This document shows positions 1-64,000 of a DNA stretch of 64,000 nucleotides, piece after piece. Within the stretch, counting starts at the first letter, position 1, and the number at the start of each line of letters is the position of its first letter. The translations under genes were made by a program, and so were the position numbers. Below the pieces are notes generated by a model. That model had not been told where the DNA came from, did not search any database, and worked only from the letters and a program-made list of their open reading frames with translations. Source of the stretch: Gemmatimonadales bacterium (GTDB lineage: Bacteria > Gemmatimonadota > Gemmatimonadetes > Gemmatimonadales > GWC2-71-9); NCBI GenBank assembly GCA_036556505.1, contig DATBJH010000077.1, positions 6,862 through 70,861 on the forward strand, read 5' to 3'.

Positions 1-666
1 TCCCTGGCCCTCGGCGCGGTGGAGGTGACGCCGCTCGAGCTGACCGCGGCCTACGCACCATTCGCCAACGGCGGATACCGGGTCGAGCCGTCCCTGATCC
101 GCCGGATCGTGCGGGCCGACGGCAGCGAGCTATGGCGAGCCCGCGAACCGGACACCGATCGCGTACTCCAGGCGGGCGAGGCCTTCCAGGTAACCTCGAT
201 GCTTCGCTCGGTGGTGGACGAGGGCACCGGGCACTTCGTGCGGGAGCTCGGGGTCGAGGGGCCGGTCGCCGGCAAGACCGGCACCACCAACAACGGCGCG
301 GACATCTGGTTCGTGGGGTACACGCCCACGGTCGTTGCCACGGTGTGGTTCGGTTACGATGTGCCCCGGCGCATCGCGGCCAACGCCTCCGGCGGTCGCC
401 TGGCCGCGCCGGCCTGGGCCGCCTTCTACCGCAACGGTTGGAGGGAGCGGTCGTCCGCGGAGGGGTGGCTGCCGCCGGCCGGTCTGGTGAGCCGCGCCAT
501 CGACGAGGAGACCGGCTATCTCGCGAGCGAGTGGTGCCCTACCACCCGGCGCGAGTGGTTCAAGCCGGGCACGGAGCCGGTCCGCTACTGCCCCTACCAC
601 GACGCGCCGTTGATCGAAGTGCTGGAGCGGGTCGGGAAAGCGGTGGAGGAATGGCTGGGACTCTGA
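1..666 (+). CDS. Class A penicillin-binding protein (PBP1A-type), C-terminal transpeptidase portion; the 5' end lies upstream of the window
   Basis: Frame 1 is open from base 1 (ORF track 19..666). It has the KTGTTNN (KTG box) and flanking transpeptidase-like sequence. Stop TGA at 664-666. Confidence 0.85.
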   Translation, partial: SLALGAVEVTPLELTAAYAPFANGGYRVEPSLIRRIVRADGSELWRAREPDTDRVLQAGEAFQVTSMLRSVVDEGTGHFVRELGVEGPVAGKTGTTNNGADIWFVGYTPTVVATVWFGYDVPRRIAANASGGRLAAPAWAAFYRNGWRERSSAEGWLPPAGLVSRAIDEETGYLASEWCPTTRREWFKPGTEPVRYCPYHDAPLIEVLERVGKAVEEWLGL

Positions 667-675
667 CAGGAACTG

Positions 676-1464
676 TCAGAACGTCGTCGTATCCACCGCC
701 AGGCTGTAGGGCGGATACTGCAGGACCTCGTGCCGCACCTGCGATGCGGTGCGCAGCACCTTGGAAGGATAGCGGCGACAGTTCGGCGTGACGGAGCGGG
801 AGACGCAGCCGTTGTAGCGCAGGAGCGCGCGGCGAAGGTTCCCCGTCCGCTTCAGGTAGTGGCCCAGCACTCGTGCCCCGTGGCAGATGTTGGCTTCCAC
901 CTGCAGCAGATCGGCCGAGTCGCAGTCGTACTCGCCGGCGTGGAAGTGCATCACCTGCATCAGGCCGATGGCGCCCTGGCTGCTGCGCGCCCGCACGTCG
1001 AGCGGGGCGTTCTCGGTGAGCAGCACGCCCGCCAGGAGGCTGGGCTCGACCCGGAGATAATTGGCCTCCTTCACGATCGCCCGGGCGAGCCGGTCGGAGA
1101 ACTCCCGCTCTCCGGTCCGACTGAAGAAGAAGCGCGCCAGCGGCAGGTGCTCGAACCGGGCCATGACGTGCCGCTCCAGCGCGGCGCTGTCCGGCCGGAT
1201 CGGGATCCGGAACGGCATCGCGACCGCGCGAGCCATCACCAGGCTGCTGGACTGACGGCTCTCGAGCGGTCGGAAGGGCGGTGTCCATTGCACCGCGGCG
1301 ACGAGCATGGTAAGCGCGAGCGCCACCGAGAAGGGGCGGCGAGGCGCTTCGATCCGGCGCGCTGCAGCGTATTCTGGCGAATTCACGCGAGGTCGCCCTC
1401 CCCGGTGCGGCGTAAGCGGCGGTAATGCGGGGGCCGGCGAAAGCGTCAGCAAGAATCGGGACAC
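676..1464 (-). CDS. Lytic murein transglycosylase (SLT domain), secreted
   Basis: 262-aa ORF with an SLT-like core: LLTENAPLD...SSQGAIGLMQVM...LLRYNGC. There is a hydrophobic N-terminal segment. The exact start is uncertain. Confidence 0.8.
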   Translation of the reverse strand: MSRFLLTLSPAPALPPLTPHRGGRPRVNSPEYAAARRIEAPRRPFSVALALTMLVAAVQWTPPFRPLESRQSSSLVMARAVAMPFRIPIRPDSAALERHVMARFEHLPLARFFFSRTGEREFSDRLARAIVKEANYLRVEPSLLAGVLLTENAPLDVRARSSQGAIGLMQVMHFHAGEYDCDSADLLQVEANICHGARVLGHYLKRTGNLRRALLRYNGCVSRSVTPNCRRYPSKVLRTASQVRHEVLQYPPYSLAVDTTTF

Positions 1465-1512
1465 ACGCTGGTGACAAGAAATCGAACTGCGGAGGGATTT
1501 GACAGCGCGGCG

Positions 1513-2403
1513 CTAGGGCTCCAGCGACCGGAGCAGCTCCATCATCCTCACGTCGTAGGGGTCCGGCGAGTCATCGTCCTCCCCGATCTCGTAGTTCTGC
1601 TGCGGGGTCTCCAGAAGCAGCGGGATTCCCCCGCTGCGCCGGTCGTGCAGGAGCCAGCGGAACGGCTCCGGGCCGATGAGCCCATCGCCGATGAGCACAT
1701 GACGGTCGCGGTTGGACCCGAGCGGACCCTCGCTGTCGTTGAGGTGGAAGAAGGAAGGAGGCGAGCCGGTCGCGGCCTCGAAGTCGTCGAGGATCTTGGT
1801 GAAGGCCTTCTGCGAGGCCGTGATGTCGTGGCCGGAGGAGTAGAGGTGACAGGTGTCGAGGCCGTAGCCGGTCCGCCGGCGAAGCGCCTTCGGCACCCCG
1901 TCGAGCATGGCCCCCACCTCGGCGGGCGTCTTCCCCACCGTCAGGCCGGCGCCGGCGGTGTTCTCGATCAGCACCCGAGTCTCGCCGGGAATCGCTTCCA
2001 GCGCGCGGGTGATCGCGAGCGACACGCGCTTCACCGCGGCTTCCCGATCACCACCGGTCGCGGCGCCGGGGTGGAAGCAGAGCGCGCCGATGCCGAGCGC
2101 GGTGGAGCGCTCCAGCTCCTTCTTGAGTCCCGCCGCGGCCCTGCCCCACTTCTCCTCATCCGCGGTCGCCGTGTTCAGGACATAGGCCGAGTGCACCAGC
2201 ACGTTCGCCGGATCGATCTTCGCCCGGCCGAGCGCCTCGCGGAATCGCTGCACCCGCTCGGGACGGATCGAGGTCTTGTCGCCGTAGTACTTGGGAATCG
2301 CGGTGAAGATCTGCAGCGCCTGCATCCCCGAGCGCCCCGCGCGCAGGGCGGCCATGTGGATGCCGCCGTGGTCCACCGTGTGCGCGCCGAGCAGGCGGCT
2401 CAT
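1513..2403 (-). CDS. nfo: Deoxyribonuclease IV (endonuclease IV, AP endonuclease)
   Basis: 296-aa ORF whose N-terminus (LLGAHTVDHGG...ALQIFT) and overall TIM-barrel endonuclease IV-like sequence (HSAYVLN, CFHPGA, LIENTAG, DTCH) match the family. Confidence 0.9.
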   Translation of the reverse strand: MSRLLGAHTVDHGGIHMAALRAGRSGMQALQIFTAIPKYYGDKTSIRPERVQRFREALGRAKIDPANVLVHSAYVLNTATADEEKWGRAAAGLKKELERSTALGIGALCFHPGAATGGDREAAVKRVSLAITRALEAIPGETRVLIENTAGAGLTVGKTPAEVGAMLDGVPKALRRRTGYGLDTCHLYSSGHDITASQKAFTKILDDFEAATGSPPSFFHLNDSEGPLGSNRDRHVLIGDGLIGPEPFRWLLHDRRSGGIPLLLETPQQNYEIGEDDDSPDPYDVRMMELLRSLEP

Positions 2404-2580
2404 GGCGCGGCCAGGAGTGAGGCCGGAGTCGCCCGGGCGGCGAGCAAGGCGCTCGTCTTGCAGCAGCGGGAGACCCCGTCGCGCTCCGCCGCGAGTGCGA
2501 CCCGGTGATCTCCCCCACAGACGTGATGCGCCGAAGCTTTCATCTCCAGAGAGTCCGTGGCCGCCCGGAGGCGCTGGGCG

Positions 2581-3261
2581 CTAGCGATCCGACGCGGTGC
2601 CGGCCCGGGGCCGGGCCTCGCGCCGCCCGTTGGCGCGGCGTTCGGGGCTGCGCCGGCAGTAGAACAGCCGGGCGGGCATGATGTTGCGCGGCTCGAACTC
2701 CTGCTGGACGTGGGGGAACACCTGGCGCAGGCAGGGCAGAACGGCGCGGGTGAACTGGTAGACCAGGAACGCTCCGTCCTGCTGCAGAAGGTCGTGCGTG
2801 GTACGGAGGATCTTCGCCCGCACCTCGGGATCCATGGTCGAATACGGAATCCCCGAGATGACGTAATCGGCGCGTCCGAGTCCCCGCTCCCGCAGGTTCT
2901 TCTGTGCTTCCGCGGCCGACCCCTCGATCACATGAAGGCGGTCGTCGCGAAAGGCCCGGGTGAGAAAGCGGGCGAAGTCGCGGTTGGTGTCGATGGCCAG
3001 CAGGTTGGCGTCGGGGGGCAGCCGCCGCAGGATCTCGGCGGTAAATGTGCCGACACCCGGCCCATATTCCACGATCGTGCCGGCGCGGCTCCAGTCCACC
3101 TGATCGAGGAGCCGGTTTACCAGAAAGCGTGAGCTTGGGATGAGGGAGCCGAGCATCCGGGGATGCTTGAGGAAATTGCGGCTGAAGAGAGCTAGCGACG
3201 ACGTCACGGCCGCACCGTGGCGACCGCAGGGTTCAGCGCCGCCATCCGATGTCCCGCCCAA
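2581..3261 (-). CDS. Class I SAM-dependent methyltransferase (phospholipid/rRNA N-methyltransferase-like)
   Basis: 226-aa ORF with SAM motif I (VEYGPGVGTFT) and FLKHPRMLGSLIPSS near the N-terminus. The ORF-track start is a TTG, and the true start may be downstream. Confidence 0.75.
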   Translation of the reverse strand: MGGTSDGGAEPCGRHGAAVTSSLALFSRNFLKHPRMLGSLIPSSRFLVNRLLDQVDWSRAGTIVEYGPGVGTFTAEILRRLPPDANLLAIDTNRDFARFLTRAFRDDRLHVIEGSAAEAQKNLRERGLGRADYVISGIPYSTMDPEVRAKILRTTHDLLQQDGAFLVYQFTRAVLPCLRQVFPHVQQEFEPRNIMPARLFYCRRSPERRANGRREARPRAGTASDR

Positions 3262-3334
3262 TCGCGCGTCATGTCAGATCTCCTGGCTCCGTGACTGAGG
3301 GTTCGAGTTCCGCCAAGCCTCAAGATTCAAGGCT

Positions 3335-4093
3335 TTGGACACCGGGACAAGGGGCGGACCTGTGAGCGAGCTATGGATCGGCACCTCCGGCTACGTGTAC
3401 GTCCACTGGCGCCGCGGTGTGTTTTACCCCGAGGGGTTGCGGCAACGCGAGGAGCTGCCTTACTACGCGCAGCGCTTCCGCACGGTCGAGTTGAACAATC
3501 CCTTCTACCGGTTACCCGCGCCCGAGAGCTTCGACCGCTGGCGCGAGGCCGTACCGGACGACTTCCTCTACGCCGTCAAGGCGAGCCGCTACATCACCCA
3601 CATCAGGAGGCTGCGGGACGCCTCCGAGCCGGTGGCGCTCCTGCTCGAGCGCGCCGAGCGCCTGGGTCCCAAGCTGGGCCCGATTCTGTTCCAGCTTCCG
3701 CCGACCTATGTCGCCGACCTTGCCGCCCTGCGCCGCTTTCTGAAGGAGCTGCCCCGGTCGCATCGCTGGGTCTTCGAGTTCAGACATGCGAGCTGGCACA
3801 CGGCGGAGGTCTATCAGACCCTGGCCGATCGCGCCGTCGCCCTCTGCATTCCCGTGGGAGGGCGCGTTCGCCCCAGCCTCGTCAGCACCGCTGCGTTCGT
3901 CTACATCCGTATGCATGCGGGAGAAAGGCCCGGCGGGGGCTTCACCGCCGAGCAGCTCGCGTACTGGGCAGGACGGCTTCGCGCCCTCGGCAAGGCCGGC
4001 AAGGACCGGTTCGTCTACTTCAACAACGACGCAGGCGGGCACGCCCCGCGCGATGCCCGGGCACTGCTCGACCTGCTCCGGATCAGCCGGTGA
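3335..4093 (+). CDS. DUF72 (YecE-like) family protein
   Basis: 252-aa ORF with IGTSGYVY..W...FYP and YYAQRFRTVELNNPFY, typical of DUF72. The start at 3335 is TTG; an in-frame GTG at 3362 (VSELWIGTSGY) is an alternative. Confidence 0.85.
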   Translation: MDTGTRGGPVSELWIGTSGYVYVHWRRGVFYPEGLRQREELPYYAQRFRTVELNNPFYRLPAPESFDRWREAVPDDFLYAVKASRYITHIRRLRDASEPVALLLERAERLGPKLGPILFQLPPTYVADLAALRRFLKELPRSHRWVFEFRHASWHTAEVYQTLADRAVALCIPVGGRVRPSLVSTAAFVYIRMHAGERPGGGFTAEQLAYWAGRLRALGKAGKDRFVYFNNDAGGHAPRDARALLDLLRISR

Positions 4094-4104
4094 CGGAAAC
4101 ACGA

Positions 4105-4136
4105 GCGCCCACCGCGGAGCTTCCGACGGTGGGCGC
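4105..4136. terminator. GC-rich stem-loop between convergent genes (candidate bidirectional terminator, no U-tract)
   Basis: GCGCCCACCG (4105-4114) pairs perfectly with CGGTGGGCGC (4127-4136). An inner CGG/CCG extension is possible. The hairpin sits between the DUF72 stop (4093) and the stop of the minus-strand gene (4156). Confidence 0.4.
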
Positions 4137-4155
4137 GTCGCGGTGCCGCGCGGGC

Positions 4156-5001
4156 TTACCGGTTGCCGCCGACGGCGGCCTGGGCCTGGTACAGCTCCAG
4201 CCGCCGCCTGGCGATGTCCTGGTGCCGCTCGGCCACCTGCTTCTCGCGGTCGGCTTGGACCCGCTGCGCCTCCAGCACCTTGCGCTCCAGCTCGCGGATC
4301 ACGTTGTCGTGTCGGAGGGCCACCGCCGCATCCCCGCTTCCGGCGAGCTGCCGCTCCCCACGACGATTGCTGAGCTGCAGCTCGAGCTCCAGGGATTTGC
4401 GCGTTGATTCCGCCAGGCCCTTGCGGGCCTTCGCGGTCTCCTTTTCCGCCTGGTGGAGGGCCACTCGCTTTTCCAGGAACTGCTTGTGCCGCTCGGCGTC
4501 CTTCTTCTCCGCCTCGAATGAGGCCTCCTCGGCCTCGTTCTTGGCCTTTTCGGCCATCTTCTTCTGGGCGTCCAGGGTGGAGGCCTCCTGCTTCTTGACC
4601 TGCACCATAGCCTTCACCTGCTCCTCGACCCCCTGGAGCCGCTTCATTTCGGCATCGGCCTCACTCGCATCCAGCTTGGTCTGCTCGATCTCCTGCTTGA
4701 TCCGGTCGGCTGAACGAGGCGTCAGGATCTCGAGGAACCCGAGGGATTTCAGGGCGTCCGCCTGCCCACTGGCAGTGATGGCGGCCGCGGCCGCGGCTGC
4801 AGAAGTAGCCGCCGGAGCCGCCGCCGGAGCCGGAGCGGGCTCTGGCGCTGGGGGAGCCTCGGCTGGCGCGTATCCTTGCACGCTGTCCGAGGTACCCTGG
4901 GCGGCCACGACCGCGAGCGGGCACAGCCCCAGGGCGCCGACGACCAGGACGATGAGCGGACGGCTAGACACGGCGGATCTCCTTGCCAGGGCTCCTGGCA
5001 T
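4156..5001 (-). CDS. Secreted or membrane-anchored coiled-coil protein with an Ala/Pro-rich linker (hypothetical)
   Basis: ORF 4156..5061. The internal ATG at 5001 gives MPGALARRSAVSSRPLIVLVVGALGLCPLAVVAAQG, which is signal-like. This is followed by a PAPEPAPAPAAAPAA low-complexity stretch and then about 180 aa of K/E/A-rich heptad-like sequence. Confidence 0.6.
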   Translation of the reverse strand: MPGALARRSAVSSRPLIVLVVGALGLCPLAVVAAQGTSDSVQGYAPAEAPPAPEPAPAPAAAPAATSAAAAAAAITASGQADALKSLGFLEILTPRSADRIKQEIEQTKLDASEADAEMKRLQGVEEQVKAMVQVKKQEASTLDAQKKMAEKAKNEAEEASFEAEKKDAERHKQFLEKRVALHQAEKETAKARKGLAESTRKSLELELQLSNRRGERQLAGSGDAAVALRHDNVIRELERKVLEAQRVQADREKQVAERHQDIARRRLELYQAQAAVGGNR

Positions 5002-5073
5002 CCCCGGGAACCGGGACGAAGGGATGGCCAACTTACCTCGAAAAGCGCGACTCCGTAACACCCCCCGTGGGCG

Positions 5074-5631
5074 TCATTCCAGCCAGCTGGTGAGCTCGCC
5101 GGCAGGACGCCGCCGCCGGGGCGGCTCCGCCTCCACCGGATAGCCCACCGAAAGAATGCCGACCACCCGGTAACTGTCCGGCAATCCAACCAGTTCCGCG
5201 AGGGCGGGCTCGCCCATGACGCCACCGGTCTTGAGGTAGGTCCCCAGGCCGAGGGATTGCGCGGCGGTCATGAGATTGGCCGTCGCCATCATCACGGCGG
5301 CGTAGTCCTCCTCTCGCCGGACCTCGTCCTCGCTGGTCCGGGCCATCAGTACGATCAAGGCGGGGGACTCGAGCGTCTCGCGCCGGGCCTTGTCCGCCCG
5401 GGCTCGGCTCTCGGGGCCGTCGGCGTTCCTGAGACGGTGAGCCGCCTTGATCTCTGCCAGGCGTGCCTTGGCCCCTCCGGTGATGACGGCAAAGCGCCAC
5501 GGCTCGGTCAGCTTGTGGTTCGGGGCCCGAACCGCGCACTCCAGCAGCCGCTCGATGGTCTCGCGGGAGACCGGATCCGGCCGAAAGTGCCGTACGGAGG
5601 TCCGCTGTTGAATGGCGTCGATGGCATCCAT
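5074..5631 (-). CDS. Nitroreductase family protein
   Basis: 185-aa ORF with RTSVRHFRPDPV...APNHKLTEPWRF, characteristic of the NAD(P)H-flavin nitroreductase fold. Confidence 0.85.
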   Translation of the reverse strand: MDAIDAIQQRTSVRHFRPDPVSRETIERLLECAVRAPNHKLTEPWRFAVITGGAKARLAEIKAAHRLRNADGPESRARADKARRETLESPALIVLMARTSEDEVRREEDYAAVMMATANLMTAAQSLGLGTYLKTGGVMGEPALAELVGLPDSYRVVGILSVGYPVEAEPPRRRRPAGELTSWLE

Positions 5632-5641
5632 GGGGGGGAAT

Positions 5642-6196
5642 CTAGTCCGGGCTCACGCCGACGCGTCGGATGAGGACGAAGAGTGCCACGACGTCGTACG
5701 CCGCGTGGGCGACGATTGGGGCGAGGAGATTCCCGGAGAGCAGGAACAGAAGCCCGAGGTAGGCGCCGATCACCGAGGCCAACACGGCGTATGAGACCGA
5801 GAGCCAGTGACCGACACCGAACAGGAGGCTCGCGGCTGCGATCGCGAGCCAGAGCGGCGCACGTTCCGCCAGCCAGACCTGGATCACGCCCCGGAACAGG
5901 AGCTCCTCCCCCACACCGGCGAGCAGTGCGAGAAGCACGATGCCGCTTGCGGACGCCTTCGCCAGATAGGGCCCGAGACGCTCCTCGACCAGGGCCACCA
6001 GCCGACGCATGGGCTTCCAGGCGGTGCGCAGGCACCAGAGCAGAAGTCCCAGCATGGGCAGCGCGCCGGCGGCGCCGACCACCACCGCTCCGGCCTCGAG
6101 CCGCAGCTGGTCGATGGGGGAGACTCCGCCCAGATGGCCGAGGCCGAACGCGACGAGGATGAGGGCGCACTCCGAGAGCGCTCCCGCCGTCAGCAG
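5642..6196 (-). CDS. CPBP-family intramembrane glutamic endopeptidase (CAAX protease-like)
   Basis: Carries the EELLFRG, FGVGH and HAAYD motifs in a multi-TM sequence. The ORF-track start (6478) would overlap efp by about 250 nt and is rejected. TM-like sequence begins right after the efp stop, where only CTG codons (6196, 6193) are available. Canonical alternatives are GTG at 6085/6082 or ATG at 6055. The start is uncertain. Confidence 0.65.
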   Translation of the reverse strand: MLTAGALSECALILVAFGLGHLGGVSPIDQLRLEAGAVVVGAAGALPMLGLLLWCLRTAWKPMRRLVALVEERLGPYLAKASASGIVLLALLAGVGEELLFRGVIQVWLAERAPLWLAIAAASLLFGVGHWLSVSYAVLASVIGAYLGLLFLLSGNLLAPIVAHAAYDVVALFVLIRRVGVSPD

Positions 6197-6225
6197 GCGC
6201 GGGAACGACGGCGTGTCGGGCGTGC

Positions 6226-6783
6226 CTACTTGGCGCGCTCCAGGTACACGCCCTCGCGCGGGTTCACCCGAACCCGCTCGCCTTCCCCGATGAACTCGGG
6301 GACCTGAATGGTGACGCCATTGCTGAGCTTGGCGGGCTTGGTGCTGGCGGTCTTGGTCGCCGTCTTCATGATCGGGGCGGTTTCCACCACCTCGAGCTCC
6401 GCGACCGCCGGGAGCTGGATGGCGATGGGACGGCCGTTGAGCCATTCGGCCTGGAAGGTGAGCCCCGGCTCCAGCCACTGGCCCTGATCGCCGATCGTCT
6501 CGTCATCCAGGCTGTACTGGTCGTAGCTGCTCGCGTCCATCACGTGCACCCCGTTGGCGTCGCGGTAGAGCACCTGCAGCTCCTTGGTGTCGAGCCGGGC
6601 GTCTTCCACGAACTCGGTGGCGCTGAGCCTGGTGTCGAAGGTGTTGCCGGAGCTCAGGTTGCGGAATCGGACCTGGACGAAGGCCCGCAGGTTTCCGGGG
6701 GTCCGGTGCTGGAAATCCATCACCCGGCACGGCTGCCCCTCAACCATGATCACGTGTCCGCGCCGGATATCGCTCGCCTTCAT
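6226..6783 (-). CDS. efp: Translation elongation factor P
   Basis: The internal ATG at 6783 gives MKASDIRRGHVIMVEGQPCRVMDFQHRTPGNLRAFVQV..., with KPAKLSNGVTIQVPEFI near the C-terminus. This is a classic EF-P of 185 aa. Confidence 0.93.
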   Translation of the reverse strand: MKASDIRRGHVIMVEGQPCRVMDFQHRTPGNLRAFVQVRFRNLSSGNTFDTRLSATEFVEDARLDTKELQVLYRDANGVHVMDASSYDQYSLDDETIGDQGQWLEPGLTFQAEWLNGRPIAIQLPAVAELEVVETAPIMKTATKTASTKPAKLSNGVTIQVPEFIGEGERVRVNPREGVYLERAK

Positions 6784-6800
6784 CGGTCTGGCCGCTCCTG

Positions 6801-7844
6801 GTGGTCGTTCGCGCCGAGGGCAGGATGCCCCGAAGCCGGTGGAAGATACCGCCACCCGTGACAACAGTCACTGCCGCAGGCCACGGCGCCACTCTACGTT
6901 GCCCGGGCGTGCCAGCACTCGGTGACGGACTCGAGGCCCGCCTGGCGGGCTGGCGACAGAACGTGGGCGAGCCCGTCGCGCTCGATCTCGCGAGCGACGA
7001 GGCGTCACGCCACGCCGTCACGGCGACCAGGCTGGCCGTGATCAGCTGGAACGTGTGGATGGGGCGCGGCCGGGTCCTGGAACTGGTCGAGCGGCTCCGT
7101 GCCGGCGCACTGGGGGTCTCCGGCGATCTCCCGCCCGTGCTGTTGCTCCAGGAGGCATTTCGGCAGGACCCGACGGTTCCCGCGCGGTCGAACGGCTTCG
7201 CGGCGCGGGAGCTGGTGACCCGGCTCCGGCCGCGGCAGGACGTCGTGGACGTCGCCCGGAGCCTGCGATGGAACCTTCGGTATGTCCCGTCCATGCGAAA
7301 CGGCGGCGAGCGCAGTGACCGCGGGAACGCCATCCTCACACCGCTGCCGCTCGGCCCGGCGCAGGATATCGAGCTTCCCTTCGCGCTGCAGCGGCGGGTG
7401 GCGGTGGGCGCGACCCTCACGACGGCAGGGCACGAGGTCCGCCTGCTCAACGCGCATCTGGACCCTCGAGGTCCCGTCGGCTACAAGTGGCTGGGGGCCG
7501 CCGCTCGGGGGCGTCAGATGGAACACCTGCTCGCCGGCGTAGAGCATGGCACCGTGGTGCTCGGCGCCGATCTGAATCTGGGACGGGGGCGCGCGGAGCG
7601 CGCCTGGCGGCTGCTGGTGGAACATGGGTTCGAGCACGGGGTGCCGCCCCGGCTGCCGACCTGGCGGCATACCTACCACTCCCTGCCCCGTCTCGTCATC
7701 GACTACCTGCTGGTACGGAACCGTGCCGGCGCCATCCGTTCCACTGCCGTGCGCCGAGTGGACGAGGATCCGGCCGACCGCGGTCCCAACGTCTTCGGCT
7801 CCGATCACCATCCCCTGCTCGCCCTCGTGGAGCTCGCCGAGTGA
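6801..7844 (+). CDS. Endonuclease/exonuclease/phosphatase (EEP) family protein
   Basis: 347-aa ORF with a GTG start. EEP-like blocks are present: VISWNVW, LLLQEAF, GNAILT, LLNAHLDP, VLGADLN, GSDHHPL. Confidence 0.8.
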   Translation: MVVRAEGRMPRSRWKIPPPVTTVTAAGHGATLRCPGVPALGDGLEARLAGWRQNVGEPVALDLASDEASRHAVTATRLAVISWNVWMGRGRVLELVERLRAGALGVSGDLPPVLLLQEAFRQDPTVPARSNGFAARELVTRLRPRQDVVDVARSLRWNLRYVPSMRNGGERSDRGNAILTPLPLGPAQDIELPFALQRRVAVGATLTTAGHEVRLLNAHLDPRGPVGYKWLGAAARGRQMEHLLAGVEHGTVVLGADLNLGRGRAERAWRLLVEHGFEHGVPPRLPTWRHTYHSLPRLVIDYLLVRNRAGAIRSTAVRRVDEDPADRGPNVFGSDHHPLLALVELAE

Positions 7845-9142
7845 GCGAGCTGGGCGTCGTCGCGGAGCTGCCCTGGTGGGCGTGGGGACTCATGGTCATC
7901 GGCCTGCTCGCGCTGATCGGCGTGATCGGGGCGCTCTTCCTCCCCGACTGGCCGACGCCCGACTACCGCCTGGGCTTCGATGCCGATCCCGGCTCGGAGG
8001 ATTTCCTCCGACTCGCGGCCGGATTTCTCAACGTCCCCTTGCTCCGTGGCGGCACCGCCGAGCTGCTCCAGAATGGCGACCGGTTCTACCCCGCCATGCT
8101 GGAGGCGATCCGCGGAGCGCAGCGGTCGATCAACTTCGAGGTCTACATCTTCGAGTCCGACGGCACCGGGCGGGAGTTCATCGAGGCGTTCAAGGAGCGG
8201 GCTCGCGCCGGTGTGGAGGTGAGGCTGCTGCTCGACGCCTTCGGGTCGTGGAAGCTCAAGCGCGCCCACCGGCGCGATCTGGTCGAGGCGGGCGTGCGGC
8301 TGGAGCTCTTTCGCCCGCTCGCGCTCCGCAACCTGGTGCGGATCTACCGGCGCACCCACCGGCGCGCCATCGTGATCGACGGCCGGATCGGCTTCACCGG
8401 AGGGGCGGCGATCTCGGACAAGTGGAAGGGTGATACCCGGACGCCCAAGGAGTGGCGTGACAGCATGACCCGGGTGACCGGCGCGCTGGTGGTGGGCGTG
8501 CAATCCGCCTTCGCCAGCAACTGGGTGTACAACTGCGGTGAGTTCATCGCCGGCCCCGGCTTCTATCCCCCGCTGCGAGTGGACGAAGGACCGGCCTGCG
8601 GCGTGTCGGTGGTGAGCTCACCCTCCGATGCGCAACAGCCGATCCGGATGCTGCTCTGGCTCAGCTTCGTGAACGCGCGGCGACGGCTCTGGATCGCAAG
8701 CTCGTACTTCATCCCGGACCTCCAGCTCCGGAAAGCGGTCACGGAGCGCGCCCGCTCCGGCGTGGACGTCCGCATTCTCGTCCCCGGAAATCACACGGAT
8801 GCCATCCCGGTGCAGTACACCGGCCGCGGCTACTACGAGGAGCTGCTGGAGGCGGGCGTGCGCATCTTCGAGTACCAAGCCTCGATGATGCACGCGAAGA
8901 CCGTGGTCGTGGACGACGGGTGGACCCTGGTCGGCTCGGCCAACATGGACGAGCGGAGCATGGAGATCAACGAGGAGAACCTGCTCGGTATCGCGGAGCC
9001 GGAGCTCGCCCGGTCCGCGGCCGAGGGGATGGACCAGGACTTCGCCCGCAGCCGCGAGATCGAGCTCGAGGCATGGCGCCGCCGGCCGCTCCATCAGCGC
9101 GTGCTCGAAAAAGCCGCGAAAGTGCTCATCGAGCAGTACTGA
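7841..9142 (+). CDS. cls: Cardiolipin synthase / phospholipase D family protein
   Basis: The GTG at 7841 overlaps the upstream TGA (GTGA). The product has an N-terminal TM segment (WWAWGLMVIGLLALIGVIG). There are two HKD-type motifs: HRRAIVIDGRIGFTGG (Lys replaced by Arg) and HAKTVVVDDGWTLVGSANMD. The ORF-track extension back to 7487 overlaps the EEP gene and is rejected. Confidence 0.85.
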   Translation: MSELGVVAELPWWAWGLMVIGLLALIGVIGALFLPDWPTPDYRLGFDADPGSEDFLRLAAGFLNVPLLRGGTAELLQNGDRFYPAMLEAIRGAQRSINFEVYIFESDGTGREFIEAFKERARAGVEVRLLLDAFGSWKLKRAHRRDLVEAGVRLELFRPLALRNLVRIYRRTHRRAIVIDGRIGFTGGAAISDKWKGDTRTPKEWRDSMTRVTGALVVGVQSAFASNWVYNCGEFIAGPGFYPPLRVDEGPACGVSVVSSPSDAQQPIRMLLWLSFVNARRRLWIASSYFIPDLQLRKAVTERARSGVDVRILVPGNHTDAIPVQYTGRGYYEELLEAGVRIFEYQASMMHAKTVVVDDGWTLVGSANMDERSMEINEENLLGIAEPELARSAAEGMDQDFARSREIELEAWRRRPLHQRVLEKAAKVLIEQY

Positions 9143-9157
9143 ATGCGTTATCGGTTA

Positions 9158-9433
9158 TCAGCCTCCCGCGATGGCCGCCACCACGGTGATCTCGTCACCT
9201 TCCCGCACCGGGGTCGCGAAGCCGTTCCGGAACCGCACGTCCTCGTCGTTCAGGTAGAACGTGACGAAGGGATACGGCCCGCCGGTGTCGTCCCGCAGCC
9301 TCGGCGCAAGCCGGGGGAAGCGGTCGGCGATCTGGGTGACGACGTCACCCAGGGTGGTGCCGCTCGCCTCGATCGACGACTGGCCGTCGGCCAGCTTGGC
9401 GAGCACCGTGGGCAGGCTAAAGGTCACGGCCAT
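9158..9433 (-). CDS. MoaD/ThiS-family small sulfur-carrier-like protein (C-terminal Gly-Gly)
   Basis: The internal ATG at 9433 gives a 91-aa product ending in ...VVAAIAGG. Size and sequence (REGDEITVV) fit the beta-grasp carrier fold. It overlaps the upstream ThrC-family gene by 17 nt. Confidence 0.8.
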   Translation of the reverse strand: MAVTFSLPTVLAKLADGQSSIEASGTTLGDVVTQIADRFPRLAPRLRDDTGGPYPFVTFYLNDEDVRFRNGFATPVREGDEITVVAAIAGG

Positions 9434-10691
9434 ACAGCGCCTCCAGTTCCTTGAGTCGTGGTGCGATGACTGAGGCCTCAGGCAACACGCCCTGAAGCGC
9501 TTCCACCGTCTTGAGACCGTTGCCGGTGATGCAGAGAACCACCTCGTCGTCCGGGCGGAGCCGGCCGGCGCCGGCGAGCGCCAGCGCGCCGGAGACCGTC
9601 GCTCCGCCCGCGGTCTCGGTGAAGATGCCGGTCGTCTCCGCCAGAAGCCGGATGCCGGCAACGATGTCGGGATCGCTCACCCCGGCGACCCAGCCGCCGG
9701 TGCCGCGGATCGCCTGCGCGGCGAAGCGGCCGTCGGCCGGGTTGCCGATGGCGATCGAGCGCGCGATGGTGTGGGGGATGACGGGCCGGACCTGCTCGCC
9801 GCCCGACTCGACCAGCCGCACGATCGGCGCGCAGCCGTCCGCCTGGGCCCCGTAGAGCCGCGGGGCGGGGCCCGACACCAGCCCGGCCCGGGTGAACTCG
9901 GCGAAGCCCTTCCCCAGCTTGGTCAGCAGCGACCCGCCGGCCATCGGCGCCACGACCGCGGTCGGTGTCCGCCAGCCGAGCTGCTCGCAGATCTCGAACG
10001 CGACCGTTTTGGATCCCTCGCCGTAGTACCCGCGGAGGTTGATGTTGACCAGGCCCCAGCCGAACCGATCGGCGGCCTGAGCGCAGAGCCGGTTCACGTC
10101 GTCGTAATTGCCCCTCACCCGCACCAGTCGCGGGTTGTACACCAGCGTCCCCACAACTTTGCCGAGCTCGAGATCGTCGGGGATGAAGATCCAGGCGGCC
10201 AGACCAGCACGCGCGGCCTGCGCGGCGACCGCGTTGGCGAGGTTGCCGGTGGAAGCGCAACCGACGGTGTCGAGCCCGAAGGCGTGTGCCGCGTTGATCG
10301 CGGCGGCGACCACGCGGTCCTTGAAGGAGAGGGTGGGATGGGAGACGCTGTCGTTCTTGATCCACAGCCGCGCCACGCCGAGGCGGCGGGCGAGCTCGGG
10401 CGCCTCGACCAACGGGGTGAACCCGCTGTCGAGCGAGAGAACGGGCTCCCCCTCGAAGGGGAGCCACTCGTGATAGCGCCACAGCGAAGGTGCGCGCGAG
10501 GAGATCGTGTCGGCGTCCGGGAGAGGCCGGTCGGGATCGTACACCGGCTCCAGCGGACCCAGGCACTCCTCACAGATCGCCACCGGCGCCGGCGGCTGCT
10601 GGGCCCCGCAGAGGCGGCATGCCTGCGGCAGGGGCCGCAAGGCAGGCTGTGTGAGAGTGGTGTCATGTTCGGTGACCAGGGCGGTCGTCAT
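9417..10691 (-). CDS. Threonine synthase-family PLP enzyme with an N-terminal zinc ribbon
   Basis: ATG at 10691, preceded by GGAGGA. It has CRLCG...CEEC near the N-terminus and the PLP-lysine block HPTLSFKDRVV. Length (424 aa) and sequence are ThrC-like. Confidence 0.88.
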   Translation of the reverse strand: MTTALVTEHDTTLTQPALRPLPQACRLCGAQQPPAPVAICEECLGPLEPVYDPDRPLPDADTISSRAPSLWRYHEWLPFEGEPVLSLDSGFTPLVEAPELARRLGVARLWIKNDSVSHPTLSFKDRVVAAAINAAHAFGLDTVGCASTGNLANAVAAQAARAGLAAWIFIPDDLELGKVVGTLVYNPRLVRVRGNYDDVNRLCAQAADRFGWGLVNINLRGYYGEGSKTVAFEICEQLGWRTPTAVVAPMAGGSLLTKLGKGFAEFTRAGLVSGPAPRLYGAQADGCAPIVRLVESGGEQVRPVIPHTIARSIAIGNPADGRFAAQAIRGTGGWVAGVSDPDIVAGIRLLAETTGIFTETAGGATVSGALALAGAGRLRPDDEVVLCITGNGLKTVEALQGVLPEASVIAPRLKELEALYGRDL

Positions 10692-10886
10692 CGTCTTCCT
10701 CCGCCTCACTGCCCCCGATCGCCGGCACCGGCTCAACGAAAAGCGCCCGGTGCCAAAAAGACACGCGGGACGCGAGGCTTTTTAGCAGTTGTTTAACGTG
10801 GCTGCAATACGCCGCAAATGACCACGAGCTTCGGTTGTCGCCGCTACGTTAGGGCATTCCACTCGGGGGCGCAAGACCCGGAATGC

Positions 10887-12614
10887 TCACCAATCGCGGT
10901 CTCCGGTCGGCCCTCGGCTGCTCCGGCGCCCCTCGTGCGCGGTAAGCTGTTGCCGCTCCACCGCCTCCAGAAGACGACGCGCCTCGTCCGCCGTCAGCTC
11001 CTCGGCCGACTCTCCCTCGGCGCTGCCGTAACCGCCGCCCGCCATCGCGCCCACCGCCGCGTCCGGGTTTCCCTCGTAGCCGGGCACATGGTTGTCGCCC
11101 CGTCCGTAGTCGGCGTTACGGCCCTGCCCGGACGAGCCGCCGCTGGTGCGGTCGTCCCCCAGTCGGCGGAGGGCGACCTCGAGATTCCAGCGGGCTTCGG
11201 CGTCGCCGGGGGCGAGATGAAGCGCCTCCTCGTAGGCGCCGACGGCATCGAGCAGCGGTGCCGGCTCACCCGGTCGCTCCTCGGCGGCGCGGACCAAGGC
11301 GTTGCCGAGGTTGTAGAGACTTTGCTGCCGGAGGTCGGCGGCGCGGGCGGCCTGACGAAACGCGGCCACCGCCTCGTCGTAGCGCTCCAGCCGGTAAAGC
11401 GCGGCGCCCGCGTCGAACGCCAGCCGGGCACTGCTGTCGCGCTCGAGGCCGAAGCGGAAGACGTCGTAGGCCTCGGGGTAGCGGGCCTGATGGTACAGCC
11501 GCTCGCCGCGGTGGGCGGGAGAGCAGGACCCGGCCAGAAGGGTCACCACAACTGTCATCCCGAGCGTAGCGAGGGATCTTCTCTGGGCGGGCAGGATCCC
11601 TCGCTGCGCCCGGGATGACAAGGACGGCGCTCGGGATGACAGCTCGGCCAGCAGGAGCAGGACGATCATGAGACCCAGCGGCCACTGGTACCGGTCCGCC
11701 CGCTCGCTCGTCTTCCTCGCCGCGAGCGTCCGCGGCTGCACCCGGCCGAGCGCGGTCACCAGCGTCCGCAGCTCCTCGGCCCGGTCCCATCGCGCGTAGG
11801 CTCCGCCGGTCGCGGCAGCGATGGCCCTGAGCTCATCCTCCTCCAGCCGGGATACGATCACCCGGCCGAGGTGGTCCCGGTGGTAGCGTGCCTCGGTGCT
11901 GTCGGCAGGCACCGGCCCGCCACGACCGGTGCCGATGCCGACCGCGAAGACCGGCAGCTCCTGCTCGCGCAGCGCCTCGATCGCGGGCTCCAGGTTGCCC
12001 TCGCCGCTCTCTCCATCGCTCACGAGCAGCACGGCGCGGCGACCCTCCTCGCCCTCGTGCTCGAACGCGCTCGCGGCCGCGAGCAGCGCCGCGGAGACGT
12101 CGGTGGCGGGATCTCCCAGATCGTCCTGGCTGGCCGCGTCGAGAAACAGCCTGAGCGAGGCCCGGTCGGAGGTGAACGGCATCTGGAGAAACGCACTGCC
12201 GCCGAACACGACCAGCCCGACGCGGTCGCTCGGATAGGCCGAAACCACTGCCCAGGCGAGCCGTTTCGCGGTCGCCAGTCTGGTCCTCCCTTCCGTATCG
12301 CTCGTGCCCATCGAGCGAGACAGATCGAGCAGCAGGAGCAGGTCCCGGCCGGTTCGAACCATCTCGCTCTCCCGCTCGCCCAGTTGGGGGCGGGCCAGCG
12401 CCAGCATCCCGAGCCCGACCGCGGCGACCCGGAGCGCGGCGGTCGTCCGGATCCGGCGGGGGGTCGCGAGCGACGAGCCCCGACGCAGCACCGCCTCGTC
12501 GCCGAACGCTGCCAGCGCTACGCGGCGCGCGCGCTCGGCGCGGCGGACGAGCCATGTCACCAGCGTCAGCGCCGCGAGGCCCAGCGGCAGCACCCAGGGA
12601 TACGCGAAGCTCAC
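10887..12614 (-). CDS. BatB-like VWA-domain membrane protein continuous with a BatC-like TPR lipoprotein (single 575-aa ORF)
   Basis: The N-terminal half has the MIDAS motif DLSRSM and flanking TM segments. The C-terminal half has the MTVVVTLLAGSC lipobox-like start plus TPR-like repeats. The two halves are joined by sequence encoded by a palindromic repeat (11553-11641) that contains no stop codon. Confidence 0.75.
   Translation of the reverse strand: MSFAYPWVLPLGLAALTLVTWLVRRAERARRVALAAFGDEAVLRRGSSLATPRRIRTTAALRVAAVGLGMLALARPQLGERESEMVRTGRDLLLLLDLSRSMGTSDTEGRTRLATAKRLAWAVVSAYPSDRVGLVVFGGSAFLQMPFTSDRASLRLFLDAASQDDLGDPATDVSAALLAAASAFEHEGEEGRRAVLLVSDGESGEGNLEPAIEALREQELPVFAVGIGTGRGGPVPADSTEARYHRDHLGRVIVSRLEEDELRAIAAATGGAYARWDRAEELRTLVTALGRVQPRTLAARKTSERADRYQWPLGLMIVLLLLAELSSRAPSLSSRAQRGILPAQRRSLATLGMTVVVTLLAGSCSPAHRGERLYHQARYPEAYDVFRFGLERDSSARLAFDAGAALYRLERYDEAVAAFRQAARAADLRQQSLYNLGNALVRAAEERPGEPAPLLDAVGAYEEALHLAPGDAEARWNLEVALRRLGDDRTSGGSSGQGRNADYGRGDNHVPGYEGNPDAAVGAMAGGGYGSAEGESAEELTADEARRLLEAVERQQLTAHEGRRSSRGPTGDRDW
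11553..11641. repeat. REP/MITE-like palindromic element, copy 1 (TGTCATCCCGAGCGTAGCGAGGGATC ... GATCCCTCGCTGCGCCCGGGATGACA, plus an extra half-site GCGCTCGGGATGACA)
   Basis: The inverted repeat was read directly. It is related to the copies at 23817, 39011 and 50318. It lies inside the BatB/BatC ORF. Confidence 0.85.
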
Positions 12615-13603
12615 GGCAACGTCCTCAGCCGTCCCCCGCGCAACGCAAGCGCCGCGGCGAGGAGCGCCAGCGCGGGGGCGAGGAGCCAGGGGAAGAGCTC
12701 GCGATAGTCCCGCGTCTGGTTGATGGTCACCTCCTGGCGCTCCAGCGGATCCAGCTTCTCCATGATCTGCCCCAGCGCTTCGGGGTCCGTCGCCCGGAAA
12801 TACTCGCCGCCGCTCCGCTCCGCGATCCGGCGCAAGACCCGCTCGTCCGAGCTGGTGAGCCGGTCGGGCGTGCGGCCTTGCCGCCAGATGAAGCCGTCGT
12901 TGAACCCGGTCGTGTCCGGCGCGCTCACGCCGATAGTGTGAATCCGGACGCCGATCGCCCGCGCAGCTTCGGCGGCTACGAAGGGACCGGGCGAACCGGT
13001 GTTGTTGGCGCCGTCGGTGATGAGCACGATCGCGCTGGCGCGACTCGGTAGGTCCTTGAGCTGACTGAGACAGAGCGCGAGCGCCGTCCCGATGCCGGTG
13101 CCGTCCGGCAGCTGACCGATCTCCACTCGCTCGAGCATCTCGCCCAGCAGATCGGTGTCCGGCGTGAGCGGCGCCTGGAGGAAGGGGCGGCCGGCGAAGA
13201 TCACCAGGCCGAGCAGATCCCCCTGGCGCTGCCGGGCGAAGTCGCCCAGCACCTGGCGCGCCACCTCCAGCCGGTTGCCGGGCTTGAAGTCCGTCGCCTT
13301 CATGCTGCTGGAGATGTCGAGCGCGAGCATGAGGTTCCGGGCCCGGCTCTTCACTTCGCGCACGTCGTGCGGCACCTGCAGGCGCGCCAGCGCCAGCACC
13401 AGCAGCGCCAGCGAGGCTATGCCGAGCGCGTCGGGGAGCAGGCGCCAGCGCGCCCGGCGCGGCGCCGGCTCGGAGGCAAGGAAGGCCAGCGCCGGAAAGC
13501 CGATGCGCTCCGGAGGCGGCTCCCGCCGCCGAAGCGCCAGCCGGAGCGCCAGCCCGGCGGGCAGGGCGAGCAGGACGAGGAACCAGGGGTCAGCGAACCG
13601 CAT
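12611..13603 (-). CDS. BatA-like VWA-domain membrane protein
   Basis: The ATG at 13603 gives MRFADPWFLVLLALP.... It has the MIDAS motif DISSSM, a VWA core and a C-terminal TM segment. It overlaps the downstream gene by 4 nt. Confidence 0.85.
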   Translation of the reverse strand: MRFADPWFLVLLALPAGLALRLALRRREPPPERIGFPALAFLASEPAPRRARWRLLPDALGIASLALLVLALARLQVPHDVREVKSRARNLMLALDISSSMKATDFKPGNRLEVARQVLGDFARQRQGDLLGLVIFAGRPFLQAPLTPDTDLLGEMLERVEIGQLPDGTGIGTALALCLSQLKDLPSRASAIVLITDGANNTGSPGPFVAAEAARAIGVRIHTIGVSAPDTTGFNDGFIWRQGRTPDRLTSSDERVLRRIAERSGGEYFRATDPEALGQIMEKLDPLERQEVTINQTRDYRELFPWLLAPALALLAAALALRGGRLRTLP

Positions 13604-14564
13604 CCAGCTCCTCCGACCCGGCCGCCTGGTGCCAGCGGGCGAGCAGTGCGCGGGCGGCCTCGGTATAGCCCGCCGCGTCCGCGGCACCCGGGCGCTGACG
13701 GGCGAACTTCACCAGATCGGCCGCGCCCAGCACTTCCTGCACCCGGCGGCGCACCCCGCCCTCGGCGAGCCGCGGCGGCAGCGACCACAAGAGCTCGGTC
13801 GTGGTTCGCTCCGGCGCCGGGATGCCCTCGGCCCGCTGGAGGTACTCCCGCAGCACTCCCGCCACCAGTTCGTAGTGGCGCTCCACTTCGCCGCGGCTGA
13901 ACCAGCGCTCCCCATCGATGGCCTCCAGCCGGGCGAGCGCGACGGCGTACGGATCGCGCGGTGGAGGGGGTAATGGGGGCGCCTCCATGGTCTGCCGAGC
14001 CTTGACCGGCGTACGCCATCGCCGCCTGGTCGTCGCCCAGGTGACACCGGCGGCGCCCGCGGCCCCGAGCAGGATCCAGAGGGGCGTCAGTCTCGGCGGC
14101 GTCTCCGGTTCCCGAATGTCTCGCAGCGACGGATTGCCCCCGGGGAGCACCGACGTCACTTCGATCTCCACCGGATCGTGAGACATCACCCCCCGGTGGC
14201 CGGTCACGATCTGCATCCAGGGAAGCCCGAACGGCGGCACCTGCTGGCGTCCGGGGCGATAGAACGCCAGCACGGCGCTGCCGGTGAAGGCGCGGTCGGG
14301 ACCGCGCTGGAGCTTTTCCGCCGACAGCACGCGCACGCCGGGTGGCAGCTCGCCGACCGGGCGCGGCACCGTGTCGGTCAGCAGGTCGCGCTCGTTGATG
14401 ATGAGGCGGAAGCGAACGGTGACGGAGTCCCCGACGGCCACCTTCGCGGGCGCGGCCGTCGCGGTGAAGAAGCGGCCCTGGTTGAGCTGGGCATGAGCGG
14501 ACGCTGGCGGCAGCACGAAGAGGAGCAATGTCAGGGAGAGGAGCAATGTCAGCCTGAACCTCAT
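13590..14564 (-). CDS. Bat-operon membrane protein: signal peptide, Ig-like extracytoplasmic region, TM segment and DUF4381-like cytoplasmic tail
   Basis: The ATG at 14564 overlaps the DUF58 stop (ATGA). The N-terminus is MRFRLTLLLSLTLLLFVLPPASAHA. The tail has YELVAGVLREYL...ADLVKFARQRP, typical of DUF4381. The Arg-rich 237-aa upstream extension in the ORF track is rejected. Confidence 0.7.
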   Translation of the reverse strand: MRFRLTLLLSLTLLLFVLPPASAHAQLNQGRFFTATAAPAKVAVGDSVTVRFRLIINERDLLTDTVPRPVGELPPGVRVLSAEKLQRGPDRAFTGSAVLAFYRPGRQQVPPFGLPWMQIVTGHRGVMSHDPVEIEVTSVLPGGNPSLRDIREPETPPRLTPLWILLGAAGAAGVTWATTRRRWRTPVKARQTMEAPPLPPPPRDPYAVALARLEAIDGERWFSRGEVERHYELVAGVLREYLQRAEGIPAPERTTTELLWSLPPRLAEGGVRRRVQEVLGAADLVKFARQRPGAADAAGYTEAARALLARWHQAAGSEELDAVR

Positions 14565-15442
14565 CGCCACAGCCGGCTCTCCCTCCGCCGGAAGAACGCC
14601 AGCAGCGGCTCGGCGTAGGACGCGCCGGTGTCCAGCCGGAGCAGGTCCGCCCCCGACTCGCGTAGCGTGTGCTCCAGCCGTGCAGCGAACTCGGCGGCCC
14701 GGAGCCGGAAGCGCTCGCGCAGGGTGCGGTCGGACGTGTTCACCACTCGCCACGCCCCACTCTCCGCGTCCCACAGCGTCACCAGCCCGACGTCGGGCAG
14801 CTCCCGCTCCCGCGGGTCCACTACCTGGATCGCGATCAGATCGTGCCGCCTTGCCAGCCGGCCCAGGGCCGCCTCCCAGCCGCTGCAGATGAAATCGGAC
14901 ACGAGGAAGATGACGGCGCGACGCCGAAGCATCGGCTCCAGATAGGCGAGCGCGGCGCCCAGGTCGGTGCCCGCCCCCCGAGGCTCGAAGGCGAGCAGGT
15001 CGCTGATGACGCGGAGGGCCTGACGTCGCCCTTTGCGCGGGGCCACGTAGTGCTCGACCCCGTCGGTCGCGAGCACCGCGCCCACGCGGTCGTTGTTGCG
15101 AGCGGCCGCGAGGGCGAGCACGGCGCACACTTCGGTGGTGAGGTCGCCCTTGGTCCGGCGGACGCTGCCGAAGCGGGCGGAGGCGCTCTGGTCGGCCACG
15201 AAGAGCACGGTGAGCTCGCGCTCCTCGAGGTAGCGCTTCACGTAGGCGGAGCCGAGCCTGGCGGTGACGTTCCAATCGATGGTGCGGATGTCGTCGCCGG
15301 GCTGGTACTCACGGACCTCGGCGAACTCGACCCCGCGGCCGCGAAACGCGCTGGAGTACTCCCCGGCCATGATGTCGCGCACGAGGTGGCGCGTAGTGAT
15401 CTCCAGGCGCCGGACCTCGCGCGTGACCTCCTCCGGGCTCAT
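14561..15442 (-). CDS. DUF58 domain protein (MoxR-associated, VWA-like)
   Basis: 293-aa ORF with REYQPGDDIRTIDWNVTARL, the DUF58 signature. It has 4-nt overlaps with both neighbouring genes. Confidence 0.88.
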   Translation of the reverse strand: MSPEEVTREVRRLEITTRHLVRDIMAGEYSSAFRGRGVEFAEVREYQPGDDIRTIDWNVTARLGSAYVKRYLEERELTVLFVADQSASARFGSVRRTKGDLTTEVCAVLALAAARNNDRVGAVLATDGVEHYVAPRKGRRQALRVISDLLAFEPRGAGTDLGAALAYLEPMLRRRAVIFLVSDFICSGWEAALGRLARRHDLIAIQVVDPRERELPDVGLVTLWDAESGAWRVVNTSDRTLRERFRLRAAEFAARLEHTLRESGADLLRLDTGASYAEPLLAFFRRRESRLWR

Positions 15443-16440
15443 GGCACCGGCACCGCCTCGAGAATGCGGCGCAGCACCTCATCCGCGCCCACGCCTTCGG
15501 CGTCCGCGCGGTAGGTGAGGATGATCCGGTGCCGGAGGACGTCGAGGCCCAAGGCCTTGATGTCGTCCGGGGTGACGTAGGCGCGGCCCTGGAGGAAGGC
15601 ATGGGCCTTGGCCGCGCGGAGCAGGAAGATGGCCGCGCGTGGCGAGGCGCCGAACTCGATCAGCGGGGCGATCCCGCCCAGGCCCGCATCCGCCGGCCGC
15701 CGTGTGGCGGCGACCAGGTCGAGCACGTACTCCTTGATCCGGTCGTCGGCGTAGATCTGGTGCACCAGCCGCCGCGAGCGCAGGATCCCTTCCGGGTCGA
15801 GCACCTGACGCACCGCCGGCTCGTCACCCAGCGTCATCCGGTCCAGCACCTCCCGTTCCTCCCGCCGCTCCGGGTAGGTGACGGCCAGCTTGAACATGAA
15901 GCGGTCCACCTGCGCCTCGGGGAGCGGATAGGTCCCTTCGTGCTCGATCGGGTTCTGGGTGGCGAGCACCAGGAACAGCTCGGGCAGCGGGAAGGTGCGC
16001 CCGCCGATCGTCACCTGTTTCTCCTGCATGGCCTCCAGCAGCGCGCTCTGGACCTTGGCCGGCGCGCGGTTGATCTCGTCGGCGAGCAGGAGGTTGGTGA
16101 AGATCGGCCCCTGCTGAACCGTGAAGTCGCCGGTCCGCTGGTTGTAGATCATGGTGCCGATCAGATCGGCCGGCAGCAGATCCGGAGTGAACTGGATCCG
16201 GTGGAAGCCGGCTGAGATGGTGGCGGCGAGAGTGCGCACCGCCAGGGTCTTGGCGAGGCCGGGCACGCCCTCGAGCAGCACGTGGCCGTCCGCCAGGAGG
16301 CCGATCAACAGCCGCTCCAGCATGGCGCGTTGCCCGACGATGACCCGGCCGATCTCTTCCGTCAGCACGGCGGTCAGCCGGGCATGCTCCTCGATCTCGG
16401 CGGTGGGGAGGAGGTCCCGGCGTTCGGGGATGGAGGTCAT
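15439..16440 (-). CDS. MoxR-family AAA+ ATPase
   Basis: 333-aa ORF with Walker A (GVPGLAKT), Walker B (LLADEINRA) and a typical MoxR C-terminal region. Confidence 0.93.
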   Translation of the reverse strand: MTSIPERRDLLPTAEIEEHARLTAVLTEEIGRVIVGQRAMLERLLIGLLADGHVLLEGVPGLAKTLAVRTLAATISAGFHRIQFTPDLLPADLIGTMIYNQRTGDFTVQQGPIFTNLLLADEINRAPAKVQSALLEAMQEKQVTIGGRTFPLPELFLVLATQNPIEHEGTYPLPEAQVDRFMFKLAVTYPERREEREVLDRMTLGDEPAVRQVLDPEGILRSRRLVHQIYADDRIKEYVLDLVAATRRPADAGLGGIAPLIEFGASPRAAIFLLRAAKAHAFLQGRAYVTPDDIKALGLDVLRHRIILTYRADAEGVGADEVLRRILEAVPVP

Positions 16441-16453
16441 CGGAGAAATCTAA

Positions 16454-16485
16454 GGCGGTACGGCGGTACGGCGGTACGGCGGTAG
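16454..16485. repeat. Octamer tandem array, 4 units (GGCGGTAC x3, GGCGGTAG)
   Basis: Read directly. It lies in the divergent region between the moxR ATG (16440) and the beta-propeller gene (16557). Confidence 0.9.
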
Positions 16486-16556
16486 TGACTGTTGTCAGGC
16501 GAAACCACCCGGACGGGCTCAGCGTCCGGAAAGACACCGACCCGTTCCGAGGCACC

Positions 16557-18419
16557 ATGGCCAGGTCTGCTACCGCGCTCCTCACCACCCTGCTCGCGGG
16601 CGGCATCGGCTTCGCCGCACTCTCCGCTTCGCAGGATGCCGCGTCCATGTTCCGCGGCGACGCGACCCACTCCGGGGTCTACGCCTCCGCGCCGTTGCGC
16701 CAGTTCGGCGGGCTCCAGTGGCGGGTGCAGACCGGCGGCATGGTCCAGTCCTCCGCGGCACTGCACGATGGCACGGTCTACATCGGCAGCGGGGACGGGC
16801 TGCTCTACGCCCTCGACGCGAGCACGGGCGCCCAGCGGTGGCGGTTCCGGACCGGGCGCGCCATCTCCTCGACGCCCGCCGTGGCCGACGGACTCGTTTT
16901 CGTGGGAAGTCGTGACAACACCTTCTGGGCGGTGGATGAACGGACCGGTGAGGAGCGCTGGCGCCTCGAGACCGGTCGCGACGTTCCCTTCCCCTGGGGC
17001 TTCGAGAGCGGCGACCTGTACACCTCCTCGCCCACCTGGGCCGGCGGCACGCTCTACTTCGGCAGCGGTGACGGCCGCGTCTATGCCGTCGATCCGAAGA
17101 GCGGGAGAATCCGCTGGCGCTTCAGCACCCGGGGACGGGTGCGCTCCTCTCCGGCCGTGGCAGACGGACGGCTGTACACCGGCAGCGCCGACGGCACGCT
17201 GTACGCGCTCGATGCGAAAAGCGGGCGCGAGCTATGGCGGTTCGATACCGAAGGACACGGGCTGGAGTCCGGCAAGTTCGGCTTCGATCGCCGCACCATC
17301 CAGGCGTCGCCCGCGGTGGGGGACGGTCGCGTCTATGTCGGCTCGCGTGACGGCTTCCTCTACGCGGTGGACGCCGCCACCGGGAAACAGCTCTGGCGGG
17401 TGGACCATCAGATGTCGTGGGTCAACACCTCGCCGGCGTTCGCCGACGGGATCGTGTACGCCGGCAGCTCGGACGAGCGCTTTCTCCAGGCGGTGGACGC
17501 GCGCACGGGCCGGGAGCGGTGGCGGGTGACGACGCAGCGCCCGGTGTGGTCCTCGCCCGCGGTGGTCGGCAACATGGTTTACGTGGGAGACGGCTCGGGC
17601 ACAGTCTACGCGGTGGACCGCGCCAGCGGCCAGGAGCGCTGGCGACATCAGGCCGGGCGCCGGATCTTCTCGTCCCCCGTGATCGCCGATGGAGTGCTCT
17701 ACGTCGGAAACGACGACGGCGGCGTGTACGCCATACGCGGATCCGACACGCCGATGCTGCGCGCGGTCTTCTGGGACAGCGCGCTGGTCCGGGCCTCACG
17801 CGTCGTCGCCCACCGGGAGCTCCGGGAGTACCTCACCCAGCGGGGCTACGAGGTCCTCGACAGCAGGGGCCTGCAGCGATTCCTGTCGGCCCGGCTCCAG
17901 GACCGCTCGCCCAGCGTGGTCGTCTTCTCCATGGACCATCTGCCGGCGACCGTGGCTCCGGTCGCCGCGGACACCGTGCTCTTCCGCCGCTATCTCGACG
18001 CCGGCGGGAAGGTGGTCTGGCCCGGCATCCCTCCGCTGATCTGGCCGCGTGACCCCGCGACCGGCGAGGGCTCGGACTACATCAAGATCGATCGCGTCGG
18101 GACGGCCCGGCTCCTCGGGGTGGACCACGCCCGGAGCAACTTCGACAACTACGGTGCGGTCGTTACCGCGGCGGGGCTTCGCTGGGGATTGTCGGGGTGG
18201 TGGGACAGCAACTGGGGCGTGGATCCCGCAGGGGTGACCGAGACCCTGGCGAGGGACGACAACGGCCTCGCCAGCTCCTGGGTAAGGAGCTACGGTGGAC
18301 CGCCGGGGACAGGGTTCGTGAGGGTGTACGGGGGCAACTGGTCCGCCGGCGGCCCCACGGCGAGCTTCGCCGCCGTGCAGGCCGTGGCGGAGTACCGGCC
18401 GGCTATACCGGCCCGTTGA
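16557..18419 (+). CDS. Secreted PQQ-like (BamB-type) beta-propeller repeat protein with an unassigned C-terminal domain of about 230 aa
   Basis: The ATG at 16557 gives the signal-like MARSATALLTTLLAGGIGFAALSA. There are about 8 repeats of the G.VY.GS.DG.LYA.D...G...W pattern. I do not recognise the C-terminal part. Confidence 0.8.
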   Translation: MARSATALLTTLLAGGIGFAALSASQDAASMFRGDATHSGVYASAPLRQFGGLQWRVQTGGMVQSSAALHDGTVYIGSGDGLLYALDASTGAQRWRFRTGRAISSTPAVADGLVFVGSRDNTFWAVDERTGEERWRLETGRDVPFPWGFESGDLYTSSPTWAGGTLYFGSGDGRVYAVDPKSGRIRWRFSTRGRVRSSPAVADGRLYTGSADGTLYALDAKSGRELWRFDTEGHGLESGKFGFDRRTIQASPAVGDGRVYVGSRDGFLYAVDAATGKQLWRVDHQMSWVNTSPAFADGIVYAGSSDERFLQAVDARTGRERWRVTTQRPVWSSPAVVGNMVYVGDGSGTVYAVDRASGQERWRHQAGRRIFSSPVIADGVLYVGNDDGGVYAIRGSDTPMLRAVFWDSALVRASRVVAHRELREYLTQRGYEVLDSRGLQRFLSARLQDRSPSVVVFSMDHLPATVAPVAADTVLFRRYLDAGGKVVWPGIPPLIWPRDPATGEGSDYIKIDRVGTARLLGVDHARSNFDNYGAVVTAAGLRWGLSGWWDSNWGVDPAGVTETLARDDNGLASSWVRSYGGPPGTGFVRVYGGNWSAGGPTASFAAVQAVAEYRPAIPAR

Positions 18420-18663
18420 ACGCGGGGTCGCTGGCCCGGGTGCGGAGGTCGGTCTCCCCACCCCGCTGCCAGCCCCCCCGGAACTCGAAGTGGCGCTCGT
18501 CCAGGATCCTGCTGGCGAGCGCCGCGGTGCCCTGCTGCTGGACCTGCCACAGCAACACCTTGGCCCCGACCTCGGCGGCCGTCTCCCAGACACCAGCTTC
18601 CAGCTGCGGGTAGCTCTCGGCAAATTCGGGCTTCAGCCGGGCTTCCCGGGCCGTGAATTCCAT
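18403..18663 (-). CDS. Hypothetical small protein (86 aa)
   Basis: ATG at 18663, preceded by GGAGG at 5 nt. I recognised no motifs. It overlaps the convergent upstream gene by 17 nt. Confidence 0.45.
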   Translation of the reverse strand: MEFTAREARLKPEFAESYPQLEAGVWETAAEVGAKVLLWQVQQQGTAALASRILDERHFEFRGGWQRGGETDLRTRASDPAFNGPV

Positions 18664-18809
18664 CTGACCTCCGGTGCGCTTGCGAGCGGATGGCACTGGT
18701 CTCGAGGGGGGTAAGAAGGGTGGAAAATGCAGCCTCCGGGTCCCCCGCACCAGAGGCGAAAGTCCCCTCCCACCCCTATGCAACTTCCCTGCCTGTCTAA
18801 TTTCCCCCC

Positions 18810-19847
18810 ATGCGGATCGCCGTCGTCTTCGACACCCCGTACGCCGGCTGGCACCATCCGGAGCACGAGCGCCAGATGACCAAGGAAGTGGCCGCCTGGC
18901 ACCACGACGAGCCCGAGATGGAGTACCAGATCGCCGATGCCCTCCGGGAGCGGGGTCATGAGGTGTTCCTGATCGGGGTCAGCGACGACCTCCAGTACCT
19001 GGTCGGCTGCCTGGACCAGATGCGCCCCGACCTGGTCTTCAACGCGGCGGAGGCGTTCCACGGCAACCCGGGTCTGGAGTACCTGGTCCCGGGCGTGCTG
19101 GAGGCCGAAGGGTACCCGTACACCGGGTCACCGCCGCAGGCGTTGCTGGTCTCCCGCAACAAGGCCATGAGCAAGAAGGTGCTCGCCTGGCACGACATCC
19201 GGGTGCCGGGCTTCGTTACCTGGCGCCCCGGTGAGACGCTCGAATCACGCGGCGACCTCCGCTACCCGGTGATCGTGAAGCCGCTCCAGTCGGATGCCTC
19301 GGTCGGCATCGCGCAGGCCTCCGTGGTCCAGGACGAGGCCTCCCTGCTGGAGCGGGTGACCCTGGTACACGAGCGCTTTCACCAGCCCGCCATCGCGGAG
19401 GAGTTCGTGGACGGGCGGGAGCTGTACGTCAGTGTCATCGGCAACGGCGACGAGCTCGAGATCCTCCCGATCACCGAGATGGTCTTCGACAAGCGGAAGA
19501 CCCGGCCGGAGGAGCGGATCGCCACCAAGTCGGCCAAGTGGGACGAGGACTACCGCGCCCGCAAGGGAATCCGTAACGTCTTTGCCCGCCCGATCGCGGC
19601 CAGCGTCCGGGAGCGGATCGAGGCCATCTGCCGGACCGCCTTCCGCGCCCTGTGGCTTCGCGACTACGCGCGGCTGGACGTGCGACTGGCGCCGGACGGC
19701 GAGGTCTGGTTCCTCGAGGCCAACGCCAACCCATTCATCAGCTACGGACACGACATGGCGAACGCGGCGGAGAAGGCCGGGCTGGATTACTACGGTTTCG
19801 TGCAGCGCCTGGTGGACCTGGCGATGGCCCGGCATGAGCGCGCGTAG
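18810..19847 (+). CDS. ATP-grasp enzyme, D-alanine--D-alanine ligase-like
   Basis: 345-aa ORF with MRIAVVFD... and SRNKAMSKKVL, YPVIVKP, ELYVSVIG, WFLEANANP, which are typical Ddl-family ATP-grasp blocks. Confidence 0.85.
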   Translation: MRIAVVFDTPYAGWHHPEHERQMTKEVAAWHHDEPEMEYQIADALRERGHEVFLIGVSDDLQYLVGCLDQMRPDLVFNAAEAFHGNPGLEYLVPGVLEAEGYPYTGSPPQALLVSRNKAMSKKVLAWHDIRVPGFVTWRPGETLESRGDLRYPVIVKPLQSDASVGIAQASVVQDEASLLERVTLVHERFHQPAIAEEFVDGRELYVSVIGNGDELEILPITEMVFDKRKTRPEERIATKSAKWDEDYRARKGIRNVFARPIAASVRERIEAICRTAFRALWLRDYARLDVRLAPDGEVWFLEANANPFISYGHDMANAAEKAGLDYYGFVQRLVDLAMARHERA

Positions 19848-20844
19848 GCGATTGCGCGAGCGGGGGCCGGTCCCCGAGCATCGCTGCGTGTGCGGGCAGC
19901 GGCTGCACAAGTACTGGAACCACTGTCCCAACTGTTCCCGCGAGCTCCAGTGGCGCGACCTGGACAACGTCACCGGCGCCGAATGCTTCAACTGCGGCTG
20001 GATCGTCTCCGACAAGTTCTCCTGGTGCCCGTGGTGCGCGGCGGACATCTACGAGGAGGGCTACTCCAGCGAGACGCCGCTCAAGGCGCCGAAGGGCTTC
20101 CGGATGGACGCCCGCTGCGACTGGGGCTGCGGTGGCGGAGTACAGTACCCGATGCCCAACTGCCCCTGGTGCGGGCGGGCCCAGCATTGGGACGAGTCGG
20201 ACCGGTTCGAGGGCGACTGCCCCCACTGCGGCCGCGGAGTGGACGACTGGATGAACGCCTGCCCCTGGTGCGGCAGCGACGCCACCGGGCGCGACCTCAT
20301 CCCCCGGGCGCTCACCCGGGCTCGCCGGCTGCTCCTGGTGAGCCGGATCCGCGACTGGGGGTACCGGGTGCTGCTCCGGCCCGGCATCTCGGGCGTGGAT
20401 CCGCGCTACCCCAAGATCGTCGAGATCGAGCAGCGCTACGTCGTGGGCAAGCGGCGGCAGGACGAGATTCCGTGGACCATGCTGGTCGGGCTGATAACCC
20501 ACGAGCTGGGCCACAGCTTCCTGTACCATCATTGGGACTGGACCCGCAGCCGGCGCTTCCGCCGAGCCTTCGGCGACGTGGACAAGGCCTACCGGGCCAT
20601 GGACAACACCTGGGTGTACTTCCAGCGCCGCCGCATTGCGATCGCACCGCGAGACCACGTCAGCGCGTACGCGGCCAAGCATCCCCAGGAGGATTTCGCC
20701 GAGACGTTCCGGTTTTACGTCACCCGGCGGGGTCGGCTGCGCGACCTGTTCGCGGAGTTCGGACAGAAGCGGAAGGGTGTGATCCTGTACGAGAAGTTTC
20801 TCGTGCTGCACGACTTCGTGCGGGCGCTGCGGGGGTGGGGATAG
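19834..20844 (+). CDS. Four-zinc-ribbon protein with a C-terminal HExxH (zincin-like) putative metallopeptidase domain
   Basis: The ATG at 19834 overlaps the ATP-grasp gene by 14 nt. There are four CxxC/CxC...CP(N/W)C units. These are followed by THELGHS and, about 60 aa later, QEDFAETF. The ORF-track extension back to 19432 is rejected. Confidence 0.75.
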   Translation: MSARRRLRERGPVPEHRCVCGQRLHKYWNHCPNCSRELQWRDLDNVTGAECFNCGWIVSDKFSWCPWCAADIYEEGYSSETPLKAPKGFRMDARCDWGCGGGVQYPMPNCPWCGRAQHWDESDRFEGDCPHCGRGVDDWMNACPWCGSDATGRDLIPRALTRARRLLLVSRIRDWGYRVLLRPGISGVDPRYPKIVEIEQRYVVGKRRQDEIPWTMLVGLITHELGHSFLYHHWDWTRSRRFRRAFGDVDKAYRAMDNTWVYFQRRRIAIAPRDHVSAYAAKHPQEDFAETFRFYVTRRGRLRDLFAEFGQKRKGVILYEKFLVLHDFVRALRGWG

Positions 20845-22473
20845 TCACCACCACCCCGCCTTCTTCTTCACCGTGCGCTTGCCCTCCTTGAGGGCTTCCA
20901 TCGCGGCATTCCGGCCGTTCACTCCGATCACGCTCCCGCCCGGATGCGTCCCTGCGCCGCACAGCAACACGCCGGGCATCGGCGTCCGGGCGCGCAGCCG
21001 TCGGTCCCACATGTACTGGGGCAGGATCTCCCCCTGGAAGATGTGACCGCCGGTGAGGCCGACGCGCTCCTCGATGTCCGGCGGGCCCAGCACCTCCATC
21101 CCCGTCACCGCCGCCGGGATGTTGCTGCAGAAACGGCCGATCGACCGAACTACGACCTGCCCCACCTCCTCTCGGCGGCTGTTCCAGTCACCTTCGCGGA
21201 AGGCGTGGGGGACGTATTGGGCGAACACGCTCAGCGTGTGCACTCCGTCGGGGACGACGCTGCGGTCGAACACGGTGTGCAGGTACAGCTCGTTCCAGGT
21301 CTTCGGCGGAAGCACTCCCTCGTTCGCCAGACGGTGGTGCTCGCGCCATTCGTCCTTCGTGAGGGGCGTGTTCACCTGCCCGGTGTGGTGCGGCTGGCGG
21401 AGCCCCGGCCGCGCGGTGAAGTCCGGCAGCGCCGACAGCCGGAGGTTCACCTTCACCGTGATGCCCCGGGTGGGCAGCGCGCGCACCTGCCGGGCCCAGG
21501 TCCCGTCCGCCGCGTCGCCCAGGAGCCGGAGCGTGACGGTCGGGTCGGCATTGGAGATCACCTGCGGCGCCGTGATCCGCTTGCCGGACGCGAGCTCGAC
21601 TCCTTCACCGGGGAGGATACGCGCGACCGGCACCCCAGTCGCCACCACGGCGCCGAGCCCGCGGGCGATGTCGCACAGCAGGAAGGACACCATCCCCATC
21701 CCGCCTTCCACGTAGCCCCACGTCCCCGGCAGTCCGAACATCCGGCCCGAGGCGTGGTGGAACCACACCGAGGCCGTACCGGGCTCGTGCGGGCTCGCGT
21801 TGGTGCCGATGACACCTTGCCCCAGGTAGGCGAGGTGCATTCGCTCATCGTCCATGTACCGTTCGACCATCTCCACCATGGACCAGTCGAACAGGATCGC
21901 CCGGGCCTCCGCATCGCCCCGCAGCCGTCGCTCGATCTCGTCGCGGTCGGGCGCCGGGTCGAGCCACAGGTCGCCCGCACCGTCGGGGCGCAGCGCGTCG
22001 CGCAGCCGCTGCTTGGCCGCCTGCATCGCGCGCCATCCGGCGAGGTCCCCGGGGGCGAAGCGGGTGATCTCCGCCTCGCAGCGGGCATCGTCGTTCCAGA
22101 GCTGGATGCTGCTGCCGTCTTCGAACGGCACGAAGAGCCCGCCGACCGCGGGGAACCAGCGGAATCCGTGGCCGGGCAGATCGAGCTCCTGGATGACGGT
22201 TGGATGCAGCAGCCCCGCGACGTAGGCGCAGGGCGACATCCGGACGCCGGGCCAGGGCTCCTCCATGGTGCAGGCGCCGCCCACGCGATCCCTGGCCTCG
22301 AGCACCAGTACCTTGCGGCCCGCCCGCGCCAGGTAAGCGGCGCAAGTGAGCCCGTTGTGGCCGGCACCGACGATCACCGCGTCCCACTGCCTTCGGGCGA
22401 GCTCCGCCACGGGCCGCGGCAGGCCGATCCGGCCGAGGACCTCGGCGGTGGGGCTGGAGTGTGGTCGAGTCAT
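20845..22473 (-). CDS. FAD/NAD(P)-dependent oxidoreductase, phytoene desaturase (CrtI)-like family
   Basis: The ATG at 22473 gives MTRPHSS.... It has the dinucleotide-binding motif VIVGAGHNGLTCAAYLARAG. Length is 542 aa. The ORF-track N-terminal extension is translated octamer repeat and is rejected. Confidence 0.85.
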   Translation of the reverse strand: MTRPHSSPTAEVLGRIGLPRPVAELARRQWDAVIVGAGHNGLTCAAYLARAGRKVLVLEARDRVGGACTMEEPWPGVRMSPCAYVAGLLHPTVIQELDLPGHGFRWFPAVGGLFVPFEDGSSIQLWNDDARCEAEITRFAPGDLAGWRAMQAAKQRLRDALRPDGAGDLWLDPAPDRDEIERRLRGDAEARAILFDWSMVEMVERYMDDERMHLAYLGQGVIGTNASPHEPGTASVWFHHASGRMFGLPGTWGYVEGGMGMVSFLLCDIARGLGAVVATGVPVARILPGEGVELASGKRITAPQVISNADPTVTLRLLGDAADGTWARQVRALPTRGITVKVNLRLSALPDFTARPGLRQPHHTGQVNTPLTKDEWREHHRLANEGVLPPKTWNELYLHTVFDRSVVPDGVHTLSVFAQYVPHAFREGDWNSRREEVGQVVVRSIGRFCSNIPAAVTGMEVLGPPDIEERVGLTGGHIFQGEILPQYMWDRRLRARTPMPGVLLCGAGTHPGGSVIGVNGRNAAMEALKEGKRTVKKKAGWW

Positions 22474-22485
22474 GGCATGAGAATG

Positions 22486-22657
22486 GGCGGTAAGGCGGTA
22501 AGGCGGTAGGGCGGTACGGCGGTACGGGGGTACGGCGGTACGGCGGTACGTCCTTCCCACCCGACCACCTGACCGGCTGACCGCCCGGCCGGCTGACCGC
22601 CCGACCGGCTGACCGCCCGACCGCCTGCCCGCCTTACCGCCCGACCGCCCGACCGCC
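22486..22657. repeat. Inverted pair of octamer tandem arrays: 8 x GGCGGTAM (22486-22549), a short spacer, then 12 x CYGACCGS (22561-22656)
   Basis: Units were read and counted directly. The arrays occupy most of the 196-nt divergent intergenic region between 22473 and 22670. Confidence 0.9.
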
Positions 22658-22669
22658 TACTATCCCCCC

Positions 22670-23827
22670 ATGACCCTCCGGCTCTACTACACCGACTCGT
22701 ATCTGCAAGAGTTCGATGCCGCCGTCGTGGATCGCGCCGAGGGGGGCCGCCGCGTGTACCTCGACCGGACCGCATTCTACCCTGCGTCCGGCGGCCAGCC
22801 CCACGACATCGGCGCGCTCGACGGTAATCCGGTACTGGACGTGGTGGACGAGGGTGACCGTATCGCCCACCTGCTGGCCGAGCCGGTGGGTGCGGCAACG
22901 GTGCACGGGGCGGTCGACTGGCCACGGCGCTTCGATCACATGCAGCAGCACAGCGGCCAGCATCTCCTCTCGGCTGCGCTGCACGAGCTCTTCGGCCACA
23001 CTACGATCGCGGTGCACTTCGGGCGCGAGAGCTCAACGCTCGACCTGGACACGCCGGACCTGGAGCAGCCGCGCCTGGTCGAGGCGGAGGCGCGCGCGAA
23101 CGACATCGTCATCGAGAATCGGCCGATCGAGGTCGGTTTCGAGGAGGCATCGGAAGCGGCCGGACTGCGAAAGGCGTCGGTCCGAGAGGGAACGCTGCGC
23201 ATCGTGACGATCCGCGATCTCGACCGGAGCGCCTGCGGCGGCACGCACGTCCGCGCCACCGGTGAGATCGGCCCGATCCTCATTCGGAAGTCGGAGCGGG
23301 TGAAGAGGAACCTGCGCCTGGAGTTCGTCTGCGGCGCCCGGGCCGTGCGCCGCGCGCGCGCCGACCTCGATCTGCTCTCCCGGCTCGCCGTCCAGTTCTC
23401 GGCGGCGGCGGAAGAGCTCCCGACCCTGGTGGAGGCCCAGCGGGCCGAGCTCCGGGCGGCTGTGGGAGGGCGACGCGAGCTGGAAGCGAGTCTGGCCCGC
23501 TACCGCGCCCGGGAGTTGTACGACGCCGCGCCCGACGGGGTGCCGCGACGGATCGTCGTGCGGGAGGAAGAGGGACCGATCGAGCGGCTCCGTCCGCTGG
23601 CTCAGGCGATCGCGACGATGCCGCGGTCGTTGTTCGTGGGCTGGACCGTGAACCCGCCCGCCCTCGTCGTCGGCGCCTCGGAGGATTCCGGGATAAACGC
23701 CGGCATGGCCCTCAAGGCCGCGCTGGCCGGTGTAGAAGGACGGGGCGGCGGAAACGCCAGATTGGCGCAGGGAACCGCGCCGTCGGCGGCTGCAATTGAG
23801 CTGGCTGTGGGACGATTGTCACCCTGA
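22670..23827 (+). CDS. Alanyl-tRNA editing protein, AlaX-L type (tRNA synthetase class II editing/SAD domains)
   Basis: 385-aa ORF with MTLRLYYTDSYL, the zinc motifs QHSGQHLLS and CGGTHV, and a DHHA1-like C-terminus. Confidence 0.85.
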   Translation: MTLRLYYTDSYLQEFDAAVVDRAEGGRRVYLDRTAFYPASGGQPHDIGALDGNPVLDVVDEGDRIAHLLAEPVGAATVHGAVDWPRRFDHMQQHSGQHLLSAALHELFGHTTIAVHFGRESSTLDLDTPDLEQPRLVEAEARANDIVIENRPIEVGFEEASEAAGLRKASVREGTLRIVTIRDLDRSACGGTHVRATGEIGPILIRKSERVKRNLRLEFVCGARAVRRARADLDLLSRLAVQFSAAAEELPTLVEAQRAELRAAVGGRRELEASLARYRARELYDAAPDGVPRRIVVREEEGPIERLRPLAQAIATMPRSLFVGWTVNPPALVVGASEDSGINAGMALKAALAGVEGRGGGNARLAQGTAPSAAAIELAVGRLSP

Positions 23828-23884
23828 GCGCAGCGCAGGGGACCATGTTCGGTGTCGCCCCTTCCCTTCGACTATCAGGGTGAC
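23817..23884. repeat. REP/MITE-like palindromic element, copy 2 (TGTCACCCTGAGCGCAGCGCAGGGGACCATGTTCGG... imperfect right arm ...CAGGGTGAC)
   Basis: Read directly. It spans the whole convergent gap and overlaps both stop codons (TGA 23825-27, TAG complement 23884-86). It is closest to the copy at 50318. Confidence 0.8.
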
Positions 23885-25257
23885 TATCCCAGCTCCGTGA
23901 CCAGCGCCTCGACCGACGTAGGACAGAGCGCCGTGCCCGCGAGCCCCCGAAGAATCGCGATCGCCTCGTGCCGCGGGAGCCCCTTGCGATAGGGACGATC
24001 CGCGGTCGTCGCCTCGTAGACGTCGGCCACCGCGAGCGCCCGGCTCATGGGCGAGAGCCGCTCCCCCGTGAGACCCAGGTGGTAGCCCTTCCCGTCCAGC
24101 CGCTCGTGATGCGCACTCGCGACCGTGACGATCGCCGAGAACGCCCCCACCCGCTCCAGGATCCGCTGCGTGTAGGCCGGATGGACCCGGATCTCCGCCC
24201 GCTCCCGCTCGGTCAGCCGGTCTGGTTTGTCGAGGATCAGGGTGGAGACCCCGAGCTTGCCGATGTCGTGCAGCAGCCCGGCGCGACGCAGATCGCGCAG
24301 CTGGACGTCGCTGAAGTGCAGGTGCCGGCCGATGGTCACAGCCAGCTCCGCCACCCGCTCCGAATGCAGGTAGGTGAAGGGCGACTTGGCGTCGATCACC
24401 CTGGCGAATGCCCGCGCGATGTCATCCAGCCGCGCCTCGTCGGCCAACCGCACCTCATCCTCGGGCTCGAGTGCACCCAGCCACCGCTCGGGTGAGCGGC
24501 CCAGCACCTTGGCCCAGAAGTCGTCGTCGTCCGCGAGGCCGCGGAACGCGTCCACCAGGGTCGGATCGAACCAGCGGCCGCGCCGGTCCACCGCCATCTC
24601 GATCGCCGCGTCCGGGCCGAAGGTGCTGGCGAAGACCTCCGCCGTCTGGGCCAGACTCACGATGCGTCCCAGCAGCGGAATCGCCGGGCCCGACAATCCA
24701 TCCGGCATCCCGTTGCCGTCCCAGTGCTCGTCCAGGGTGCGGATCGCCTCGCGGGTGGCGCTGGTGAAGCCCAGCGTCGCGGCGATGTCCCCTCCGCGGT
24801 CGCAGCGGGTTCGGGCCATCTCCCGTCCGCTGCCCTTCTCGTGCATCCACATCGAGGCGACGTGGAGGGCACGCCCCATCGGTGAGGCGCCCGGCACCGC
24901 GTTGCGGAGCGCGTACCGCAGACTCCGCGTCGGCCGCGACCAGTCCGTCAGCTTGTGGTCCCGCTTGAGCGCGCGGTCGTCGGCGCCGAAGAGCGAGCAG
25001 AGCCGGGCCGCGTTGCTGGAACAGCCCAGATCCTTCAGCAGGAGCGCGTAGAACAGCGAGCCCCGGTCTTCCGACGGCACGCCGACCCGCTCCGCCAGGT
25101 GCATGCCGATGAGGCCGGTGCGCACGGCGTGCCCGGGCGCCTGGCCCTCGGTGATGTCGAGCGCGCAGGAGAGCGCCGAGAGGATCTCGGAGATCCGGTA
25201 GGTCGACTCGCGGACCGGTACGGTGCGAACAAGACTAGCGGTCATTGGCCGGGACAC
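23884..25257 (-). CDS. HD-GYP-type phosphohydrolase domain protein (degenerate N-terminal HD-like region plus C-terminal HD domain)
   Basis: 457-aa ORF. The C-terminal domain has HSERV...LLHDIGKLGV...HHERLDGKGYHLGL. The N-terminal region has a degenerate LLKDLGC in place of LLHDIGK. Confidence 0.85.
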   Translation of the reverse strand: MSRPMTASLVRTVPVRESTYRISEILSALSCALDITEGQAPGHAVRTGLIGMHLAERVGVPSEDRGSLFYALLLKDLGCSSNAARLCSLFGADDRALKRDHKLTDWSRPTRSLRYALRNAVPGASPMGRALHVASMWMHEKGSGREMARTRCDRGGDIAATLGFTSATREAIRTLDEHWDGNGMPDGLSGPAIPLLGRIVSLAQTAEVFASTFGPDAAIEMAVDRRGRWFDPTLVDAFRGLADDDDFWAKVLGRSPERWLGALEPEDEVRLADEARLDDIARAFARVIDAKSPFTYLHSERVAELAVTIGRHLHFSDVQLRDLRRAGLLHDIGKLGVSTLILDKPDRLTERERAEIRVHPAYTQRILERVGAFSAIVTVASAHHERLDGKGYHLGLTGERLSPMSRALAVADVYEATTADRPYRKGLPRHEAIAILRGLAGTALCPTSVEALVTELG

Positions 25258-26725
25258 TTCCGCCCATATGGGTCTCGAGCACGCCGCCCAGGTCCACCCC
25301 CTCGGCCCCGAGCAGCCGGAACAGCTCCCATTCCGCCGCGCGCGCCGCTCCGGTGCGGCGCCCGTTGTACATCAGCGAGAGCACCAGCACTCCGTCCTGT
25401 CGCGCGAGGTAGCCCGCGAGCGTGGCCACCTCGTCCAGGGTGCCGGTCTTGGCGTGCACCACGCCTCGCGCCATTCCTCCGCCCCGGAGACGGCGCAGGG
25501 TGCCGGTGCCGTTGGCGGGCAACAGGAGCGGGAAACGCTGGTTGCCGGGGATCTGGGGAAAGCGGGCGAGGTACAGCATCTGCGTCAGCGCGCTCATCCG
25601 GTTGAACTCGCTGAGCCCGCTGCCATCCACCAGATGCACCCGCGCCGAGGGCCCCACGATCTGGCGCACGTGCTGGGTGAGGAGGCCCGGGCCGGTCAGC
25701 TGATTGCCGGCGGCGAACTGGAGCATCAGCTCGGCGCCGATGTTCACGCTCCGCCGGTTCACCTCGATGGCGATACTATCGAGCGGCGCGGAGGACACCT
25801 GCGCCAGAGTAACGGCCGGGCGCGGCGCCAGCAGTACCGGACCGCCGGGGCTCGCCCAACGGATCCCCGCCCGCTCCAGCGCGGCCGCCCACGCGGAGAC
25901 GAGAAGCTGGGCGGGCTCGTGGGCCACGGCGCTCAATCCCGCACTGCTGCGGTCGATGCCGATCGTGCCGCGCAGCGTCCATCCGCCGTCGGGATCGGCC
26001 CGGAGTGAAAGCCGCCGGCCGCGTCCACCCACGGTGGTCGCGGCGATGCGCACCATGCGGCTCGCCCCATCCGGGTAGGCGCTCACCAGCTGCGGCGGTG
26101 AGCCGGCCTCCCGGCCCGGCCGGAAAGTGAGGGAGACCGTGTTCTCATGCAGCGCGACCGGACCGACGGGCGGCGCGTAGAGGCGCCCCTCGTAGTCGGG
26201 AGACCAGACCGAGGGATAGCGGGACTCGGCCGGACCTGTCCGGCTGGTGACCACGAGCGGTCCCTCGAGCACACGAATGCCGCGCGCTCGCAGCTGGCGA
26301 GCGAGCTCCCGGAGCGTCGGGCCGGCGCGGCCGGCGCGGTCGAGCGTGGGATCCCCGCCCAGATGCAGCGCCCAGGTCCCGATCCATTTGCCGCTGGTCG
26401 AATCGAGGCGGCCCTCGGCGATGACCCTGGTGGTGAAGCGGGCGCCGCCGCCCATTCTGGTGCGGGAGAATCCGGTGGTGAAGAGCTTGGTGGTGGATGC
26501 CGGAATCAGCTCGAGCCCGGGGCTCATGCTCCACAGGACGCGACCATCCATGGTGCCGATGCTGATGCCCCACTGGCCGCCGGACGTGCGCTCGGAGGTG
26601 CGCGCGAACCACGCGTCCAGCTCGACGCGCTCCCGCGCCGACAGCGCCTGGGCCGCGGCGGACGCGCTCGTCGCACCGCACAGGCACGACACGACCATCC
26701 AGATCCGGTCCAGACGTCGGAGCAT
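25235..26725 (-). CDS. dacB: D-alanyl-D-alanine carboxypeptidase/endopeptidase (PBP4 family)
   Basis: 496-aa ORF with a signal-like N-terminus, the SxxK motif (PASTTKLFT), and KTGTL near the C-terminus. Confidence 0.88.
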   Translation of the reverse strand: MLRRLDRIWMVVSCLCGATSASAAAQALSARERVELDAWFARTSERTSGGQWGISIGTMDGRVLWSMSPGLELIPASTTKLFTTGFSRTRMGGGARFTTRVIAEGRLDSTSGKWIGTWALHLGGDPTLDRAGRAGPTLRELARQLRARGIRVLEGPLVVTSRTGPAESRYPSVWSPDYEGRLYAPPVGPVALHENTVSLTFRPGREAGSPPQLVSAYPDGASRMVRIAATTVGGRGRRLSLRADPDGGWTLRGTIGIDRSSAGLSAVAHEPAQLLVSAWAAALERAGIRWASPGGPVLLAPRPAVTLAQVSSAPLDSIAIEVNRRSVNIGAELMLQFAAGNQLTGPGLLTQHVRQIVGPSARVHLVDGSGLSEFNRMSALTQMLYLARFPQIPGNQRFPLLLPANGTGTLRRLRGGGMARGVVHAKTGTLDEVATLAGYLARQDGVLVLSLMYNGRRTGAARAAEWELFRLLGAEGVDLGGVLETHMGGSVPANDR

Positions 26726-26877
26726 GTAGGTTCGCTCGGGAAAGGCGGTCGAGGAGAAACGGAATTGCAGTGCCAGTCAGGCAAGCGGCAGGCCACGGGT
26801 CAACCCGTTGCGGGGAAAGGAAATGGCAGGATTTTGCGGGCTCGACTGTCGGGCGTTCTGCCTGCGCCGTGGCGGGG

Positions 26878-28893
26878 CTAGACCTGCTCCAGGGCGTGCA
26901 GGAAATGGCTCGCCGTGGGCCAGCGATCCTGCGGCTTCCGCGCCAGCGCGCGGAGGATCACGGCGGCGAGCGATTCGGGGATCTCCCCGTTGAGCTGGCG
27001 GGGGTCAGGAGGGGTGTCGTCCAGATGTCGTGCCAGCAGCGCCACCAGGCTGGGGGCCTCGAACACCGGACGACCGGTGGCACACTCGAAGAGCACGGCG
27101 CCGGTGGCGTAGAGATCGGAGCGCCCGTCCACCGGCTCGCCGAAAAGCTGCTCCGGCGCCATGTACTGGGGCGTGCCCACGACGACGCCCGCGGCGGTGA
27201 GTGCCCGGCCCGGCTCGGATTGGTGCTCGGCCAGCCGCGCGATCCCGAAATCCATGACCTTCAGGAAACCCGATTGGTCCACCAGCAGGTTCTGCGGCTT
27301 GACGTCGCGGTGGATGACCCCTTCCTCGTGCGCGACCTCGAGCGCGCGACAGACCTGCTTCCCGATGGTGAGCGTCGCCGGCACGTCGAGCCGGCCAGCT
27401 TCGCGGATCAGGGCGGCGACGGTCGTCCCACGGACCAGCTCCATGGTGATATAGTAGGTCCCCTCCACCTCGCCCAGGTCGTAGGTCCTCACCACGTTGC
27501 GGTGGGTGATCCGGCGCGCCAGCCGGAGCTCCTGCTTGAACCGTTCCAGCAGGGTGGCATCGATGTCGCCGAGATCGGGCCGCAACGCCTTGATCGCGAC
27601 AACCTCGCCGACTTCGCGATCGAAGGCGCGATAGACCACACCCATCCCGCCCGAGCCCAGCATCTCCAGGACGTCGTAGCGGCCGGCGAACCGCTGGCCG
27701 ACGGCAAGCACCCCGGCGCCGGGTGGCCGCGTCGCCGGCTCGGTCGGAGGCAACGTGGCTTCCCCACCGCCACCTTGCCCGCCGGTCCTCAGGTAATCCA
27801 CCAGCCGGTCCTTCTCCCGCAACTCCTCCACCATGTTGCCGAACGCCGAGGCCAGCTCTCCGATCTCGTCGTCGGTACTGCCGACGATGCGACCGGCGTA
27901 CTGACCTTCGCTCACCTGACGCGTCGCCCGGACCAGCTCGCGCACCGGCAATGTGATCCGTCTCGCCATCAGCACGGAGAACCCGAGCGCCAGCATCAGC
28001 CCCACCACGAAGGACCAGCCGATCGTGCGGCTGAGCTGGCGGTAGGCAACGAGCTCCTGGTCGCGCGAGTGCAGTCCGACGAATCCTCCGAGCGGTACGC
28101 CGTCGGCGCTGCGGAGGAGTCCGGCCGCTGCGGCGTACTCTTCTCCCCCCGCGCGCAGAGCGAAATGGGCGTATGCGCTATCGGTACCCCTTCCCACGGG
28201 CGCCTGGCGCACCTGCTCGGCAACGGCCTCTCTCGGCAGCGTGGAAACCGCCACCTGCGGCACCCCCAGGGTGTCGAGGGAAAAGAACGCGATCTCCGAG
28301 TCGGTATTTCGGCGGAGCTGTGCCGCGAAGGCGCTGTCCACCTGGAGCGCGGCGACCACGACGCCGAACGGCGTCGTGCTGCCGGGGTTCACGACCGGAA
28401 CCCCGACCGCCTGGTACAGCACGTCGCCCTCGTCGGTGGGCTCCAGCCACAGGCCCTGGGTGACCTGTCCCTCCATCGCTCGGCCGATCAGCGCGCCCCG
28501 GGAGAAGTCCTCGTCGAAATCCCCCCGCTGCGCGGTCCAGGCCTGCAGCACGCCCGCGCCGTCGGTGACGAGCACCCAGTCGGCTCCGGTCTGCACCCTG
28601 AGCTCGTCCGCCTGGTCGAGCAGGTTGGCGCGATCCGCGGCGCGAAGGGACTCGCCGATGCGGGAGACGTAGGCGGGTACCTGCACCAGGGCCTGCGTGA
28701 GACGGAGCAGCGTGAGGCTTCGGCTGCCGAGGGCCTCCGCGATGGAGGAGGCGGTGGCGCCGAGGGCGCGGGCCGAGGCGTCATCGGCCGCCAGGTCCGC
28801 CCGCCGCTTGGTGGCCAGCAGCGCCGAGCCGAGCACGGCGACCACGACCAGTGCGGTGCCGAGGAAGATGCGCCGGCCGAGAGGGATCTTCAT
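26878..28893 (-). CDS. Transmembrane Ser/Thr protein kinase with an extracytoplasmic sensor region and HAMP domain
   Basis: 671-aa ORF. The layout is TM, then about 260 aa periplasmic, then TM, then HAMP ([18 protein letters not shown]). The Hanks kinase domain follows ([24 protein letters not shown]). Confidence 0.88.
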
Positions 28894-28915
28894 GGCGCGC
28901 CCACCCGCCGCCCCG

Positions 28916-29611
28916 TCAGTAACGCCGGCCCTGTTGGGGGTACGGCTGGCCGTGCTTGTTGAGGTGTGGCTTGAACTGGAAGCCGCGCGCGTCCAGCTCC
29001 ACCGAGAGCTGCTCCACGCCGTCCGACGGGACCTCGAGCGGCCGCGTCACTTCCGGCGCACGCTCGTGCCAGGCATGCAGGCTGTAGCTGCCGGGCGGCA
29101 CCGGGCCCAGCGTGAAGGAACCGTCACTCGCGGGCTGGGCGTACCACGGTGTGTCGCGCACCAGCACCAGCGCGCTCATCTGCGCGTGGACGTTGCAGTA
29201 CACTCGCACCACCCCGGGCCGCTCGAAGCGAAGGGAGCGCACCTCGTCGCGACCGTAGAGCCCCAGGTCGAACGGGTTCTCCTCCGACAGGGAAAACACG
29301 TTGTGGTTGAAGGGATCGTGGTTGGGGAATGAGACGGTGGATCCCACCGGCACCACCAGCACGTGGGGCGAGAACTCCTTGTTGGAAGTGCCGATCTCCG
29401 CTTGAACCGCCGGACGCGATCGCGTCGGCGGACCACTGAGCCAGAGCACCGCCTGGCCGACGTCCTCGCCCGGCCGATCGCTCTTGTCCAGCATGGTCAC
29501 GCGCCCGCTCACCTCCGCCGGCTGCCCGATCCAGGCGAGCGACGCCAGCGCCAGCCCGCCCCACACCAGGATGCGGCGGGCGGCGGGGCCGGGCTGTATG
29601 TTGCCTCGCAT
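28916..29611 (-). CDS. Secreted cupredoxin-fold-like protein (plastocyanin/MauL-like) with a C-terminal beta-sandwich
   Basis: 231-aa ORF with a signal-like N-terminus and VPVGSTVSFPNHDPFNHNVFS...VRVYCNVHAQM, which is a cupredoxin-like His/Cys/His/Met pattern. It lies 22 nt upstream of the kinase gene. Confidence 0.7.
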   Translation of the reverse strand: MRGNIQPGPAARRILVWGGLALASLAWIGQPAEVSGRVTMLDKSDRPGEDVGQAVLWLSGPPTRSRPAVQAEIGTSNKEFSPHVLVVPVGSTVSFPNHDPFNHNVFSLSEENPFDLGLYGRDEVRSLRFERPGVVRVYCNVHAQMSALVLVRDTPWYAQPASDGSFTLGPVPPGSYSLHAWHERAPEVTRPLEVPSDGVEQLSVELDARGFQFKPHLNKHGQPYPQQGRRY

Positions 29612-30815
29612 GTCAAAACGTTATCGAGCGCCCCAGATCGCGTCAACGCGCGCGCCGGCGGTGCGGGCGGCGGCATTGCTGGTCGCCCTCGCGACGCTCG
29701 CGTCCGTCCCGGCGGTTGGTCAGCAGCCCGACATCGAGGCGAGCCTGCACGGCCTGATCCTCCTGAACGCCTTCCATACCACCGACAACGTCAACAACAG
29801 CGATGTACCGCAGTTCGCCGTGCCGCCGAGCGACGCGGCTCCCGAGGCCAGCACCTCGAGCGCCACCGCCCGTCAATCGCGCCTCACCGCGTTCGCCCTG
29901 GTTCCCGAGTTCGCGGGCGGTGTGCTGGAGGGCGAGCTCGACGTGGACTTCTTCGGCGGGCAGCAGCCTTCCACCGGCGGTCGCACCTTCCCGCTGCTGC
30001 GGCTGCGGCGCGCGGTCGCCGAGCTGACCTGGGGCCAGGTCGCGCTCCTGGTGGGTCAGGAATCCCCGCCGATCGCGGCCGTCAGTCCCTCCTCCATCGC
30101 CAGCGTCGGCTTCCCCGACTTCGCGGGCGCCGGCAACCTCTGGCTCTGGATCCCCCAGGTCCGACTCGGTGCCGATCTCCCGTCCAGCGGCGGCCTGCGG
30201 ATAGGCGCCGAGATCGCGGCCCTCGCACCAACTTCGGGCGAGCCCCAGGGCACCTTCGTCACTCAGCCGGATATCGCGGAGCGAAGCGGCCGTCCGTTCC
30301 TGCAAGGTCGGGTGCGGGGCCGCTGGGGACAGGACGACCAGCTGGGCGAGGTCAGCGCGGGTGGACACTACGGGTGGATCCTCGATGCCGCGGGAGGGCG
30401 GGTCCCTTCGAAGGCACTGGCACTGAGCATCTGGACCCCACTGGGCCCGAAGCTCGACTTCCGCGCGGAGGCGTTCACCGGCCAGGCGTTGGCCGGCCTG
30501 GGGGGCGGAGGGATCGGTCAGAACATGGTGCGGGATGGAGTGCCGGTACGCTCGGCCGGTGGCTGGGCTCAGCTCAACGTGCGGCCTTCACAGCGGTGGG
30601 AGATCGGCGGAGGCGGCGGAGTGGACGATCCGGACGACGAGGATCTGGGCGAGGCATCACGATTACGAAACGTGGCGGTCGAGGGACACGTCACCTGGCG
30701 GAAGCTGCCGGCAGTGGTGGGCCTCGAGGTGCGTTACCTTCGGACCCGCTACCGCGAGCCGGTGGGCGACCTCGCGGCGACCCACATCAATCTGGGTATG
30801 GGCTTCGAGTTCTGA
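29610..30815 (+). CDS. Putative outer-membrane beta-barrel (porin-like) protein
   Basis: The ATG at 29610 gives a signal-like sequence, ...AAALLVALATLASVPAVGQQ. The body has alternating beta-strand-like segments, and the C-terminus ends in ...INLGMGFEF (terminal Phe). The family is not identified. Confidence 0.6.
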   Translation: MSKRYRAPQIASTRAPAVRAAALLVALATLASVPAVGQQPDIEASLHGLILLNAFHTTDNVNNSDVPQFAVPPSDAAPEASTSSATARQSRLTAFALVPEFAGGVLEGELDVDFFGGQQPSTGGRTFPLLRLRRAVAELTWGQVALLVGQESPPIAAVSPSSIASVGFPDFAGAGNLWLWIPQVRLGADLPSSGGLRIGAEIAALAPTSGEPQGTFVTQPDIAERSGRPFLQGRVRGRWGQDDQLGEVSAGGHYGWILDAAGGRVPSKALALSIWTPLGPKLDFRAEAFTGQALAGLGGGGIGQNMVRDGVPVRSAGGWAQLNVRPSQRWEIGGGGGVDDPDDEDLGEASRLRNVAVEGHVTWRKLPAVVGLEVRYLRTRYREPVGDLAATHINLGMGFEF

Positions 30816-31533
30816 TCGCCTCTTCCTCCAGCTCCCCGAGGCCCTCGGGATAGGCGGAGGCGAGTGCCGCCGGCTGGGGATCGGGATCCGGCTCTTGATC
30901 CGGTTCGACCTCCGCCGGTTCCGAATCCACCGGAGGCGGAGGCGGATCGGAGTACTGCGCCGTGAGCTCCTCGCCTGCCACCCGCGCCTGCACCCGCTGC
31001 CAGACCATCTGCGCGACACTGGACTGCAGGCTGAACTCCCGCAGATAGTGATCGGTGACCTGCTCGACCGGCATCACGCCCCGGAGCAGCTCATAGAAGC
31101 TGATGACATTCTCGACGTGGGTCGCGATGACCGCTTCAGCCGCGCGAGCGCCCACCATCCGAGCCAGCTGAACCGTCTTCTCCTCGAAGCGCCGGCGGTA
31201 CTGCTGATGCTCTATGAAGCGGTCCACGCGGAGCACCTGCCAGCCGCGCAGCGGAACGGGCGCGGCCAGCGGCGGCAGCGACTCCAGCTCGAGCGAAGTC
31301 AGAGACCGCGTCCGCACCGACTCCTGCATCCCGGCCTGCACCGCCACCACTTCGAAGTAGAGATCGAGGGCGCGGAGCACGGGCGTGCGTGAGGCGAACT
31401 CGCAGACGAACTGAAGCGCCTGGGACGTGTGCGTGCCGATGAGGGCCTCCCACGCGCTCGCGTACGCGATGCGGACGCGGAGGTGGAGGGCTTCCGGAAT
31501 TCGGCGGAGAGACATCTGGCTGGGCGTGCTCAT
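30787..31533 (-). CDS. Hypothetical protein with an acidic Pro-rich C-terminal tail
   Basis: ORF 30787..31605, with an internal ATG at 31533. I recognised no motifs. It is the last gene in the same orientation after the sigma factor gene. Confidence 0.5.
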   Translation of the reverse strand: MSTPSQMSLRRIPEALHLRVRIAYASAWEALIGTHTSQALQFVCEFASRTPVLRALDLYFEVVAVQAGMQESVRTRSLTSLELESLPPLAAPVPLRGWQVLRVDRFIEHQQYRRRFEEKTVQLARMVGARAAEAVIATHVENVISFYELLRGVMPVEQVTDHYLREFSLQSSVAQMVWQRVQARVAGEELTAQYSDPPPPPVDSEPAEVEPDQEPDPDPQPAALASAYPEGLGELEEEAIRTRSPYPD

Positions 31534-31737
31534 CGCGGGAGCGCGAAGCAATATCCAGTCCCGACACCGACTTGCCCGATCCGGCCGGGGCGGGAGTGAC
31601 CCCACCCCGAAGGGCTATCGGAACGCCTTGCCAACAAATGACTTGCGGGGCTACCTCGGCGGCCACACGGCAGGAATGGCGACGGCCTGGGCGAGCGGGC
31701 GGCGGGTGGGCCCACCGCAAATTGCCCGGAGCCGGGG

Positions 31738-32157
31738 CTACCGCAGGAGGTTGGGGTGGCGGCGCTCCCAGGACCGCAGGGACTGGAGCGACAGGGTCTC
31801 GAGCTCGTGTGCCACGTTGCGGGCAGCCGCCGTGGCGATCTCCAGATCTTCGCGTCCGTCCGTAGTCGTGTCCCGAAGGCGGATTTCGGCCATCCCAAGC
31901 ATCACGGTGAGCTGGTTGTTGACCCGATCCTGGAGCATGAGGCGCATCTTGTCGATCATTGCCTGCCGGCGCAGAGTGGCGTGGCGATGGACTGACCAGA
32001 TCAGAAAGCCCTGGAGCCAGATCAGGAAGGCATGCGCCAGACCCTGTTGTCCGGGTGGAAGGTCGGAGAAGACGAGCCTGACCGTCAAGAAAACCCCCAC
32101 GGCGGTCATGAAGAGCTCGAAGTGCTCGGTCAGGCGTGCCCGGAGCCTGGCGCTCAT
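31738..32157 (-). CDS. Small two-TM membrane protein with a cytoplasmic helical region (hypothetical)
   Basis: The ATG at 32157 gives a 139-aa product with two hydrophobic helices followed by MLQDRVNNQLTVMLGMAEI. The ORF-track TTG at 32292 is an alternative start. Confidence 0.5.
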   Translation of the reverse strand: MSARLRARLTEHFELFMTAVGVFLTVRLVFSDLPPGQQGLAHAFLIWLQGFLIWSVHRHATLRRQAMIDKMRLMLQDRVNNQLTVMLGMAEIRLRDTTTDGREDLEIATAAARNVAHELETLSLQSLRSWERRHPNLLR

Positions 32158-32373
32158 GTCGGAGAGTCGCTTCACAGGAGTGTACCTCGCCGGCTGGTCT
32201 TCGGACCGCCAACCGCACAGGGACGGAGTGCTTGGGGGGTACCCCAAGTATTCGCTAAAGGGACCGTCCAGTCCAGCCCCCCGTGACTGCAACCTCTCGC
32301 ACCAACCAGCAAACGTGAAAAAGCCCCGACGGCGGATGCCGATCGGGGCTTTGGACGAGGCGCTGGGAGCAGG

Positions 32374-33270
32374 TCAGGCCGCGAGCTCGCGCAGCTTGTC
32401 GCCGTGCTGCTCCCGGAGCTGGCGAAGCGCCCGGTCCCGGAGCTGGCGAATCCGCTCACGGGTGACGCCCATCATCCGACCGATCTCCTCCAGAGTCCGG
32501 CTCTTCCCGTCGTCCAACCCGAAGTAGAGCCGGAGGACCTTCGCGTCCCGGGGCGGGAGCGCGGCCAGCGCGGTCTCCAGATCCGTCGTCCGGCTGTTGG
32601 CCATCGTGGTCGCATCGGTCCCCTCTTGAGTCAGGGGCACGAAACGCTCCATCCGGCCGCGGTCGTCGGCTTCACGCACCGGGTGATCCAGGCGCAGTGC
32701 CTCGATGTGCAGCGCGCCCAACGCACGCACCGCGTCGCGGGTGAGCCCGGTGGCCTCGACCAGCTCCTCGGTCGTGGGCGCCCGGCCGAGCCGCTCGGTG
32801 AGCAGGACGGTGGTCCGGCCCAGCCGGTTGAGATCAGCCGTTCGGTTCAGCGGCACCCGCACGGGGCGTCCATGCCGCGCAATCGCCGCCTGGATCGCCT
32901 GGCGGATCCACCAGACCGCGTACGAGATGAACTTGACGCCACGATCGGGGTCGAACTTTCGCGCCGCCGTCATCAGTCCGAGGTTGCCCTCGCCGATAAG
33001 ATCCATGAGCGGCACGCCGCGATTCTGGAACTTCTTCGCCACGGAGACCACGAAACGCACGTTGTGCCGGGCGAGCTTTTCCTGCGCCTCCACGTCGCCC
33101 TTGAACGCACGCCGCGCCAGCGCCGTCTCCTCCTCGATCTTGAGGAGGGGGATCCGGCTGATCTCCTGGAGGTAGAAGTCCAGGCTCTCGCGTCCCTCGT
33201 CGACGGCCCGCGGAAGCTGAGCCGCCCGAGCCGAGCGCCGCCGCCCGCCTGTCCGCTTGCTCACCGCCAC
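32374..33270 (-). CDS. RNA polymerase sigma factor, sigma-70 family (RpoD-like regions 2-4, short form)
   Basis: 298-aa ORF. Region 2 is DLIGEGNLGLMTAARKFD...FISYAVWWIRQAI. Region 4.2 is LEEIGRMMGVTRERIRQLRDRAL. Confidence 0.9.
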   Translation of the reverse strand: MAVSKRTGGRRRSARAAQLPRAVDEGRESLDFYLQEISRIPLLKIEEETALARRAFKGDVEAQEKLARHNVRFVVSVAKKFQNRGVPLMDLIGEGNLGLMTAARKFDPDRGVKFISYAVWWIRQAIQAAIARHGRPVRVPLNRTADLNRLGRTTVLLTERLGRAPTTEELVEATGLTRDAVRALGALHIEALRLDHPVREADDRGRMERFVPLTQEGTDATTMANSRTTDLETALAALPPRDAKVLRLYFGLDDGKSRTLEEIGRMMGVTRERIRQLRDRALRQLREQHGDKLRELAA

Positions 33271-33458
33271 TGTACCACTCCTGTTCCACCTGCCGGCCTG
33301 CCCTCAGGCAGCCGCCGACAAGCCGTTGTCATGAGACCACTTACGAGTGCCTACCGGGCCCGGCCGTCGGGCACCGTTCACCCTAGATGTCCGTAAGCGC
33401 AGATTCGTCGCACACTTGCACGCTTGTCCAACACCTGACGCCTCGCGGGGGTTCCCCG

Positions 33459-35939
33459 CTACCTCCCCTTCTTCGCCCGCCTCGTGGGCTCCGCGACCAG
33501 GGGATCATCGGGCCACGGGTGCTTGGGGTACCGGCCTTTCAGATCCTTCCGTACATCGAAGTACGTAGTCCGCCAGAAACCCGCGAGGTCGCGCGTCACT
33601 TGCACCGGTCGGCCGGCAGGCGACAGCAGATGCAGGGTCAAGGGGATCTTTCCCCCACCCACCCGCGGTGTCTCGGTCTGACCGAACAGCTCCTGCAGCC
33701 GCACGGCGAGCACCGGCTGGGCAGGATCCCGATAGTCCACCGCCAGACGAGAGCCGCTGGGCATCACCAGATGCGAGGGCGCCAGACGGTCCAGGGCCGC
33801 TCGTTGTTCCCAGCTCAGCAGGTCCAACACTGCCGCCCCCAGATCCACCTTCCCGAGGTCACTCAACCTCGACATTCCCCTGACCCGGGGGCCGAGCCAT
33901 CGCTCCAGGGTCTCACCGAGGGCAGCGTCCGAGACATCGGGCCAACTCGGATCGAGGCTTCGGACGAAGGAGATGCGCTCGCGGGTTCGCCGTGCACCAT
34001 CGCTCCAGGGGAGGACGTTGAGACTCTCGCTGTGCACACCCTGAAGCAGCGCCTCCGCCACCCTCTGGGGGTCGGGTCGGGAGATATGGGTCTCTCTGAG
34101 GACGATGGCCCCCAGCCGCTCCCTCCGCCGGGCGATGACGGCCCGGGTCTGCAGGTCCCACTCCACCACCTCTTCCGTTTCGACCTCGTCTCGGAAGAGC
34201 TTCCGGATCTCCGCCAGGCCAATCGGTGCTGCCAGCAGGATTCGGCTTTCCGGCTCCCGGCCCTCGAGCTCGCAGGCGACGAGATACCCCTCGGCAGAAA
34301 GGCTTTGCGGATCCAGGTAAGCCCCGAGGCCATTCCGCAGCAGGAACCGGCCGGGTGCACCGGGGCGGCCCTGGGCGACTCGGTCGGGATAGGCCATCGC
34401 AAGCAGCGCCCCGACATCGCCCTCGCCCTCTGCCAGACCCCGCCCGGAACCCGCTCGGCGACACGCCGCCGTCTCCGCCCGGGCCCGCCGCAGGGCCTCC
34501 CCGTCGACGTCGGCCCTTACGACTGTCCCTCGGAGGAGATCCAGGCGAGTCCGGATGTCCGCTTCGGAGACACCGTCCGTTCGACGGAGGAGGTCTCGCT
34601 CCGTTAGGAGCGCGGCTAGCTCGCAGGCCAGGGCTCTTTCTCGCAACTCGGTGGCTTTCATCACCATGTGGGAGAGGCGCGGATGGAGCGCGAGTCTCGC
34701 CATCGCCGTACCATGCCGGGTGAGCCGCCCCGACCTGTCGATGGCGCCGAGCTGGACGAGCAGGCTCCGTGCCTGCGCGAAGGCCGCTGCGGGCGGCGGG
34801 TCGAGCCACCGGAGTTCCCGAGGGTCCGGCACTCCGACGGCGGCGAGATCCAGGGCAAGTGGGGCCAGGTCGGCCTCGAGGATCTCGGGGGAGGACCTAG
34901 CGGGGAGGGCGGCGTGTTCCTGCAAGGTCCAGAGGCGGTAACACACGCCGGGTGCGAGACGCCCCGCGCGTCCTCGCCGCTGCTCGGCCGAGGCCAGAGA
35001 CACCCGAACGGTCGCCAGCCGGGTCATGCCGGTTCTTTGGGAGTAGCGAGGAACCCGGGACAGGCCGGAGTCCACCACCACGCGCACTCCCTCGATGGTG
35101 AGACTCGTCTCCGCGATGGAGGTGGCCAGCACCACCTTTCGAGAGCCCGGTGGACTGGGCAGGATGGCGCGATCCTGCCGCTGCGGAGGGAGGTTGCCGT
35201 GTAACGGAATCACCTCCGCGTCCACCTCGCCCAGGAGCGCCGCCACGCGCCGGATCTCGCCGGCACCGGGAAGGAAGACCAGCACGTCACCTTGCTCCGC
35301 CTGGAGCGCTTCCCGCACCACCGCGGCCACCTCGGATTCGAGCTTCACCCCGGACCGCCGCGACCGATGGCGTACTTCCACCGCATGAGACCGCCCCTCG
35401 CTGGTCACGATCGGAACTCCATCCAGAAGGGTCGACACCGGAGCACCCTCCAGTGTGGCCGACATGACCAGAATCCGCAGGTCTTCGCGCAGCAGTGATC
35501 GAGAGTGGATGGTCAGCGCGAGACCGAGGTCGGCGTGGATGCTCCGCTCGTGAAACTCGTCGAACACCACCAGCCCGAACCGCTCCAGCGCGGGGTCGGA
35601 CTGCAGCATCCGGGTCAGTACCCCTTCGGTGACCACCACGATCCTCGTGGTCGGTCCCACCAGCGATTCGTGCCGGACGCGGTATCCTACCGTCTCACCC
35701 GGCCGTTCCCCCAGGAGCGTGGCCATCCGACGGGCCGCCGCCCGCGCCGCGAGGCGACGGGGCTCGAGCATGACGATTCCCCGGCCACCCAACCATGGCT
35801 CGCCCAGCAGCGCGAGCGGCACGCCGGTGGTCTTGCCCGCGCCGGGTGGCGCCTGAAGCACGACCCCGCCGGCGCTGCGCAGCGCATCTCGCAGCGAGGG
35901 AAGCACCTGCTCGATGGGAAGGCGTGGGGTGTGACGCAT
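33459..35939 (-). CDS. hrpB: ATP-dependent RNA helicase HrpB (DEAH-box)
   Basis: The ATG at 35939 gives MRHTPRLPIEQVLP.... It has motif I (APPGAGKTT), motif II (DEFHER) and an HrpB-type C-terminal domain. Length is 826 aa. Confidence 0.92.
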   Translation of the reverse strand: MRHTPRLPIEQVLPSLRDALRSAGGVVLQAPPGAGKTTGVPLALLGEPWLGGRGIVMLEPRRLAARAAARRMATLLGERPGETVGYRVRHESLVGPTTRIVVVTEGVLTRMLQSDPALERFGLVVFDEFHERSIHADLGLALTIHSRSLLREDLRILVMSATLEGAPVSTLLDGVPIVTSEGRSHAVEVRHRSRRSGVKLESEVAAVVREALQAEQGDVLVFLPGAGEIRRVAALLGEVDAEVIPLHGNLPPQRQDRAILPSPPGSRKVVLATSIAETSLTIEGVRVVVDSGLSRVPRYSQRTGMTRLATVRVSLASAEQRRGRAGRLAPGVCYRLWTLQEHAALPARSSPEILEADLAPLALDLAAVGVPDPRELRWLDPPPAAAFAQARSLLVQLGAIDRSGRLTRHGTAMARLALHPRLSHMVMKATELRERALACELAALLTERDLLRRTDGVSEADIRTRLDLLRGTVVRADVDGEALRRARAETAACRRAGSGRGLAEGEGDVGALLAMAYPDRVAQGRPGAPGRFLLRNGLGAYLDPQSLSAEGYLVACELEGREPESRILLAAPIGLAEIRKLFRDEVETEEVVEWDLQTRAVIARRRERLGAIVLRETHISRPDPQRVAEALLQGVHSESLNVLPWSDGARRTRERISFVRSLDPSWPDVSDAALGETLERWLGPRVRGMSRLSDLGKVDLGAAVLDLLSWEQRAALDRLAPSHLVMPSGSRLAVDYRDPAQPVLAVRLQELFGQTETPRVGGGKIPLTLHLLSPAGRPVQVTRDLAGFWRTTYFDVRKDLKGRYPKHPWPDDPLVAEPTRRAKKGR

Positions 35940-35992
35940 GACCCAAGAATAGCGTGGAACTTCAGGGCGGCTCGCGACGTTCACTTGGCAGT

Positions 35993-36007
35993 TGGCACGG
36001 TGCATGC
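35993..36007 (+). promoter_or_regulatory. Sigma-54-type -24/-12 promoter-like motif (TGGCACGGTGCATGC)
   Basis: GG (35994-95) and GC (36006-07) are separated by exactly 10 nt, close to the TGGCAC-N5-TTGC consensus. It lies in the 376-nt divergent region. This is a motif match only. Confidence 0.25.
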
Positions 36008-36060
36008 GAAAGGAGCGCCGTGGTCACGCTCCCCCGAGGAGCGAGGAATGGAAAGGAACG

Positions 36061-36240
36061 GTGGTAACCGTGCTCACATGTGACTACAACGGCTGGAATG
36101 ACGCGCCCGAAGAGGAGCGCGAGTGGTACGACGAACATCCCGAGGAGTGGAACGCCCCGACTCGTGACCCCGATGGGCGTCCCCACCGTGCGACACCCCG
36201 CCCTCCGGTGAGACGCTTCCGCGGCGGCCTGGCCGCGTAA
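36061..36240 (+). CDS. Possible small acidic Trp-rich protein (59 aa), hypothetical
   Basis: GTG at 36061, preceded by GGAAAGGA. It is in frame with ORF-track entry 35992..36240. The sequence is ...CDYNGWNDAPEEEREWYDEHPEEWNAP.... There is no homology evidence. Confidence 0.25.
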   Translation: MVTVLTCDYNGWNDAPEEEREWYDEHPEEWNAPTRDPDGRPHRATPRPPVRRFRGGLAA

Positions 36241-36315
36241 TCCGCTGCAGCGCACCTGGGCCTGCCGGGGCCCCTCCCGCCATATTGCCCTGCGGGACTT
36301 CTCACCGGCCAATCC

Positions 36316-38979
36316 ATGGATTCACGTCAGCAGGATATCGCCCAGGGCCTGAGCGGCCGCTACGTCATCGAGCGCGAGCTCGGGCGCGGCGGCATGGCGA
36401 GCGTCTGGCTGGCACGGGACGTCCGTTACGACCGGATGGTCGCGCTCAAGGTGCTCCACCCGGACCTGGCAGCGACACTGGGCCCCCAGCGCTTCCTGCG
36501 CGAAATCATGCTGGCCGCCCGCCTCCAGCACCCTCATATCGTGCCGGTCTACGATTCCGGCGAGATCCCTTCCTCCCGCGCGACGGTACCGCCCATCCTG
36601 TGGTTCACGATGCCGTGGATCGAAGGCGAGTCGTTGCGCGAGCGGCTGGGACGTGAGGGACGACTTTCTCCGCCCGAGGCGGTCAGGATCGCCCGCGAGG
36701 TCGCCCGCGGCCTCCAGTACGCCCACGACCACGGCGTGATCCACCGCGACGTGAAGCCGGAGAACATCCTGCTCACCAGGGACGGGAGCACGATGGTCGC
36801 GGACTTCGGCATTGCCCGACCTGCCGGGACCGCGGGCACGGAGCATCTGACAGGGACCGGCGTCGTGATCGGCACTCCGATCTACATGAGCCCGGAGCAG
36901 GCGGTGGGAGGTGAGCTGGATCCCCGCGCGGATGTGTACTCACTCGGTTGCGTCCTGTACGAGATGCTCACCGGCGGGCCGCCGTTCGGCGGAGCGACGG
37001 TGCAGGAGGTCGTCGCTCGCCACCTGACCGAGCCGCCGCCGCTCTCCGGCACACGGGTCGCCGAAATTCCCGGCGTCCTCAAGGCCGCCCTGGGCCGGGC
37101 GCTGTCCAAGTCCCGCGACGATCGTCCGGCGACAGCCGCACAGTTCGCCGAGTCGCTCGGCAGTCAGGACGGAAGCGTGGCGATGTCGAGCCGCCGACGC
37201 GCGGCCGCGGTGGCCGCGGTCGCGGGCGCGGCCGGGCTGGCGGCCTTCGTGGCGCTCCGCGGACCGTCCGACGACGCGGGCGCGCCGACGGGTTCGTCCT
37301 CCCAAGGCACCGTGGCGTCGGGATTCGCGCGCCGCCTGACCCAGCTCACCTCGCGGGAAGGCCTGGAGGAGTGGCCGACCTGGTCCTCCGACGGGCAGCA
37401 GCTCGCTTACGTGGCCGAGGTGAACGGCTACCGCCAGCTGTTCGTGCGACCAGTCGCCGGCGGCGCGGAGCGGCAGCTTACCGACGACCCGCGGGACCAC
37501 ATCCAGCCGGCGTGGTCACCCGACGGTGCGCGCATCGCGTTCGTGCGCGGCGCTACCGCCACCGGCAAGCTCGAGCCCGACGAAGTGGACGGGTACTACT
37601 TCGAGGGAGCCGAACTGTGGAGCATTGAGCTCGGCTCGGGGGAGGCCTCCAAGCTGCTGGAGGACGGATTCAACCCCTCGTACTCGCCGGACGGGCAGCG
37701 TCTCGCCTTCGACGCCGAGCTCGCAGGAGCGCAGCGGGTCTGGGTCGCGGACACTCGCGGGCGCAACCCCCGTCAGGTGACCTCCGATTCCAGCGAGGCC
37801 GTGGTGCACACCGAGCCCCACTGGTCGCCCGACGGCTCGAGGCTGGTCTTCCGGCGTATCGAGAAGCTGAAGTCCGACATCGCCATCGTGAACCCGACGA
37901 CGCAGGCGGTCACCCGGGTGACGGACGATTACGTGGTGGACGTGTATCCGACATGGATGCCCGACGGTCGCGCGATCGTCTTCTCGTCCAGTCGCGGTGG
38001 CGGCGTCAATCTCTGGCGGGCGCGGCTCGACCAGGACGGCTCACCGAAGGGCCTGGAGCAGCTCACCACCGGAGCGGGTGACGACGTGCAGGCCTCGGTG
38101 CATCCCGATGGGCGCGAGCTCGTGTTCGCCGTCCGAGGCATCAACTCCGACCTCTGGCAGCTGCCGGTCTCGCCCGAGACGGGCCGACCGGCGGGAAACC
38201 CGACGCCCGTGCTCGGCACGACCCGGGTCGAGAGCCGCGGCACCTGGTCGCCGGACGGCCGGCAGCTCGCGTTCAATTCGGATCGTGCCGGCGAGATGAA
38301 CATCTGGGTGCTGGACTCGGCCCGACACGAGCGTCGGGTGACAGTCGGTCCCGGAGGCGATTACCAGCCCGACTGGTCGCCGGACGGCCAGGCTCTGGTG
38401 TTCTTCTCCGCCCGCGGCGGCAATACCGACATTTGGCGGGTACGACTCTCGGACACGTCGCTCACCCGCCTCACCCAGGATCCGGCGCTGGACATCAACC
38501 CGGCGAATTCACCGGACGGACAGCGGATCGCCTTCGTCTCCGACCGGAGTGGACGGTTCGAGGTCTGGGTGATGCAGGCCGACGGCACCGCACAGCAGCA
38601 GGTAGCCTCGGTGGGCTGCTGGGGTCACTTCGTGGCCTGGACCACGGACAGCAGGGCAATCGTCTTTCGAGGCGAGCGGGACCGACAGATGCAGATCTAT
38701 CGGGTCGACGTCGCGAGCGGCGCGCTCACGCCGCTGCCACCCGTGCGCAGCGGCGGCCACATGTCGTTCTCGCCCTCGCAGTCGGTGATCATGGACGTCA
38801 ACAGCCACAAGGTGATCTGGGCCCATCCCGTCAACGGCGGGCCGCCCTACGAGATCTACCAGTTCCCGGACCCGGATGTGCGCATCGACTACCCGCGCTG
38901 GTCGCGAGACGGGCGGCTGGTCGTGTTCGACCGTACGGCACCCCGGGGAGCGGATCTGTGGACGTTGGAGGGGTTCTAG
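36316..38979 (+). CDS. Ser/Thr protein kinase fused to TolB-like (WD40-like) beta-propeller repeats
   Basis: 887-aa ORF. The kinase domain has HRDVKPENILL, DFGIA and GTPIYMSPE. A TM segment follows, then about 10 repeats containing the WSPDG motif. Confidence 0.9.
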   Translation: MDSRQQDIAQGLSGRYVIERELGRGGMASVWLARDVRYDRMVALKVLHPDLAATLGPQRFLREIMLAARLQHPHIVPVYDSGEIPSSRATVPPILWFTMPWIEGESLRERLGREGRLSPPEAVRIAREVARGLQYAHDHGVIHRDVKPENILLTRDGSTMVADFGIARPAGTAGTEHLTGTGVVIGTPIYMSPEQAVGGELDPRADVYSLGCVLYEMLTGGPPFGGATVQEVVARHLTEPPPLSGTRVAEIPGVLKAALGRALSKSRDDRPATAAQFAESLGSQDGSVAMSSRRRAAAVAAVAGAAGLAAFVALRGPSDDAGAPTGSSSQGTVASGFARRLTQLTSREGLEEWPTWSSDGQQLAYVAEVNGYRQLFVRPVAGGAERQLTDDPRDHIQPAWSPDGARIAFVRGATATGKLEPDEVDGYYFEGAELWSIELGSGEASKLLEDGFNPSYSPDGQRLAFDAELAGAQRVWVADTRGRNPRQVTSDSSEAVVHTEPHWSPDGSRLVFRRIEKLKSDIAIVNPTTQAVTRVTDDYVVDVYPTWMPDGRAIVFSSSRGGGVNLWRARLDQDGSPKGLEQLTTGAGDDVQASVHPDGRELVFAVRGINSDLWQLPVSPETGRPAGNPTPVLGTTRVESRGTWSPDGRQLAFNSDRAGEMNIWVLDSARHERRVTVGPGGDYQPDWSPDGQALVFFSARGGNTDIWRVRLSDTSLTRLTQDPALDINPANSPDGQRIAFVSDRSGRFEVWVMQADGTAQQQVASVGCWGHFVAWTTDSRAIVFRGERDRQMQIYRVDVASGALTPLPPVRSGGHMSFSPSQSVIMDVNSHKVIWAHPVNGGPPYEIYQFPDPDVRIDYPRWSRDGRLVVFDRTAPRGADLWTLEGF

Positions 38980-39147
38980 GCGGTCGGGCGGTCGGGCGGT
39001 CGAAGCTGCCTGTCATTCACGAGGAGCGCAAGCGACGAGTGATCTTCTGCCCAATGTCGAATCATCCGCGAGGGAGATCCCTCGCCTCGCTCGGGATGAC
39101 AGAAGGCGCTCGGTCCGGCTGACCGCCCGACCGCCCGACCGCCCGCC
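38979..39147. repeat. Composite nested inverted repeat: 3 x GGCGGTCG, then REP-like palindrome copy 3 (39011-39101), then CTGACCGC CCGACCGC CCGACCGC CCGCC
   Basis: Read directly. It begins at the last base of the kinase TAG and ends one base before the FtsH-type gene's stop (39148-50). Confidence 0.9.
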
Positions 39148-41037
39148 TCACAACGACCGCAGCGAGCCCGGCCGGCGGGAGCCGCGGAGGCGGTCGTCGG
39201 CCACCCGGCGGCGAAGCGGATCGTCGGTCGTGACGCCGTGCCCGTGGAGAATGGCGATGGCCTCCGCGCCTTCCAGGGTCTCCCGCTCGAGCAGCGCATC
39301 GGCCAGGGCCTCGAGCGCGGCGCGATGGCGATCGATGGCCTCCCGCACACGCGCATACAGCGCCTCGACGATGGTGCGCACGTCGCGGTCCATCGCGGCG
39401 TGGAGCTCGCCGCTCACCGCGCCGACGCCCTCGCGGTCATCGAACGCCACCAGCCCCGTGCCCGGCCCCATGCCCAGCTTGTAGACCATCTCGCGCGCGA
39501 CCCGGGTGGTGTACTGGAGATCGGCCTTGGCGCCGCTGGTGACCGCCTCCGGGCCGAACACGATCTCCTCCGCCGCCCGGCCACCCAGGCCCTTGCAGAT
39601 CTGGCCCTCGAGAAAGCGCCGAGTGTGCAGCACCAGCTCGCCCGGAGAGAAGTGGGCCACGCCCATCGCCTGGCCGCGCGGCTGAATGGTCACCTTGTGG
39701 AGCCCCTCCTCCGCGTGGAACAGGAGTCCCGCGAGAGCATGTCCCGCCTCGTGCACCGCCACCGCCCGCCACTCGTCGTCGGAGGCGCGGAAGCCCGTCC
39801 ACTCCTTTCCCAGAAGTAGCCGGTCGCGCGCCTGCTCGACGTGCTCCCAGCTCACCACCGTCGCACGCTCGCGCGCGGCCGCGATCGCCGCCTCGTTCAC
39901 CAGGTTCGCCAGCTCGGCGCCGCTGGTCTGCGGCATCAGCCGGGCGAGCCGGGCGAGGTCAACGCTCTCGTGCAGCGGCACCCCGCGCTGCCGCACGTGG
40001 AGCCGCAGGATCGCCTCGCGCTCCGCCGCCGTCGGCAGACCTACCGCCACGGCGCGATCGAACCGGCCGGGCCGGAGCAGGGCCGGATCCAGATCCTCCT
40101 GCCGGTTGGTCGCGCCGATCACCAGCACGTGCTCGCGGGGCGAGAATCCGTCCATCTCCACCAGCAGCTGGTTGAGAGTGCGATCGTCCTCGTTGTGACT
40201 CTGGTTGCGTCCCCGCCGGCCGCCGATCGCGTCGAGCTCGTCGATGAAGATCACGCCGCCGCGCCGGCGCGCCTGGCGGAAGAGCTTCTTGATCCGAACC
40301 ACGCCAAGCCCGATGAGGAAGCCGGTGACCTCGCTGCCGCTGATCACGAAGAACGGCACCCCTGCCTCGCCGGCCACCGCGCGCGCCATCAGCGTCTTGC
40401 CGGTGCCGGGAGGGCCGAACATGAGGACGCCCTTCGGCGTCCGCGCGCCTACGGCCCGGAACGCCTCGGGCGCCCTGAGGAACTCCACCAGCTCGCGCAG
40501 CTCCGCCACCGTGCCCTCGTGACCTCCTACGTCGGCGAAGGTGGTGCGGCTCCGTCTCGCGGCGCCGATGGAGCCCATCTCCGACCCTCCACCCATCTGC
40601 CGGCGAAGGATGAAGCCGACCACGAAGAGGGCCACCGCGACCAGGAGCACTTCGCGCCAGAACTCGGCGTTGACCCCGCTCCTGCGCTCCAGCGTCGCCG
40701 GCGTGCCGGCGCGCTCGGCCCGGTCGAGCACCGGAGTGACCTCGAAGGTGGGATACTCCACCCGGAACCCGCCGCCGGCCTCGGCATCGCCGACGGGCCG
40801 GGACCAGACGCCGCGCACCTCCGACCCGGGAATGACGGTGATGGACTGCACCGCCCCCTGCTGGAGGCGCTGGAGAAAGACCGAGTAGCTGACCGTCGGC
40901 GGTGTCGGCGGCAGCGCGCGCCACCAGCGGACGGCGAGGGCGGCCGCAGCGATCGTCGCGACGATGGCGAGAGGCCAGATCCAACCGGCAGGCGTGGAGC
41001 GCCAGCGGGTGAGACGCCGGCGGAAATCCTTGATCAT
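39148..41037 (-). CDS. ftsH: ATP-dependent zinc metalloprotease, FtsH family
   Basis: 629-aa ORF with N-terminal TM segments, Walker A (GPPGTGKT), an AAA core and the zinc motif HEAGHA. Confidence 0.9.
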   Translation of the reverse strand: MIKDFRRRLTRWRSTPAGWIWPLAIVATIAAAALAVRWWRALPPTPPTVSYSVFLQRLQQGAVQSITVIPGSEVRGVWSRPVGDAEAGGGFRVEYPTFEVTPVLDRAERAGTPATLERRSGVNAEFWREVLLVAVALFVVGFILRRQMGGGSEMGSIGAARRSRTTFADVGGHEGTVAELRELVEFLRAPEAFRAVGARTPKGVLMFGPPGTGKTLMARAVAGEAGVPFFVISGSEVTGFLIGLGVVRIKKLFRQARRRGGVIFIDELDAIGGRRGRNQSHNEDDRTLNQLLVEMDGFSPREHVLVIGATNRQEDLDPALLRPGRFDRAVAVGLPTAAEREAILRLHVRQRGVPLHESVDLARLARLMPQTSGAELANLVNEAAIAAARERATVVSWEHVEQARDRLLLGKEWTGFRASDDEWRAVAVHEAGHALAGLLFHAEEGLHKVTIQPRGQAMGVAHFSPGELVLHTRRFLEGQICKGLGGRAAEEIVFGPEAVTSGAKADLQYTTRVAREMVYKLGMGPGTGLVAFDDREGVGAVSGELHAAMDRDVRTIVEALYARVREAIDRHRAALEALADALLERETLEGAEAIAILHGHGVTTDDPLRRRVADDRLRGSRRPGSLRSL

Positions 41038-41048
41038 GCGGGGTCCTG

Positions 41049-43529
41049 TTAGTCGCGCGCCGACGACGGCTTCCCTGTCGGCCGCATTGGAGTCAAGCTA
41101 GCCGCGTCCAGGCGCTCGCGCACGCTCCGGACGATCGTGTCGGGGCCGAAGGGTTTCTGGACGAAGGCCGTGCCCGGCTCCAGCAGTCCTCGCCGGAGGA
41201 TCTCCCCGTCGGTGTAGCCTGACGTGAAGAGAACGGGAAGATCCGGTCGCAGCCGCCCCAGCTCATCGGCCAGCGCGCGGCCACCCATGCCCGGCATGAC
41301 CACGTCGGTGATGACCAGCTGCACCGCCGCGCCGTCGCGGCCCAACAGCTCCAGGGCCGACGTGCCGTCAGCCGCCTCGAGCACGCGGTAGCCGGCGTCC
41401 ACCAGAATCCGGCGGGTCATCCAACGCACGCCCTCATCGTCCTCGACCACGAGGACCAGCTCGCCCCGGCCCGGGACCGCCGCCGGCCGAGGAGCCAGTC
41501 CCGGGCCCGGGGCCGCCTGGTCGACCGCGGGCAGATAGAGCTTGAAGGTGGTGCCCTGCCCCGGCTCGCTGTAGGCCCAGACGTAGCCGTCGGATTGCTT
41601 CACGATGCCGTAGACCGTCGAGAGGCCGAGCCCGGTGCCGTGCCCGACGCCCTTGGTGGTGAAGAAGGGCTCGAACGCATGGCTGAGCGTCTTGGCGTCC
41701 ATGCCGTGGCCGGTGTCGCTTACGGCGAGGACGACGTACCTGCCCGGCCGGATGCTGACGCCGGGCCGGCGCGCGAGGTACTCACCCGAGAGCACGGCGG
41801 GAATGACCTCGACGATCAGCGTGCCGCCGCGCGGCATCGCGTCCCGCGCGTTGAGCGCCAGATTGAGCAGCGCCTGCTCCAGCTGCCCGGGGTCGGCCCG
41901 GACCGGCGCGACGCCCTCCCGCGCCCGGACGATGATGGCGCAGTCTTCACCCATCACCCTCCGCAGCACGGTCTCCCAGCGCGTGACCAGAGCGTTGAGA
42001 TCCAGGACCACCGGCTGGAGGACCTGCCGACGGCTGAAGGCGAGCAATTGCGCCGTGATCGAGGAGGTCCGCTCCGCCGCTTTCCGGATGTGCTCGACGT
42101 CCACCCGGACCGCATCCGGGACATCCGGGCGCCGGAGAACGAAGTCGGCCGCGCCGATCACGACGCTCATCTGGTTGTTGGTTTCGTGCGCGACTCCGCC
42201 GGCCAGACGACCCACCGATTCCATCCGATGGGACTGGCGCAGTCGTTCCTCCGCGCCGCGCCGGTCGGTCACGTCCATGCAGACCCCGGTGAGGAATCGC
42301 GGGCGACCCTCCTGGTCCCGCTCCACCCGCCCCTGATCCGCGATCCAGCGCACTCGACCGTCGGGCAGGACGATGCGGAACTCGTAGTCAAGCGCGCCGC
42401 CCTCCCGGATGGCGCGCGCCACCGACTCCGAGACGAATTGCCGGTCGTCCGGGAATACCCGGCCGAGAAACTCCTCGTAGCCGCCCACCGGCTGGTCCGG
42501 CGCCAGTCCGTACAGCGCCCTGAGATTGTCGTCCCACACCAGCACGTTGGTCTCCACCGACCAATACCAGATCCCCATCCGCGCGGCGTCGAGGGCGAGG
42601 CGCAGGCGCTCCTCGCTGCGCTGGAGCGCGTGGGTCGCCCGGTCTCGCTCGTTCCACACCGCGGATGCGACCAGCAGTCCCGTCACTGCGAGCACGAGCA
42701 GATAGCCGGCCATGGCGAACAGCGTCCCGCCGTACGACTGGACGAGGAAAGGGCCTCCTCCCCGCACCGTGTGCCACACCGCCACGGCGGCCACGGACAG
42801 CGTGACCAGGCTCGCCCCGCGAGGACCGAATCGAACCGCGGCCCAGACGACGAACGGGAACAGCAGGTAGGTGTACTCCAGCTCTCCGAGCACGGGGACG
42901 TTGATGCTTTGAAGCAGACCGAGGTCCGCCGCCGCCGCCGTCCCGAGGACCAGTGCGACGACCTCCAGGACGCGGCGGGTATCACGGGCCAGCGGGCGCG
43001 TCGCCCAGCTCAAGCAGACCGGTGCCACGATCAGGAGGCCGAGCATGTCGCCGGCCCACCACGTCGCCAGGGCACGGAAGTCAACGGCGGAGCCGAGAGC
43101 TCCGGCCAGGTGCAGCGACGTCACGCCGACCAGGGTCGCCACCAGCGCGCCGAGAGGGGCGGCGACGAAGATGAGCATCCGGGCGTGACGAGGCGACTCG
43201 AGCTGAGGGTGGGAGCCGGTCGCCCGTCTCAGGATCAGCGCCGCGAGCAGGGCCTCCGCGGTGTTGCCGAGCGCGATGCCCGCGGCGGCGCCGAGCGGCA
43301 CCGGTGTCATCGCGTTGGCGAGGAAGGCGCCCAGCGCTACGCCCGGCCAGACCCTGGGACCGAACAGGACCAGCGCCGCGAAGGCGAGGCCCGCCGGTGG
43401 CCACACCAGGGACACGCTATGACCGATGGTGACATAGCGGAGACCGAGCCACGCCGCCGCCCAGTAAGCGGCGGCCAGGAGCGCGACCCGGGAAACGTCG
43501 CGCAGGACGGAGCGGGCGGCGGGAGACAT
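41049..43529 (-). CDS. Hybrid sensor histidine kinase/response regulator (MASE1-like membrane domain, PAS, HisKA, HATPase_c, REC)
   Basis: 826-aa ORF with about 8 N-terminal TM helices and a PAS-like region. It has an H-box (VAHETNNQMSV), a G2 box (GTGLGLSTVYG) and a C-terminal receiver (LVITDVVMPGMGG). Confidence 0.9.
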   Translation of the reverse strand: MSPAARSVLRDVSRVALLAAAYWAAAWLGLRYVTIGHSVSLVWPPAGLAFAALVLFGPRVWPGVALGAFLANAMTPVPLGAAAGIALGNTAEALLAALILRRATGSHPQLESPRHARMLIFVAAPLGALVATLVGVTSLHLAGALGSAVDFRALATWWAGDMLGLLIVAPVCLSWATRPLARDTRRVLEVVALVLGTAAAADLGLLQSINVPVLGELEYTYLLFPFVVWAAVRFGPRGASLVTLSVAAVAVWHTVRGGGPFLVQSYGGTLFAMAGYLLVLAVTGLLVASAVWNERDRATHALQRSEERLRLALDAARMGIWYWSVETNVLVWDDNLRALYGLAPDQPVGGYEEFLGRVFPDDRQFVSESVARAIREGGALDYEFRIVLPDGRVRWIADQGRVERDQEGRPRFLTGVCMDVTDRRGAEERLRQSHRMESVGRLAGGVAHETNNQMSVVIGAADFVLRRPDVPDAVRVDVEHIRKAAERTSSITAQLLAFSRRQVLQPVVLDLNALVTRWETVLRRVMGEDCAIIVRAREGVAPVRADPGQLEQALLNLALNARDAMPRGGTLIVEVIPAVLSGEYLARRPGVSIRPGRYVVLAVSDTGHGMDAKTLSHAFEPFFTTKGVGHGTGLGLSTVYGIVKQSDGYVWAYSEPGQGTTFKLYLPAVDQAAPGPGLAPRPAAVPGRGELVLVVEDDEGVRWMTRRILVDAGYRVLEAADGTSALELLGRDGAAVQLVITDVVMPGMGGRALADELGRLRPDLPVLFTSGYTDGEILRRGLLEPGTAFVQKPFGPDTIVRSVRERLDAASLTPMRPTGKPSSARD

Positions 43530-43634
43530 GCGCCTGGCGCACTCCTTTGTGCTGGTGTGGGTACCCCTGAATCTACCCCGCGGCGCCCTGGCCGGGGCAG
43601 CCGCGGCACGGTCCGCGCATGATGGTCCGCCTGG

Positions 43635-44147
43635 TCAGGCGACCCGGTCGAGCAGCCTGAGCGTGCCGTCGGTGACCGTGCCGAAGGTCAGGTGCCCGAC
43701 CAGCCCGCGGGCGTGGGCCTGCCAGGGGAACCTGGTCGGGCCCGGAGTGAGCCCCAGCGCCGGGACCATCCCCTCATCCAGGAAGGCCCAGAACGCGGTG
43801 CCGAACGCCGTGCCTGCGGCACCGCCGAGCACCTGGACCCGGCGCCGGAGGACGGCGTATGCGGCGCCGGCGCCGATGCCGAGGGCCCAGTGGATGGCGG
43901 AGCCGAGCGTCTCGCGTTGATGCAGAGCCAGCGTCGTACCCGCCGCGGCCGCGGCTTTTTCGGCGGCGGTCTCGTAGGCCGAGCGGCCTTGCCGCGCCTC
44001 GTCCTCGCGGCGGCGGACAGCACGGTCCTCGTGCTCGTACAGGTAGCTGGTCACCTTCCCCATCACGTAGGTGGCGACCGCGCCGGCAACGGCGCCCTTG
44101 AACAGGTCCCGGCTCACGGTGTGGCGGGTTCGAACGTGTGTGGCCAT
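43635..44147 (-). CDS. DUF1440-like inner-membrane protein (hypothetical)
   Basis: ATG at 44147, preceded by AGGAGG. The 170-aa product has Gly/Ala-rich TM helices. The family assignment is from memory only. Confidence 0.6.
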   Translation of the reverse strand: MATHVRTRHTVSRDLFKGAVAGAVATYVMGKVTSYLYEHEDRAVRRREDEARQGRSAYETAAEKAAAAAGTTLALHQRETLGSAIHWALGIGAGAAYAVLRRRVQVLGGAAGTAFGTAFWAFLDEGMVPALGLTPGPTRFPWQAHARGLVGHLTFGTVTDGTLRLLDRVA

Positions 44148-44211
44148 GCTGCCTCCTGTGTGGCTCCAACCTGAGCGTGCCGTGGCGACGACGCTGTGAT
44201 GTGGGCCCGCC

Positions 44212-45240
<1,029 letters not shown>

Positions 45241-45243
45241 GGC

Positions 45244-46062
45244 TCAGCCCTTCACCGCACCGGCGGTGAGACCCTGCACGATCCGGCGCTGGAAGGCGAG
45301 CACCAGCACGGCCACCGGCGCCGTCGCCACGATCGCGGCCGCCAGCACCTGCCCCCAGGGGACCTGGTACTGACCACGAAACAGGGCGATCGCTACCGGC
45401 ACCGTCTGCCGCTCGGGCCCGAGGGTGAACGAGAGCGCGAAGAGAAACTCGTTCCAGCTGTACACGAACGTGAGGATGGCCGTGGCGGCGAGTCCCGGCA
45501 AGGCCAGCGGCACGATGACCTCGCGGAAAGCCCGGAAGCGGCTCGCGCCATCCACCATCGCCGCCTCCTCCAGCTCGGCCGGGAGCTGACGGAAGTAGCC
45601 CACCAGCAGCCAGACGGTGAGGGGCATGGCGAAGGTCAGGTACGGCAGCACCAGCCCCGGGTAGGTGTTGATGAGGCGCAAGGTGCGAAGCAGGAGAAAG
45701 AGCGGAGACACCACGGCAATCTGGGGGAACATGCTGACGGCGAGGATCGCCCCCAGCAGCAGCGCCTTGCCACGGAAGCGGAGCCGCGCCAGCGCGTAGG
45801 CGCAGAGCGAGCCCAGCGTCACGCAGAAGAGCGTGGTGGCGCCGGCCACGATCAGGGAGTTCCGGATGGGCAGCCAGAACTGCCGCTCGGTGAAAAGCGC
45901 CCGGTAGTGATACAGCACCGGCGGGTCGGGCCAGAGCGGCGCGCCGCCGAAGAGCTGGGCCTCCGGTGTCAGCGAGCCCGCCACCGCACGATAGAATGGA
46001 AACGCGACCGCGAGGACCAGCGCCGCGATCACCAGCGTGGCCCAGCGGCCCTGCCCTCTCAC
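45244..46062 (-). CDS. Carbohydrate ABC transporter permease (second permease)
   Basis: The GTG at 46062 overlaps the upstream TGA (GTGA). It has a MalG-like TM pattern with an EAA-loop-like EEAAMVDGASRFRAF. The ORF-track extension to 46479 is rejected. Confidence 0.88.
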   Translation of the reverse strand: MRGQGRWATLVIAALVLAVAFPFYRAVAGSLTPEAQLFGGAPLWPDPPVLYHYRALFTERQFWLPIRNSLIVAGATTLFCVTLGSLCAYALARLRFRGKALLLGAILAVSMFPQIAVVSPLFLLLRTLRLINTYPGLVLPYLTFAMPLTVWLLVGYFRQLPAELEEAAMVDGASRFRAFREVIVPLALPGLAATAILTFVYSWNEFLFALSFTLGPERQTVPVAIALFRGQYQVPWGQVLAAAIVATAPVAVLVLAFQRRIVQGLTAGAVKG

Positions 46063-46922
46063 GCCCGGGTCTCCGTGAGCCCCCGGCCGAGCAGCCGGAT
46101 ATAGCCCAGCGCCAGCGCGAAGGTCACCAGGAACACCAGCACCGAGAGCGTCGAGCCGTAGCCGAAGCGGAGGTTCTGCATGAGCGAGTTGAAGGTGTAG
46201 AGCGAGATCGGCTCCGTCGCGGTTCCCGGCCCTCCGCCGGTGAGGACGTAGATCAGGTCGAACACCCGGAACGCGTTCATGGTCCGGAAGATCAGCGCCA
46301 CCATGATGGCGGGGGCGAGGAGCGGCAGCGTCACGTGGCGGAACTGACGCCAGGGCGACGCTCCGTCGATGCGGGCCGCCTCGTAGAGGGAGGGATCGAT
46401 CCCCTGGAGCCCGGCGAGGAGGAGCAGCGCGACAAACGGCGTCTCCTTCCAGGCGTCGGAGAGAATGATCGGCACCCACGCCTTGAGATCACTGGCCAGC
46501 CACCCCTCGAGGCCTTCGAACATGAACCGCCAGACCAGCGCGGCTACGACCGTGGGAATGGCCCAGGGGATGAGGATGGAGAGCCGCACGAGGGTCCGGC
46601 CGCGGAAGGTGCGGTTCATGGCCAGCGCCAGGGCACAGCCCACCACCAGCTCCAGGCTCACGCTCACCGCGGCGAACCACGCCGTGTGCGCCATGGAGCC
46701 CCAGAACCGGCGGTCCCGAAGGACCTCGAGGTAGTTGTCGAGGCCCACGAACGGGCGGCCCAGCCAGGGCATCCGGAGGTCATGCAGATGGAGTGACTCC
46801 CAGATGGTCCAGCTCAAAGGGAACAGAGCGACGATGATGATGGTGAGCACCGCCGGCGCCGTCATCCACCATGCCAGCCGCGCCTCCCGACGCTCGGCGC
46901 CTCGCGGCTCAGCGGACGGCAA
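46059..46922 (-). CDS. Carbohydrate ABC transporter permease (first permease)
   Basis: 287-aa ORF with a MalF-like TM pattern and an EAA-loop-like YEAARIDGASPWRQF. Confidence 0.88.
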   Translation of the reverse strand: MPSAEPRGAERREARLAWWMTAPAVLTIIIVALFPLSWTIWESLHLHDLRMPWLGRPFVGLDNYLEVLRDRRFWGSMAHTAWFAAVSVSLELVVGCALALAMNRTFRGRTLVRLSILIPWAIPTVVAALVWRFMFEGLEGWLASDLKAWVPIILSDAWKETPFVALLLLAGLQGIDPSLYEAARIDGASPWRQFRHVTLPLLAPAIMVALIFRTMNAFRVFDLIYVLTGGGPGTATEPISLYTFNSLMQNLRFGYGSTLSVLVFLVTFALALGYIRLLGRGLTETRA

Positions 46923-48192
46923 CGGCGCCTCTGCCGAGTCCGACGCGGTCGAGCAGCTGCTGCATCTCCACCGCCGCGCGGGCGAGCGCGTCCTGGGGCT
47001 GGGCCTGTCGGCTCAGCGCGCGGTGGAGCTGGATCTGCAGAATCTCGGAAAGCTGGGTGTAGACCGGCGTCACCGGCCGGGGCACGGCGGCCTCGATGAT
47101 CTCGCGAGCCTGGGCGGGAGGGATCTCGAGCGCGGCGGCGAGGGCGGGGTCGTCGTAGATCGCCGTGCGGGTGGGGAACTGGCCGACGATCCGCGCCCGC
47201 TCCAACATCTGCTCGGGACGAGTGAGATATTCGATCACCTGCCACGCGGCTTCGGCCTCGGGGCTGAAGGCGTTGATCGCCAGCTGCGCGCCGCCGAAAG
47301 CCGCCGTCGGATGTCCGCCGGGCCCCGCCGGCATCGGCGCCACCGCGAACCGGCCTGCCACCCTGGACTCCGCCGTGTCACCCATCGGCCCCGCCGCGTA
47401 GGGCCAGTTCCGCATCATCGCCGCCTCGCCGTTCTGGAACGCGAAGCGCGGCTCCTCCTCGTGCCAGGTGAGCACCCGCCCCGGCACGACGCCGAGGCGG
47501 TGGATCTGGTCACGCATCAGGGTGAGCGCGCGCACGCCAGGGGCTTCCGCCACGGTCACCCGGCCGCCGTCGAGAATCCGGCCACCGAACCCGCCCAGAT
47601 ACTCCAGGAACACCGTCACCAGACCCTCGTAGCGCGCCCCCTGCCACACCAGACCGTAGCGCGGCGATCCGTCCGCGATCGCACGGCCCACCTCCCGGTC
47701 CAGCTCGTCCCACGTCGTCGGCGCCTGCTGGAAGAGATCGGTCCTCCAGTACAGCATCCCGACGTCCACGAACCACGGCATCGCGAAGAGTTGACCCTGC
47801 CAACGGTTGGCGTCGATGGTCACGGGGAAGAAATCGGCGGTGTCGGAGGCGTAGCGGTCGAGAGGGAGGATCCAGCCTGCCGCCGCGAACTCAGGGGTCC
47901 AGATAGCGTCCACCTGGAGGATGTCGGGGTCGGTGGCCTGCGCGTTGAGCCACTGCACGTAGAGCTGGTGGCGGAGGTCGGCGGCGTCCGGCGTCGGGCG
48001 CATCTCCACCCGAATCTCCTGGTGCTCTCGATCGAACCGATCCAGCTGCAGGCGCAGGATCTTGCCTTCCGCGCCCAGGACGCTGCCGGACACCGTGACC
48101 GTAGTGGGCCCTCCCGTCGGCTCGGGCCCACACCCCAGCGCGCACAGCACCGCCACCCCACCGACCACCGAGCGTCCCGGCTTGCGATTCAC
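46909..48192 (-). CDS. ABC transporter extracellular solute-binding lipoprotein (CUT1 family)
   Basis: GTG at 48192, preceded by GGGAGGAG. It has a lipobox-like VAVLCALGC and a family-1 SBP-like sequence. The ORF-track start at 48279 is less likely. Confidence 0.85.
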   Translation of the reverse strand: MNRKPGRSVVGGVAVLCALGCGPEPTGGPTTVTVSGSVLGAEGKILRLQLDRFDREHQEIRVEMRPTPDAADLRHQLYVQWLNAQATDPDILQVDAIWTPEFAAAGWILPLDRYASDTADFFPVTIDANRWQGQLFAMPWFVDVGMLYWRTDLFQQAPTTWDELDREVGRAIADGSPRYGLVWQGARYEGLVTVFLEYLGGFGGRILDGGRVTVAEAPGVRALTLMRDQIHRLGVVPGRVLTWHEEEPRFAFQNGEAAMMRNWPYAAGPMGDTAESRVAGRFAVAPMPAGPGGHPTAAFGGAQLAINAFSPEAEAAWQVIEYLTRPEQMLERARIVGQFPTRTAIYDDPALAAALEIPPAQAREIIEAAVPRPVTPVYTQLSEILQIQLHRALSRQAQPQDALARAAVEMQQLLDRVGLGRGAVAVR

Positions 48193-48306
48193 ACCCGCTC
48201 CTCCCTTGTGTGCCAGGGTAACCTTCCACGGAACGACACGCCAGCGTGAGGTTCCCGACGTGACCCATGCCACCGCCATACGAACCCCATCGGCCGCAGC
48301 GTAACC

Positions 48307-48972
48307 ATGCCCATGCCGACCCGGGTGTTCCTGCTCTCACCGGCACACTTGGGCGGCAAGCGCGCGCAGGTGCTTCTCCGGGACGAGGCCGCCTTCCCGC
48401 TGGCCGTCCGGCTTCGCGAGCCGGGAGGCGTGGCCCTGGGCGAGGCATTCAGCTTCCTGAGCGGACTCTATTTCCGCGGGAAGCTGGCGTACGCGGTCCG
48501 TTTCGCTCGGCCGCCGGGCGGCGTCCCGGGCGTGCAGGTGATCACGGCGAACCGGGGCCTCGTGGCTGCCGACGCGCCGGTGAGCCCCGCGGAGCTCCGG
48601 GCGTTCGGTTTGGTGGACATCCGCCCGGACGATCCCCGCTATCGCGCTCCGCTGCTGCGGGACGCCGCCCGGCTCGCCGAGCATCCCGGCCTCGAGCTGG
48701 TGCTGCTCGGAAGTGTGGCCACGGGGAAGTACGTGGACGTGCTGCTCGACGTCGTGGGCGAGCGGCTCCTCTTTCCGACCGACTTCGCGGGCCGCGGCGA
48801 CATGAGCCGCGGAGCCCTGCTCCTGCGCTCGGCGCGCGAGGGTCGGGAGCTGGACTATGAGCCGGTGGCGGGCGCGCTCGCTCGTCTGCGGCCGCGAACC
48901 AGAGGAGCGACGAATGTCGCCGAGGACCGGGGGCGTGGCGGCGGCGGCTCGCATTCCGAAGACCCGGAGTGA
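48307..48972 (+). CDS. Hypothetical protein (221 aa), no recognised domain
   Basis: The ORF has an ATG start and a coding-like composition (VFLLSPAHLGGKRAQVLL...LLGSVATGKYVD). Its 3' end overlaps the LigD-pol gene start by 59 nt. Confidence 0.5.
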   Translation: MPMPTRVFLLSPAHLGGKRAQVLLRDEAAFPLAVRLREPGGVALGEAFSFLSGLYFRGKLAYAVRFARPPGGVPGVQVITANRGLVAADAPVSPAELRAFGLVDIRPDDPRYRAPLLRDAARLAEHPGLELVLLGSVATGKYVDVLLDVVGERLLFPTDFAGRGDMSRGALLLRSAREGRELDYEPVAGALARLRPRTRGATNVAEDRGRGGGGSHSEDPE

Positions 48973-49864
48973 CGTCGAGCTTCGCGTCGGCAGACGGACG
49001 GTCGCGCTCAGCAACCTGGATAAGGTCTTTTTTCCCGAAACCGGACTCACCAAACGGGATCTGCTCCAATACTACGTAGACGTAGCGCCGGCGCTCCTGC
49101 CCCACCTGCGCGACCGGGCGATGGTGATGAAGCGCTACCCCAACGGGATCCGGGGCAAGTGGTTCTTCATGAAGCGGGCGCCGTCGCCCAGGCCGGAGTG
49201 GATAGAGACCTGCGAGATCATGCACAAGTCGCGCAACCTGATCGCGTTTCCGATGGTGCAGGATCTCGCCTCGCTGCTCTGGGTCATCAACCTCGGCTGC
49301 ATCGACCTGAATCCCTGGTACGGTCGCTGCGACGACCCGGATCGCCCGGACTTCCTGAACTTCGACCTCGATCCCGCGCGGGGAGCGACCTTCGCCGCCG
49401 TACGGGAGACGGCGATCGTGGTGCGGGACGCCCTGGCCGAGCTGGGCATGAAGCCGCTGGTGAAGACCACCGGCTCCGAGGGCCTCCACCTCTACGTGGG
49501 GATCGTGCGCGGCCCCACGCAGAAGCAGGTGTGGGATTTCGCCAAACAGCTCGCCATGCGACTGGAGAAGGAACACCCCCGGCTGGTCACGACCGAGTTC
49601 CTGGTGGCGGACCGTCCGCGCGGCAGGGTGCTGGTGGACTACAACCAGAACGCCTGGGGACGCACGCTCGCTTCGGTGTATTCGGTCCGGCCCAAGAAAT
49701 TCGCCGGGGTGTCCACCCCGGTGCGCTGGGAGGAAGTGGAGCGTGGATTCGAGGTCGCGGATTTCAGGCTGGACAACGTGCCCGCGCGGCTGGGCCGCCT
49801 GGGAGACCTGTGGCGGCCGGTCCTCTCGGGCCGCGGCCGGTTCCGGCTGGAGGAGGTCCTCTGA
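48914..49864 (+). CDS. Stand-alone LigD polymerase/primase domain protein (NHEJ polymerase, AEP superfamily)
   Basis: ATG at 48914, preceded by GGAG. It has VALSNLDKVFFPETGLTKRDLLQYY, KRYPNGI, DLDP and VKTTGSEGLHLYV, which are typical LigD-Pol blocks. Confidence 0.85.
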   Translation: MSPRTGGVAAAARIPKTRSDVELRVGRRTVALSNLDKVFFPETGLTKRDLLQYYVDVAPALLPHLRDRAMVMKRYPNGIRGKWFFMKRAPSPRPEWIETCEIMHKSRNLIAFPMVQDLASLLWVINLGCIDLNPWYGRCDDPDRPDFLNFDLDPARGATFAAVRETAIVVRDALAELGMKPLVKTTGSEGLHLYVGIVRGPTQKQVWDFAKQLAMRLEKEHPRLVTTEFLVADRPRGRVLVDYNQNAWGRTLASVYSVRPKKFAGVSTPVRWEEVERGFEVADFRLDNVPARLGRLGDLWRPVLSGRGRFRLEEVL

Positions 49865-49960
49865 ATTGGCGGTGATCGGGATCACTACTCGTTGCTGTGC
49901 ATGGGGTTAGCATACCTGCGAGTCGGGATGCTCCGACCATCTCCACGGGAGGTAGTGACA

Positions 49961-50305
49961 ATGCCGTTCGACAACACCTGGGACCAGGAAGACGCGTGGT
50001 GGCGTGAGAACTACGGGGGTCGCCCGTATGCCACCGGCCGCAGCTATGAGGAGTTTCAACCAGGATACCGCTACGGATACGAGTCCGGGCGGCATCATCT
50101 GGGCAGGACGTGGAACGAGGTGGAAGCGGATCTTCGGACCGGCTGGGACAAGTACGAGCACCGGGGTACGTCCACCTGGGAGAGAATCAAGGATGCGGTG
50201 CGCGATGCGTGGCACCGGGTCACCGGTCAGAACGACATGGAGGCGAGCCGGATGAGCGAGAGCGAAGTCGATCGGCTCTCGCATGGTGGCAGGCCGCGGA
50301 ACTAG
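49961..50305 (+). CDS. Small Trp/Tyr-rich hypothetical protein (114 aa)
   Basis: ATG at 49961, preceded by GGGAGG. The sequence is MPFDNTWDQEDAWWRENYGGRPY...GYRYGYESG.... The family is not identified. Confidence 0.55.
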   Translation: MPFDNTWDQEDAWWRENYGGRPYATGRSYEEFQPGYRYGYESGRHHLGRTWNEVEADLRTGWDKYEHRGTSTWERIKDAVRDAWHRVTGQNDMEASRMSESEVDRLSHGGRPRN

Positions 50306-50317
50306 GCCTCGAGGTAG

Positions 50318-50384
50318 TGTCACCTTGAACGCTGTGAAGGGGGCCATGTTCGGCATGGTCCCCTTCGCTACGCTCAGGGTGACA
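50318..50384. repeat. REP/MITE-like palindromic element, copy 4 (TGTCACCTTGAACGCTGTGAAGGGGGCCATGTTCGGCATGGTCCCCTTCGCTACGCTCAGGGTGACA)
   Basis: Inverted repeat read directly. It overlaps the stop codon and last codons of the minus-strand FG-GAP gene. Confidence 0.85.
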
Positions 50385-52206
50385 AACGCTCCCAGTACAC
50401 CATCCCGCCTCCCGCTCCGCCCAGCACCAGATCCACATCCCCGTCGCCATCGAGGTCCCCCGCGGCGGGCGCGGCCAGCAGAGGCACTTCCAGGGCGAAC
50501 GTCGAGTCGCGCACCAGCCGTGCGGCCGAGCCTGAGCCGTCATTGCGGAAGAGTGCGACCCCGTCGCTCTCCGAGCCGACCAGCAGGTCGAGATCTCCGT
50601 CTCCATCCAGATCGACCAGCGCCGGTGCGCTCCGCCGGCCGACCCGGATCTGCTCGAACTCGTCGCTGACCAGCTCGAAGCGGGGGGCGCGCGCATCGCC
50701 GGCGTTCCGGTAGTAGTTGAGCCAGCCCGAAGATTCACCCACCAGCAGGTCCTGGTCCCCGTCGCCATCGAGATCGCCGAGCGCGGGGACAGTGTTGCTG
50801 CCGCGGGTGATGGTGACGAGTGCGGTGTCCGCCGCTTCGAAGCCGGCGGCGGTGCCGCGGTACCAGGCCAGACGTGGCCCCCATTGACCGAGGAGTGCGT
50901 CGAGCCGTCCGTCGCCGTCGAGGTCGGCGAACGCCGGGGACGCGTGGAACCGCCGGCCGAGGGCAAGCGGGGCGCGCATCCGGAAGGCCGGGCGCCGAAC
51001 GGTACCGACGTTCTCCAGCCGATAGACGAATGACGTTCGCGGATCCGAGGGATCGAGCTTGTTCGAGAGCACCAGGTCGAGATCGCCGTCGCCATCGAGA
51101 TCGGCGATCGCGGGGATCGACTCACTCCCGATGTCGAGCACGGGGAGCAGGCGGCGGCTGCGCACCTGCCAGGCGGAGCCCTCGCGCGTCAGGTAGTAGA
51201 GGTTTTCGGCGGAGGTGCGCAAGGGGTTGTAGGCCCCGCCGAGCACCCCTATGACCAGGTCGGCCCGGCCGTCTCCGCTCAGGTCGCCGAAGGCCGGCGC
51301 ATTGTAGCCCGAGGTGAGCAGCGGGCTGCCAACGGGGAATTGCACCGGCGGACTGCGGAAATTCGGCGCGTGGCAGGTGCCGCTGTTCGGGATCAGCAGG
51401 AGCCCCGGCTCGAAGAAGTCGCCCCAGAAGAGATCGAGGTCCCGATCGCCGTCGTGGTCCGCCAGTGCCATGGTGTTGGCGCCGTGCATACTCGGCCCTA
51501 CCGGCAGGGTCGGGCCGCCCTGCTGGCCGATGATCCTGATGCCCTCGAACTCGTTCGCCACCAGGCGGAAGGACGGCGCGCCCCGGGGATCGGAGGTCGC
51601 CGCCTCGTAGCGAGCCACCGTGCCGTCCAATCTCCCGATCAGGAGGTCGGAACGGCCGTTGCAATCGAGGTCGCCGAGCTGGGGAATGTTCTGCCGGTCG
51701 GAGAAGATCGGGGTGCGGTCCACGTCCCGCAGCGTGTCGGCAGCCAGGACGAAGCGGTACGCGCCCCGCGCCCCGTCGTTCCGGTAGTACTTGATGTAGC
51801 TGAACGGCTGCTCGGCGAGGAGATCGAGGTCGCCGTCGCCATCGACATCCGCGAAGCGGTACCACTCGCCGACGTCGAGGTCGCCGTACCTGGAGCTCCG
51901 AGGCATGAACCGGGGCAGGCCGTCGCGCTCGCCGTCACGCTCGAAGAGGGCGACACTCCCGGTCACTTCCTGGAGGAAGAGGTCGAGATCGCCGTCACCA
52001 TCCGCGTCCACGAGCTGGGGTCGTGGCGCATTGAAGCCCCCATGGAACGGCAGCTCGAGCGGGCGGCCGAGGGTGTCCGTCACCTCGAAGGGGGCGATGA
52101 CGGCCCGGTATCGGCCGCCGCCCACCTCGGGGTTCGGAGGCCCGACGGAAGCGCCGCCGCACGCCGTCGCGGCGAGGAGGAGGAGCGGGCCCGGCCGGAG
52201 CTTCAG
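50374..52206 (-). CDS. FG-GAP/VCBS-repeat lipoprotein (integrin-alpha-like beta-propeller)
   Basis: The ORF track begins at GTG 52125. The in-frame upstream sequence encodes (L)KLRPGPLLLLAATACGGAS, a lipoprotein signal reachable only from CTG 52206, which overlaps the upstream TGA. There are many D.DGDGD.DL repeats. Confidence 0.8.
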   Translation of the reverse strand: MKLRPGPLLLLAATACGGASVGPPNPEVGGGRYRAVIAPFEVTDTLGRPLELPFHGGFNAPRPQLVDADGDGDLDLFLQEVTGSVALFERDGERDGLPRFMPRSSRYGDLDVGEWYRFADVDGDGDLDLLAEQPFSYIKYYRNDGARGAYRFVLAADTLRDVDRTPIFSDRQNIPQLGDLDCNGRSDLLIGRLDGTVARYEAATSDPRGAPSFRLVANEFEGIRIIGQQGGPTLPVGPSMHGANTMALADHDGDRDLDLFWGDFFEPGLLLIPNSGTCHAPNFRSPPVQFPVGSPLLTSGYNAPAFGDLSGDGRADLVIGVLGGAYNPLRTSAENLYYLTREGSAWQVRSRRLLPVLDIGSESIPAIADLDGDGDLDLVLSNKLDPSDPRTSFVYRLENVGTVRRPAFRMRAPLALGRRFHASPAFADLDGDGRLDALLGQWGPRLAWYRGTAAGFEAADTALVTITRGSNTVPALGDLDGDGDQDLLVGESSGWLNYYRNAGDARAPRFELVSDEFEQIRVGRRSAPALVDLDGDGDLDLLVGSESDGVALFRNDGSGSAARLVRDSTFALEVPLLAAPAAGDLDGDGDVDLVLGGAGGGMVYWERLSP

Positions 52207-53279
52207 GGGCAGGATCCGGCGGCCGCGCCGCGGGAGCGGGCCGGTGTCATGCCGAGCCCCGCCGCGTAGTTCCCGACGCTGAGGACCGTGTCCACGCTGC
52301 GGCTCGCGACGCAGATAGAGACGACCGTTCCCGGCGCCGTCGGCTTCCCGCCGGCGTGATCGTGCACGCCACCCGCCTGGTGCCGGTTCCCGACGAACAC
52401 ATGGGAGCCGTCGGGCGAGAGTGCGATGCCGTGCGGTTGGCCATAGCCCGCGTTCTCGGGCAGGACCACCACCGACCAGTCGCGCGTGTCCACCGCCGCG
52501 ACGCGGTTGGCGTTGAGCGCGGTGACGAAGATGGTCCTGCCGTCGGGCGTGAAGACGGGCTCGAAGGGCCCATCCGGCATCCCCAGCCCTCGGAGCAGAC
52601 GCGGTGCCCCGGACCGCGAGAGATCGAAGATCAACAGCGAGTCGGTGAGCTCCGCCGTGGCCGCCAGCAGCTTTCCGTCCGGCGAGACCGCCAGCTGCAC
52701 GAAGCCATGGGGGCTCCCCGGCACGTCCAGCAGTCGCACCTCACCGTCATCCACACCGACGCTGGCGATCTGGTTGGTGCCGAGGCTGGCGACGTAGACC
52801 ACATCGCCCTTGGGGTGAACGACGATACCGTGCGGGCGCGGGAAGAGGAGATCCACCTCGTCCAGCACCGCCATGTCGGATCGTCGGATGACCGCCATCC
52901 GCGGCGGAGGGTTCACCGCGCTCATCGAACGGGCCACGAACATCAGGTCCTTCGACGGGTGCAACGCGATCAGCCCGGGCACCTCCATCTCGGCGCTGCC
53001 CAGCACCCGGTCGTTGCGGTCGAGCTTGAGGACCTTCCCCGCTCCGATCAGGGTGACGTACCAGGCGTGGCCATCGGGCTCCACCTGCACATGATGCGGC
53101 TTGGCATTGTCTCCCACGCCGTAGCGACGGAGGTCCACCGTGCGCAACAAGCGGCGACTCACCGGGTCGATGACCGACACGGTGGCGTCGTCCTGGTTGG
53201 GCACGTAGAGCTGCGCCGCGAGCGGGAGCGGGGCCGCAGCAAGGAGCAGGACGACCCCCGCCATCGTGCGAGATCTCAT
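52203..53279 (-). CDS. Secreted YVTN/YncE-like seven-bladed beta-propeller protein
   Basis: 358-aa ORF with the signal peptide MRSRTMAGVVLLLAAAPLPLAAQ. It has repeated blades of the V.VID....V....V.VG..PHG...SPDG type. The start overlaps the upstream stop (ATGA). Confidence 0.8.
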   Translation of the reverse strand: MRSRTMAGVVLLLAAAPLPLAAQLYVPNQDDATVSVIDPVSRRLLRTVDLRRYGVGDNAKPHHVQVEPDGHAWYVTLIGAGKVLKLDRNDRVLGSAEMEVPGLIALHPSKDLMFVARSMSAVNPPPRMAVIRRSDMAVLDEVDLLFPRPHGIVVHPKGDVVYVASLGTNQIASVGVDDGEVRLLDVPGSPHGFVQLAVSPDGKLLAATAELTDSLLIFDLSRSGAPRLLRGLGMPDGPFEPVFTPDGRTIFVTALNANRVAAVDTRDWSVVVLPENAGYGQPHGIALSPDGSHVFVGNRHQAGGVHDHAGGKPTAPGTVVSICVASRSVDTVLSVGNYAAGLGMTPARSRGAAAGSCP

Positions 53280-55738
53280 GGCAGCACGGTGCTCGGCTGG
53301 TAGCGGACCAGGAAGAGTCCCTCCCGCATGCTGGTGGCGGCGACCACACCGCTCTTGAAGTAGGGATAGTTGCTCCAGGACCCGGAGAATCCCGGCAGGT
53401 TCTCTCCCACCGGCACGGTATCGAAGTATCCCACTTCCACCGGGTTGGTCGGATCGCTCACGTCCACCACTCGAAGCCCCGCCACGTAGTTCGACTGGTA
53501 CATGTAGCGGCCCTTCACGTACAGGTTATGGTCCGACGCGGCGGTGTTGCCGTAGAACTCCTTCGCGACGACGGGGTCCTCGAGATCGGTGAGGTCGAAG
53601 ACCAGCGTGCGGGTCCGGGGCGCCGTGCCCGCCAGCTCGTCGCCCTCGTCGTCGAGGAAGAAGTAGCGCTGGTCGTCGGTCAGCCAACCCTGATGGGCGT
53701 AGGCCACGTTGGGATACGCGGCCGTGCCGATCGCCTTGGGACTCGCCTTGTCGGTCACGTCGGCGATCCCGAGGGCGATCTCCGACGCGGTGAAACAGAT
53801 CTCGCGCCCGTGGTAGCGGGCATCGGGACCATGGTACACCACGCACTGGGCATCATGGGTGTAGCCCGTGCGCTGCAGCCCGAGCGACGGGTCGGCGAAG
53901 CACCCCGCGAACTTGGGCTTCGCCGGCTCCCGGATGTCCACCATGTGGAGGGCCCCGCCGCAGGTCGTGCCGCCCATGCTGTTCCCCACCGGATAGGCGA
54001 ATCCGGTGGCCTCGTTGATCACGATGTTGTGGGCGCTGGCGATCTGGTCGTAATGGGCAGTCTCCCGGAACGTCTGCGGCGTGGTCACGCCGAGGAGCTG
54101 GGTGAGATCGAAGACCTGCATGCCGTGGGGACCCGCGCCGTCGGCCACGATGAAGGCGTGATTTCTATAGACCTTGATGTCGCGCCAGATGTTCGGGCGC
54201 GCGCCGGCGTGCAGCGGCAAATCACCCAGATACTTCGGATTCGCCGGGTCGGTGACCTCGACGAACGAGGTGCCGTCGGTGCGCCCGACGATGGCGAACT
54301 CGCGGCCGCTGGTGGAATCGGTCCAGCCCCACAGGTCGTTGAGGAGCGTGCCGCGCTTGGCGCCGATGGCGCTCTTCGGCAGGAAGCTGACGAGGTCGGC
54401 GTCGCGGCAATCGAACCCGCGGGCCTTGCCGCTCTGACACTTCACCTCGCCGCCCGCGACGGCCGGCAGGACACTGGAGATGGTGTCGGTCACCGTGGTG
54501 ACCTCTCGCCAGCTTCCACCGGCAGCATCCCGCTGATAGAGCAGCCCATAGCCCTCGAAGAAGTCGGCCAGCGGGGCGCCCGCGATCGCGAGTCCACCTC
54601 GGGCCGCGAGCGTCGCGCCCAGCCGGGTGGCGAACCCCGCGGGCGGTGTCACCAGCAGCTGCTTCTGCCGCCACCCCGACGACCCGCGTCGGAACACGTG
54701 AACGGCCCCGGCGTTCATGCCGACGAGGGGGGCTCCGACCAGCAGGTCACTGCCGTCCCACGCGAGCGAGGATCCGAAGCCGGCGGGTCTGACGGCGGAG
54801 TCGGGTGCGATGGTGCCCGCCTGGGTCCAGGTGGTGCCCTGTCTGGTGAATCGAACGACCGTGCCGGCCAGACTGTCCGTACGCGGCGCACCGATGAGCG
54901 CCTCGGTTCCCTCCAGCAGGACGGCCATCCCCATCGCCCCATTGCCGGCCGGCGTCGGCGGTGTCAGACGCGTCTCCTCACTCCACTTGCCGCCGGCCGA
55001 GCGGAAGACGAACGCCTGTCCCGGCCGCAACCGGGTGCTGTCGAGGGGTCCAGCGGTACCGCCGGGGGCGCCGACCAGCGCGCGCTGGCCGTCGAACGCG
55101 ACCGCGGCACCGAACCAGTCCCCCGCCGCGGTGGCCCCGGGCTGGATGGTGCCCCGCAGCGTCCACTCGCCCGCGGTCCGACCCCGGGCGAAGACGAGAA
55201 CCGATCCACGCTCCTCGTCGCGACCGGGCGCGCCTGCGAGTAGGACACCAGCGCGGACCGCGACCGCCGCGCCCAGCCGGTCGCCCTCGGCTCCGCCCTT
55301 CGCGGTGACTCGGGCGCGCTCACTCCAACGCCCATCGGAGCCACGCTCGAACACGTAGACGGCACCGCCCCCCGGCGCTCCCGGCGCACCGACCAGCAAC
55401 AGGTTCTTCTCCGCGGCAAGCGCGGACCCGAATCCGTCTCCCAGCGTGCCGTCCTTCGCGTGGAGCATTTCCCCTTCCACCCAGCCGCCACCCTCGCGAC
55501 GGAACACATGCACCGTACCGGCGTGCGTGGGCGGCATCGGGAAGCCCACCAGAACTCCCGGGCGCCCGATGAGCACCTGGTCGCCGAGGACCAGCGCGGA
55601 TCCGCCGAACCCGATCACGCCGAGCGAGTCGGGCGAAGGGTCGGGAGACGAGGCAGCGACCGCGCGGCCGCTCCGGAGCACGAGGAGAGCGGCCACGGCA
55701 GCCGCCGCGAGGGGGAACGACAGACGAGCATGACGCAT
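53276..55738 (-). CDS. Secreted protein: N-terminal FG-GAP-like repeats plus a C-terminal LVIVD-repeat / choice-of-anchor-B-like domain
   Basis: 820-aa ORF with a signal peptide and repeated G.GFG.S.A......L.GAP units. The C-terminal part has LNDLWGWTD...GREFAIVG...VTDPANP...HN. The family names are from memory. Confidence 0.8.
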   Translation of the reverse strand: MRHARLSFPLAAAAVAALLVLRSGRAVAASSPDPSPDSLGVIGFGGSALVLGDQVLIGRPGVLVGFPMPPTHAGTVHVFRREGGGWVEGEMLHAKDGTLGDGFGSALAAEKNLLLVGAPGAPGGGAVYVFERGSDGRWSERARVTAKGGAEGDRLGAAVAVRAGVLLAGAPGRDEERGSVLVFARGRTAGEWTLRGTIQPGATAAGDWFGAAVAFDGQRALVGAPGGTAGPLDSTRLRPGQAFVFRSAGGKWSEETRLTPPTPAGNGAMGMAVLLEGTEALIGAPRTDSLAGTVVRFTRQGTTWTQAGTIAPDSAVRPAGFGSSLAWDGSDLLVGAPLVGMNAGAVHVFRRGSSGWRQKQLLVTPPAGFATRLGATLAARGGLAIAGAPLADFFEGYGLLYQRDAAGGSWREVTTVTDTISSVLPAVAGGEVKCQSGKARGFDCRDADLVSFLPKSAIGAKRGTLLNDLWGWTDSTSGREFAIVGRTDGTSFVEVTDPANPKYLGDLPLHAGARPNIWRDIKVYRNHAFIVADGAGPHGMQVFDLTQLLGVTTPQTFRETAHYDQIASAHNIVINEATGFAYPVGNSMGGTTCGGALHMVDIREPAKPKFAGCFADPSLGLQRTGYTHDAQCVVYHGPDARYHGREICFTASEIALGIADVTDKASPKAIGTAAYPNVAYAHQGWLTDDQRYFFLDDEGDELAGTAPRTRTLVFDLTDLEDPVVAKEFYGNTAASDHNLYVKGRYMYQSNYVAGLRVVDVSDPTNPVEVGYFDTVPVGENLPGFSGSWSNYPYFKSGVVAATSMREGLFLVRYQPSTVLP

Positions 55739-55863
55739 GGGGAGATTCCTGAGTAGAGGCGTGGGAAGAGTCTACACCGCGAAGCTCCTCCTGGGAACAC
55801 GGCGGCTTAACGTCCGCGTGGGAGCTCCGTCCATCGAGGGCACACCCAACCAGAGGAACGACG

Positions 55864-56304
55864 ATGTATCGACAGAAGTACCTGGCCTGGGCTCTGGTGG
55901 CGGGCCTGATCGCCGCCGCCACACCGGCCCTGGCTCAGACCGACGCAGCGCCGAAGTCTCCCGCTCCGGCCGATTCCGCCCGGCGCATGAAGGACCCCAT
56001 CAGCCGGATGCTGGAGCAGCGGGACCAGCTCAAGCTCACCGACGATCAGGTGCGACAGCTGGAGCAGATCCGAACCAAATATCAGGAGAAGTACCAGGGT
56101 CAGATCGAGCACCTCCGCCGCAGCCACGAGGCGCGGTCAGCGCTCCGGGCGGGGATGGACAGCGCCCGGGCCGAGATCGCCGGCGTGCTGACGCCGGAGC
56201 AGGAAAAGCAGGTGGATGCCATGCGGGAGCAGTGGCGGCGGGAGTGGAAGGATGCGCACCGTCACCACGGCCCTCACGCAAGGCACGATTCGACTGACGG
56301 GTAA
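55864..56304 (+). CDS. Periplasmic Spy/CpxP-family (LTXXQ motif) protein
   Basis: 146-aa ORF with a signal peptide ending in ALAQ. It has two LTxxQ motifs (LKLTDDQVRQL, LTPEQEKQV) and a His-rich tail. Confidence 0.7.
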   Translation: MYRQKYLAWALVAGLIAAATPALAQTDAAPKSPAPADSARRMKDPISRMLEQRDQLKLTDDQVRQLEQIRTKYQEKYQGQIEHLRRSHEARSALRAGMDSARAEIAGVLTPEQEKQVDAMREQWRREWKDAHRHHGPHARHDSTDG

Positions 56305-56313
56305 GGCGTGACC

Positions 56314-56370
56314 AATGAAACGTAAAAGGTGAAAGGGATCGACCATCCCTTTCACCTTTTACGTTTCATT
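56314..56370. terminator. Perfect 26-bp AT-rich palindrome (candidate bidirectional terminator)
   Basis: AATGAAACGTAAAAGGTGAAAGGGAT, then the loop cgacc, then ATCCCTTTCACCTTTTACGTTTCATT. The arms are exact reverse complements. It lies between convergent stops at 56304 and 56413. Confidence 0.6.
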
Positions 56371-56412
56371 TCTCGCGCTGTTCTGCCTGCTGGGCGGTTC
56401 TGGCGATCGCCC

Positions 56413-59016
56413 CTACTCCGCTTCCTTCTCCTCCTCGATCTCCTCCAGCGCCGCGACCGCCGCCTTCAGGTCCGCCGCCAGCGAGCGCTCCCGCCGCAGC
56501 GACTGGATCAGCGCCTCGGCCTGCTTCATCTGGAGACCGAGCGCGCCGGCCGACTCCATGGCGTGGTCCACGACCGTCTTCTGTGCCTGGAGACCCTCGA
56601 CGGTGGTCTTGATGCCGAGCGCGAGCGCTTCGGCCCGGGCCAGCCGCTGCTCCGCCCGATCGAGGGCGCGCTTGCGGGCCTCGAAGTCGCGCAGGGCCTC
56701 CTCGGCCACCTGGAACTTGTTCTGGGTGTCCTCCAGCAGAGCCCGGGTCTCGTCGATCTCGCGGCGGGAGGAGCCGATGACCTGGACGTTGTCCACCGCC
56801 CGCTGCGCCAGCTCGAACACGTTCTTGACCTCAGCCTCCAGCGCTTCGACCGCGCCCTGCCGCGCCAGGGTCTGCTCCAGGCCCTTGGCAGCCTCGGCCT
56901 GGGCCGACTCCCACCGCCCGAGCAGGTCCTCGAACTCTTCGAGCTGGCGCTCGATCGGCTTGAGCGCGGTGGCCCGGCTCTCCAGTTCGCCGGTCACCTG
57001 CTTCAGGGCGCCCGAGCGCTCTTCGGCGTTGGCCAGCGTCGAGCTGACGGTGCGGGAGATCTCCTCCAGCCGCTGGGCCGTCTCCGCCGCCTCCTGCCGG
57101 AGTGCCGAGGCGCGGGTGAGATGCTCCGTGGCCTTGTCCAGCGCGCCCTGCCGCTGGTCCAGCTCCTGCCCGAGCAGCCGGATGCGATCCCGCAGCTCGT
57201 CGAGCTGACCGGTGCGGCTCTCGAGCGCGCGGACCGACTCGTCCACCGACGCCGCACGCTTCTCCGCCTCGGACACCGAGCCGGTGACCTCGGCCATGGT
57301 ATCGGCGACGAGCTGAGCTTCCTCGGCCTGCTTCGCGAGCTGGGTGAACCGCGACTCCGCGGTCTCCATCCGGCCACGCAGCGCTTCCGCCCGCTCCTTC
57401 AGCTCGGCGCTCACCGCGCCGAGGTCGCCGAGACGGCGCTGCACGTCGTTGAGCGTCTCACGCCGGGCCTCGATCTCGCCCATGGCGGCCTTCACCTGCT
57501 CGACCTCGTCCCGAATGCGCTCGACCGCGGGCTCCATCCCGCTGAGCTCCTTCACCTGACCCTGCACCTTCCTGGTCCAGTTGTCGGTGTTGGTGAGCCA
57601 GGTCTCCACCTCCCCATGGCTCTCGCGGAGCCGGTTGATCTCCTCGTAGGCGGCCCGCATCTGTTCGAGGCCGTCCGCCATCATCTCCCGGGTGCCCTTG
57701 AGGGAGCCGAGGTCCTTCACCGCGGCCTCGATCCCGGGGCGCAACTCCTCGATCCGCTGCATCCGCCCGGCCACCTCGCCGGCCACGCCGTCGAGCCGGC
57801 CGACCTCCTGCCGCAGCGACGAGATCTTCTTCTCCTCCTCCAGCAGCCGGCCCAGCTCGGCGGCCAGCTCGGTCGCCTGCTCGCCGACGCTCCGCACCTG
57901 GGCGGTGACCGCCGCGGTCCCCTGGCTGGCGGCATCGAGGACCGCGAACCGGCTCTCGCACTCCTTCACCGCGTTCCGAAGATCGGCCACCCGCTCGCTG
58001 ACCGCGTGCAGGCCCCGGTTTTCCAGCTCGAAGCTCTCGCTGCTCTTCCGCATCTGCTCCCGGAGATCGTTGAGCGACTGCCGGGCGGCCTGCTGGGCCT
58101 CCTCGGTCTGGGTGGCCATCTGCTGCAGCTCCTCGGACCGCGCCATCACCTTGCTCTGCACCGCATGGACCTCGGAAATCTTGGCCTCGATCTGGCCGAA
58201 ACGGCGGATCTGCTCCTCCTGGCGGCGGAGCCAGGCGTCCAGCTCGCGGTCGAGCCGGGTGAGCTGGCTGATCTGGGTCGCCGCGCGATCGACCGCCTCG
58301 CGCTGCTGCTCCAGGGCGGCCGACTTCTGGGCCACCTGATCGGCGAGCGCCTTGAGCACGGCGAGCCGGTGCTGGAGATCGGGGACCGCGGTGACGGCCT
58401 GGTTCACCGGCTCGAGCGCACGCTCGACCGCCTGTACCCGACGGCCGACCTCATCCAGCCTGGAGGCGACCGTCTGGTACTCTTCGTTGAAGTGCTCCAG
58501 GCGCGCGGTGCTGTGCCGGTGAGCGCGCAGCGCGTCGTCGGCCTGGGTCCGCATCCGGGTCACGTCCTCGCCCATTTCGTCGAGCTGCTTGCGCAGGCCC
58601 TCGGCGTCGGTCCGCACCGTCCCGATGGGGCCCTCGAGGCTGAGGAAGCCTTCGATCTGCTCCCGCAGCTTGAGCGCCGCATCGATCTTGTGGCCGAACT
58701 CGCCCATCCGGCCCTGGAGCTGATCGATCTCGGCGTTGGCGCCGGCGACCCGCTCGAGCTGGATCTCGGCCTCGGCGATGCGGGCCTGGGAAACCTCCAT
58801 CCCGTTCACCTTCTGCTCGACCGCCTCACACCGCTCGCGAAGGGTGCTGAACTCCTCGGATCGCTCGAGGACCGCGCTCATGGCGCGCAGCGTTTCGATC
58901 GCCTGCTCCGCGCGGGCGACGAGCGTTTCGAGGGCGAGCGTGATGTGGGCTCCGCTGGAATCGACGGCGACGACTCCGTCGTCCGACCGGCGGCGGCCCT
59001 TGAGGAAGGAGACCAT
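56413..59016 (-). CDS. Large coiled-coil protein (867 aa), function unknown
   Basis: ATG at 59016, preceded by GGAG at 7 nt. The sequence is almost entirely E/A/L/R/Q-rich and heptad-like, with no nucleotide-binding motifs seen. It ends in an acidic EEIEEEKEAE tail. Confidence 0.7.
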   Translation of the reverse strand: MVSFLKGRRRSDDGVVAVDSSGAHITLALETLVARAEQAIETLRAMSAVLERSEEFSTLRERCEAVEQKVNGMEVSQARIAEAEIQLERVAGANAEIDQLQGRMGEFGHKIDAALKLREQIEGFLSLEGPIGTVRTDAEGLRKQLDEMGEDVTRMRTQADDALRAHRHSTARLEHFNEEYQTVASRLDEVGRRVQAVERALEPVNQAVTAVPDLQHRLAVLKALADQVAQKSAALEQQREAVDRAATQISQLTRLDRELDAWLRRQEEQIRRFGQIEAKISEVHAVQSKVMARSEELQQMATQTEEAQQAARQSLNDLREQMRKSSESFELENRGLHAVSERVADLRNAVKECESRFAVLDAASQGTAAVTAQVRSVGEQATELAAELGRLLEEEKKISSLRQEVGRLDGVAGEVAGRMQRIEELRPGIEAAVKDLGSLKGTREMMADGLEQMRAAYEEINRLRESHGEVETWLTNTDNWTRKVQGQVKELSGMEPAVERIRDEVEQVKAAMGEIEARRETLNDVQRRLGDLGAVSAELKERAEALRGRMETAESRFTQLAKQAEEAQLVADTMAEVTGSVSEAEKRAASVDESVRALESRTGQLDELRDRIRLLGQELDQRQGALDKATEHLTRASALRQEAAETAQRLEEISRTVSSTLANAEERSGALKQVTGELESRATALKPIERQLEEFEDLLGRWESAQAEAAKGLEQTLARQGAVEALEAEVKNVFELAQRAVDNVQVIGSSRREIDETRALLEDTQNKFQVAEEALRDFEARKRALDRAEQRLARAEALALGIKTTVEGLQAQKTVVDHAMESAGALGLQMKQAEALIQSLRRERSLAADLKAAVAALEEIEEEKEAE

Positions 59017-59236
59017 GGCGTTTGCTCCGAGGGCGAGGCTCTTTTGGGCGGTGGATCGCGAGTGAGCGCGGGAACCGTGCCGTTAGGTGCAACCGGTATG
59101 CCCGGACCCCGGGGCCGGCACGAGACTTAAGGATGTGGATCAGGTGAGCCGCGCAAGTACCTGCCTGGAAGAGACATGCCGGGAATTAGGTCGCGCGGCT
59201 CCTGAGGGCGGAAATGCAGTCGTTCCGGCCGAGGAT

Positions 59237-59267
59237 GGCGACCTGCCCTCGCCTTTGGCAGGTCGCC
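59237..59267. other. Perfect 11-bp GC-rich stem-loop, function unknown
   Basis: GGCGACCTGCC (59237-47) pairs with GGCAGGTCGCC (59257-67) around a 9-nt loop. It lies inside the 368-nt gap between the TamA-like and coiled-coil genes. Confidence 0.3.
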
Positions 59268-59384
59268 AGAGAGGCGACGACCAGGTTGTTGGGCCGCAGA
59301 TGTTGGCAGAAGAAGCCGCAGATTGCCTCCTGACCGGGGCATCTCCCGGCTCCGAACCCCAGACCATGGTGGTCAACGGGCTAA

Positions 59385-61529
59385 TCAGAAGGTGGCCCCG
59401 ATCGAGAAGTGCAGCTGGAACCTCCTCCACGAGTTCGTGGATAGAGGTCCAATCGGCCTCCCTTCCCGGAGCGCTTGTAGCACATCATCGGGATCCCGAA
59501 GATCGAGAGCGGAGGGATTCACCTTGTATCCCAGCGCCACCTGGACCGCCCCCACGACGGTCTCGTAGCCGATGCCGACCCCGGTCCCCATGAAGAAACG
59601 GTCCTCGCCCACCTCCTCGGCGTCGGGGTCGAAGCGCTCGTCCGACGTCCAGATCCTGGCTCCGTCGAGAAAGGCGAACGTCTGCCACTTGTCGTCGAAT
59701 CCCGGCAGCGGCATCTGCACCTCCGCGCTGGCGTGCACTCGGGAGAGACCGCCAACCGGCGTATACCGCTGGGAGAAGAAGACGTCCTGGCCGGCCTCCT
59801 CGCGGACGCGCACCTCCGGGAGCTTGGGCCCCACCAGCTGGCTGCCCCAGCCGCGCACGTCGCGCGATCCGCCGGCGCTGAAGGTGACGTCGCGGAGGCG
59901 CAGCAGGGAGACGAACGGCGATTCGACGAGGGCGTCGTCCACGCTCTTCCCGTAGGGAAAGATCCGCCCGACGCTGCTCCGCAGGGTGAAGCCGATACGG
60001 TCGTTCAGCGGGTAGAATCCGGTCGCGCCGAAGTCGAGCAGGAGGTACTCGCTGGTGTTGAAGCCTGGAAGGGTCACCGAGGCTCGTGGCCGCAGGACGT
60101 ATCCGCGCCGCGGGTTGGCGAACGCGTCGAGCTCACCCCAGCTGCCGTCGAGCGTCAGGGTGCTACGGTTGAAGATCGTGCCCAGGGACCCTACGGCCGC
60201 CGAGTCCTCCAGGCCGAGCAGCGGCAGATAATCGATCGGATCGAGGTCTTCGCTGAAGCCGTAGTCGAACACCTGCCGATGGGAGAGGCTGTAGCCCAGC
60301 GAGATGGAGCGCAGCGGGCTGGTCGCGTACACCAGCGTGCCATCGAACCCCACCGCCTGCGACCGATCCCGGAGGTCGTCGCGGTATTCCACCCAGGGCC
60401 CTCCCGCCAGCGAGAGTCGTCGGGTGCCGACGTAGGGCTGGAAGAAGGTGAGGGCGAGGCGATAGCGCTGCTCCGCGGGCGATTCCAGCGCCAGCAGCCC
60501 GGTCTGCGCGGTCATCGACACCGAGAAGGTCCGAAGCCCGTGCATGAAGCTCCGGTGCATCCACTCCACCTGCCCGCTCAGGCCTCCGCTGGATATGAGG
60601 CCCGCCTCGCCGCTGACCTGTTGCGGAGGATTCTCGGTCACGCCGACGCTCACGACCACGCTGGAGTCGTCGGCACTGCCCCGCGGGACATTGAGCAGCG
60701 CGAGTCGCACGATGGGGAACTGCGCGAGCCGAGCCCGCCCCTCCTCCAGCTCGGCCGCGTCGTACCAGTCGCCCTTGTCGAGCGGGAGCTGTCGGGTGAA
60801 GTCGTTCGCCGGCACCGTCTCATTTCCGTTGACGGCGATGTCACGGACCCGCGCGCGGAGACCTGGCTGCACCCGGACCACGACATCGGCGCGATAGGCG
60901 GCGGTGTCCACCAGCGCATCCGCCTGCGCCCCGCCGAAGGGGTAACCCCGATTGCGGAGCCACCGCGCGGTGCGTTCGGCGAGCGCGCGCCGCTCGCCCT
61001 CACCGAAGCGGCCACCCACCTGACGTTCCGCGCGGATGAATTCGTCCCACTCCTTCTCCAGGTCGGGGTCGATCGCTGGTGGGCCGCTGTCCCGGGCAAT
61101 GAACTGCACGTTGCGCAGCTGAATCGGAGGGCCCTCGTCGATCAGGAAGGCCACCTCCACCAGGTCCTCCTTGGCATCGTACCGGACGTCGTAGTCCACC
61201 TTCGCCTTGAGGAAGCCGGAGAGGACATAGACGTTCCTGAGCCGAACGACGTCCCGCTGCAGCTCGACCGGCTTGAAGGGGTGGTTGCCTACCGCCGTCA
61301 CGAACGGAATCCAGCCGAAGATGCGCCGCAGACCGACAAAGCTGCCGCGCTCCGTCATCGCGATGTGGGGGCGAAGGTCCCGCTCGAGCAGCGTCTGCCC
61401 GCCGGTGAACCGGAACTCGATGCTCTTGACCTGGGTCTTCGGGCCAACGCCGGTGAGCGCGTCCTGCGCCGCGAGCGGGGAACCCGCGAGCAGCAGGGCG
61501 AGCGCGAGAGCGGCACGCTCAGAATGCAT
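59385..61529 (-). CDS. BamA/TamA-family outer-membrane protein (POTRA domains plus Omp85 barrel)
   Basis: 714-aa ORF with a signal peptide, POTRA-like N-terminal repeats, a beta-barrel region and a C-terminus ending in ...SIGATF. It lies immediately after a TamB-like gene with an 11-nt overlap. Confidence 0.85.
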   Translation of the reverse strand: MHSERAALALALLLAGSPLAAQDALTGVGPKTQVKSIEFRFTGGQTLLERDLRPHIAMTERGSFVGLRRIFGWIPFVTAVGNHPFKPVELQRDVVRLRNVYVLSGFLKAKVDYDVRYDAKEDLVEVAFLIDEGPPIQLRNVQFIARDSGPPAIDPDLEKEWDEFIRAERQVGGRFGEGERRALAERTARWLRNRGYPFGGAQADALVDTAAYRADVVVRVQPGLRARVRDIAVNGNETVPANDFTRQLPLDKGDWYDAAELEEGRARLAQFPIVRLALLNVPRGSADDSSVVVSVGVTENPPQQVSGEAGLISSGGLSGQVEWMHRSFMHGLRTFSVSMTAQTGLLALESPAEQRYRLALTFFQPYVGTRRLSLAGGPWVEYRDDLRDRSQAVGFDGTLVYATSPLRSISLGYSLSHRQVFDYGFSEDLDPIDYLPLLGLEDSAAVGSLGTIFNRSTLTLDGSWGELDAFANPRRGYVLRPRASVTLPGFNTSEYLLLDFGATGFYPLNDRIGFTLRSSVGRIFPYGKSVDDALVESPFVSLLRLRDVTFSAGGSRDVRGWGSQLVGPKLPEVRVREEAGQDVFFSQRYTPVGGLSRVHASAEVQMPLPGFDDKWQTFAFLDGARIWTSDERFDPDAEEVGEDRFFMGTGVGIGYETVVGAVQVALGYKVNPSALDLRDPDDVLQALREGRPIGPLSTNSWRRFQLHFSIGATF

Positions 61530-64000
61530 AGCGGCCCCGCATCAGTGCGCTGGCCGGGAGGCTGCCCCCACGCAACGTGCTGCGAAGCCAGCGGCGCCAG
61601 GCGTACTCCAGCTCGAACCCGGGTCCGCTGGTCTCGGTGGTCTGCTGGTCCGAGTTGGTGCCGATCCGAAGCGGCTGGTGAAGACTGACGAAGACCCGTG
61701 CGCCGAGGTATCGGCCTGCAGTCAGCGTGAGACCCTGTTCCGGCTCCTGACGGATCGTGAACACGTCGAAGCCCAGCTCTTCGCCCGCGGCGCTGCCGAG
61801 GGTTCCGGCCAGCTGGCCGACGGCGACCTGAGTCGCGTTCACTCCGCCGCCCTGCTGATCCACCAGCGGATTGTCCGAGGCCGGCCGACCGGTCACGATG
61901 TAGGAGATGATGTCGTCCTGTCCCATCGCGGGATCGGCCTCGAAGGCCAGGCCGAGGCTGTCCGGGCGGCCGGTGGCGTGCACATTGATGACCACTTCCT
62001 CGGCGTCCGGGTCGCCCTCGGTGGGCACCCGGTACTGCGCGGTGACGTCGAGGTTGGTCGAGTCGACCGGGCCCCGCAGCGCGATCTCTCCCTCGGTCAG
62101 CTGGAAGGTGCGGCCGTAGAGGTCGAGCTCGCCGCGATCCGGAATCGGCTCCACCTGCCCGAAGAACTGCATCTCCCCTCCGGGCTCCTGCCGCAGGTTG
62201 ATCCGGCCGGCAAGCTCGATGTCCATGCTGGGGCTCTGCGCCTTCCGGAGCCACACCCGCCTCGAAAAGGACAGATCCAGGTTCATGCGGAAGCGATCCA
62301 GGAATCCCGATTCCTCCTTCGCTCCCGCGGCCGCGGCGGCGGGCCCGAAGCGCTGGGCAAGTTGCTGGAGGTCGGCGGGGGTGAGCTGGACCTCCTCCAC
62401 GGCTGTCGCCGTCTCCGCGCCGGCGAAGATCTCCGCCTCCGCCAACTGGAGCTTCCCGGTCAACACCGGCTCCGCCGCGGTGCCGGCCAGCCGCACATCG
62501 CCGGTGGCCACCGCGTGGAGCTGGTCCGAGTGGGAAACCAGGAAGTCCTTGAGCCTGGCGTCGATCGCGAGGGCCGGGTCGGTCAGGGGCTCCAGACGCA
62601 CATCACCGCTGGCAAAGAGTTCCTGGTCCTCGCCGGTCAGGATCCGCAGGGTGTCGATCCTGAAGCGCTCACCATCGAGGCGCCCAGCCAGCCGTCCCTC
62701 GCGGTAGGTGACGCCCAGTACCGGGAGCTCGACGCCGAGGTCGCGCAGGCCGACGGTGCCAGTGACTCGTGGCTGATCGGGCGTGCCCCCGACGCGGGCA
62801 TTCACGGCGAGAGCGCCGGTGAGATCGGCGGCCGTTTCCTCCGGCAGCAACGGCTGGAACAGACCCAGATCGAAACTGTCGGCGCGCACCGCGAGGGCCA
62901 TGGTATCCGCCGGCTCCCGCGCGAACCCGACCTGCGCGGCGGTGTCCTCCGGAGCCAGCGTGAGCCTCCAGGGAAGCGTCCCGGCCACGGTCAGCCGGCC
63001 GCCCCCGGTGCGGGGCCCGGCGAACGCGTTGAGTCGAAGCCCCGCCCGGGTCCACGCCAGCTCCGACCCGATTCGTCCCAGGTTGTCCCCGCCGCTCCTG
63101 CGGACGTCGAAGCCCACCTTTCCTTCGAGCGACGGCGCTTCGGCGGGGCCCGAAAGCCTGAGGATACCGTCCAACCGTCCGGCGATGGGGACGAGCCTCG
63201 CCTGCTCGAGCGCGTCCAGGTCGAAGCCGGTGATGCGGACCGTCATGTCGCTGGAGTCACGGGGGGCGAAGACACCGTCGAGCGTGATGCTCCGGTCGCC
63301 TGCCCCGAGGTTGAACCCTCGTACCTCGACGACGCTGGGCCGGAGCCCGATCATAGCGGGCCGCTCGAGCTGCCACCTGCGACCGCCCTCGCGGACATCG
63401 AGCCGTCGGAGCGTTGCGAGTGTGCTGTCGCCGCTCGCGGTTCCGCCCAGGTCGAGGGTCAGACCCATATCGTCGTTGACGACGACGGCGCCCTGGACGG
63501 CGACCAGCGAGTCGTAGCGGCCGCTCAGATCGACGCGCTGCACCGAGAGCTTGCCCACGGCCGCCCCCAGCACGCGCAGCCGGCCGCCGAAGGCGACCCT
63601 ACCGGCGCTGTCCATCACGCCCGACCCTTCGGCCGTGAGCCGCTCGGCCAAGGTGCCGCCGTACAGGAGCCGGAAGGCGTCCGCGTGCCCTTCGATCTTT
63701 CGCCGCTCCGGCGGGCCTGAGACGGTGAGGTCGAGGAGAGTGGAGTCCATCACGACCGAGTCTGCGCCGGCAAGGAGGGCAAGCGGAGTGAGGTCGCCGG
63801 TCCGGCCGCTGATTCGGAACGAGCCGGTCGCCGCGCTCGGACCGGAGCGCAGGGCGATGCGGCCGCCACCGTCGAGAGCCATCGCGTTGGATCGAACAAT
63901 CAGCGTGTCCACCTCGACAGCGCCGGGGGAGGGGCGGAACGCGGCGTAGAGCTGTTGCAGCCGCACGCCGCCGACTCCTCCGAGCGCGCTGACCTGCCCG
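61519..64000 (-). CDS. TamB-like translocation and assembly module protein (DUF490 C-terminus); the 5' end lies beyond the window
   Basis: The ORF is open to the window edge (track 61519..63966). It has long beta-rich repetitive sequence. The C-terminal block is ...LTLTAGRYLGARVFVSL...GFELEYAWRRWLRS, typical of DUF490. Confidence 0.8.
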   Translation of the reverse strand, partial: GQVSALGGVGGVRLQQLYAAFRPSPGAVEVDTLIVRSNAMALDGGGRIALRSGPSAATGSFRISGRTGDLTPLALLAGADSVVMDSTLLDLTVSGPPERRKIEGHADAFRLLYGGTLAERLTAEGSGVMDSAGRVAFGGRLRVLGAAVGKLSVQRVDLSGRYDSLVAVQGAVVVNDDMGLTLDLGGTASGDSTLATLRRLDVREGGRRWQLERPAMIGLRPSVVEVRGFNLGAGDRSITLDGVFAPRDSSDMTVRITGFDLDALEQARLVPIAGRLDGILRLSGPAEAPSLEGKVGFDVRRSGGDNLGRIGSELAWTRAGLRLNAFAGPRTGGGRLTVAGTLPWRLTLAPEDTAAQVGFAREPADTMALAVRADSFDLGLFQPLLPEETAADLTGALAVNARVGGTPDQPRVTGTVGLRDLGVELPVLGVTYREGRLAGRLDGERFRIDTLRILTGEDQELFASGDVRLEPLTDPALAIDARLKDFLVSHSDQLHAVATGDVRLAGTAAEPVLTGKLQLAEAEIFAGAETATAVEEVQLTPADLQQLAQRFGPAAAAAGAKEESGFLDRFRMNLDLSFSRRVWLRKAQSPSMDIELAGRINLRQEPGGEMQFFGQVEPIPDRGELDLYGRTFQLTEGEIALRGPVDSTNLDVTAQYRVPTEGDPDAEEVVINVHATGRPDSLGLAFEADPAMGQDDIISYIVTGRPASDNPLVDQQGGGVNATQVAVGQLAGTLGSAAGEELGFDVFTIRQEPEQGLTLTAGRYLGARVFVSLHQPLRIGTNSDQQTTETSGPGFELEYAWRRWLRSTLRGGSLPASALMRGRYAF

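Follow-up and report, generated by a model that had tools for sequence, protein, structure and literature searches.

Several characterised systems pair an ATP-dependent amidoligase with a hydrolase, among them RimK with its operon partners, glutathionylspermidine synthetase/amidase, PafA/Dop, tubulin tyrosine ligase with carboxypeptidases, and VanA/VanX. Pairs of an ATP-grasp ligase and a hydrolase take part in ribosomal protein S6 glutamylation, glutathionylspermidine turnover, vancomycin resistance and tubulin tyrosination. To our knowledge, none of them combines a ligase of the Ddl clade with a zinc-ribbon zincin of the Mx type. The canonical protein annotated as 'putative zinc-binding metallopeptidase' consists of Zn_ribbon_DZR_6 (PF10005) and Peptidase_Mx (PF15887), as in Caballeronia WP_244850404.1. 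Members of that family normally have a zinc ribbon ahead of Peptidase_Mx, a point absent from the earlier note on this DNA, and our literature search on Peptidase_Mx/PF15887 found no tested function for the family. Most of the canonical Peptidase_Mx genes examined have no adjoining ATP-grasp gene; the one from Caballeronia is embedded in a gene cluster for circularly permuted ATP-grasp, alpha-E and transglutaminase proteins, and the one from Eleftheria adjoins a transglutaminase gene.

The locus described here lies in a 64-kb stretch of DNA, the whole of which we call the window, and joins a Ddl-like ATP-grasp gene (gene 1, ORF1) to a gene for a protein with four zinc ribbons and a putative metallopeptidase domain (gene 2, ORF2). 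We give a probability of about one in two to the reading that the pair is a self-contained two-gene operon of Gemmatimonadales, in which a remodelled ligase and a zinc peptidase act on one peptide or protein substrate. The earlier note could name no characterised system with this architecture, and neither can we: the pair is described in none of the Pfam, NCBIfam, PADLOC and PHROGs libraries and is absent from the literature retrieved for Peptidase_Mx with ATP-grasp, zinc-ribbon or metallopeptidase, a search whose scope did not extend to the amidoligase survey of Iyer et al. (2009). An exact look-up of the window protein returned no record.

Layout and conservation of the gene pair

Table 1. 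Features of the locus, in positions of the window
Feature	Position	Strand	Basis
85-aa ORF, divergent to the pair	18406-18660	minus	ORF map
Spacer, 149 bp, between the divergent 85-aa ORF and the ATP-grasp start	18661..18809	.	ORF map
Gene 1 (ORF1), divergent Ddl-superfamily ATP-grasp amidoligase (predicted), 345 aa	18810..19847	+	PF07478, NCBIfam, DdlB alignments
Extended lid of ORF1, residues about 223-262, MVFDKRKTRPEERIATKSAKWDEDYRARKGIRNVFARP	19476..19595	+	DdlB alignments
Overlap of gene 1 and gene 2, 14 nt	19834..19847	+	sequence
Gene 2 (ORF2), four zinc ribbons, then Peptidase_Mx-type gluzincin domain (predicted), 336 aa	19834..20844	+	
Four-zinc-ribbon module, residues 18-147, 16 Cys	19885..20274	+	Pfam DZR, DUF7575
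Predicted catalytic zincin domain, residues about 155-336	20296..20841	+	Pfam PF15887, AlphaFold2 model
HELGH, residues 223-227 (H223, E224, H227)	20500..20514	+	invariant
Y279-x6-E286-D-F-A-E290-T-F	20668..20709	+	alignments

The overlap between a Ddl-like ATP-grasp gene and a 336-aa gene, on which the earlier note had drawn attention to this locus, agrees with the coordinates: ORF2 begins with the ATG at 19834, and the TAG that ends ORF1 occupies 19845-19847. Such an arrangement is consistent with translational coupling of gene 2 to gene 1. The promoter of the two-gene operon presumably lies in the spacer upstream of gene 1, where it is placed by position only because the promoter scan found no sigma-70 consensus; the terminator scan was likewise without matches. 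On the 3' side a convergent gene abuts the stop codon of ORF2, leaving no downstream spacer. The neighbours of the pair in the window encode MoxR, DUF58, a PQQ propeller, an FAD oxidoreductase, an AlaX-like protein, an HD-GYP protein and PBP4.

The two genes have remained together to a degree that is more than chance. Across 82 related loci, the ATP-grasp gene stands directly upstream of the peptidase gene in 76, and its 3' end overlaps the start of the peptidase gene in 74 of the 76 measurable junctions (range 1-35 nt; exactly 14 nt in 47). The earlier note had named a lack of co-conservation as a refuting result; these counts instead show the two genes to be co-conserved. The paired loci belong to Gemmatimonadales, with the addition of one Kofleriaceae and one Myxococcales metagenome-assembled genome. 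More than 45 loci keep the pair and share no other neighbour with the window; it persists on the Myxococcales contig of 697 kb and on the Kofleriaceae contig, where the neighbours are entirely different. The ligases from Myxococcota are 57-61% identical to that of the window, compared with 48-52% for some from Gemmatimonadota, and this closer relationship suggests that the two genes have been passed on together, by inheritance and by transfer between lineages.

Five loci with upstream context (L031, L034, L050, L067 and L076) carry the peptidase with no adjacent ligase, and the peptidase therefore seems able to stand alone, at least locally. Three apparent natural fusions of ligase and peptidase (P0250, P0251 and P0306) were read as frameshifted contigs and set aside. 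No third gene is co-conserved across the 82 related loci. With a short upstream spacer, an abutting downstream gene and a sole nearby small gene, the 85-aa ORF, that is not syntenic with the pair, the statement that no precursor ORF is obvious next to it still holds; a graspetide/RiPP cluster was rejected because both a precursor gene and a third conserved gene are missing. A defence system or phage gene was rejected as well, neither protein matching any PADLOC family, and the PHROGs matches of the window proteins are generic zinc-ribbon ones only.

The Ddl-like ligase

ORF1 scores well above the cut-off of Pfam Dala_Dala_lig_C (PF07478; 82.9 bits, E 2.9e-23, cut-off 24), and its closest solved relatives are Ddl, VanA and L-amino-acid ligase (E down to 2.6e-19). 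Its best NCBIfam Ddl score, however, is 126.2 bits (NF002378) against a cut-off of 243; it falls far under the cut-offs of all other NCBIfam Ddl and Van models, the Van ligase models giving 43-72 bits against cut-offs of 495-775, and its identity to E. coli DdlB is only 28%. The residues for ATP, Mg and catalysis, namely K157, E197, E204, K243, R288, D290, E303 and N305 (corresponding to DdlB K144, E180, E187, K215, R255, D257, E270 and N272, respectively), are invariant in the alignments, DdlB included. ORF1 is thus predicted to retain everything needed to bind ATP and Mg2+ and to form the acyl phosphate.

The substrate pocket is different. DdlB S150, Y216, G276, S281 and L282, the D-Ala-binding residues of that enzyme, are replaced in ORF1 by A163, W244, F309, H314 and D315, and these replacements are conserved within the ligase subfamily. 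The GEDG loop of Ddl reads NPGLEY, and the N-terminal domain carries an insertion of about 24 aa relative to Ddl. The lid region, the counterpart of the Ddl omega loop, is highly conserved and has about 20 extra residues, with W244 standing where DdlB has Y216. Two rebuilt substrate sub-sites and a lengthened lid together point to a ligase whose amide bond joins something other than two D-Ala molecules.

That the ligase might be an ordinary Ddl, as the earlier note had allowed, was rejected on the NCBIfam scores and the altered pocket residues. The 64-kb window, the part of the genome covered, holds no second ddl. ORF1 also does not score as a RimK-type protein glutamyl ligase, the RimK family model PF08443 (16.2 bits) staying under its cut-off of 21. 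NCBI labels the homologues of ORF1 only as 'ATP-grasp domain-containing protein'.

The zinc ribbons and the zincin domain

The four consecutive zinc-ribbon units first read from the sequence of the second protein were borne out as four Cys4 units, C18/C20...C31/C34, C51/C54...C65/C68, C95/C99...C110/C113 and C129/C132...C143/C146, with matches to Pfam DZR (E 5.7e-7) and DUF7575 (E 1e-7) and a KGF linker joining ribbons 2 and 3. When 17 modules taken from proteins of differing architecture were aligned, all Cys positions but the first proved invariant (15 of 16), and that first one, C18, was nearly invariant. Judging from its domain partners, this array of about 130 aa is a portable module: it occurs elsewhere fused to Peptidase_C39 (P0315, P0353), to Prok-JAB (P0341, P0354) or to other domains, or adjoins a separate C39 gene. 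Neither the portability of the module nor its C39 and JAB fusions appeared in the earlier note.

The more distant four-ribbon proteins P0313, P0298 and P0336 have no ATP-grasp neighbour. When P0294 and P0313, both distant relatives, served as queries against metagenomes, the only returns were the locus of P0313 itself, which has no ATP-grasp gene, and unrelated zinc-ribbon membrane proteins. Scans of viral contigs found no ribbon module. The profile search with the ribbon module gave mostly short fragments, and the contexts of P0403 and P0395 are too short to be informative.

The domain behind the ribbons matches PF15887 with 53.3 bits (E 3.5e-14, cut-off 27), a match that covers the core of the profile only (positions 74-165 of 236). 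In HELGH, H223 and H227 are the predicted zinc ligands and E224 the predicted catalytic base; in EDFAETF (residues 286-292), 63 residues after HELGH, E286 is predicted to be the third zinc ligand, and a Tyr precedes it by seven residues. H223, E224, H227, Y279 and E286 stay invariant even in relatives that are only 30% identical; D287, F288, E290 and F292 are likewise invariant in the alignments. The Y...ED(F/I)(A/V)E block aligns with the solved Mx1-type lipoproteins 9urd and 4l7a, and the Tyr-to-Glu spacing of 7 is also that of lethal factor (Y728/E735) and PPEP-1 (Y178/E185).

The AlphaFold2 model of the zincin domain has a pLDDT of 73.7 and a pTM of 0.78; the full-length model of ORF2 (pLDDT 68.6) is of moderate quality only. 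The best Foldseek matches of the domain model, making up nearly all of the top 50, are anthrax lethal factor and PPEP-1/3, though they are weak (probability up to 0.99, E 0.04-0.7, TM about 0.4). All fold-search matches of ORF2 have E >0.01, and its match to Pfam ATLF reaches E 0.19 only. The homologues of ORF2 carry the NCBI label 'putative zinc-binding metallopeptidase'. The proposal that HELGH and EDFAETF form a gluzincin-like arrangement is therefore upheld by the Peptidase_Mx score, the invariant His, Glu and Tyr residues and the lethal factor/PPEP fold as best, if weak, match. By its sequence, the catalytic domain of ORF2 belongs to a gluzincin-type family and is a putative peptidase.

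Proposed function and relation to known systems

In the reading that we prefer, gene 1 would encode a cytoplasmic ligase of the Ddl superfamily whose amide bond does not join D-Ala to D-Ala, and which adds an amino acid or short peptide to a peptide or protein substrate at the expense of ATP. Gene 2, coupled to the translation of gene 1, would encode a zinc peptidase, likewise cytoplasmic, whose compact lethal-factor/PPEP-like domain lies behind the ribbons. This zincin could cleave a peptide bond of the substrate that the ligase modifies. It would either take off the added group, so that the two enzymes act as writer and eraser, or expose an end for the ligase, and the four-ribbon module may recruit the target or a partner. 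We infer the common substrate, its peptide or protein nature, the order of the reactions and the role of the ribbons. The association of the ribbon module with C39 and JAB peptidases, or with an adjoining C39 gene, is a hint of a peptide or protein substrate, and the contexts of the Mx genes in Caballeronia and Eleftheria are another. Of the dedicated make-and-trim module suggested in the earlier note, the co-conserved and coupled pair stands. The peptidoglycan stem and polyamino acid that were offered as substrates found no specific support: neither protein has signal or membrane segments, no mur genes adjoin the pair and PBP4 is near it only in the window and its close relatives.

JAB and C39 peptidases cut after Gly-Gly tags and leaders. 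It is conceivable, if rather unlikely, that the pair is a reversible protein or peptide tagging system, with the ligase as writer, the zincin as eraser and the ribbon module as reader of tag or target. If so, it would correspond in function to pupylation/depupylation or to ubiquitin-like conjugation, although made up of different enzymes.

The product could also be small. Free amino acids are the usual substrates of characterised Ddl-clade enzymes, and this favours a small-molecule product. The ligase would make a dipeptide or pseudo-peptide in the cytoplasm, for example as a solute, signal or storage compound, and the zincin would control its level by hydrolysis, much as in the pairs glutathionylspermidine synthetase/amidase and carnosine synthase/carnosinase. 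Every one of the ligase's nearest relatives with a solved structure is a ligase of free amino acids, and a conserved E-x-E-Y (E36, E38, Y39) may match the E15 region of Ddl, where the amino group of the free amino acid is held, although this correspondence is uncertain. Set against these points, the structures that the zincin matches best belong to endopeptidases, which have extended clefts, the ribbon module is found with peptidases that process proteins and peptides, and no transporter or biosynthetic genes are found among the neighbours; we regard a small-molecule product as possible but doubtful. An editing of cell-wall precursors in the manner of VanA/VanX, in which an alternative stem dipeptide is made and the normal one removed, or recycled stems are trimmed, seems improbable to us. 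The Ddl ancestry of the ligase speaks for it, as do the PBP4 (Peptidase_S13) and AlaX-like genes that lie within 6 kb of the pair in 27 of the 82 loci, the window included; but the proximity of PBP4 is restricted to close relatives of the window and is gone in all more distant loci, the D-Ala-binding residues are replaced, and a Van-like module was rejected on the very low ligase scores and the absence of VanH and VanX-type genes (as of mur genes) near the pair. We also know of no D,D-dipeptidase that resembles a four-zinc-ribbon, endopeptidase-like protein.

ORF2 could also be a zinc-ribbon scaffold or regulator rather than a peptidase, binding and controlling the ligase or tethering it to the ribosome or a nucleic acid. 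The coupled translation points to a stoichiometric complex, the match to the Mx profile is confined to its core, and JGI annotators named some homologues RNA-binding zinc-ribbon proteins; yet the invariance of H223, E224, H227, Y279 and E286 to 30% identity would be hard to explain without catalysis, and we consider a non-peptidase role to have little likelihood. Least probable of all, and very much so, is that the adjacency reflects lineage synteny alone and that the functions of the two proteins are unrelated. Most loci do come from one order, Gemmatimonadales, and a few loci lack the ligase, but the pair and its overlapping junction outlast all other neighbours, even in another phylum.

Our results thus describe a tightly conserved pair, apparently coupled in translation, in a widespread and poorly studied soil phylum. 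Apparently intact active sites together with a rebuilt ligase pocket probably point to a previously undescribed metabolite or protein modification. The portable four-ribbon module, which accompanies peptidases of three catalytic classes, provides a handle for finding related systems, and since both proteins are small and soluble, the hypotheses are directly testable in vitro.

Compared with described proteins, ORF1 resembles ligases of the DdlB/VanA type in its ATP-grasp fold, its Dala_Dala_lig_C domain and its residues for handling ATP, Mg and phosphate; unlike Ddl, it is encoded outside a mur/dcw context and always paired with the zincin. ORF2 follows the canonical Peptidase_Mx proteins in having an N-terminal zinc ribbon and then a zincin with HExxH and Y...EDFAE, but it has no PF10005 match and carries four ribbons of the DZR/DUF7575 type in that place. 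Its partner is an ATP-grasp enzyme of the Ddl clade, whereas that of the Caballeronia gene is a circularly permuted type 2 ATP-grasp found with alpha-E and transglutaminase. The M34 enzymes (lethal factor, PPEP-1/3), which are secreted toxins or proteases, share with ORF2 the layout of HExxH, Tyr and Glu and are its best, though weak, structural matches; ORF2 differs from them in its identity of 12-17%, its predicted cytoplasmic location and its zinc ribbons. The ribbon proteins with C39 or Prok-JAB have the same 16-Cys module of about 130 aa, KGF linker included, and after it a peptidase domain, but they belong to other catalytic classes and to low-GC organisms. Relatives with readable context have phage-like or dynamin-like genes around them and lack an ATP-grasp partner. 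Finally, although no homology of ORF2 to the hydrolase partners of the known ligase/hydrolase pairs was found, the window pair is like those pairs in that an amide-bond-forming enzyme is encoded together with a hydrolase, and we propose that here, too, the two share a substrate.

Layout and conservation of the gene pair

ORF1, the ATP-grasp ligase gene, and ORF2, which encodes the four-ribbon peptidase, lie in a window of about 70% G+C and, as the ATG start of the latter and the TAG stop of the former show, overlap by 14 nt, exactly as the earlier note had claimed. Upstream, a 149-bp spacer separates the pair from a divergent gene; downstream, a convergent gene ends directly at the ORF2 stop codon. 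This leaves a two-gene operon that could not accommodate a precursor gene, in agreement with the earlier reading that no precursor-like ORF is obvious nearby. A promoter and terminator scan found no consensus element of either kind at the pair. At the downstream boundary (20844/20845) the ORF2 stop meets that of the convergent FAD-oxidoreductase ORF with zero spacer, and no terminator-like hairpin was found at these abutting stops. Neither a signal peptide nor a hydrophobic segment was seen on reading the two protein sequences, so both enzymes are probably cytoplasmic.

Positions of the features discussed (nucleotides of the window, or residues of ORF2 where indicated)
Feature	Position	Strand	Remarks
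ORF1, ATP-grasp	18810-19847	+	345 aa; TAG stop 19845-19847
ORF2, ribbon peptidase	19834-20844	+	336 aa; ATG start at 19834
Ribbon 1 of ORF2 (residues)	C18/C20-C31/C34		Cys4
Ribbon 2 of ORF2 (residues)	C51/C54-C65/C68		Cys4
Ribbon 3 of ORF2 (residues)	C95/C99-C110/C113		Cys4
Ribbon 4 of ORF2 (residues)	C129/C132-C143/C146		Cys4
HELGH of ORF2 (residues)	223-227		
EDFAETF of ORF2 (residues)	286-292		
ORF2 C-terminus	20827-20841	+	residues 332-336
FAD-oxidoreductase ORF	20845-22560	-	convergent with ORF2
85-aa ORF	18406-18660	-	
MoxR AAA ATPase gene	15439-16440	-	
DUF58/VWA gene	14561-15442	-	4-nt overlap with MoxR gene
Longer ORF after DUF58 gene	13590-15275	-	C-terminal part BatD-like (membrane protein), by eye
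8-base-period tandem arrays	16454-16484; 22486-22550 and 22560-22657; 38979-39002 and 39121-39145		intergenic spacers

The closest relatives of the window proteins come from Gemmatimonadales MAGs, at no more than 90-92% identity, so the window most likely belongs to this order. Conservation was assessed in 82 loci: 80 peptidase loci came from a scan in which each species was represented by a single genome, and two from contig look-ups. An ATP-grasp gene lies immediately upstream on the same strand in 76 of these; one further locus begins within the peptidase gene and is uninformative on an upstream ligase, and in five (L031, L034, L050, L067 and L076) the peptidase stands alone, preceded by PBP4 in L031 and by an MFS transporter in L067. 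In 74 of the 76 junctions an in-frame start codon gives an overlap of 1-35 nt with the end of the upstream ligase gene, and 47 have precisely the 14 nt of the window, a count that took the start codon closest to the stop and is thus biased to short distances; in many loci the chosen ATG coincides with the start of the protein alignment. Translational coupling through the overlap, proposed in the earlier note, is upheld by these junctions.

The other neighbours in the window (MoxR, DUF58, PQQ propeller, the 85-aa ORF, FAD oxidoreductase, AlaX-like, HD-GYP and PBP4) recur in close relatives only, and the ligase and peptidase are the sole shared genes in more than 45 of the 82 loci. The pair was also found on a Myxococcales contig of 697 kb and on one from Kofleriaceae, so that the neighbourhood comparison for which the earlier note had called finds it conserved in two phyla amid changing neighbours. 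Because these Myxococcota ligases are 57-61% identical to that of the window and some from Gemmatimonadota just 48-52%, the sequences suggest a joint transfer of both genes from phylum to phylum, with misbinning of the MAG contigs as a possible alternative.

Several other features of the window were recorded. The units of the tandem arrays, GGCGGTAC and GACCGCCC or GGCGGTCG, are near reverse complements of each other, and two of the spacers that hold them separate divergent genes; with up to 2 mismatches permitted, the 16-mer GGCGGTACGGCGGTAC is found 11 times where 0.07 would be expected. The 85-aa ORF has no Pfam match, and 28 of the 82 loci keep it at 75-89% identity. A real gene, it is not syntenic with the pair and is located past PBP4 in other genomes. 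The minus-strand stretch at 13590-16440 resembles an ordinary MoxR-DUF58-Bat operon.

A remodelled ligase and a modular peptidase

The Ddl-like ATP-grasp, the four ribbons and the HELGH and EDFAETF motifs first noticed by eye were all recovered by Pfam matches and motif positions. ORF1 matches Dala_Dala_lig_C (E 2.9e-23), and its nearest solved relatives are Ddl and VanA. Aligned with E. coli DdlB (MG1655 record), whose residues have the functional roles known from DdlB structures, ORF1 retains invariant ATP, Mg2+ and acyl-phosphate residues (DdlB K144, E180, E187, K215, R255, D257, E270 and N272, corresponding to ORF1 K157, E197, E204, K243, R288, D290, E303 and N305, respectively), and the residues shaping both D-Ala sites are replaced (S150 by A163, Y216 by W244, G276 by F309, S281 by H314, L282 by D315, and the GEDG loop by NPGLEY). 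ORF1 further carries an insertion of about 24 aa past the first strand and a basic, strongly conserved lid longer by about 20 aa, and its subfamily is highly conserved, the best 120 clusters being at least 78% identical. To judge from its sequence, ORF1 is an active-looking ATP-grasp enzyme and not a Ddl. The replaced D-Ala-site residues speak against an ordinary Ddl, and so does the best NCBIfam Ddl subfamily score, 126 bits where the cut-off is 243; Van-type models gave 43-72 bits against cut-offs of 495-775, and NCBI names the homologues only 'ATP-grasp domain-containing protein'. No second ddl was found within the 64-kb window.

The C-terminal domain of ORF2 passes Pfam Peptidase_Mx (53.3 bits against a gathering score of 27). 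Residues H223, E224, H227, Y279, E286, D287, F288, E290 and F292 are invariant across the family, and the same set is invariant in P0294 and P0313, two proteins of shared architecture at 30% identity. When 1.8 billion cluster representatives were searched exhaustively, the full-length family formed essentially one cluster at 50% identity and is thus a narrow clade. Its members end, in the close family, in LRGW plus one variable residue, a terminus absent from P0242 (59% identity).

AlphaFold2 gave a moderate model of whole ORF2 (pLDDT 68.6) and a better one of residues 150-336 (pLDDT 73.7, pTM 0.78). The 50 top PDB matches of the domain model are almost exclusively anthrax lethal factor or the Pro-Pro endopeptidases PPEP-1/3, all weak (probability at most 0.99, E 0.04-0.7, TM about 0.4), and the best viral match is a 'lethal factor' fragment. 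The Tyr precedes the Glu by 7 residues, a spacing that occurs also in lethal factor (Y728/E735) and PPEP-1 (Y178/E185), and in a profile search of solved structures two Bacteroides lipoproteins, 9urd and 4l7a, aligned with the Y...EDF(A/V)E block. These structural indications, though weak, agree with one another, and on them we place ORF2 in the gluzincins, as the earlier note had supposed, with a predicted active site like that of M34 endopeptidases; the M34 family label itself is withheld.

The ribbons match Pfam DZR and DUF7575. Representatives matching only residues 19-150 of ORF2 carry the module with another C-terminal domain, namely Peptidase_C39 (P0315 and P0353, 64.6 bits for the latter), Prok-JAB (P0341 and P0354), DnaJ (P0325) or, by a weak match, a nucleoside deoxyribosyltransferase-like region (P0302); in P0274 it accompanies an N-terminal region without a family name that may, by eye, be a calcineurin-like phosphoesterase. 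Seventeen modules align across about 130 residues; 15 of their 16 Cys are invariant, as are several further residues, and the first Cys is almost so. The four-ribbon array is a portable module. P0336 is a stand-alone module followed by a separate C39 gene. The distant four-ribbon proteins P0298 and P0313 (loci L084, 3335-7645; L085; L086, 2002-3786) adjoin dynamin-like GTPase genes, and P0298 also neighbours phage-type genes as well as ThiF and ThiS, with Mu Gam and a DNA ligase among its neighbours too, a context that looks like a mobile or conflict-type region. No ATP-grasp neighbour was found at the P0336, P0298 and P0313 loci, which argues that the ligase pairing is specific to the Gemmatimonadota/Myxococcota clade.

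Possible function and relation to known systems

With both active sites intact, coupled genes and a pair that travels together, the reading with the best support is that a zinc hydrolase and an ATP-dependent enzyme forming amide bonds would work on one substrate, the zincin either reversing the ligation or readying the acceptor. We incline to a peptide or protein as the substrate, given the resemblance of the zincin to endopeptidases, the association of the ribbon module with peptidases that act on peptides and protein conjugates (C39 and JAB), and the occasional presence of zincin relatives in clusters predicted to hold peptide-modifying amidoligases. A small-molecule product, the main rival, would agree with the activity of characterised Ddl-clade ligases. 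A role in the cell wall could also be proposed; the only points in its favour are the Ddl ancestry of ORF1 and a nearness to PBP4 that is limited to one lineage.

Canonical Peptidase_Mx members carry one N-terminal zinc-ribbon domain (PF10005) ahead of the peptidase, so a ribbon followed by Mx is the family norm, whereas ORF2 has four ribbons of another type. A canonical gene of this kind lies on a Caballeronia plasmid (NZ_CP084262.1, 412690-425748) inside an amidoligase-type cluster with two circularly permuted type 2 ATP-grasp genes, alpha-E and transglutaminase. In Eleftheria it comes after a transglutaminase gene, and on Ralstonia megaplasmids a 21-aa transglutaminase remnant stands beside it, with a type III effector gene adjacent. 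No transglutaminase or ATP-grasp-type neighbour was found in Sphingomonas, Paracoccus, Cupriavidus, Shinella or Microvirga. The link between Mx zincins and ATP-grasp systems is thus real in some Burkholderiales, but not general.

In line with the earlier note, which could name none, no characterised system with this architecture emerged: the combination is undescribed in Pfam, NCBIfam, PADLOC, PHROGs or the literature searched, and an earlier mention may exist elsewhere. In summary, the pairing of an amidoligase with a hydrolase is a known general theme; not described in these sources is its form here, in which a Ddl-clade ligase that has been remodelled is combined with four ribbons as a module and with a minimal Mx zincin.

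Follow-up and report, generated by a model that had tools for sequence, protein, structure and literature searches.

The FAD-oxidoreductase/AlaX divergent locus

The window, i.e., the whole 64-kb stretch of Gemmatimonadales DNA that was analysed, contains a 196-nt intergenic region (22474-22669) between a minus-strand gene encoding an FAD-dependent oxidoreductase and a plus-strand AlaX-type gene, the product of which is a tRNA_SAD/DHHA1 protein. The size of this gap and the inverted pair of octamer arrays filling it, at 22486-22657, are those given in the original prediction. The left arm (22486-22549) has its G-rich strand on the plus strand and contains eight tandem octamers, GGCGGT followed by AA, AA, AG, AC, AC, AC, AC and AC. 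Re-reading of the sequence returned its units exactly as they had first been listed, in the order GGCGGTAA, GGCGGTAA, GGCGGTAG, GGCGGTAC, GGCGGTAC, GGGGGTAC, GGCGGTAC, GGCGGTAC. The centre of the palindrome (22550-22561) spans about 10-12 nt (GTCCTTCCCAC / GTCCTTCCCACC) and is followed by the right arm (22562-22657), in which the G-rich strand is the minus strand. Read on the plus strand, units 1 to 6 of this arm are CCGACCAC, CTGACCGG, CTGACCGC, CCGGCCGG, CTGACCGC and CCGACCGG, and units 7 to 12 are CTGACCGC, CCGACCGC, CTGCCCGC, CTTACCGC, CCGACCGC and CCGACCGC. The predicted number of twelve units stands, while the pattern proposed for them, C(C/T)GACCG(C/G), describes the arm incompletely, as 4 of the 12 depart from it. 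Between the right array and the ATG at 22670 there are 12 nt, again as claimed.

Tandem Repeats Finder describes the left arm as a period of 8 with 8.1 copies (92% match) and the right arm as a period of 8 with 12.2 copies (76%), together with 16- and 32-nt super-units. Allowing one mismatch or less, GGCGGTNNGGCGGT has 23 matches versus 1.87 expected, and no more than 6 were obtained in any of 100 shuffles. The suggestion that the arms are only partially complementary (about 6 of 8 positions per unit) was borne out, and the folded single-stranded DNA of the 22486-22657 pair reaches -63.1 kcal/mol versus -47.7 kcal/mol for shuffled sequences (z = -4.5). The mirrored octamer runs at 22486-22657 are far above chance, which confirms the observation at these coordinates.

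Each of the two genes has a -10-like hexamer separated from its ATG by 6 nt. For the AlaX-type gene (22658-22672, plus strand), TACTAT (22658-22663) is followed by CCCCCC and the ATG (22670), and the tail end of the right arm adjoins this -10 box. For the FAD-dependent oxidoreductase gene (22471-22485, minus strand), CATTCT (reverse complement of 22480-22485) is followed by CATGCC and the ATG (reverse complement of 22471-22473), and the -10 box adjoins the 5′ or 'tail' end of the left arm. A TACTAT, TACAAT or TATTCT hexamer followed by 6-7 nt and an ATG is kept across eight relatives at the orthologous locus, array or no array, and the AlaX promoter is retained in L202 and L198, two loci without an array on that side. 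The same -10-only motif is present upstream of other genes in the window. A scan of the divergent region for sigma-70 -35/-10 promoters gave no match, and a scan for U-tract terminators found none. The arrays were also considered as suppliers of a -35 element, but the hexamers found at that position (TACCGC, TTACCG) match poorly and the promoter persists without arrays. These observations suggest that both genes are expressed from leaderless promoters consisting of a -10 box only. It was originally remarked that the arrays leave almost no ordinary promoter space; this is no paradox because leaderless, -10-only promoters, conserved in eight relatives, need none.

Other arrays of the window

The window contains five arrays of the octamer family, all of which are intergenic, and no further period-8 run was found in the 64 kb. 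The relaxed core (GGCGGNNN)x3 has 18 matches versus 0.31 expected in the window, and all 18 fall inside the five arrays. A check proposed originally, whether similar arrays are as frequent in coding DNA, gave essentially none there within the window. A single canonical module of four units, (GGCGGTAC)x3 + GGCGGTAG, is located at 16454-16485 (plus strand), its tail lying 1 nt away from a -10 box, TAGATT (16447-16452 on the minus strand), that belongs to a MoxR AAA ATPase gene with its ATG at 16440. The other two arrays form a second head-to-head pair. Its left arm (GGCGGTCG x3, 38979-39002, plus strand) begins at the last base of the stop codon (TAG) of a Ser/Thr kinase-PD40 gene, while its right arm (GACCGCCC x3 as read on the plus strand, 39120-39145, G-rich on the minus strand) stops 4 nt short of the stop codon of the minus-strand FtsH gene (39148). 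A TGTC-tagged REP-like hairpin dimer (CTGTCATTCACGAGG... / ...CTCGGGATGACAG, 39012-39110) is found between the two arms, and the 38979-39145 pair folds at -111 versus -79 kcal/mol (z = -7). Searching Rfam with both array pairs at E<=1 identified no family, only spurious miRNA-hairpin matches far under the gathering score. Pairing centred on genes was considered and rejected upon inspection, as no gene of the window has an array at both of its own ends.

A dispersed repeat family in the Gemmatimonadales

Sequence comparison indicates that the 22486-22657 pair is one expanded copy of an intergenic repeat family dispersed in the Gemmatimonadales, which are soil bacteria. A search with (GGCGGTAC)x3 returned at least 116 loci, at least 64 of them from Gemmatimonadota MAGs and often several per genome. 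The family is made of tandem GGCGGTNN octamers, typically 4 units, usually found as head-to-head pairs, i.e., with the G-rich strand running 5′ to 3′ toward the centre from both sides. The sample was seeded with the array sequence itself, such that the statistics on loci are ascertained on presence; coding calls around the arrays come from a crude GC3-based classifier and the context of pairs from longer windows.

In the unit GGCGG-T-NN, GGCGG is invariant, the T is almost constant, with A or G replacing it in some arrays, and the last two positions vary freely. Among the matches listed, the modal array length is 4 units (40 of 110 arrays, range 2-16), TAG is found at the head-end unit of 24 of 110 arrays versus 18 of 364 internal units, and blocks of identical unit variants occur within arrays. 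The commonest form of the module is the one found at 16454-16485. The placement of the arrays is polar: in the same listed matches, adjacent arrays are head-to-head in 29 cases and tail-to-tail in none, about half of the arrays are unpaired, and coding sequence lies within 15 nt of the tail in 67 of 102 arrays, versus 16 of 104 for the head. Matches from outside the Gemmatimonadota have no such tail/head coding asymmetry. Again among the matches listed, 23 of the 35 arrays at gene 3′ ends begin 4 nt or less from the stop codon or overlap it, and 15 of the 41 at gene 5′ ends sit 9-15 nt from the start codon. At their outer ends, arrays are flush with a -10 box, a stop codon or the mature end of a tRNA; one pair, for example, fills the spacer between tRNA-Tyr and tRNA-Gly, 1 nt from each mature end. 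One array is found inside a Y-family polymerase gene. The main NN variant is common to both arms in 17 of 29 pairs versus 12.5 expected (P about 0.01). The arms are separated by 0-204 nt.

The possible roles listed originally included a change of promoter geometry by copy-number variation. A promoter device was not upheld, since the element also adjoins stop codons and tRNA ends, and the 22486-22657 pair is the sole divergent-promoter case among about 14 independent pairs. An operator or nucleoid-protein array, in which a small protein would bind GGCGG at 8-bp spacing, polymerise and insulate or co-regulate the flanking genes, is also unlikely. Such a protein would be in keeping with the constancy of the core, the freedom of the last two positions, the discrete four-unit module (32 bp, about 3 helical turns) with its distinct end unit and the persistence of arrays at orthologous sites despite spacer turnover, and the paired 4-octamer sites of Geobacter were read likewise by their authors (PMC2700814). 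However, arrays are equally present at stop codons, beside tRNAs and within an ORF, which is unlike operators; the AlaX promoter has been preserved, and presumably works, in the array-less L202 and L198; a single locus may hold from 0 to 12 units; and no candidate protein was identified.

An ordinary microsatellite or compositional by-product, i.e., the chance expansion, in neutral DNA and without a family-level mechanism, of a GC-rich octamer that is prone to slippage, would fit the blocks of identical variants, which indicate local slippage, and the (GGCGGTAC)n arrays that occur singly, without a polarity rule, in Streptomyces, Kribbella and other high-GC genomes. It is nevertheless an improbable source of the Gemmatimonadales arrays, which are found at many loci per genome with a 29:0 head-to-head arrangement, a 4-unit module, flush abutment and orthologous conservation, and every period-8 array in the window belongs to the one octamer family.

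The polarity also brings to mind Chi, which is recognised only when approached from its 3′ side. RecBCD or AddAB would read the G-rich octamer or its GGCGG core from that side, such that degradation starting from breaks in the fragile centre would be halted by head-to-head arrays and spare the genes on either side. The orientation is as predicted, with the 3′ ends of the G-rich strands toward the centre and genes beyond the 5′ ends, and the palindromic centres contain DNA prone to turnover. In an unrelated lineage (L168), the same architecture is built from GTTGGTGG, which we take to fit the Chi-like consensus GNTGGTGG. However, the octamer outside arrays has 3 copies in the 64 kb versus about 5 expected by hand estimate, with no strand skew, and the octamers of other lineages (GAAGAACC, GACGCGGA) are not rich in G, making a Chi-like role extremely improbable.

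Several signatures of mobile elements were sought. The spacers are unrelated from locus to locus, which led us to reject a conserved core between the arms. A comparison of the outer flanks of pairs revealed no consistent direct repeat, i.e., no target-site duplication, and a MITE model was rejected. A TA preceding the array was similarly dismissed as an insertion signature, since it is found in only 15 of 110 arrays and is explicable by the TA of the unit itself. No transposase was found in the window or beside arrays at the loci examined. Searching the literature by sequence string matched only primers, and a search on Gemmatimonadetes repeats found nothing.

Variation at orthologous loci

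Unit counts across the orthologous FAD-oxidoreductase/AlaX loci are 8/4/4/4/3/3 for the left arm and 12/4-5/3-4/4/about 2/0 for the right. The copy-number variation that had been suggested is thus found between loci (8 to 3 units on the left, 12 to 0 on the right), and the 8+12 form of the window is the largest among the orthologous loci compared. Two species (L203 and L204) carry a compact 4+4 palindrome with no spacer, the arms of which meet at GTAC. In L200 and L201, a REP dimer (TGTC-type) is located at the centre of the palindrome, and in L202 and L205 one arm has decayed or been lost. In L197, the AlaX of which is 99% identical, the contig breaks inside the array. At orthologous sites, the arrays are retained while the spacers turn over. 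A metagenome scan with AlaX returned mostly distant loci (50-69% identity) without octamer arrays, and an exact-protein look-up of the AlaX of the window returned no record. The comparison shows that relatives carry the compact 4+4, the REP-centred or the one-armed form, and indicates that the lineage of the window enlarged the arms to 8 and 12 units.

This variation could be viewed as that of a contingency locus, in which slipped-strand gain or loss of units alters the geometry of the promoter and switches one or both genes on and off within a population. Unit number indeed varies between related species at this locus and from 7 to 13 between samples at the PF05635 cassettes described below, short-read contigs break in arrays (L197), and the distance between the two putative start sites shifts from about 95 bp in the 4+4 form to about 198 bp in the window. 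However, the arrays lie upstream of -10-only promoters rather than between promoter elements or in a coding region, and a change in unit number therefore leaves the core promoter unaltered. In addition, the flanking genes are of the housekeeping type (AlaX editing protein, FAD oxidoreductase) and the family is found mostly at gene 3′ ends. Phase variation is hence very unlikely.

Genes and REP dimers between the arms

In related genomes, array pairs have a REP dimer, the spacer of a tRNA operon or a gene of the PF05635 family (23S-rRNA intervening-sequence protein) between their arms. Such a PF05635 gene was found in L008, L020, L062, L076 and L210-212, and the inverted arms around the genes of L008 and L076 are 38-45 nt long and 92-98% complementary. 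The PF05635 genes examined in the Gemmatimonadales are all bracketed by arrays (4 of 4 seeded loci and 3 of 3 from an unbiased look-up). In the seven PF05635 homologues with the longest ORF extensions (>=146 aa), the extensions read into array-derived peptides; six extend upstream or downstream and one has only a partial downstream motif. One cassette was seen in both orientations with respect to the gene next to it. In Acidobacteria, PF05635 genes similarly continue into tandem arrays, which there have 7- or 8-nt units of different sequence. No PF05635 gene was found in the 64-kb window by tblastn, and the 22486-22657 copy, with its centre of 10-12 nt, has no ORF.

A possible, still tentative reading is that inverted short-unit arrays are the termini of widespread, unrecognised cassettes resembling rRNA intervening sequences (IVS), the sole gene of which encodes a PF05635 four-helix-bundle protein (S23p/Avd-like). 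This protein or a recruited host enzyme would act on the arrays in insertion, inversion or RNA processing, and pairs without an ORF, including 22486-22657, would be non-autonomous copies.

Relation to known repeat systems

The closest parallels are found in REP, BIME and REPIN elements. REPs lie 20 bp or less from ORF 3′ ends, mostly with one dimer type, are sometimes inserted in target palindromes or inside repair genes, and form families tagged by GTAG and CGTC (PMC3733652); REPINs have been described separately (PMC3116915). Like these elements, the octamer family is lineage-specific, high-copy and extragenic, is dominated by inverted doublets, up to about 100 bp apart, that may form one large hairpin close to ORF 3′ ends, is commonest between co-directional and convergent genes, persists vertically at orthologous sites and has occasional copies in repair genes or other 'target palindromes'. 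In contrast, an octamer arm consists of 2-16 copies, arranged head to tail, of an 8-nt unit that is not palindromic, and not of a single stem-loop of 20-40 nt, such that only the pair, and not the unit itself, forms a hairpin. GTAG is found at the head-end unit of 24 of 110 arrays, without an adjacent stem-loop. Furthermore, octamer pairs have spacers of unconstrained length, from 0 to 204 nt, neither a RAYT nor any other transposase was found in the window or beside arrays at the loci examined, and true TGTC-type REPs coexist as a separate family that sits inside octamer pairs.

IVSs associated with an S23p/PF05635 ORF are found in the 23S rRNA of, e.g., Coxiella and Leptospira (PMC4990558). 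In both systems, a PF05635 gene lies inside terminal inverted repeats with a stem of about 28-45 bp, and the element is inserted at the tip of a hairpin and regarded as selfish. The same arms are present at 22486-22657. Unlike an IVS, however, octamer pairs are located between protein or tRNA genes and not in a helix of the 23S rRNA, their inverted repeats are tandem octamer arrays, and most copies, including that at 22486-22657, are without an ORF; the PF05635 protein is found in other copies of the family.

In Geobacter metallireducens, class 1 paired sites consist of GTTGCTYN x4 (24 pairs) and classes 2-3 have 7-9-nt units; binding of IHF/HU or of a global regulator was proposed (PMC2700814). 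The octamer family matches these sites in its four tandem octamers per site (modal 4 units), in its intergenic opposite-strand pairs at variable distance (0-204 nt) and in the mobile DNA (in Geobacter, ISGme8/9 of the IS110 and IS481 families) that often lies between or beside sites. The unit sequences are unrelated and the phyla differ, so common descent is not implied, and abutment, polarity and orthology were analysed for the octamer family but not in the published Geobacter work.

Two further systems share the short repeat unit. Promoter contingency loci similarly have a short-unit tandem tract beside promoters, the unit number of which differs between related genomes. However, the octamer tract lies upstream of a -10-only promoter, ending at the upstream edge of the -10 hexamer, and not between -35 and -10 or in an ORF where it would change core-promoter spacing or frame; its neighbours are housekeeping genes and the family is found mostly at 3′ ends. 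Operators made of short units include the 8-bp met-boxes of MetJ and the 7-bp heptads of the omega repressor, in direct and inverted orientation. These are gap-free tandem arrays of 7-8-bp units, 2-10 per array, in both orientations and upstream of promoters, as are the octamers. The met-box is itself palindromic, whereas the octamer is not, and octamer arrays occur genome-wide at gene and tRNA ends. To our knowledge, the octamer arrays have no cognate protein.

Proposed origin and role of the element

We consider it probable that the 22486-22657 pair is a palindromic element of the REP/BIME or IVS kind, with arms that vary by slippage, and that it presumably acts at this locus as untranscribed filler setting the distance between two promoters. 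Its basic form is the 4+4-unit palindrome centred on GTAC, with outer ends flush with the next functional boundary. Growth of the arms may have involved slipped-strand duplication or duplication of 16/32-nt blocks, with the right arm probably drifting to TCG/TCA units. Other DNA, REP dimers and PF05635 genes among it, may insert preferentially at the centre of the palindrome.

In transcribed copies, such as those located downstream of a stop codon or within the spacer of a tRNA operon, the arms may pair into a long stem that would punctuate or stabilise transcripts, by analogy with REP/BIME elements or with the IVS stems of rRNA that are cut by RNase III. Such an RNA-stem function is purely conjectural. 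At the divergent locus, the -10-only promoters would fire outward from the outer edges, and the element would therefore be part of neither mRNA. Being upstream of both putative start sites, it could not owe its retention there to a role in RNA. It may simply be tolerated filler, its likely effect being limited to the distance between start sites and to local DNA structure. Several further points argue against the REP/BIME- or IVS-like element as proposed: simple slippage does not explain the flush abutment on the outer side, the arms are imperfectly complementary here, about half of the family arrays are unpaired, and neither target-site duplications nor an associated transposase were found at the loci examined.

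Significance

For annotation, an oriented repeat marks gene boundaries in the Gemmatimonadales to within a few bases, and together with the TAnnnT-N6-ATG leaderless promoter it offers practical guidance on where genes begin and end in a phylum that has been little studied. The arrays also account for contig breaks in short-read metagenome assemblies, and may account for orientation errors. The family links REP-like palindromes, the paired octamer "global regulator sites" of Geobacter and the rRNA IVSs with S23p/PF05635, which had been described separately. If this link is causal, the role of IVS elements and S23p proteins would become testable outside rRNA. For the divergent locus itself, the result is mostly reassuring: the arrays appear to be an overgrown copy of a common element, lying in DNA that neither promoter needs.

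Structure of the array pair

The eight left units of the original prediction were borne out exactly at 22486-22549 when the sequence of 22200-22950 was read, as were its twelve right units (22562-22657), lying beyond a centre of about 10-12 nt, and its intergenic length of 196 nt. The flanking genes encode a 542-aa FAD-dependent oxidoreductase, from the minus-strand ATG at 22471-22473, and a tRNA_SAD/DHHA1 (AlaX-type) protein, from the ATG at 22670, whose nearest proteins come from Gemmatimonadales. Both arrays were called by Tandem Repeats Finder, which additionally divided the right one into blocks of 16 and 32 nt. With at most one mismatch, GGCGGTNNGGCGGT occurs 23 times in the window versus 1.87 expected, and a relaxed core pattern 18 times versus 0.31 expected, all 18 inside arrays. 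A period scan of the whole window (69.8% GC) detected no further period-8 runs outside the arrays. The pair is a real, non-random feature, for which a plain microsatellite is one rival reading.

The window holds three further arrays of the same octamer family. A four-unit module, (GGCGGTAC)x3 + GGCGGTAG (16454-16485), lies 1 nt from the TAGATT-N6-ATG of a MoxR ATPase gene. The other two form an inverted pair between convergent kinase and FtsH genes: the left arm, GGCGGTCG x3 (38979-39002), overlaps the kinase stop codon and the right arm, GACCGCCC x3 (39120-39145), ends 4 nt from the FtsH stop codon, with a hairpin repeat between them. This pair folds with z = -7, compared with z = -4.5 (single-stranded DNA) for the arms at the AlaX locus, whose complementarity is reduced by a drift of the right arm towards TCG/TCA units.

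Promoters of the divergent genes

The arrays had been thought to leave almost no ordinary promoter space. This need be no obstacle, since a -10-like hexamer stands 6 nt upstream of each ATG: TACTAT (22658-22663) and CCCCCC precede the AlaX ATG directly 3′ of the right array and, on the minus strand, CATTCT (22480-22485) and CATGCC precede that of the oxidoreductase. A scan of the intergenic region found no sigma-70-type -35/-10 pair, and a Shine-Dalgarno sequence is absent before both starts. The AlaX arrangement (22658-22672) follows the pattern TAnnnT-(C-rich N6-7)-ATG, which is also present at 18810 (18795-18812), at 16440 (16438-16452) and in the regions of 5631 and 29611, recurs without a Shine-Dalgarno sequence and is common at array-adjacent genes of other loci. 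It appears to be a promoter/start signal in general use in this genome and its relatives.

Eight relatives conserve both the hexamer and its distance from the ATG at their AlaX orthologues, with or without arrays; among them are L202 and L198/199, where no array touches the hexamer. TACTAT is followed by CCCCCC, CCCCGC, CCCCTC, CCCTTC or CCGATC, TACAAT by CCCCTC, and TATTCT by CCCTCC or CCCTCGC. Leaderless genes are established in other high-GC phyla and, by this analogy and the conservation of the hexamer, both promoters are probably leaderless and of the -10-only type. DNA between the two hexamers would then be dispensable for core promoter function, hence the element could occupy it.

Elsewhere in the window, a SAM_alpha riboswitch (Rfam RF00521) was matched at 10762-10835 on the minus strand (42.2 bits; gathering score 36). 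The gene downstream of it encodes a PLP-dependent (PALP) enzyme. SAM_alpha is described for Alphaproteobacteria, hence a match in a Gemmatimonadales-like genome is unexpected.

History of the oxidoreductase/AlaX locus

Relatives sharing the divergent oxidoreductase/AlaX gene order were compared, with AlaX identity given relative to the window. In L203 and L204 (82% and 78%), 4 + ~3.5-4.5 units without spacer fill intergenic regions of 93 and 84 nt, respectively, and the arms join at GGCGGTAC/CGCC to form a perfect palindrome on GTAC. L200 and L201 (81% and 79%) carry 3 units, a TGTC-type REP dimer and 2-4 units; L202 (81%) has a left arm of 4 units only and L205 (77%) only a degenerate left array. 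Array-free versions are seen in L198/199 (85%), which have another upstream gene, and in more distant homologues (50-69%). This orthologous series implies that the element is old at the AlaX site and vertically inherited. Arm lengths vary between relatives and the centre takes up other DNA, the window having the largest version. Variation in array length, raised beforehand as a possibility, was confirmed between relatives, from the compact 4+4 form to 8+12 and with loss of an arm. Such variation bears on another rival reading, a phase-variation device. In the relative with 99% AlaX identity, the contig (L197:1-18) stops within the right array at 18 nt from the start of AlaX; arrays thus break short-read assemblies, and that copy numbers from MAGs need caution. 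In a second orthologous set of four species (L032, L034, L074 and L115), arrays are kept at both gene boundaries and the DNA between them is replaced.

A lineage-wide octamer element

One genome per species was scanned for (GGCGGTAC)x3, which returned at least 116 loci. Among the matches listed, 64 of 116 belong to MAGs of Gemmatimonadota, one MAG often contributing several, and the remainder are mostly single arrays of Streptomyces and other high-GC actinobacteria. In the unit GGCGG-T-NN, GGCGG is invariant, the next T nearly so and the final two bases variable. Among the Gemmatimonadota matches listed, the modal array has four units (40/110), the AC-AC-AC-AG form recurs at many unrelated loci, and TAG marks the unit at the G-strand 3′ end in 24 of 110 arrays versus 18 of 364 internal units.

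The arrays are polar; on the G-rich strand, the 5′ end is termed the tail and the 3′ end the head. Neighbouring arrays at most 250 nt apart are head-to-head in 29 cases, tail-to-tail in none and in the same direction in 11 among the matches listed. Coding sequence lies within 15 nt of the tail in 67 of 102 arrays, comprising 39 gene ends and 28 gene starts, and flanks the head in 16 of 104 among the matches listed; as the loci were found via the array itself and coding was called by our GC3-based classifier, these orientation and abutment figures are indicative and no census. This asymmetry has no counterpart in the non-Gemmatimonadota matches listed (24/55 versus 17/50). Among the matches listed, 23 of 35 arrays at gene 3′ ends overlap the stop codon, which several supply themselves, or begin at most 4 nt from it, and at 5′ ends the start codon is 9-15 nt away in 15 of 41, a gap corresponding to a -10 hexamer followed by ~6 nt. 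A Chi-like protective array is a further rival reading. Spacers between arms measure 0-204 nt and are unrelated between loci, and the main NN variant is common to both arms in 17 of 29 pairs versus 12.5 expected from shuffled partners (P ~0.01).

In a Thr-Tyr-Gly-Thr tRNA cluster, a pair exactly occupies the tRNA-Tyr/tRNA-Gly spacer (L010:4355-4620), 1 nt from either mature end, so transcription must pass through this copy, which rules out a full terminator there. The same tRNA-Gly is followed by a different repeat, of 9 nt and rich in purines. In a Y-family DNA polymerase (IMS + IMS_C), an in-frame array in the C-terminal linker is translated as GGTAVRRY and comprises 4 or 8 units, depending on the species (L048:4876-4907, L085:2163-2226), the frame being preserved through a compensating length change downstream. 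Among viral contigs in IMG/VR, only three carry (GGCGGTAC)n (L206:14205-14300, L208:6-125 and L209:11002-11097), and in two of them long arrays of 12-15 units lie at the margins of the retrieved sequence.

Other soil lineages, with AlaX 52-59% identical, have tandem octamer arrays of their own with different units: empty head-to-head pairs TTGGTGGG/CCACCAAT (L168:2296-2423, beginning directly after a stop codon) and GACGCGGA/TCCGCGTC (L172:2886-2952), and a single short CCGTTAGG-type array (L131:1815-1841). The L143 array described below belongs to this group too.

Associated REP-like repeats and PF05635 cassettes

The arrays are associated with REPs and with PF05635 genes. A separate dispersed repeat, TGTCAYCCYGAGCG-N-AGCGARGG(ATC/GCC), has about 60 copies in 519 kb of related loci, mostly as an inverted dimer, and in 19 cases an array head is at most 40 nt away. 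In the window it occurs at 11554, 13618(-), 23818 (immediately 3′ of the AlaX stop codon), 39012, 39100(-) and 52361(-). It matches no Rfam family and, by tag and form, resembles the CGTC/TGTC-tagged REP superfamily (PMC3733652).

At four loci (L008, L020, L062 and L076), a gene of about 121 aa lies between the arms and scores as PF05635 (23S rRNA intervening-sequence protein), TIGR02436 (four-helix bundle protein) and, weakly, Avd-like. PF05635 genes between head-to-head GGCGGTNN arrays are found at L008:6289-6821, L076:5957-6538, L020:1-362, L062:6224-6808 and L210-L212, each with its own TACTAT-N6-ATG promoter and a stop codon 1-4 nt from the far arm. For an unbiased look-up, the homologue P0177 was picked by protein sequence alone, and all three contigs with DNA read (GGCGGTAA)7-13 ... 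TACTAT-GAATAC-ATG - gene - TGA - (TTACCGCC)n. Many homologues are on very short contigs. In the seven whose called ORFs are longest (146-183 aa), a GGTAVRRY-type peptide stands upstream in five and PPYRRT downstream in one, and one has only a partial PPYR match; these peptides are array translations, hence the called ORFs run into arrays. In one of three sister samples, the cassette (L211:36-902) is inverted relative to a DsbA-like gene as compared with L210:1-846 and L212; L210 and L211 are 100% identical over 539 nt of cassette and 99% in the adjacent DsbA-like gene. Either the cassette has truly inverted between the arms, or the inverted repeats made the assembly ambiguous. In Acidobacteria, too, PF05635 genes run into short tandem arrays, built from different units, such as (GAAGAACC)n, also given as (GGTTCTTC)n, beside such a gene at a contig end (L143:1190-1255), and C-terminal tails such as EEPKNRRT, RETRNEKRET and KNQxPxT point to units of 8 or 7 nt.

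Relation to known elements and possible mechanism

The nearest published description of this architecture is from Geobacter metallireducens, in which sites of four tandem GTTGCTYN octanucleotides form 24 pairs, on opposite strands and at variable distance, together with related classes of 7-9-nt units, and IS110- and IS481-family elements are frequent between or beside the paired sites (PMC2700814). Its authors proposed binding of IHF/HU or a global regulator (PMC2700814), and an operator or nucleoid-protein array is likewise a rival reading here. The element resembles REP/BIME/REPIN sequences in dispersal, inverted doublets, nearness to ORF 3′ ends, predominance at co-directional and convergent gene pairs, insertion in target palindromes and occasional intragenic copies in repair genes (PMC3733652). 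However, the defining REP unit is a self-folding palindrome of 20-40 nt, which the octamer element lacks. rRNA intervening sequences (IVSs) consist of an S23p (PF05635) ORF within inverted repeats, whose 28-bp stem is cleaved by RNase III, and count as selfish elements of unknown mobility (PMC4990558). The array-bounded cassettes share this anatomy, but lie outside rRNA.

Arms may lengthen and shorten by slippage or block duplication, and the palindrome centre would be a favoured insertion site. Transcribed copies would form long stems, possibly with a REP/IVS-like role in processing, 3′-end protection or partial termination. At the AlaX locus, the element is probably untranscribed, tolerated filler. 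A plausible effect there would be on the distance between divergent start sites, ~95 bp in the 4+4 form, at which two polymerases would compete for space, versus ~198 bp in the window; local supercoil-dependent structure may be another.

The pair at 22486-22657 is thus an enlarged copy of a palindromic octamer-array element spread across the lineage, and not a bespoke promoter device. The element is best classed as a novel variant among REP/IVS-like intergenic repeats, and its link with PF05635 cassettes is the aspect most worth following.

Follow-up and report, generated by a model that had tools for sequence, protein, structure and literature searches.

Two lineage-specific repeat families fill a convergent intergenic gap in a soil Gemmatimonadales bacterium

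Background

Most of what has been established about the intergenic repeats of bacteria, among them REP/BIME elements, REPINs and uptake sequences, comes from Proteobacteria. BIMEs are characterised as binding sites of IHF, gyrase and Pol I. GC-rich inverted repeats just downstream of genes are also familiar as Rho-independent terminators and as the inverted DNA-uptake-sequence pairs of Neisseria and Haemophilus, the latter being built from a lineage-specific short word. In cyanobacteria, STRR form lineage-specific intergenic tandem arrays of 7 nt with small palindromic repeats nested in them or adjacent to them. The octamer repeats of Brucella are not known to occur in inverted pairs, to follow a gene-end polarity or to be associated with palindromes.

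REPINs are REP doublets that form hairpins and are mobilised by RAYT transposases (PMC3116915, PMC3337134); small dispersed repeats (SDR) are mentioned in the same context (PMC3116915). Two octamer systems have also been described. Geobacter metallireducens harbors paired octamers, GTTGCTYN repeated four times, as 24 pairs on opposite strands at a variable distance, which were proposed to be sites of a global regulator (PMC2700814), and Brucella possesses a family of hypervariable octamer VNTRs (PMC1513380). Here, we describe a locus of a soil Gemmatimonadales bacterium that combines features of several of these systems.

Results

Structure of the kinase/FtsH gap

In the window studied (the whole stretch of DNA analysed, 64,000 nucleotides), a Ser/Thr kinase-PD40 (TolB-like) gene (36316-38979, plus strand) and the gene of an FtsH-type AAA/M41 protease (39148-41037, minus strand) converge on a gap of 168 bases, which is filled entirely by two lineage-specific repeat families. 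The coordinates and sequences given for 38979-39147 in the initial annotation are correct, as is its description of the whole gap as a nested inverted repeat that begins at both stops. The last G of the kinase TAG stop (38977..38979) is base 1 of the left outer arm (38979..39002, plus strand), (GGCGGTCG)x3, whose G-rich strand reads away from the kinase gene. The right outer arm (39121..39147, minus strand) consists of (GACCGCCC)x3.1 at 39121-39145 and continues as CCGCC to 39147, adjoining the TGA stop of the protease gene (39148..39150); on the minus strand it reads GGCGGGCGGTCGGGCGGTCGGGCGGTC and is directed away from that gene. Tandem repeat finder (TRF) reported 100% matches within both arrays, and the 23 nt of 38979-39001 and 39121-39143 are 100% complementary, forming a perfect inverted repeat from stop to stop.

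Between the arms, the left linker AAGCTGCC (39003..39010), a partial complement of the right linker, is followed by a REP-like half-site of subfamily B (39011..39044, plus strand; TGTCAT-TCAC-GAGGAGCGCAAGCGACGA-GTGA-TC), a spacer of unique sequence (39045..39062), a compact hairpin (39063..39101, minus strand; TCATCC-GCGAGGGA-GA-TCCCTCGC-..-GGATGA) and the right linker GAAGGCGCTCGGTCCGGCT (39102..39120), which includes one degenerate octamer. The compact hairpin contains a subfamily-A half-site (39073-39101, minus strand; 41.5 bits, E 4e-10) with a mutated triloop position (GCGAGGC for GCGNAGC), and the left half of the core differs in subfamily from the right half, both being members of a single half-site family arranged head-out. 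At another locus (L093), an 18-nt core is identical to that of the subfamily-B half-site but is flanked by TCCT/AGGA, which is a compensatory stem. The inner palindrome proposed for 39011-39101 holds in part: pairing is limited to its 7-nt ends (CTGTCAT/ATGACAG) and the compact hairpin at 39063-39101, and the core 39008-39104 folded alone as DNA was not better than shuffles (z = -1.6 and -1.2). The palindrome copy in this gap is a decayed, weakly folding hybrid of two subfamilies.

The octamer array family

The arms belong to an array family with the unit GGCGGTNN, a conserved hexamer followed by a free 2-nt spacer. With at most one mismatch allowed, the window contains 23 matches to GGCGGTNNGGCGGT, where 1.87 would be expected, and none of 100 shuffles reached 23. 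Among 29 permutations of the hexamer, the only arrays were phase-shifted forms of the one already described, and solitary hexamers occurred at about the expected frequency (observed/expected about 1). Neither the arrays nor the palindromes are unique to this locus. GGCGGTNN arrays occur at two further loci in the window, both adjoining gene starts, and in at least 64 Gemmatimonadota contigs, as convergent pairs or solo.

The polarity of the arrays is strict. All 15 pairs are convergent and none is divergent; their arrays comprise 3-10 units and lie 9-121 nt apart. The 5' end of the G-rich strand adjoins a gene end, whether a start or a stop. With gene calls in the fetched loci that were crude and GC3-based, 44 of 61 arrays were closer to the gene 5' of their G-rich strand than to the other neighbour, as were 27 of 37 solo arrays (p = 0.008). 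The arrays are intergenic whatever the orientation of the neighbouring genes. When the 19 of 96 arrays that overlap long open frames were left out of the start/stop assignment, 35 lay beside starts and 34 beside stops, and 18 of these 34 began 0-8 nt past the stop. Such even counts, together with the two other loci of the window, do not support the view of the array as a 3'-end feature.

Start-side arrays abut -10-like hexamers (TANNNT-N5-6-ATG) of apparently leaderless genes and therefore occupy the -35 region; lying upstream of the hexamer, an array at a 5' site can change its unit number and leave the proximal spacing unchanged. The solo array (GGCGGTAC)x4 (16454..16483, plus strand) is located directly upstream of the TAGATT-N6-ATG of a MoxR gene (15439-16440, minus strand). 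It is invariant in 10 contigs, and a relative with about 93% protein identity in the flanking genes has it at the same position, with different spacers; both observations could reflect constraint. Among the GTDB loci, positional conservation was found in one orthologous pair only, L064 and the window. The second locus, a convergent pair of (GGCGGTAN)x8 and then (NNACCGCC)x8-12 (22486..22657), fills a divergent promoter gap, with each arm ending 12 nt from a start codon. Scans for consensus sigma-70 promoters and terminators were negative in both this gap and the kinase/FtsH gap.

The REP-like palindrome family

Seven significant REP-like half-sites are present at four loci in the 64 kb (approximately one element per 16 kb), and copies of the family were also found in many Gemmatimonadales contigs. 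The TGTCAYCC...GGRTGACA elements consist of two short inverted palindromic half-sites and a spacer. Each half-site folds as a mini-hairpin that has tandem G.A pairs and a GNA triloop, in which the N of the loop is free and the stem covaries from T-A to C-G at two pairs. An intact doublet (11553..11641; DNA fold z = -6.3 for 11550-11644) is located in frame inside a conserved VWA-TPR gene, and this insert is present in the window and in L209 and absent in L208. Another doublet (23817..23885) fills a further convergent gap, with its CCCTGA providing the stop of gene 22670-23827, and in the doublet at 50318..50384 (DNA fold z = -6.0 for 50305-50388) the same motif provides the stop of gene 50374-52125 (minus strand). 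Members of the family have been gained or lost between relatives and often overlap stop codons.

Arrays and palindromes occur independently of each other. Arrays without palindromes were found at 16454-16483, 22486-22657, L099 and L121, and palindromes without arrays at 11553-11641, 23817-23885, 50318-50384, L015 and L068, while the cores enclosed by paired arrays are unrelated: REP-like doublets (L051, L032, L090), canonical terminator hairpins (L068, L109) or 9-22 nt of sequence. The proposal of a single composite element was thus not borne out.

Copy-number variation and turnover in relatives

Among metagenome contigs, the kinase-side arm contains 3, 4 or 6 units with all other bases identical, and the right arm contains 3 units in all seven sequences. 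The gap at 22474-22669 measures 180, 188, 196 or 204 nt, with unit number and spacers varying in the population. Such head-to-tail short units, with a copy number that varies at 38979 and at 22474-22669, are typical of VNTRs; switching of the contingency-locus type is not indicated at the kinase/FtsH gap, where the arrays lie downstream of both stops.

The element is missing from the orthologous FtsH/kinase gaps of close relatives, which contain 15 nt (L131), a mini-array (35 nt; L127), another REP-like hairpin (L126, L129 and L130) or a palindrome that itself provides the stop codon (L128). Absent from these gaps and variable in unit number, the element is dispensable and unstable, with fast turnover between close relatives. 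Array-like seeds are present at 'empty' orthologous sites, namely, TGGGCGGGGCGGAGC (L131), GGCGGTGAGCGGTAA (L209) and GTGTCCGCCGTCCCGCC (L205). The unit differs by genome: it is GGCGGT at three loci of the window, GCTATC at four gaps within 21 kb of L208, where a heptamer array pair fills a stop-to-stop gap, and GGCGGAAC in L207. Related lineages thus have other units (GGCGGA+AC, GCTATC+N) in the same architecture. No GGCGGT array of at least 3 units was found in 295 kb of relatives' contigs fetched via the FtsH gene; the array family is therefore patchy and not universal in the order. An exact-protein look-up for an AlaX-like gene gave no record. Elsewhere in the window, another convergent gene pair has a gap of 0 nt.

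Folding of the gap

The initial annotation predicted a long hairpin in transcripts from either strand, and the folds of 38960-39170 agree with this: the RNA of the plus strand reached -122.4 kcal/mol (z = -6.4 vs shuffles) and that of the minus strand -116.7 kcal/mol (z = -5.0). The 23-bp perfect outer stem provides the GC-rich stem-loop of an intrinsic terminator, and the U-tract is absent: a terminator scan detected none on either strand of 38700-39400, and the sequences 3' of the outer stem, CCTCACAACG on the plus strand and TAGAACCCCT on the minus strand, contain no U-rich tract.

Discussion

Comparison with described systems

The likeness to REP/BIME mosaics drawn in the initial annotation is a fair one, since the core consists of REP-like half-sites in a REPIN-like arrangement, and its statement that no described family was recognised also stands, as the structure is absent from Rfam, from E. 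coli and from the accessible literature that was searched. A cmscan of 38500-39600 against Rfam with E up to 10 gave four chance-level matches, all outside 38979-39147; none of 5,426 E. coli genomes matched 38960-39170 in a blastn search (distant mode); and a plasmid similarity search returned one short Streptomyces plasmid match, in the flank only. Literature searches for Gemmatimonas repeats, GGCGGT octamers and the half-site sequence retrieved nothing relevant, and neither family is described in the literature that could be searched.

Like enterobacterial REP/BIME sequences, the gap is extragenic, combines inverted imperfect palindromes with other short motifs, belongs to a class of sites often found at 3' ends or between convergent genes, and is predicted to give stable hairpins at mRNA 3' ends. 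The correspondence is one of architecture only (two inverted half-sites with tandem-octamer flanks, from stop to stop): there is no sequence similarity, and the outer motifs here are tandem octamer arrays that also occur solo and at promoters. The palindromes share with REPINs the inverted half-site doublets with a spacer, the hairpin folds and a presence that differs between relatives; 11550-11644 and 50305-50388 are doublets of this kind, and the copy in the kinase/FtsH gap is degenerate. They differ from REPINs in the head motif, which is TGTCA and not of the GTAG type, in the GNA-triloop half-site, in overlapping stop codons and in lying, in one case, in frame within a gene.

The arrays resemble the Geobacter sites in forming intergenic pairs on opposite strands with variable spacing, as the 15 convergent pairs demonstrate, and in being genome-specific, with a close relative lacking them; however, their unit is GGCGGTNN instead of GTTGCTYN, and the number of units is hypervariable (3-13) instead of fixed at four. 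Like the Brucella VNTRs, they form a multi-locus family of tandem 8-bp units and vary in copy number even among very close strains. The heptamers of STRR parallel the GCTATCN lineage, although phylum and units differ. In contrast to terminators and uptake-sequence pairs, the arrays have no U-tract, are tandem and occur also at 5' ends, and their solitary hexamers are not over-represented; given the latter, uptake-sequence, Chi-like and restriction-site roles are disfavoured.

Origin of the gap and alternative explanations

In our opinion, the chances are about even that two independent repeat families, both lineage-specific, make up the gap as a non-essential and short-lived mosaic, with the hairpin effect as a by-product or at most weakly selected. 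Arrays, whose G-rich strand has its 5' end against the gene end, would grow inward from both genes, with the unit number probably changing via replication slippage; two arrays growing in from two genes would therefore face each other, giving the perfect 23-bp outer stem. The interior would be a decayed REPIN-like doublet of two self-folding half-site hairpins from a presumably mobile palindrome family. Transcripts leaving either gene are predicted to acquire a very stable stem-loop directly 3' of the stop, which may serve as a pause or stop without a U-tract and as a barrier to 3' exonucleases between the convergent genes.

Local slippage alone leaves two observations unexplained, namely, that a single hexamer recurs in every array of a genome and a different one in relatives, and that chirality is fixed; together, they call for inter-locus dispersal or a trans-acting factor, and the sequences contain a hint of such a putative factor or dispersal mechanism. 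We suggest, tentatively and with more doubt than conviction, that Gemmatimonadales possess an undescribed intergenic system of hexamer arrays with 1-2 nt spacers, flush with stops or -10 boxes, of the same chirality and usually in convergent pairs, which would be written, spread or read by a putative dedicated trans-acting factor with a specificity that differs between lineages. Possible candidates for this factor are a protein that binds the arrays and an enzyme that adds repeats from a template or transposes them; the kinase/FtsH gap would be one example of the system, here enclosing a nested REPIN-like palindrome. A G-quadruplex or C-rich Rho-loading (rut) basis for the polarity was down-weighted, as the GCTATCN lineage has the same architecture without a G/C strand bias.

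Four alternatives were weighed. Arrays might be cooperative sites of a putative lineage-specific DNA-binding protein, for example a ribbon-helix-helix regulator that is nucleoid-associated or global in its action. Such a protein would recognise one hexamer per 7-8 bp and serve to mark or insulate the boundaries of genes, with the hairpin being incidental. The conserved hexamer with a free spacer in all three unit types (GGCGGT+NN, GGCGGA+AC, GCTATC+N), one unit per genome with different units between lineages, the strict chirality, the coverage of the -35 region next to -10-like hexamers and the invariant, positionally kept MoxR-upstream array are consistent with such a protein, the G. metallireducens octamers are a precedent for it (PMC2700814), and solitary hexamers at chance frequency are expected if only arrays are bound. 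Nevertheless, a single population shows hypervariable unit numbers and spacers, close relatives have no arrays in the orthologous gaps, and half of the arrays lie beside stops, where no promoter is expected, and thus, we consider this unlikely. A selected bidirectional terminator or insulator that also stabilises mRNA 3' ends, as enterobacterial REP/BIME sequences do, would fit the position between convergent genes, the start at both stops, the very stable folds predicted for both strands, the absence of another terminator in 38700-39400, and the filling of other convergent gaps from stop to stop by REP-like hairpins (23817-23885) or, in L208, by the heptamer pair. The missing U-tract, the gaps of 15 nt in L131 and 0 nt in the window, the unequal arms of population variants, the same arrays beside promoters and around already-canonical terminators, and the absence of a 3'-end bias (34 vs 35) make it distinctly unlikely.

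That all 169 nt are one non-autonomous mobile element (MITE) with the octamer arrays as terminal inverted repeats is quite improbable. Inverted arms with fixed chirality, a lineage-specific unit, presence or absence differing between relatives and an intergenic location irrespective of gene orientation would all be expected of a MITE, but the cores differ among all array pairs and BLAST with the core matches only the shared half-site, on which grounds one mobile composite element was rejected; moreover, no target-site duplication, flanking direct repeats or conserved termini were seen, many arrays are solo, and the 'empty' sites of L131, L209 and L205 carry array-like seeds. Another question is whether the arrays could be a product of chance similarity or assembly, since short-read contigs sometimes end within them. 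The excess of 23 matches over 1.87 and the identical structures in many independent assemblies, including contigs of hundreds of kb to 1.8 Mb, leave practically no probability for this explanation, as does the length of the arrays, which we infer to be below that of typical sequencing reads.

Implications

A poorly studied soil phylum thus has an intergenic repeat repertoire of its own, in which octamer and heptamer arrays combine copy-number change within populations, strict gene-end polarity and lineage-specific units in one architecture, and in which REP-like mini-hairpins provide stop codons and can lie in frame within genes. If the trans-acting factor existed, it would represent a new way to mark or insulate transcription units in compact, apparently leaderless and terminator-poor genomes. 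In practice, the arrays break short-read assemblies and create spurious ORFs, and they would serve as strain-typing markers.

Structure of the kinase/FtsH intergenic region

The kinase-PD40 gene (36316-38979, + strand; TAG stop at 38977-38979) and the FtsH-type AAA/M41 gene (39148-41037, - strand; TGA stop at 39148-39150) converge with a stop-to-stop distance of 168 nt. The initial annotation read this gap as a nested inverted repeat extending from stop to stop, and its outer part is borne out: the left arm, (GGCGGTCG)x3 at 38979-39002, and the right arm, (GACCGCCC)x3.1 at 39121-39145 and continuing to 39147, were found by TRF with 100% matches and are 100% complementary over 23 nt. The predicted RNA fold of 38960-39170 is stable on both strands (-122.4 kcal/mol, z = -6.4, and -116.7 kcal/mol, z = -5.0). 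The proposed inner palindrome stands in part: two REP-like half-sites are present, one of subfamily A (39073-39101, - strand, 41.5 bits, within the compact hairpin 39063-39101) and one of subfamily B (39011-39044, 18-nt core GAGGAGCGCAAGCGACGA), but 39008-39104 folded alone behaves like shuffled sequence (z = -1.6 and -1.2). The window contains 23 matches to GGCGGTNNGGCGGT (<=1 mismatch allowed), where 1.87 would be expected, and permuted hexamers gave no arrays. An Rfam search of 38500-39600 gave no match to the element, and a scan of both strands of 38700-39400 found neither a U-tract terminator nor a sigma-70 consensus at the target.

Distribution and position of the arrays

Arrays of octamers with a GGCGGT core occur at two other window loci. 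One is (GGCGGTAC)x4 (16454-16483), which lies upstream of MoxR, 13 nt from its start. The other, at 22486-22657, is a convergent pair taking up the whole of a divergent promoter gap, with arms that end 12 nt from each start codon. A scan of GTDB species genomes (threshold >=4 units) gave at least 119 loci, at least 64 of them in Gemmatimonadota MAGs, so the array is not unique to the target. Among the matches listed, the 64 Gemmatimonadota loci have a constant core and a 2-nt spacer variable within the array; in Streptomyces and elsewhere the matches are uniform microsatellites. MoxR homologues 81-86% identical belong to Gemmatimonadales, and one GTDB locus (L064) is syntenic with the window at ~93% protein identity, which places the window in a Gemmatimonadales genome. 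Solitary hexamers outside arrays are as frequent as expected; no GGCGGT array of >=3 units was found in 295 kb of relatives' contigs fetched via the FtsH gene.

Array pairs <=300 nt apart were convergent (G-array, then C-array) in 15 cases and divergent in 0 among the matches listed. With neighbours taken from crude GC3-based gene calls, the nearer gene was that on the 5' side of the G-strand for 44/61 arrays and 27/37 solo arrays (p = 0.008), again among the matches listed. Of the 34 stop-side arrays in that set, 18 start 0-8 nt past the stop. Start-side arrays typically end at the onset of a TANNNT-like hexamer (TAGATT, TACTAT, TACCTT, TATCTT), 5-7 nt before ATG, and TANNNT-N5-6-ATG is kept in the MoxR orthologues of five relatives; from these sequences we infer that such arrays would occupy the -35 region of leaderless promoters. 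The divergent gap 22474-22669, almost wholly arrays, has no sigma-70 consensus. Its arms end at -10-like hexamers (CATTCT, TACTAT) 5-6 nt before ATG, an arrangement suggestive of leaderless transcription, the arrays falling within the -35 region.

REP-like half-sites and doublets

The half-site consensus is ATCCC-GA-GC-GNA-GC-GA-GGGAT, which we interpret, in the light of published DNA-hairpin chemistry, as a mini-hairpin with a GNA triloop and tandem G.A pairs. Among 33 copies the loop N accepts any base and two stem pairs change jointly from T-A to C-G (19/13 and 19/14); because copies were selected partly by stem sequence, only pair 6-24 is an unbiased covariation test. The GAGGAGCGCAAGCGACGA core recurs in L093 with a compensated stem (TCCT/AGGA replacing TCAC/GTGA), and three related copies occur in L116. 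Intact doublets in the window fold strongly (11550-11644, z = -6.3; 50305-50388, z = -6.0).

The family seems to behave like mobile DNA. The doublets at 23817-23885 and 50318-50384 overlap gene ends, and the TGA within CCCTGAGCG is the stop of 22670-23827 (+) and 50374-52125 (-), respectively; the doublet CCCTGA likewise supplies the FtsH stop in the relative L128. The convergent gap 23828-23883 (56 nt, stop to stop) lies wholly within the first doublet. An intact doublet at 11553-11641 lies in frame inside ORF 10887-12614 (-), a conserved VWA-TPR (BatB-like) gene, where it forms part of the linker and reads as ..SSRAQRGI..SLATLGMT.. (SSRAQRGILPAQRRSLATLGMT); orthologues have an insert at the matching place in L209 and none in L208. 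It is reminiscent of the in-frame palindromic elements known from Rickettsia, and its GGGATGACA gives an ATG ahead of a lipoprotein-like MTVVVTLLAGSC. In L064, four tandem 20-nt units (GAACGACTCGCTGTCACCCG; 357-470), each with the head of a half-site, adjoin the conserved MoxR array and are followed by a complete doublet; repeated abortive insertion may have left this run behind.

Turnover

In six metagenome contigs the kinase-side arm of the target has 3, 4 or 6 units, the FtsH-side arm is constant at 3, and all else is identical. The 22474-22669 gap measures 180, 188, 196 or 204 nt in the population through unit and spacer changes in both arms, and several contigs terminate within it; the MoxR array showed no variation across 10 contigs. 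Orthologous FtsH/kinase gaps exist with other content in each relative, and the target mosaic is not conserved: TGA-TGGGCGGGGCGGAGC-CTA only in L131 (FtsH 84% identity), a 35-nt mini-array in L127 (93%), a REP-like hairpin unlike the target's in L126, L129 and L130 (94-95%), and that same hairpin in L128 (91%). The convergent amine oxidase and Peptidase_Mx genes (20844/20845) have a stop-to-stop gap of 0 nt. Because relatives' gaps vary widely and this pair has no gap, the target element is, judged from sequence comparison, dispensable. The amine oxidase/Peptidase_Mx gap of L209 is 56 nt, with GTCCCGCC x3.6.

Possible nature of the target

As the most likely reading, with about even credence, we take the target to be a non-essential mosaic of two slippage-prone arrays and a decayed REPIN-like doublet. 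The arrays would be anchored at the kinase-PD40 and FtsH-type gene ends with the doublet between them, and transcripts would gain a strong 3' stem-loop that could stall or terminate RNA polymerase and shield from exonucleases; the 23-bp perfect duplex is probably long enough for RNase III. A single mobile composite is very unlikely: REP-like doublets lie between the arrays at the target, L051, L032 and L090, but the cores of other pairs are canonical terminator hairpins (L068, L109) or merely 9-22 nt. Since the cores are unrelated, the recurring unit is the array, not the mosaic. Opposite the GGCGGTNN arrays in L032 (3300-3345) and L090 (3505-3550) stand other tandem octamers (CGCCCTTC, CCACCGGC), and the two arms are therefore not always one unit.

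A selected bidirectional terminator is rather unlikely. Both strands fold stably; by crude GC3-based calls on the matches listed, 34 arrays adjoin stops and 35 adjoin starts, which shows no bias towards 3' ends. The pairs at L068 3905-4016 and L109 957-1054 surround canonical terminator hairpins with T-rich tails; arrays thus supplement, and do not replace, ordinary terminators. That the arrays are protein-binding sites or gene-boundary marks is a minor possibility, to be set beside their fixed polarity and the variable unit number of the kinase-side arm. The probability of an artefact is practically negligible.

Known systems and other lineages

The target is like REP/BIME, as initially proposed, and like REPINs in architecture (PMC3116915, PMC3337134); blastn of 38960-39170 against 5,426 E. 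coli genomes gave no match, in agreement with the remark that the sequences differ. Among known systems, the paired tandem octamers of Geobacter metallireducens (PMC2700814) come nearest to the arrays in structure, and the Brucella octamer family (PMC1513380) comes nearest in hypervariability. The literature searched contained no description of either Gemmatimonadales family, consistent with the initial view.

Upstream of MoxR orthologues, L207 (326-559) carries GGCGGAAC x3, a REP-like doublet and GTTCCGCC x11, a mosaic architecture as in the target with a unit one base different; L208 carries GCTATCN x4 ... NGATAGC x4, L205 an array vestige, and L209 no array. In 21 kb of L208 (MoxR 87% identical), which has no GGCGGT arrays, four gaps are filled by GCTATCN/NGATAGC convergent pairs of one chirality (6499-6549, 9878-9986, 19476-19605, 20803-20948), flush with stops or -10-like boxes. 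One unit per genome, lineage-specific units and fixed chirality make local slippage alone insufficient; the shared unit and chirality point to dispersal between loci or a putative trans-acting factor, and the latter, if true, would make the repeat system more interesting. Metagenome contigs L166 (1877-1966), L132 (3867-3940) and L180 (520-620) contain long hairpins whose arms are inverted tandem 7-8-mers (CACAGGGG, CGTRAAG, CACAGAG), and arms of this kind, made of short tandem repeats, may be widespread in the group.
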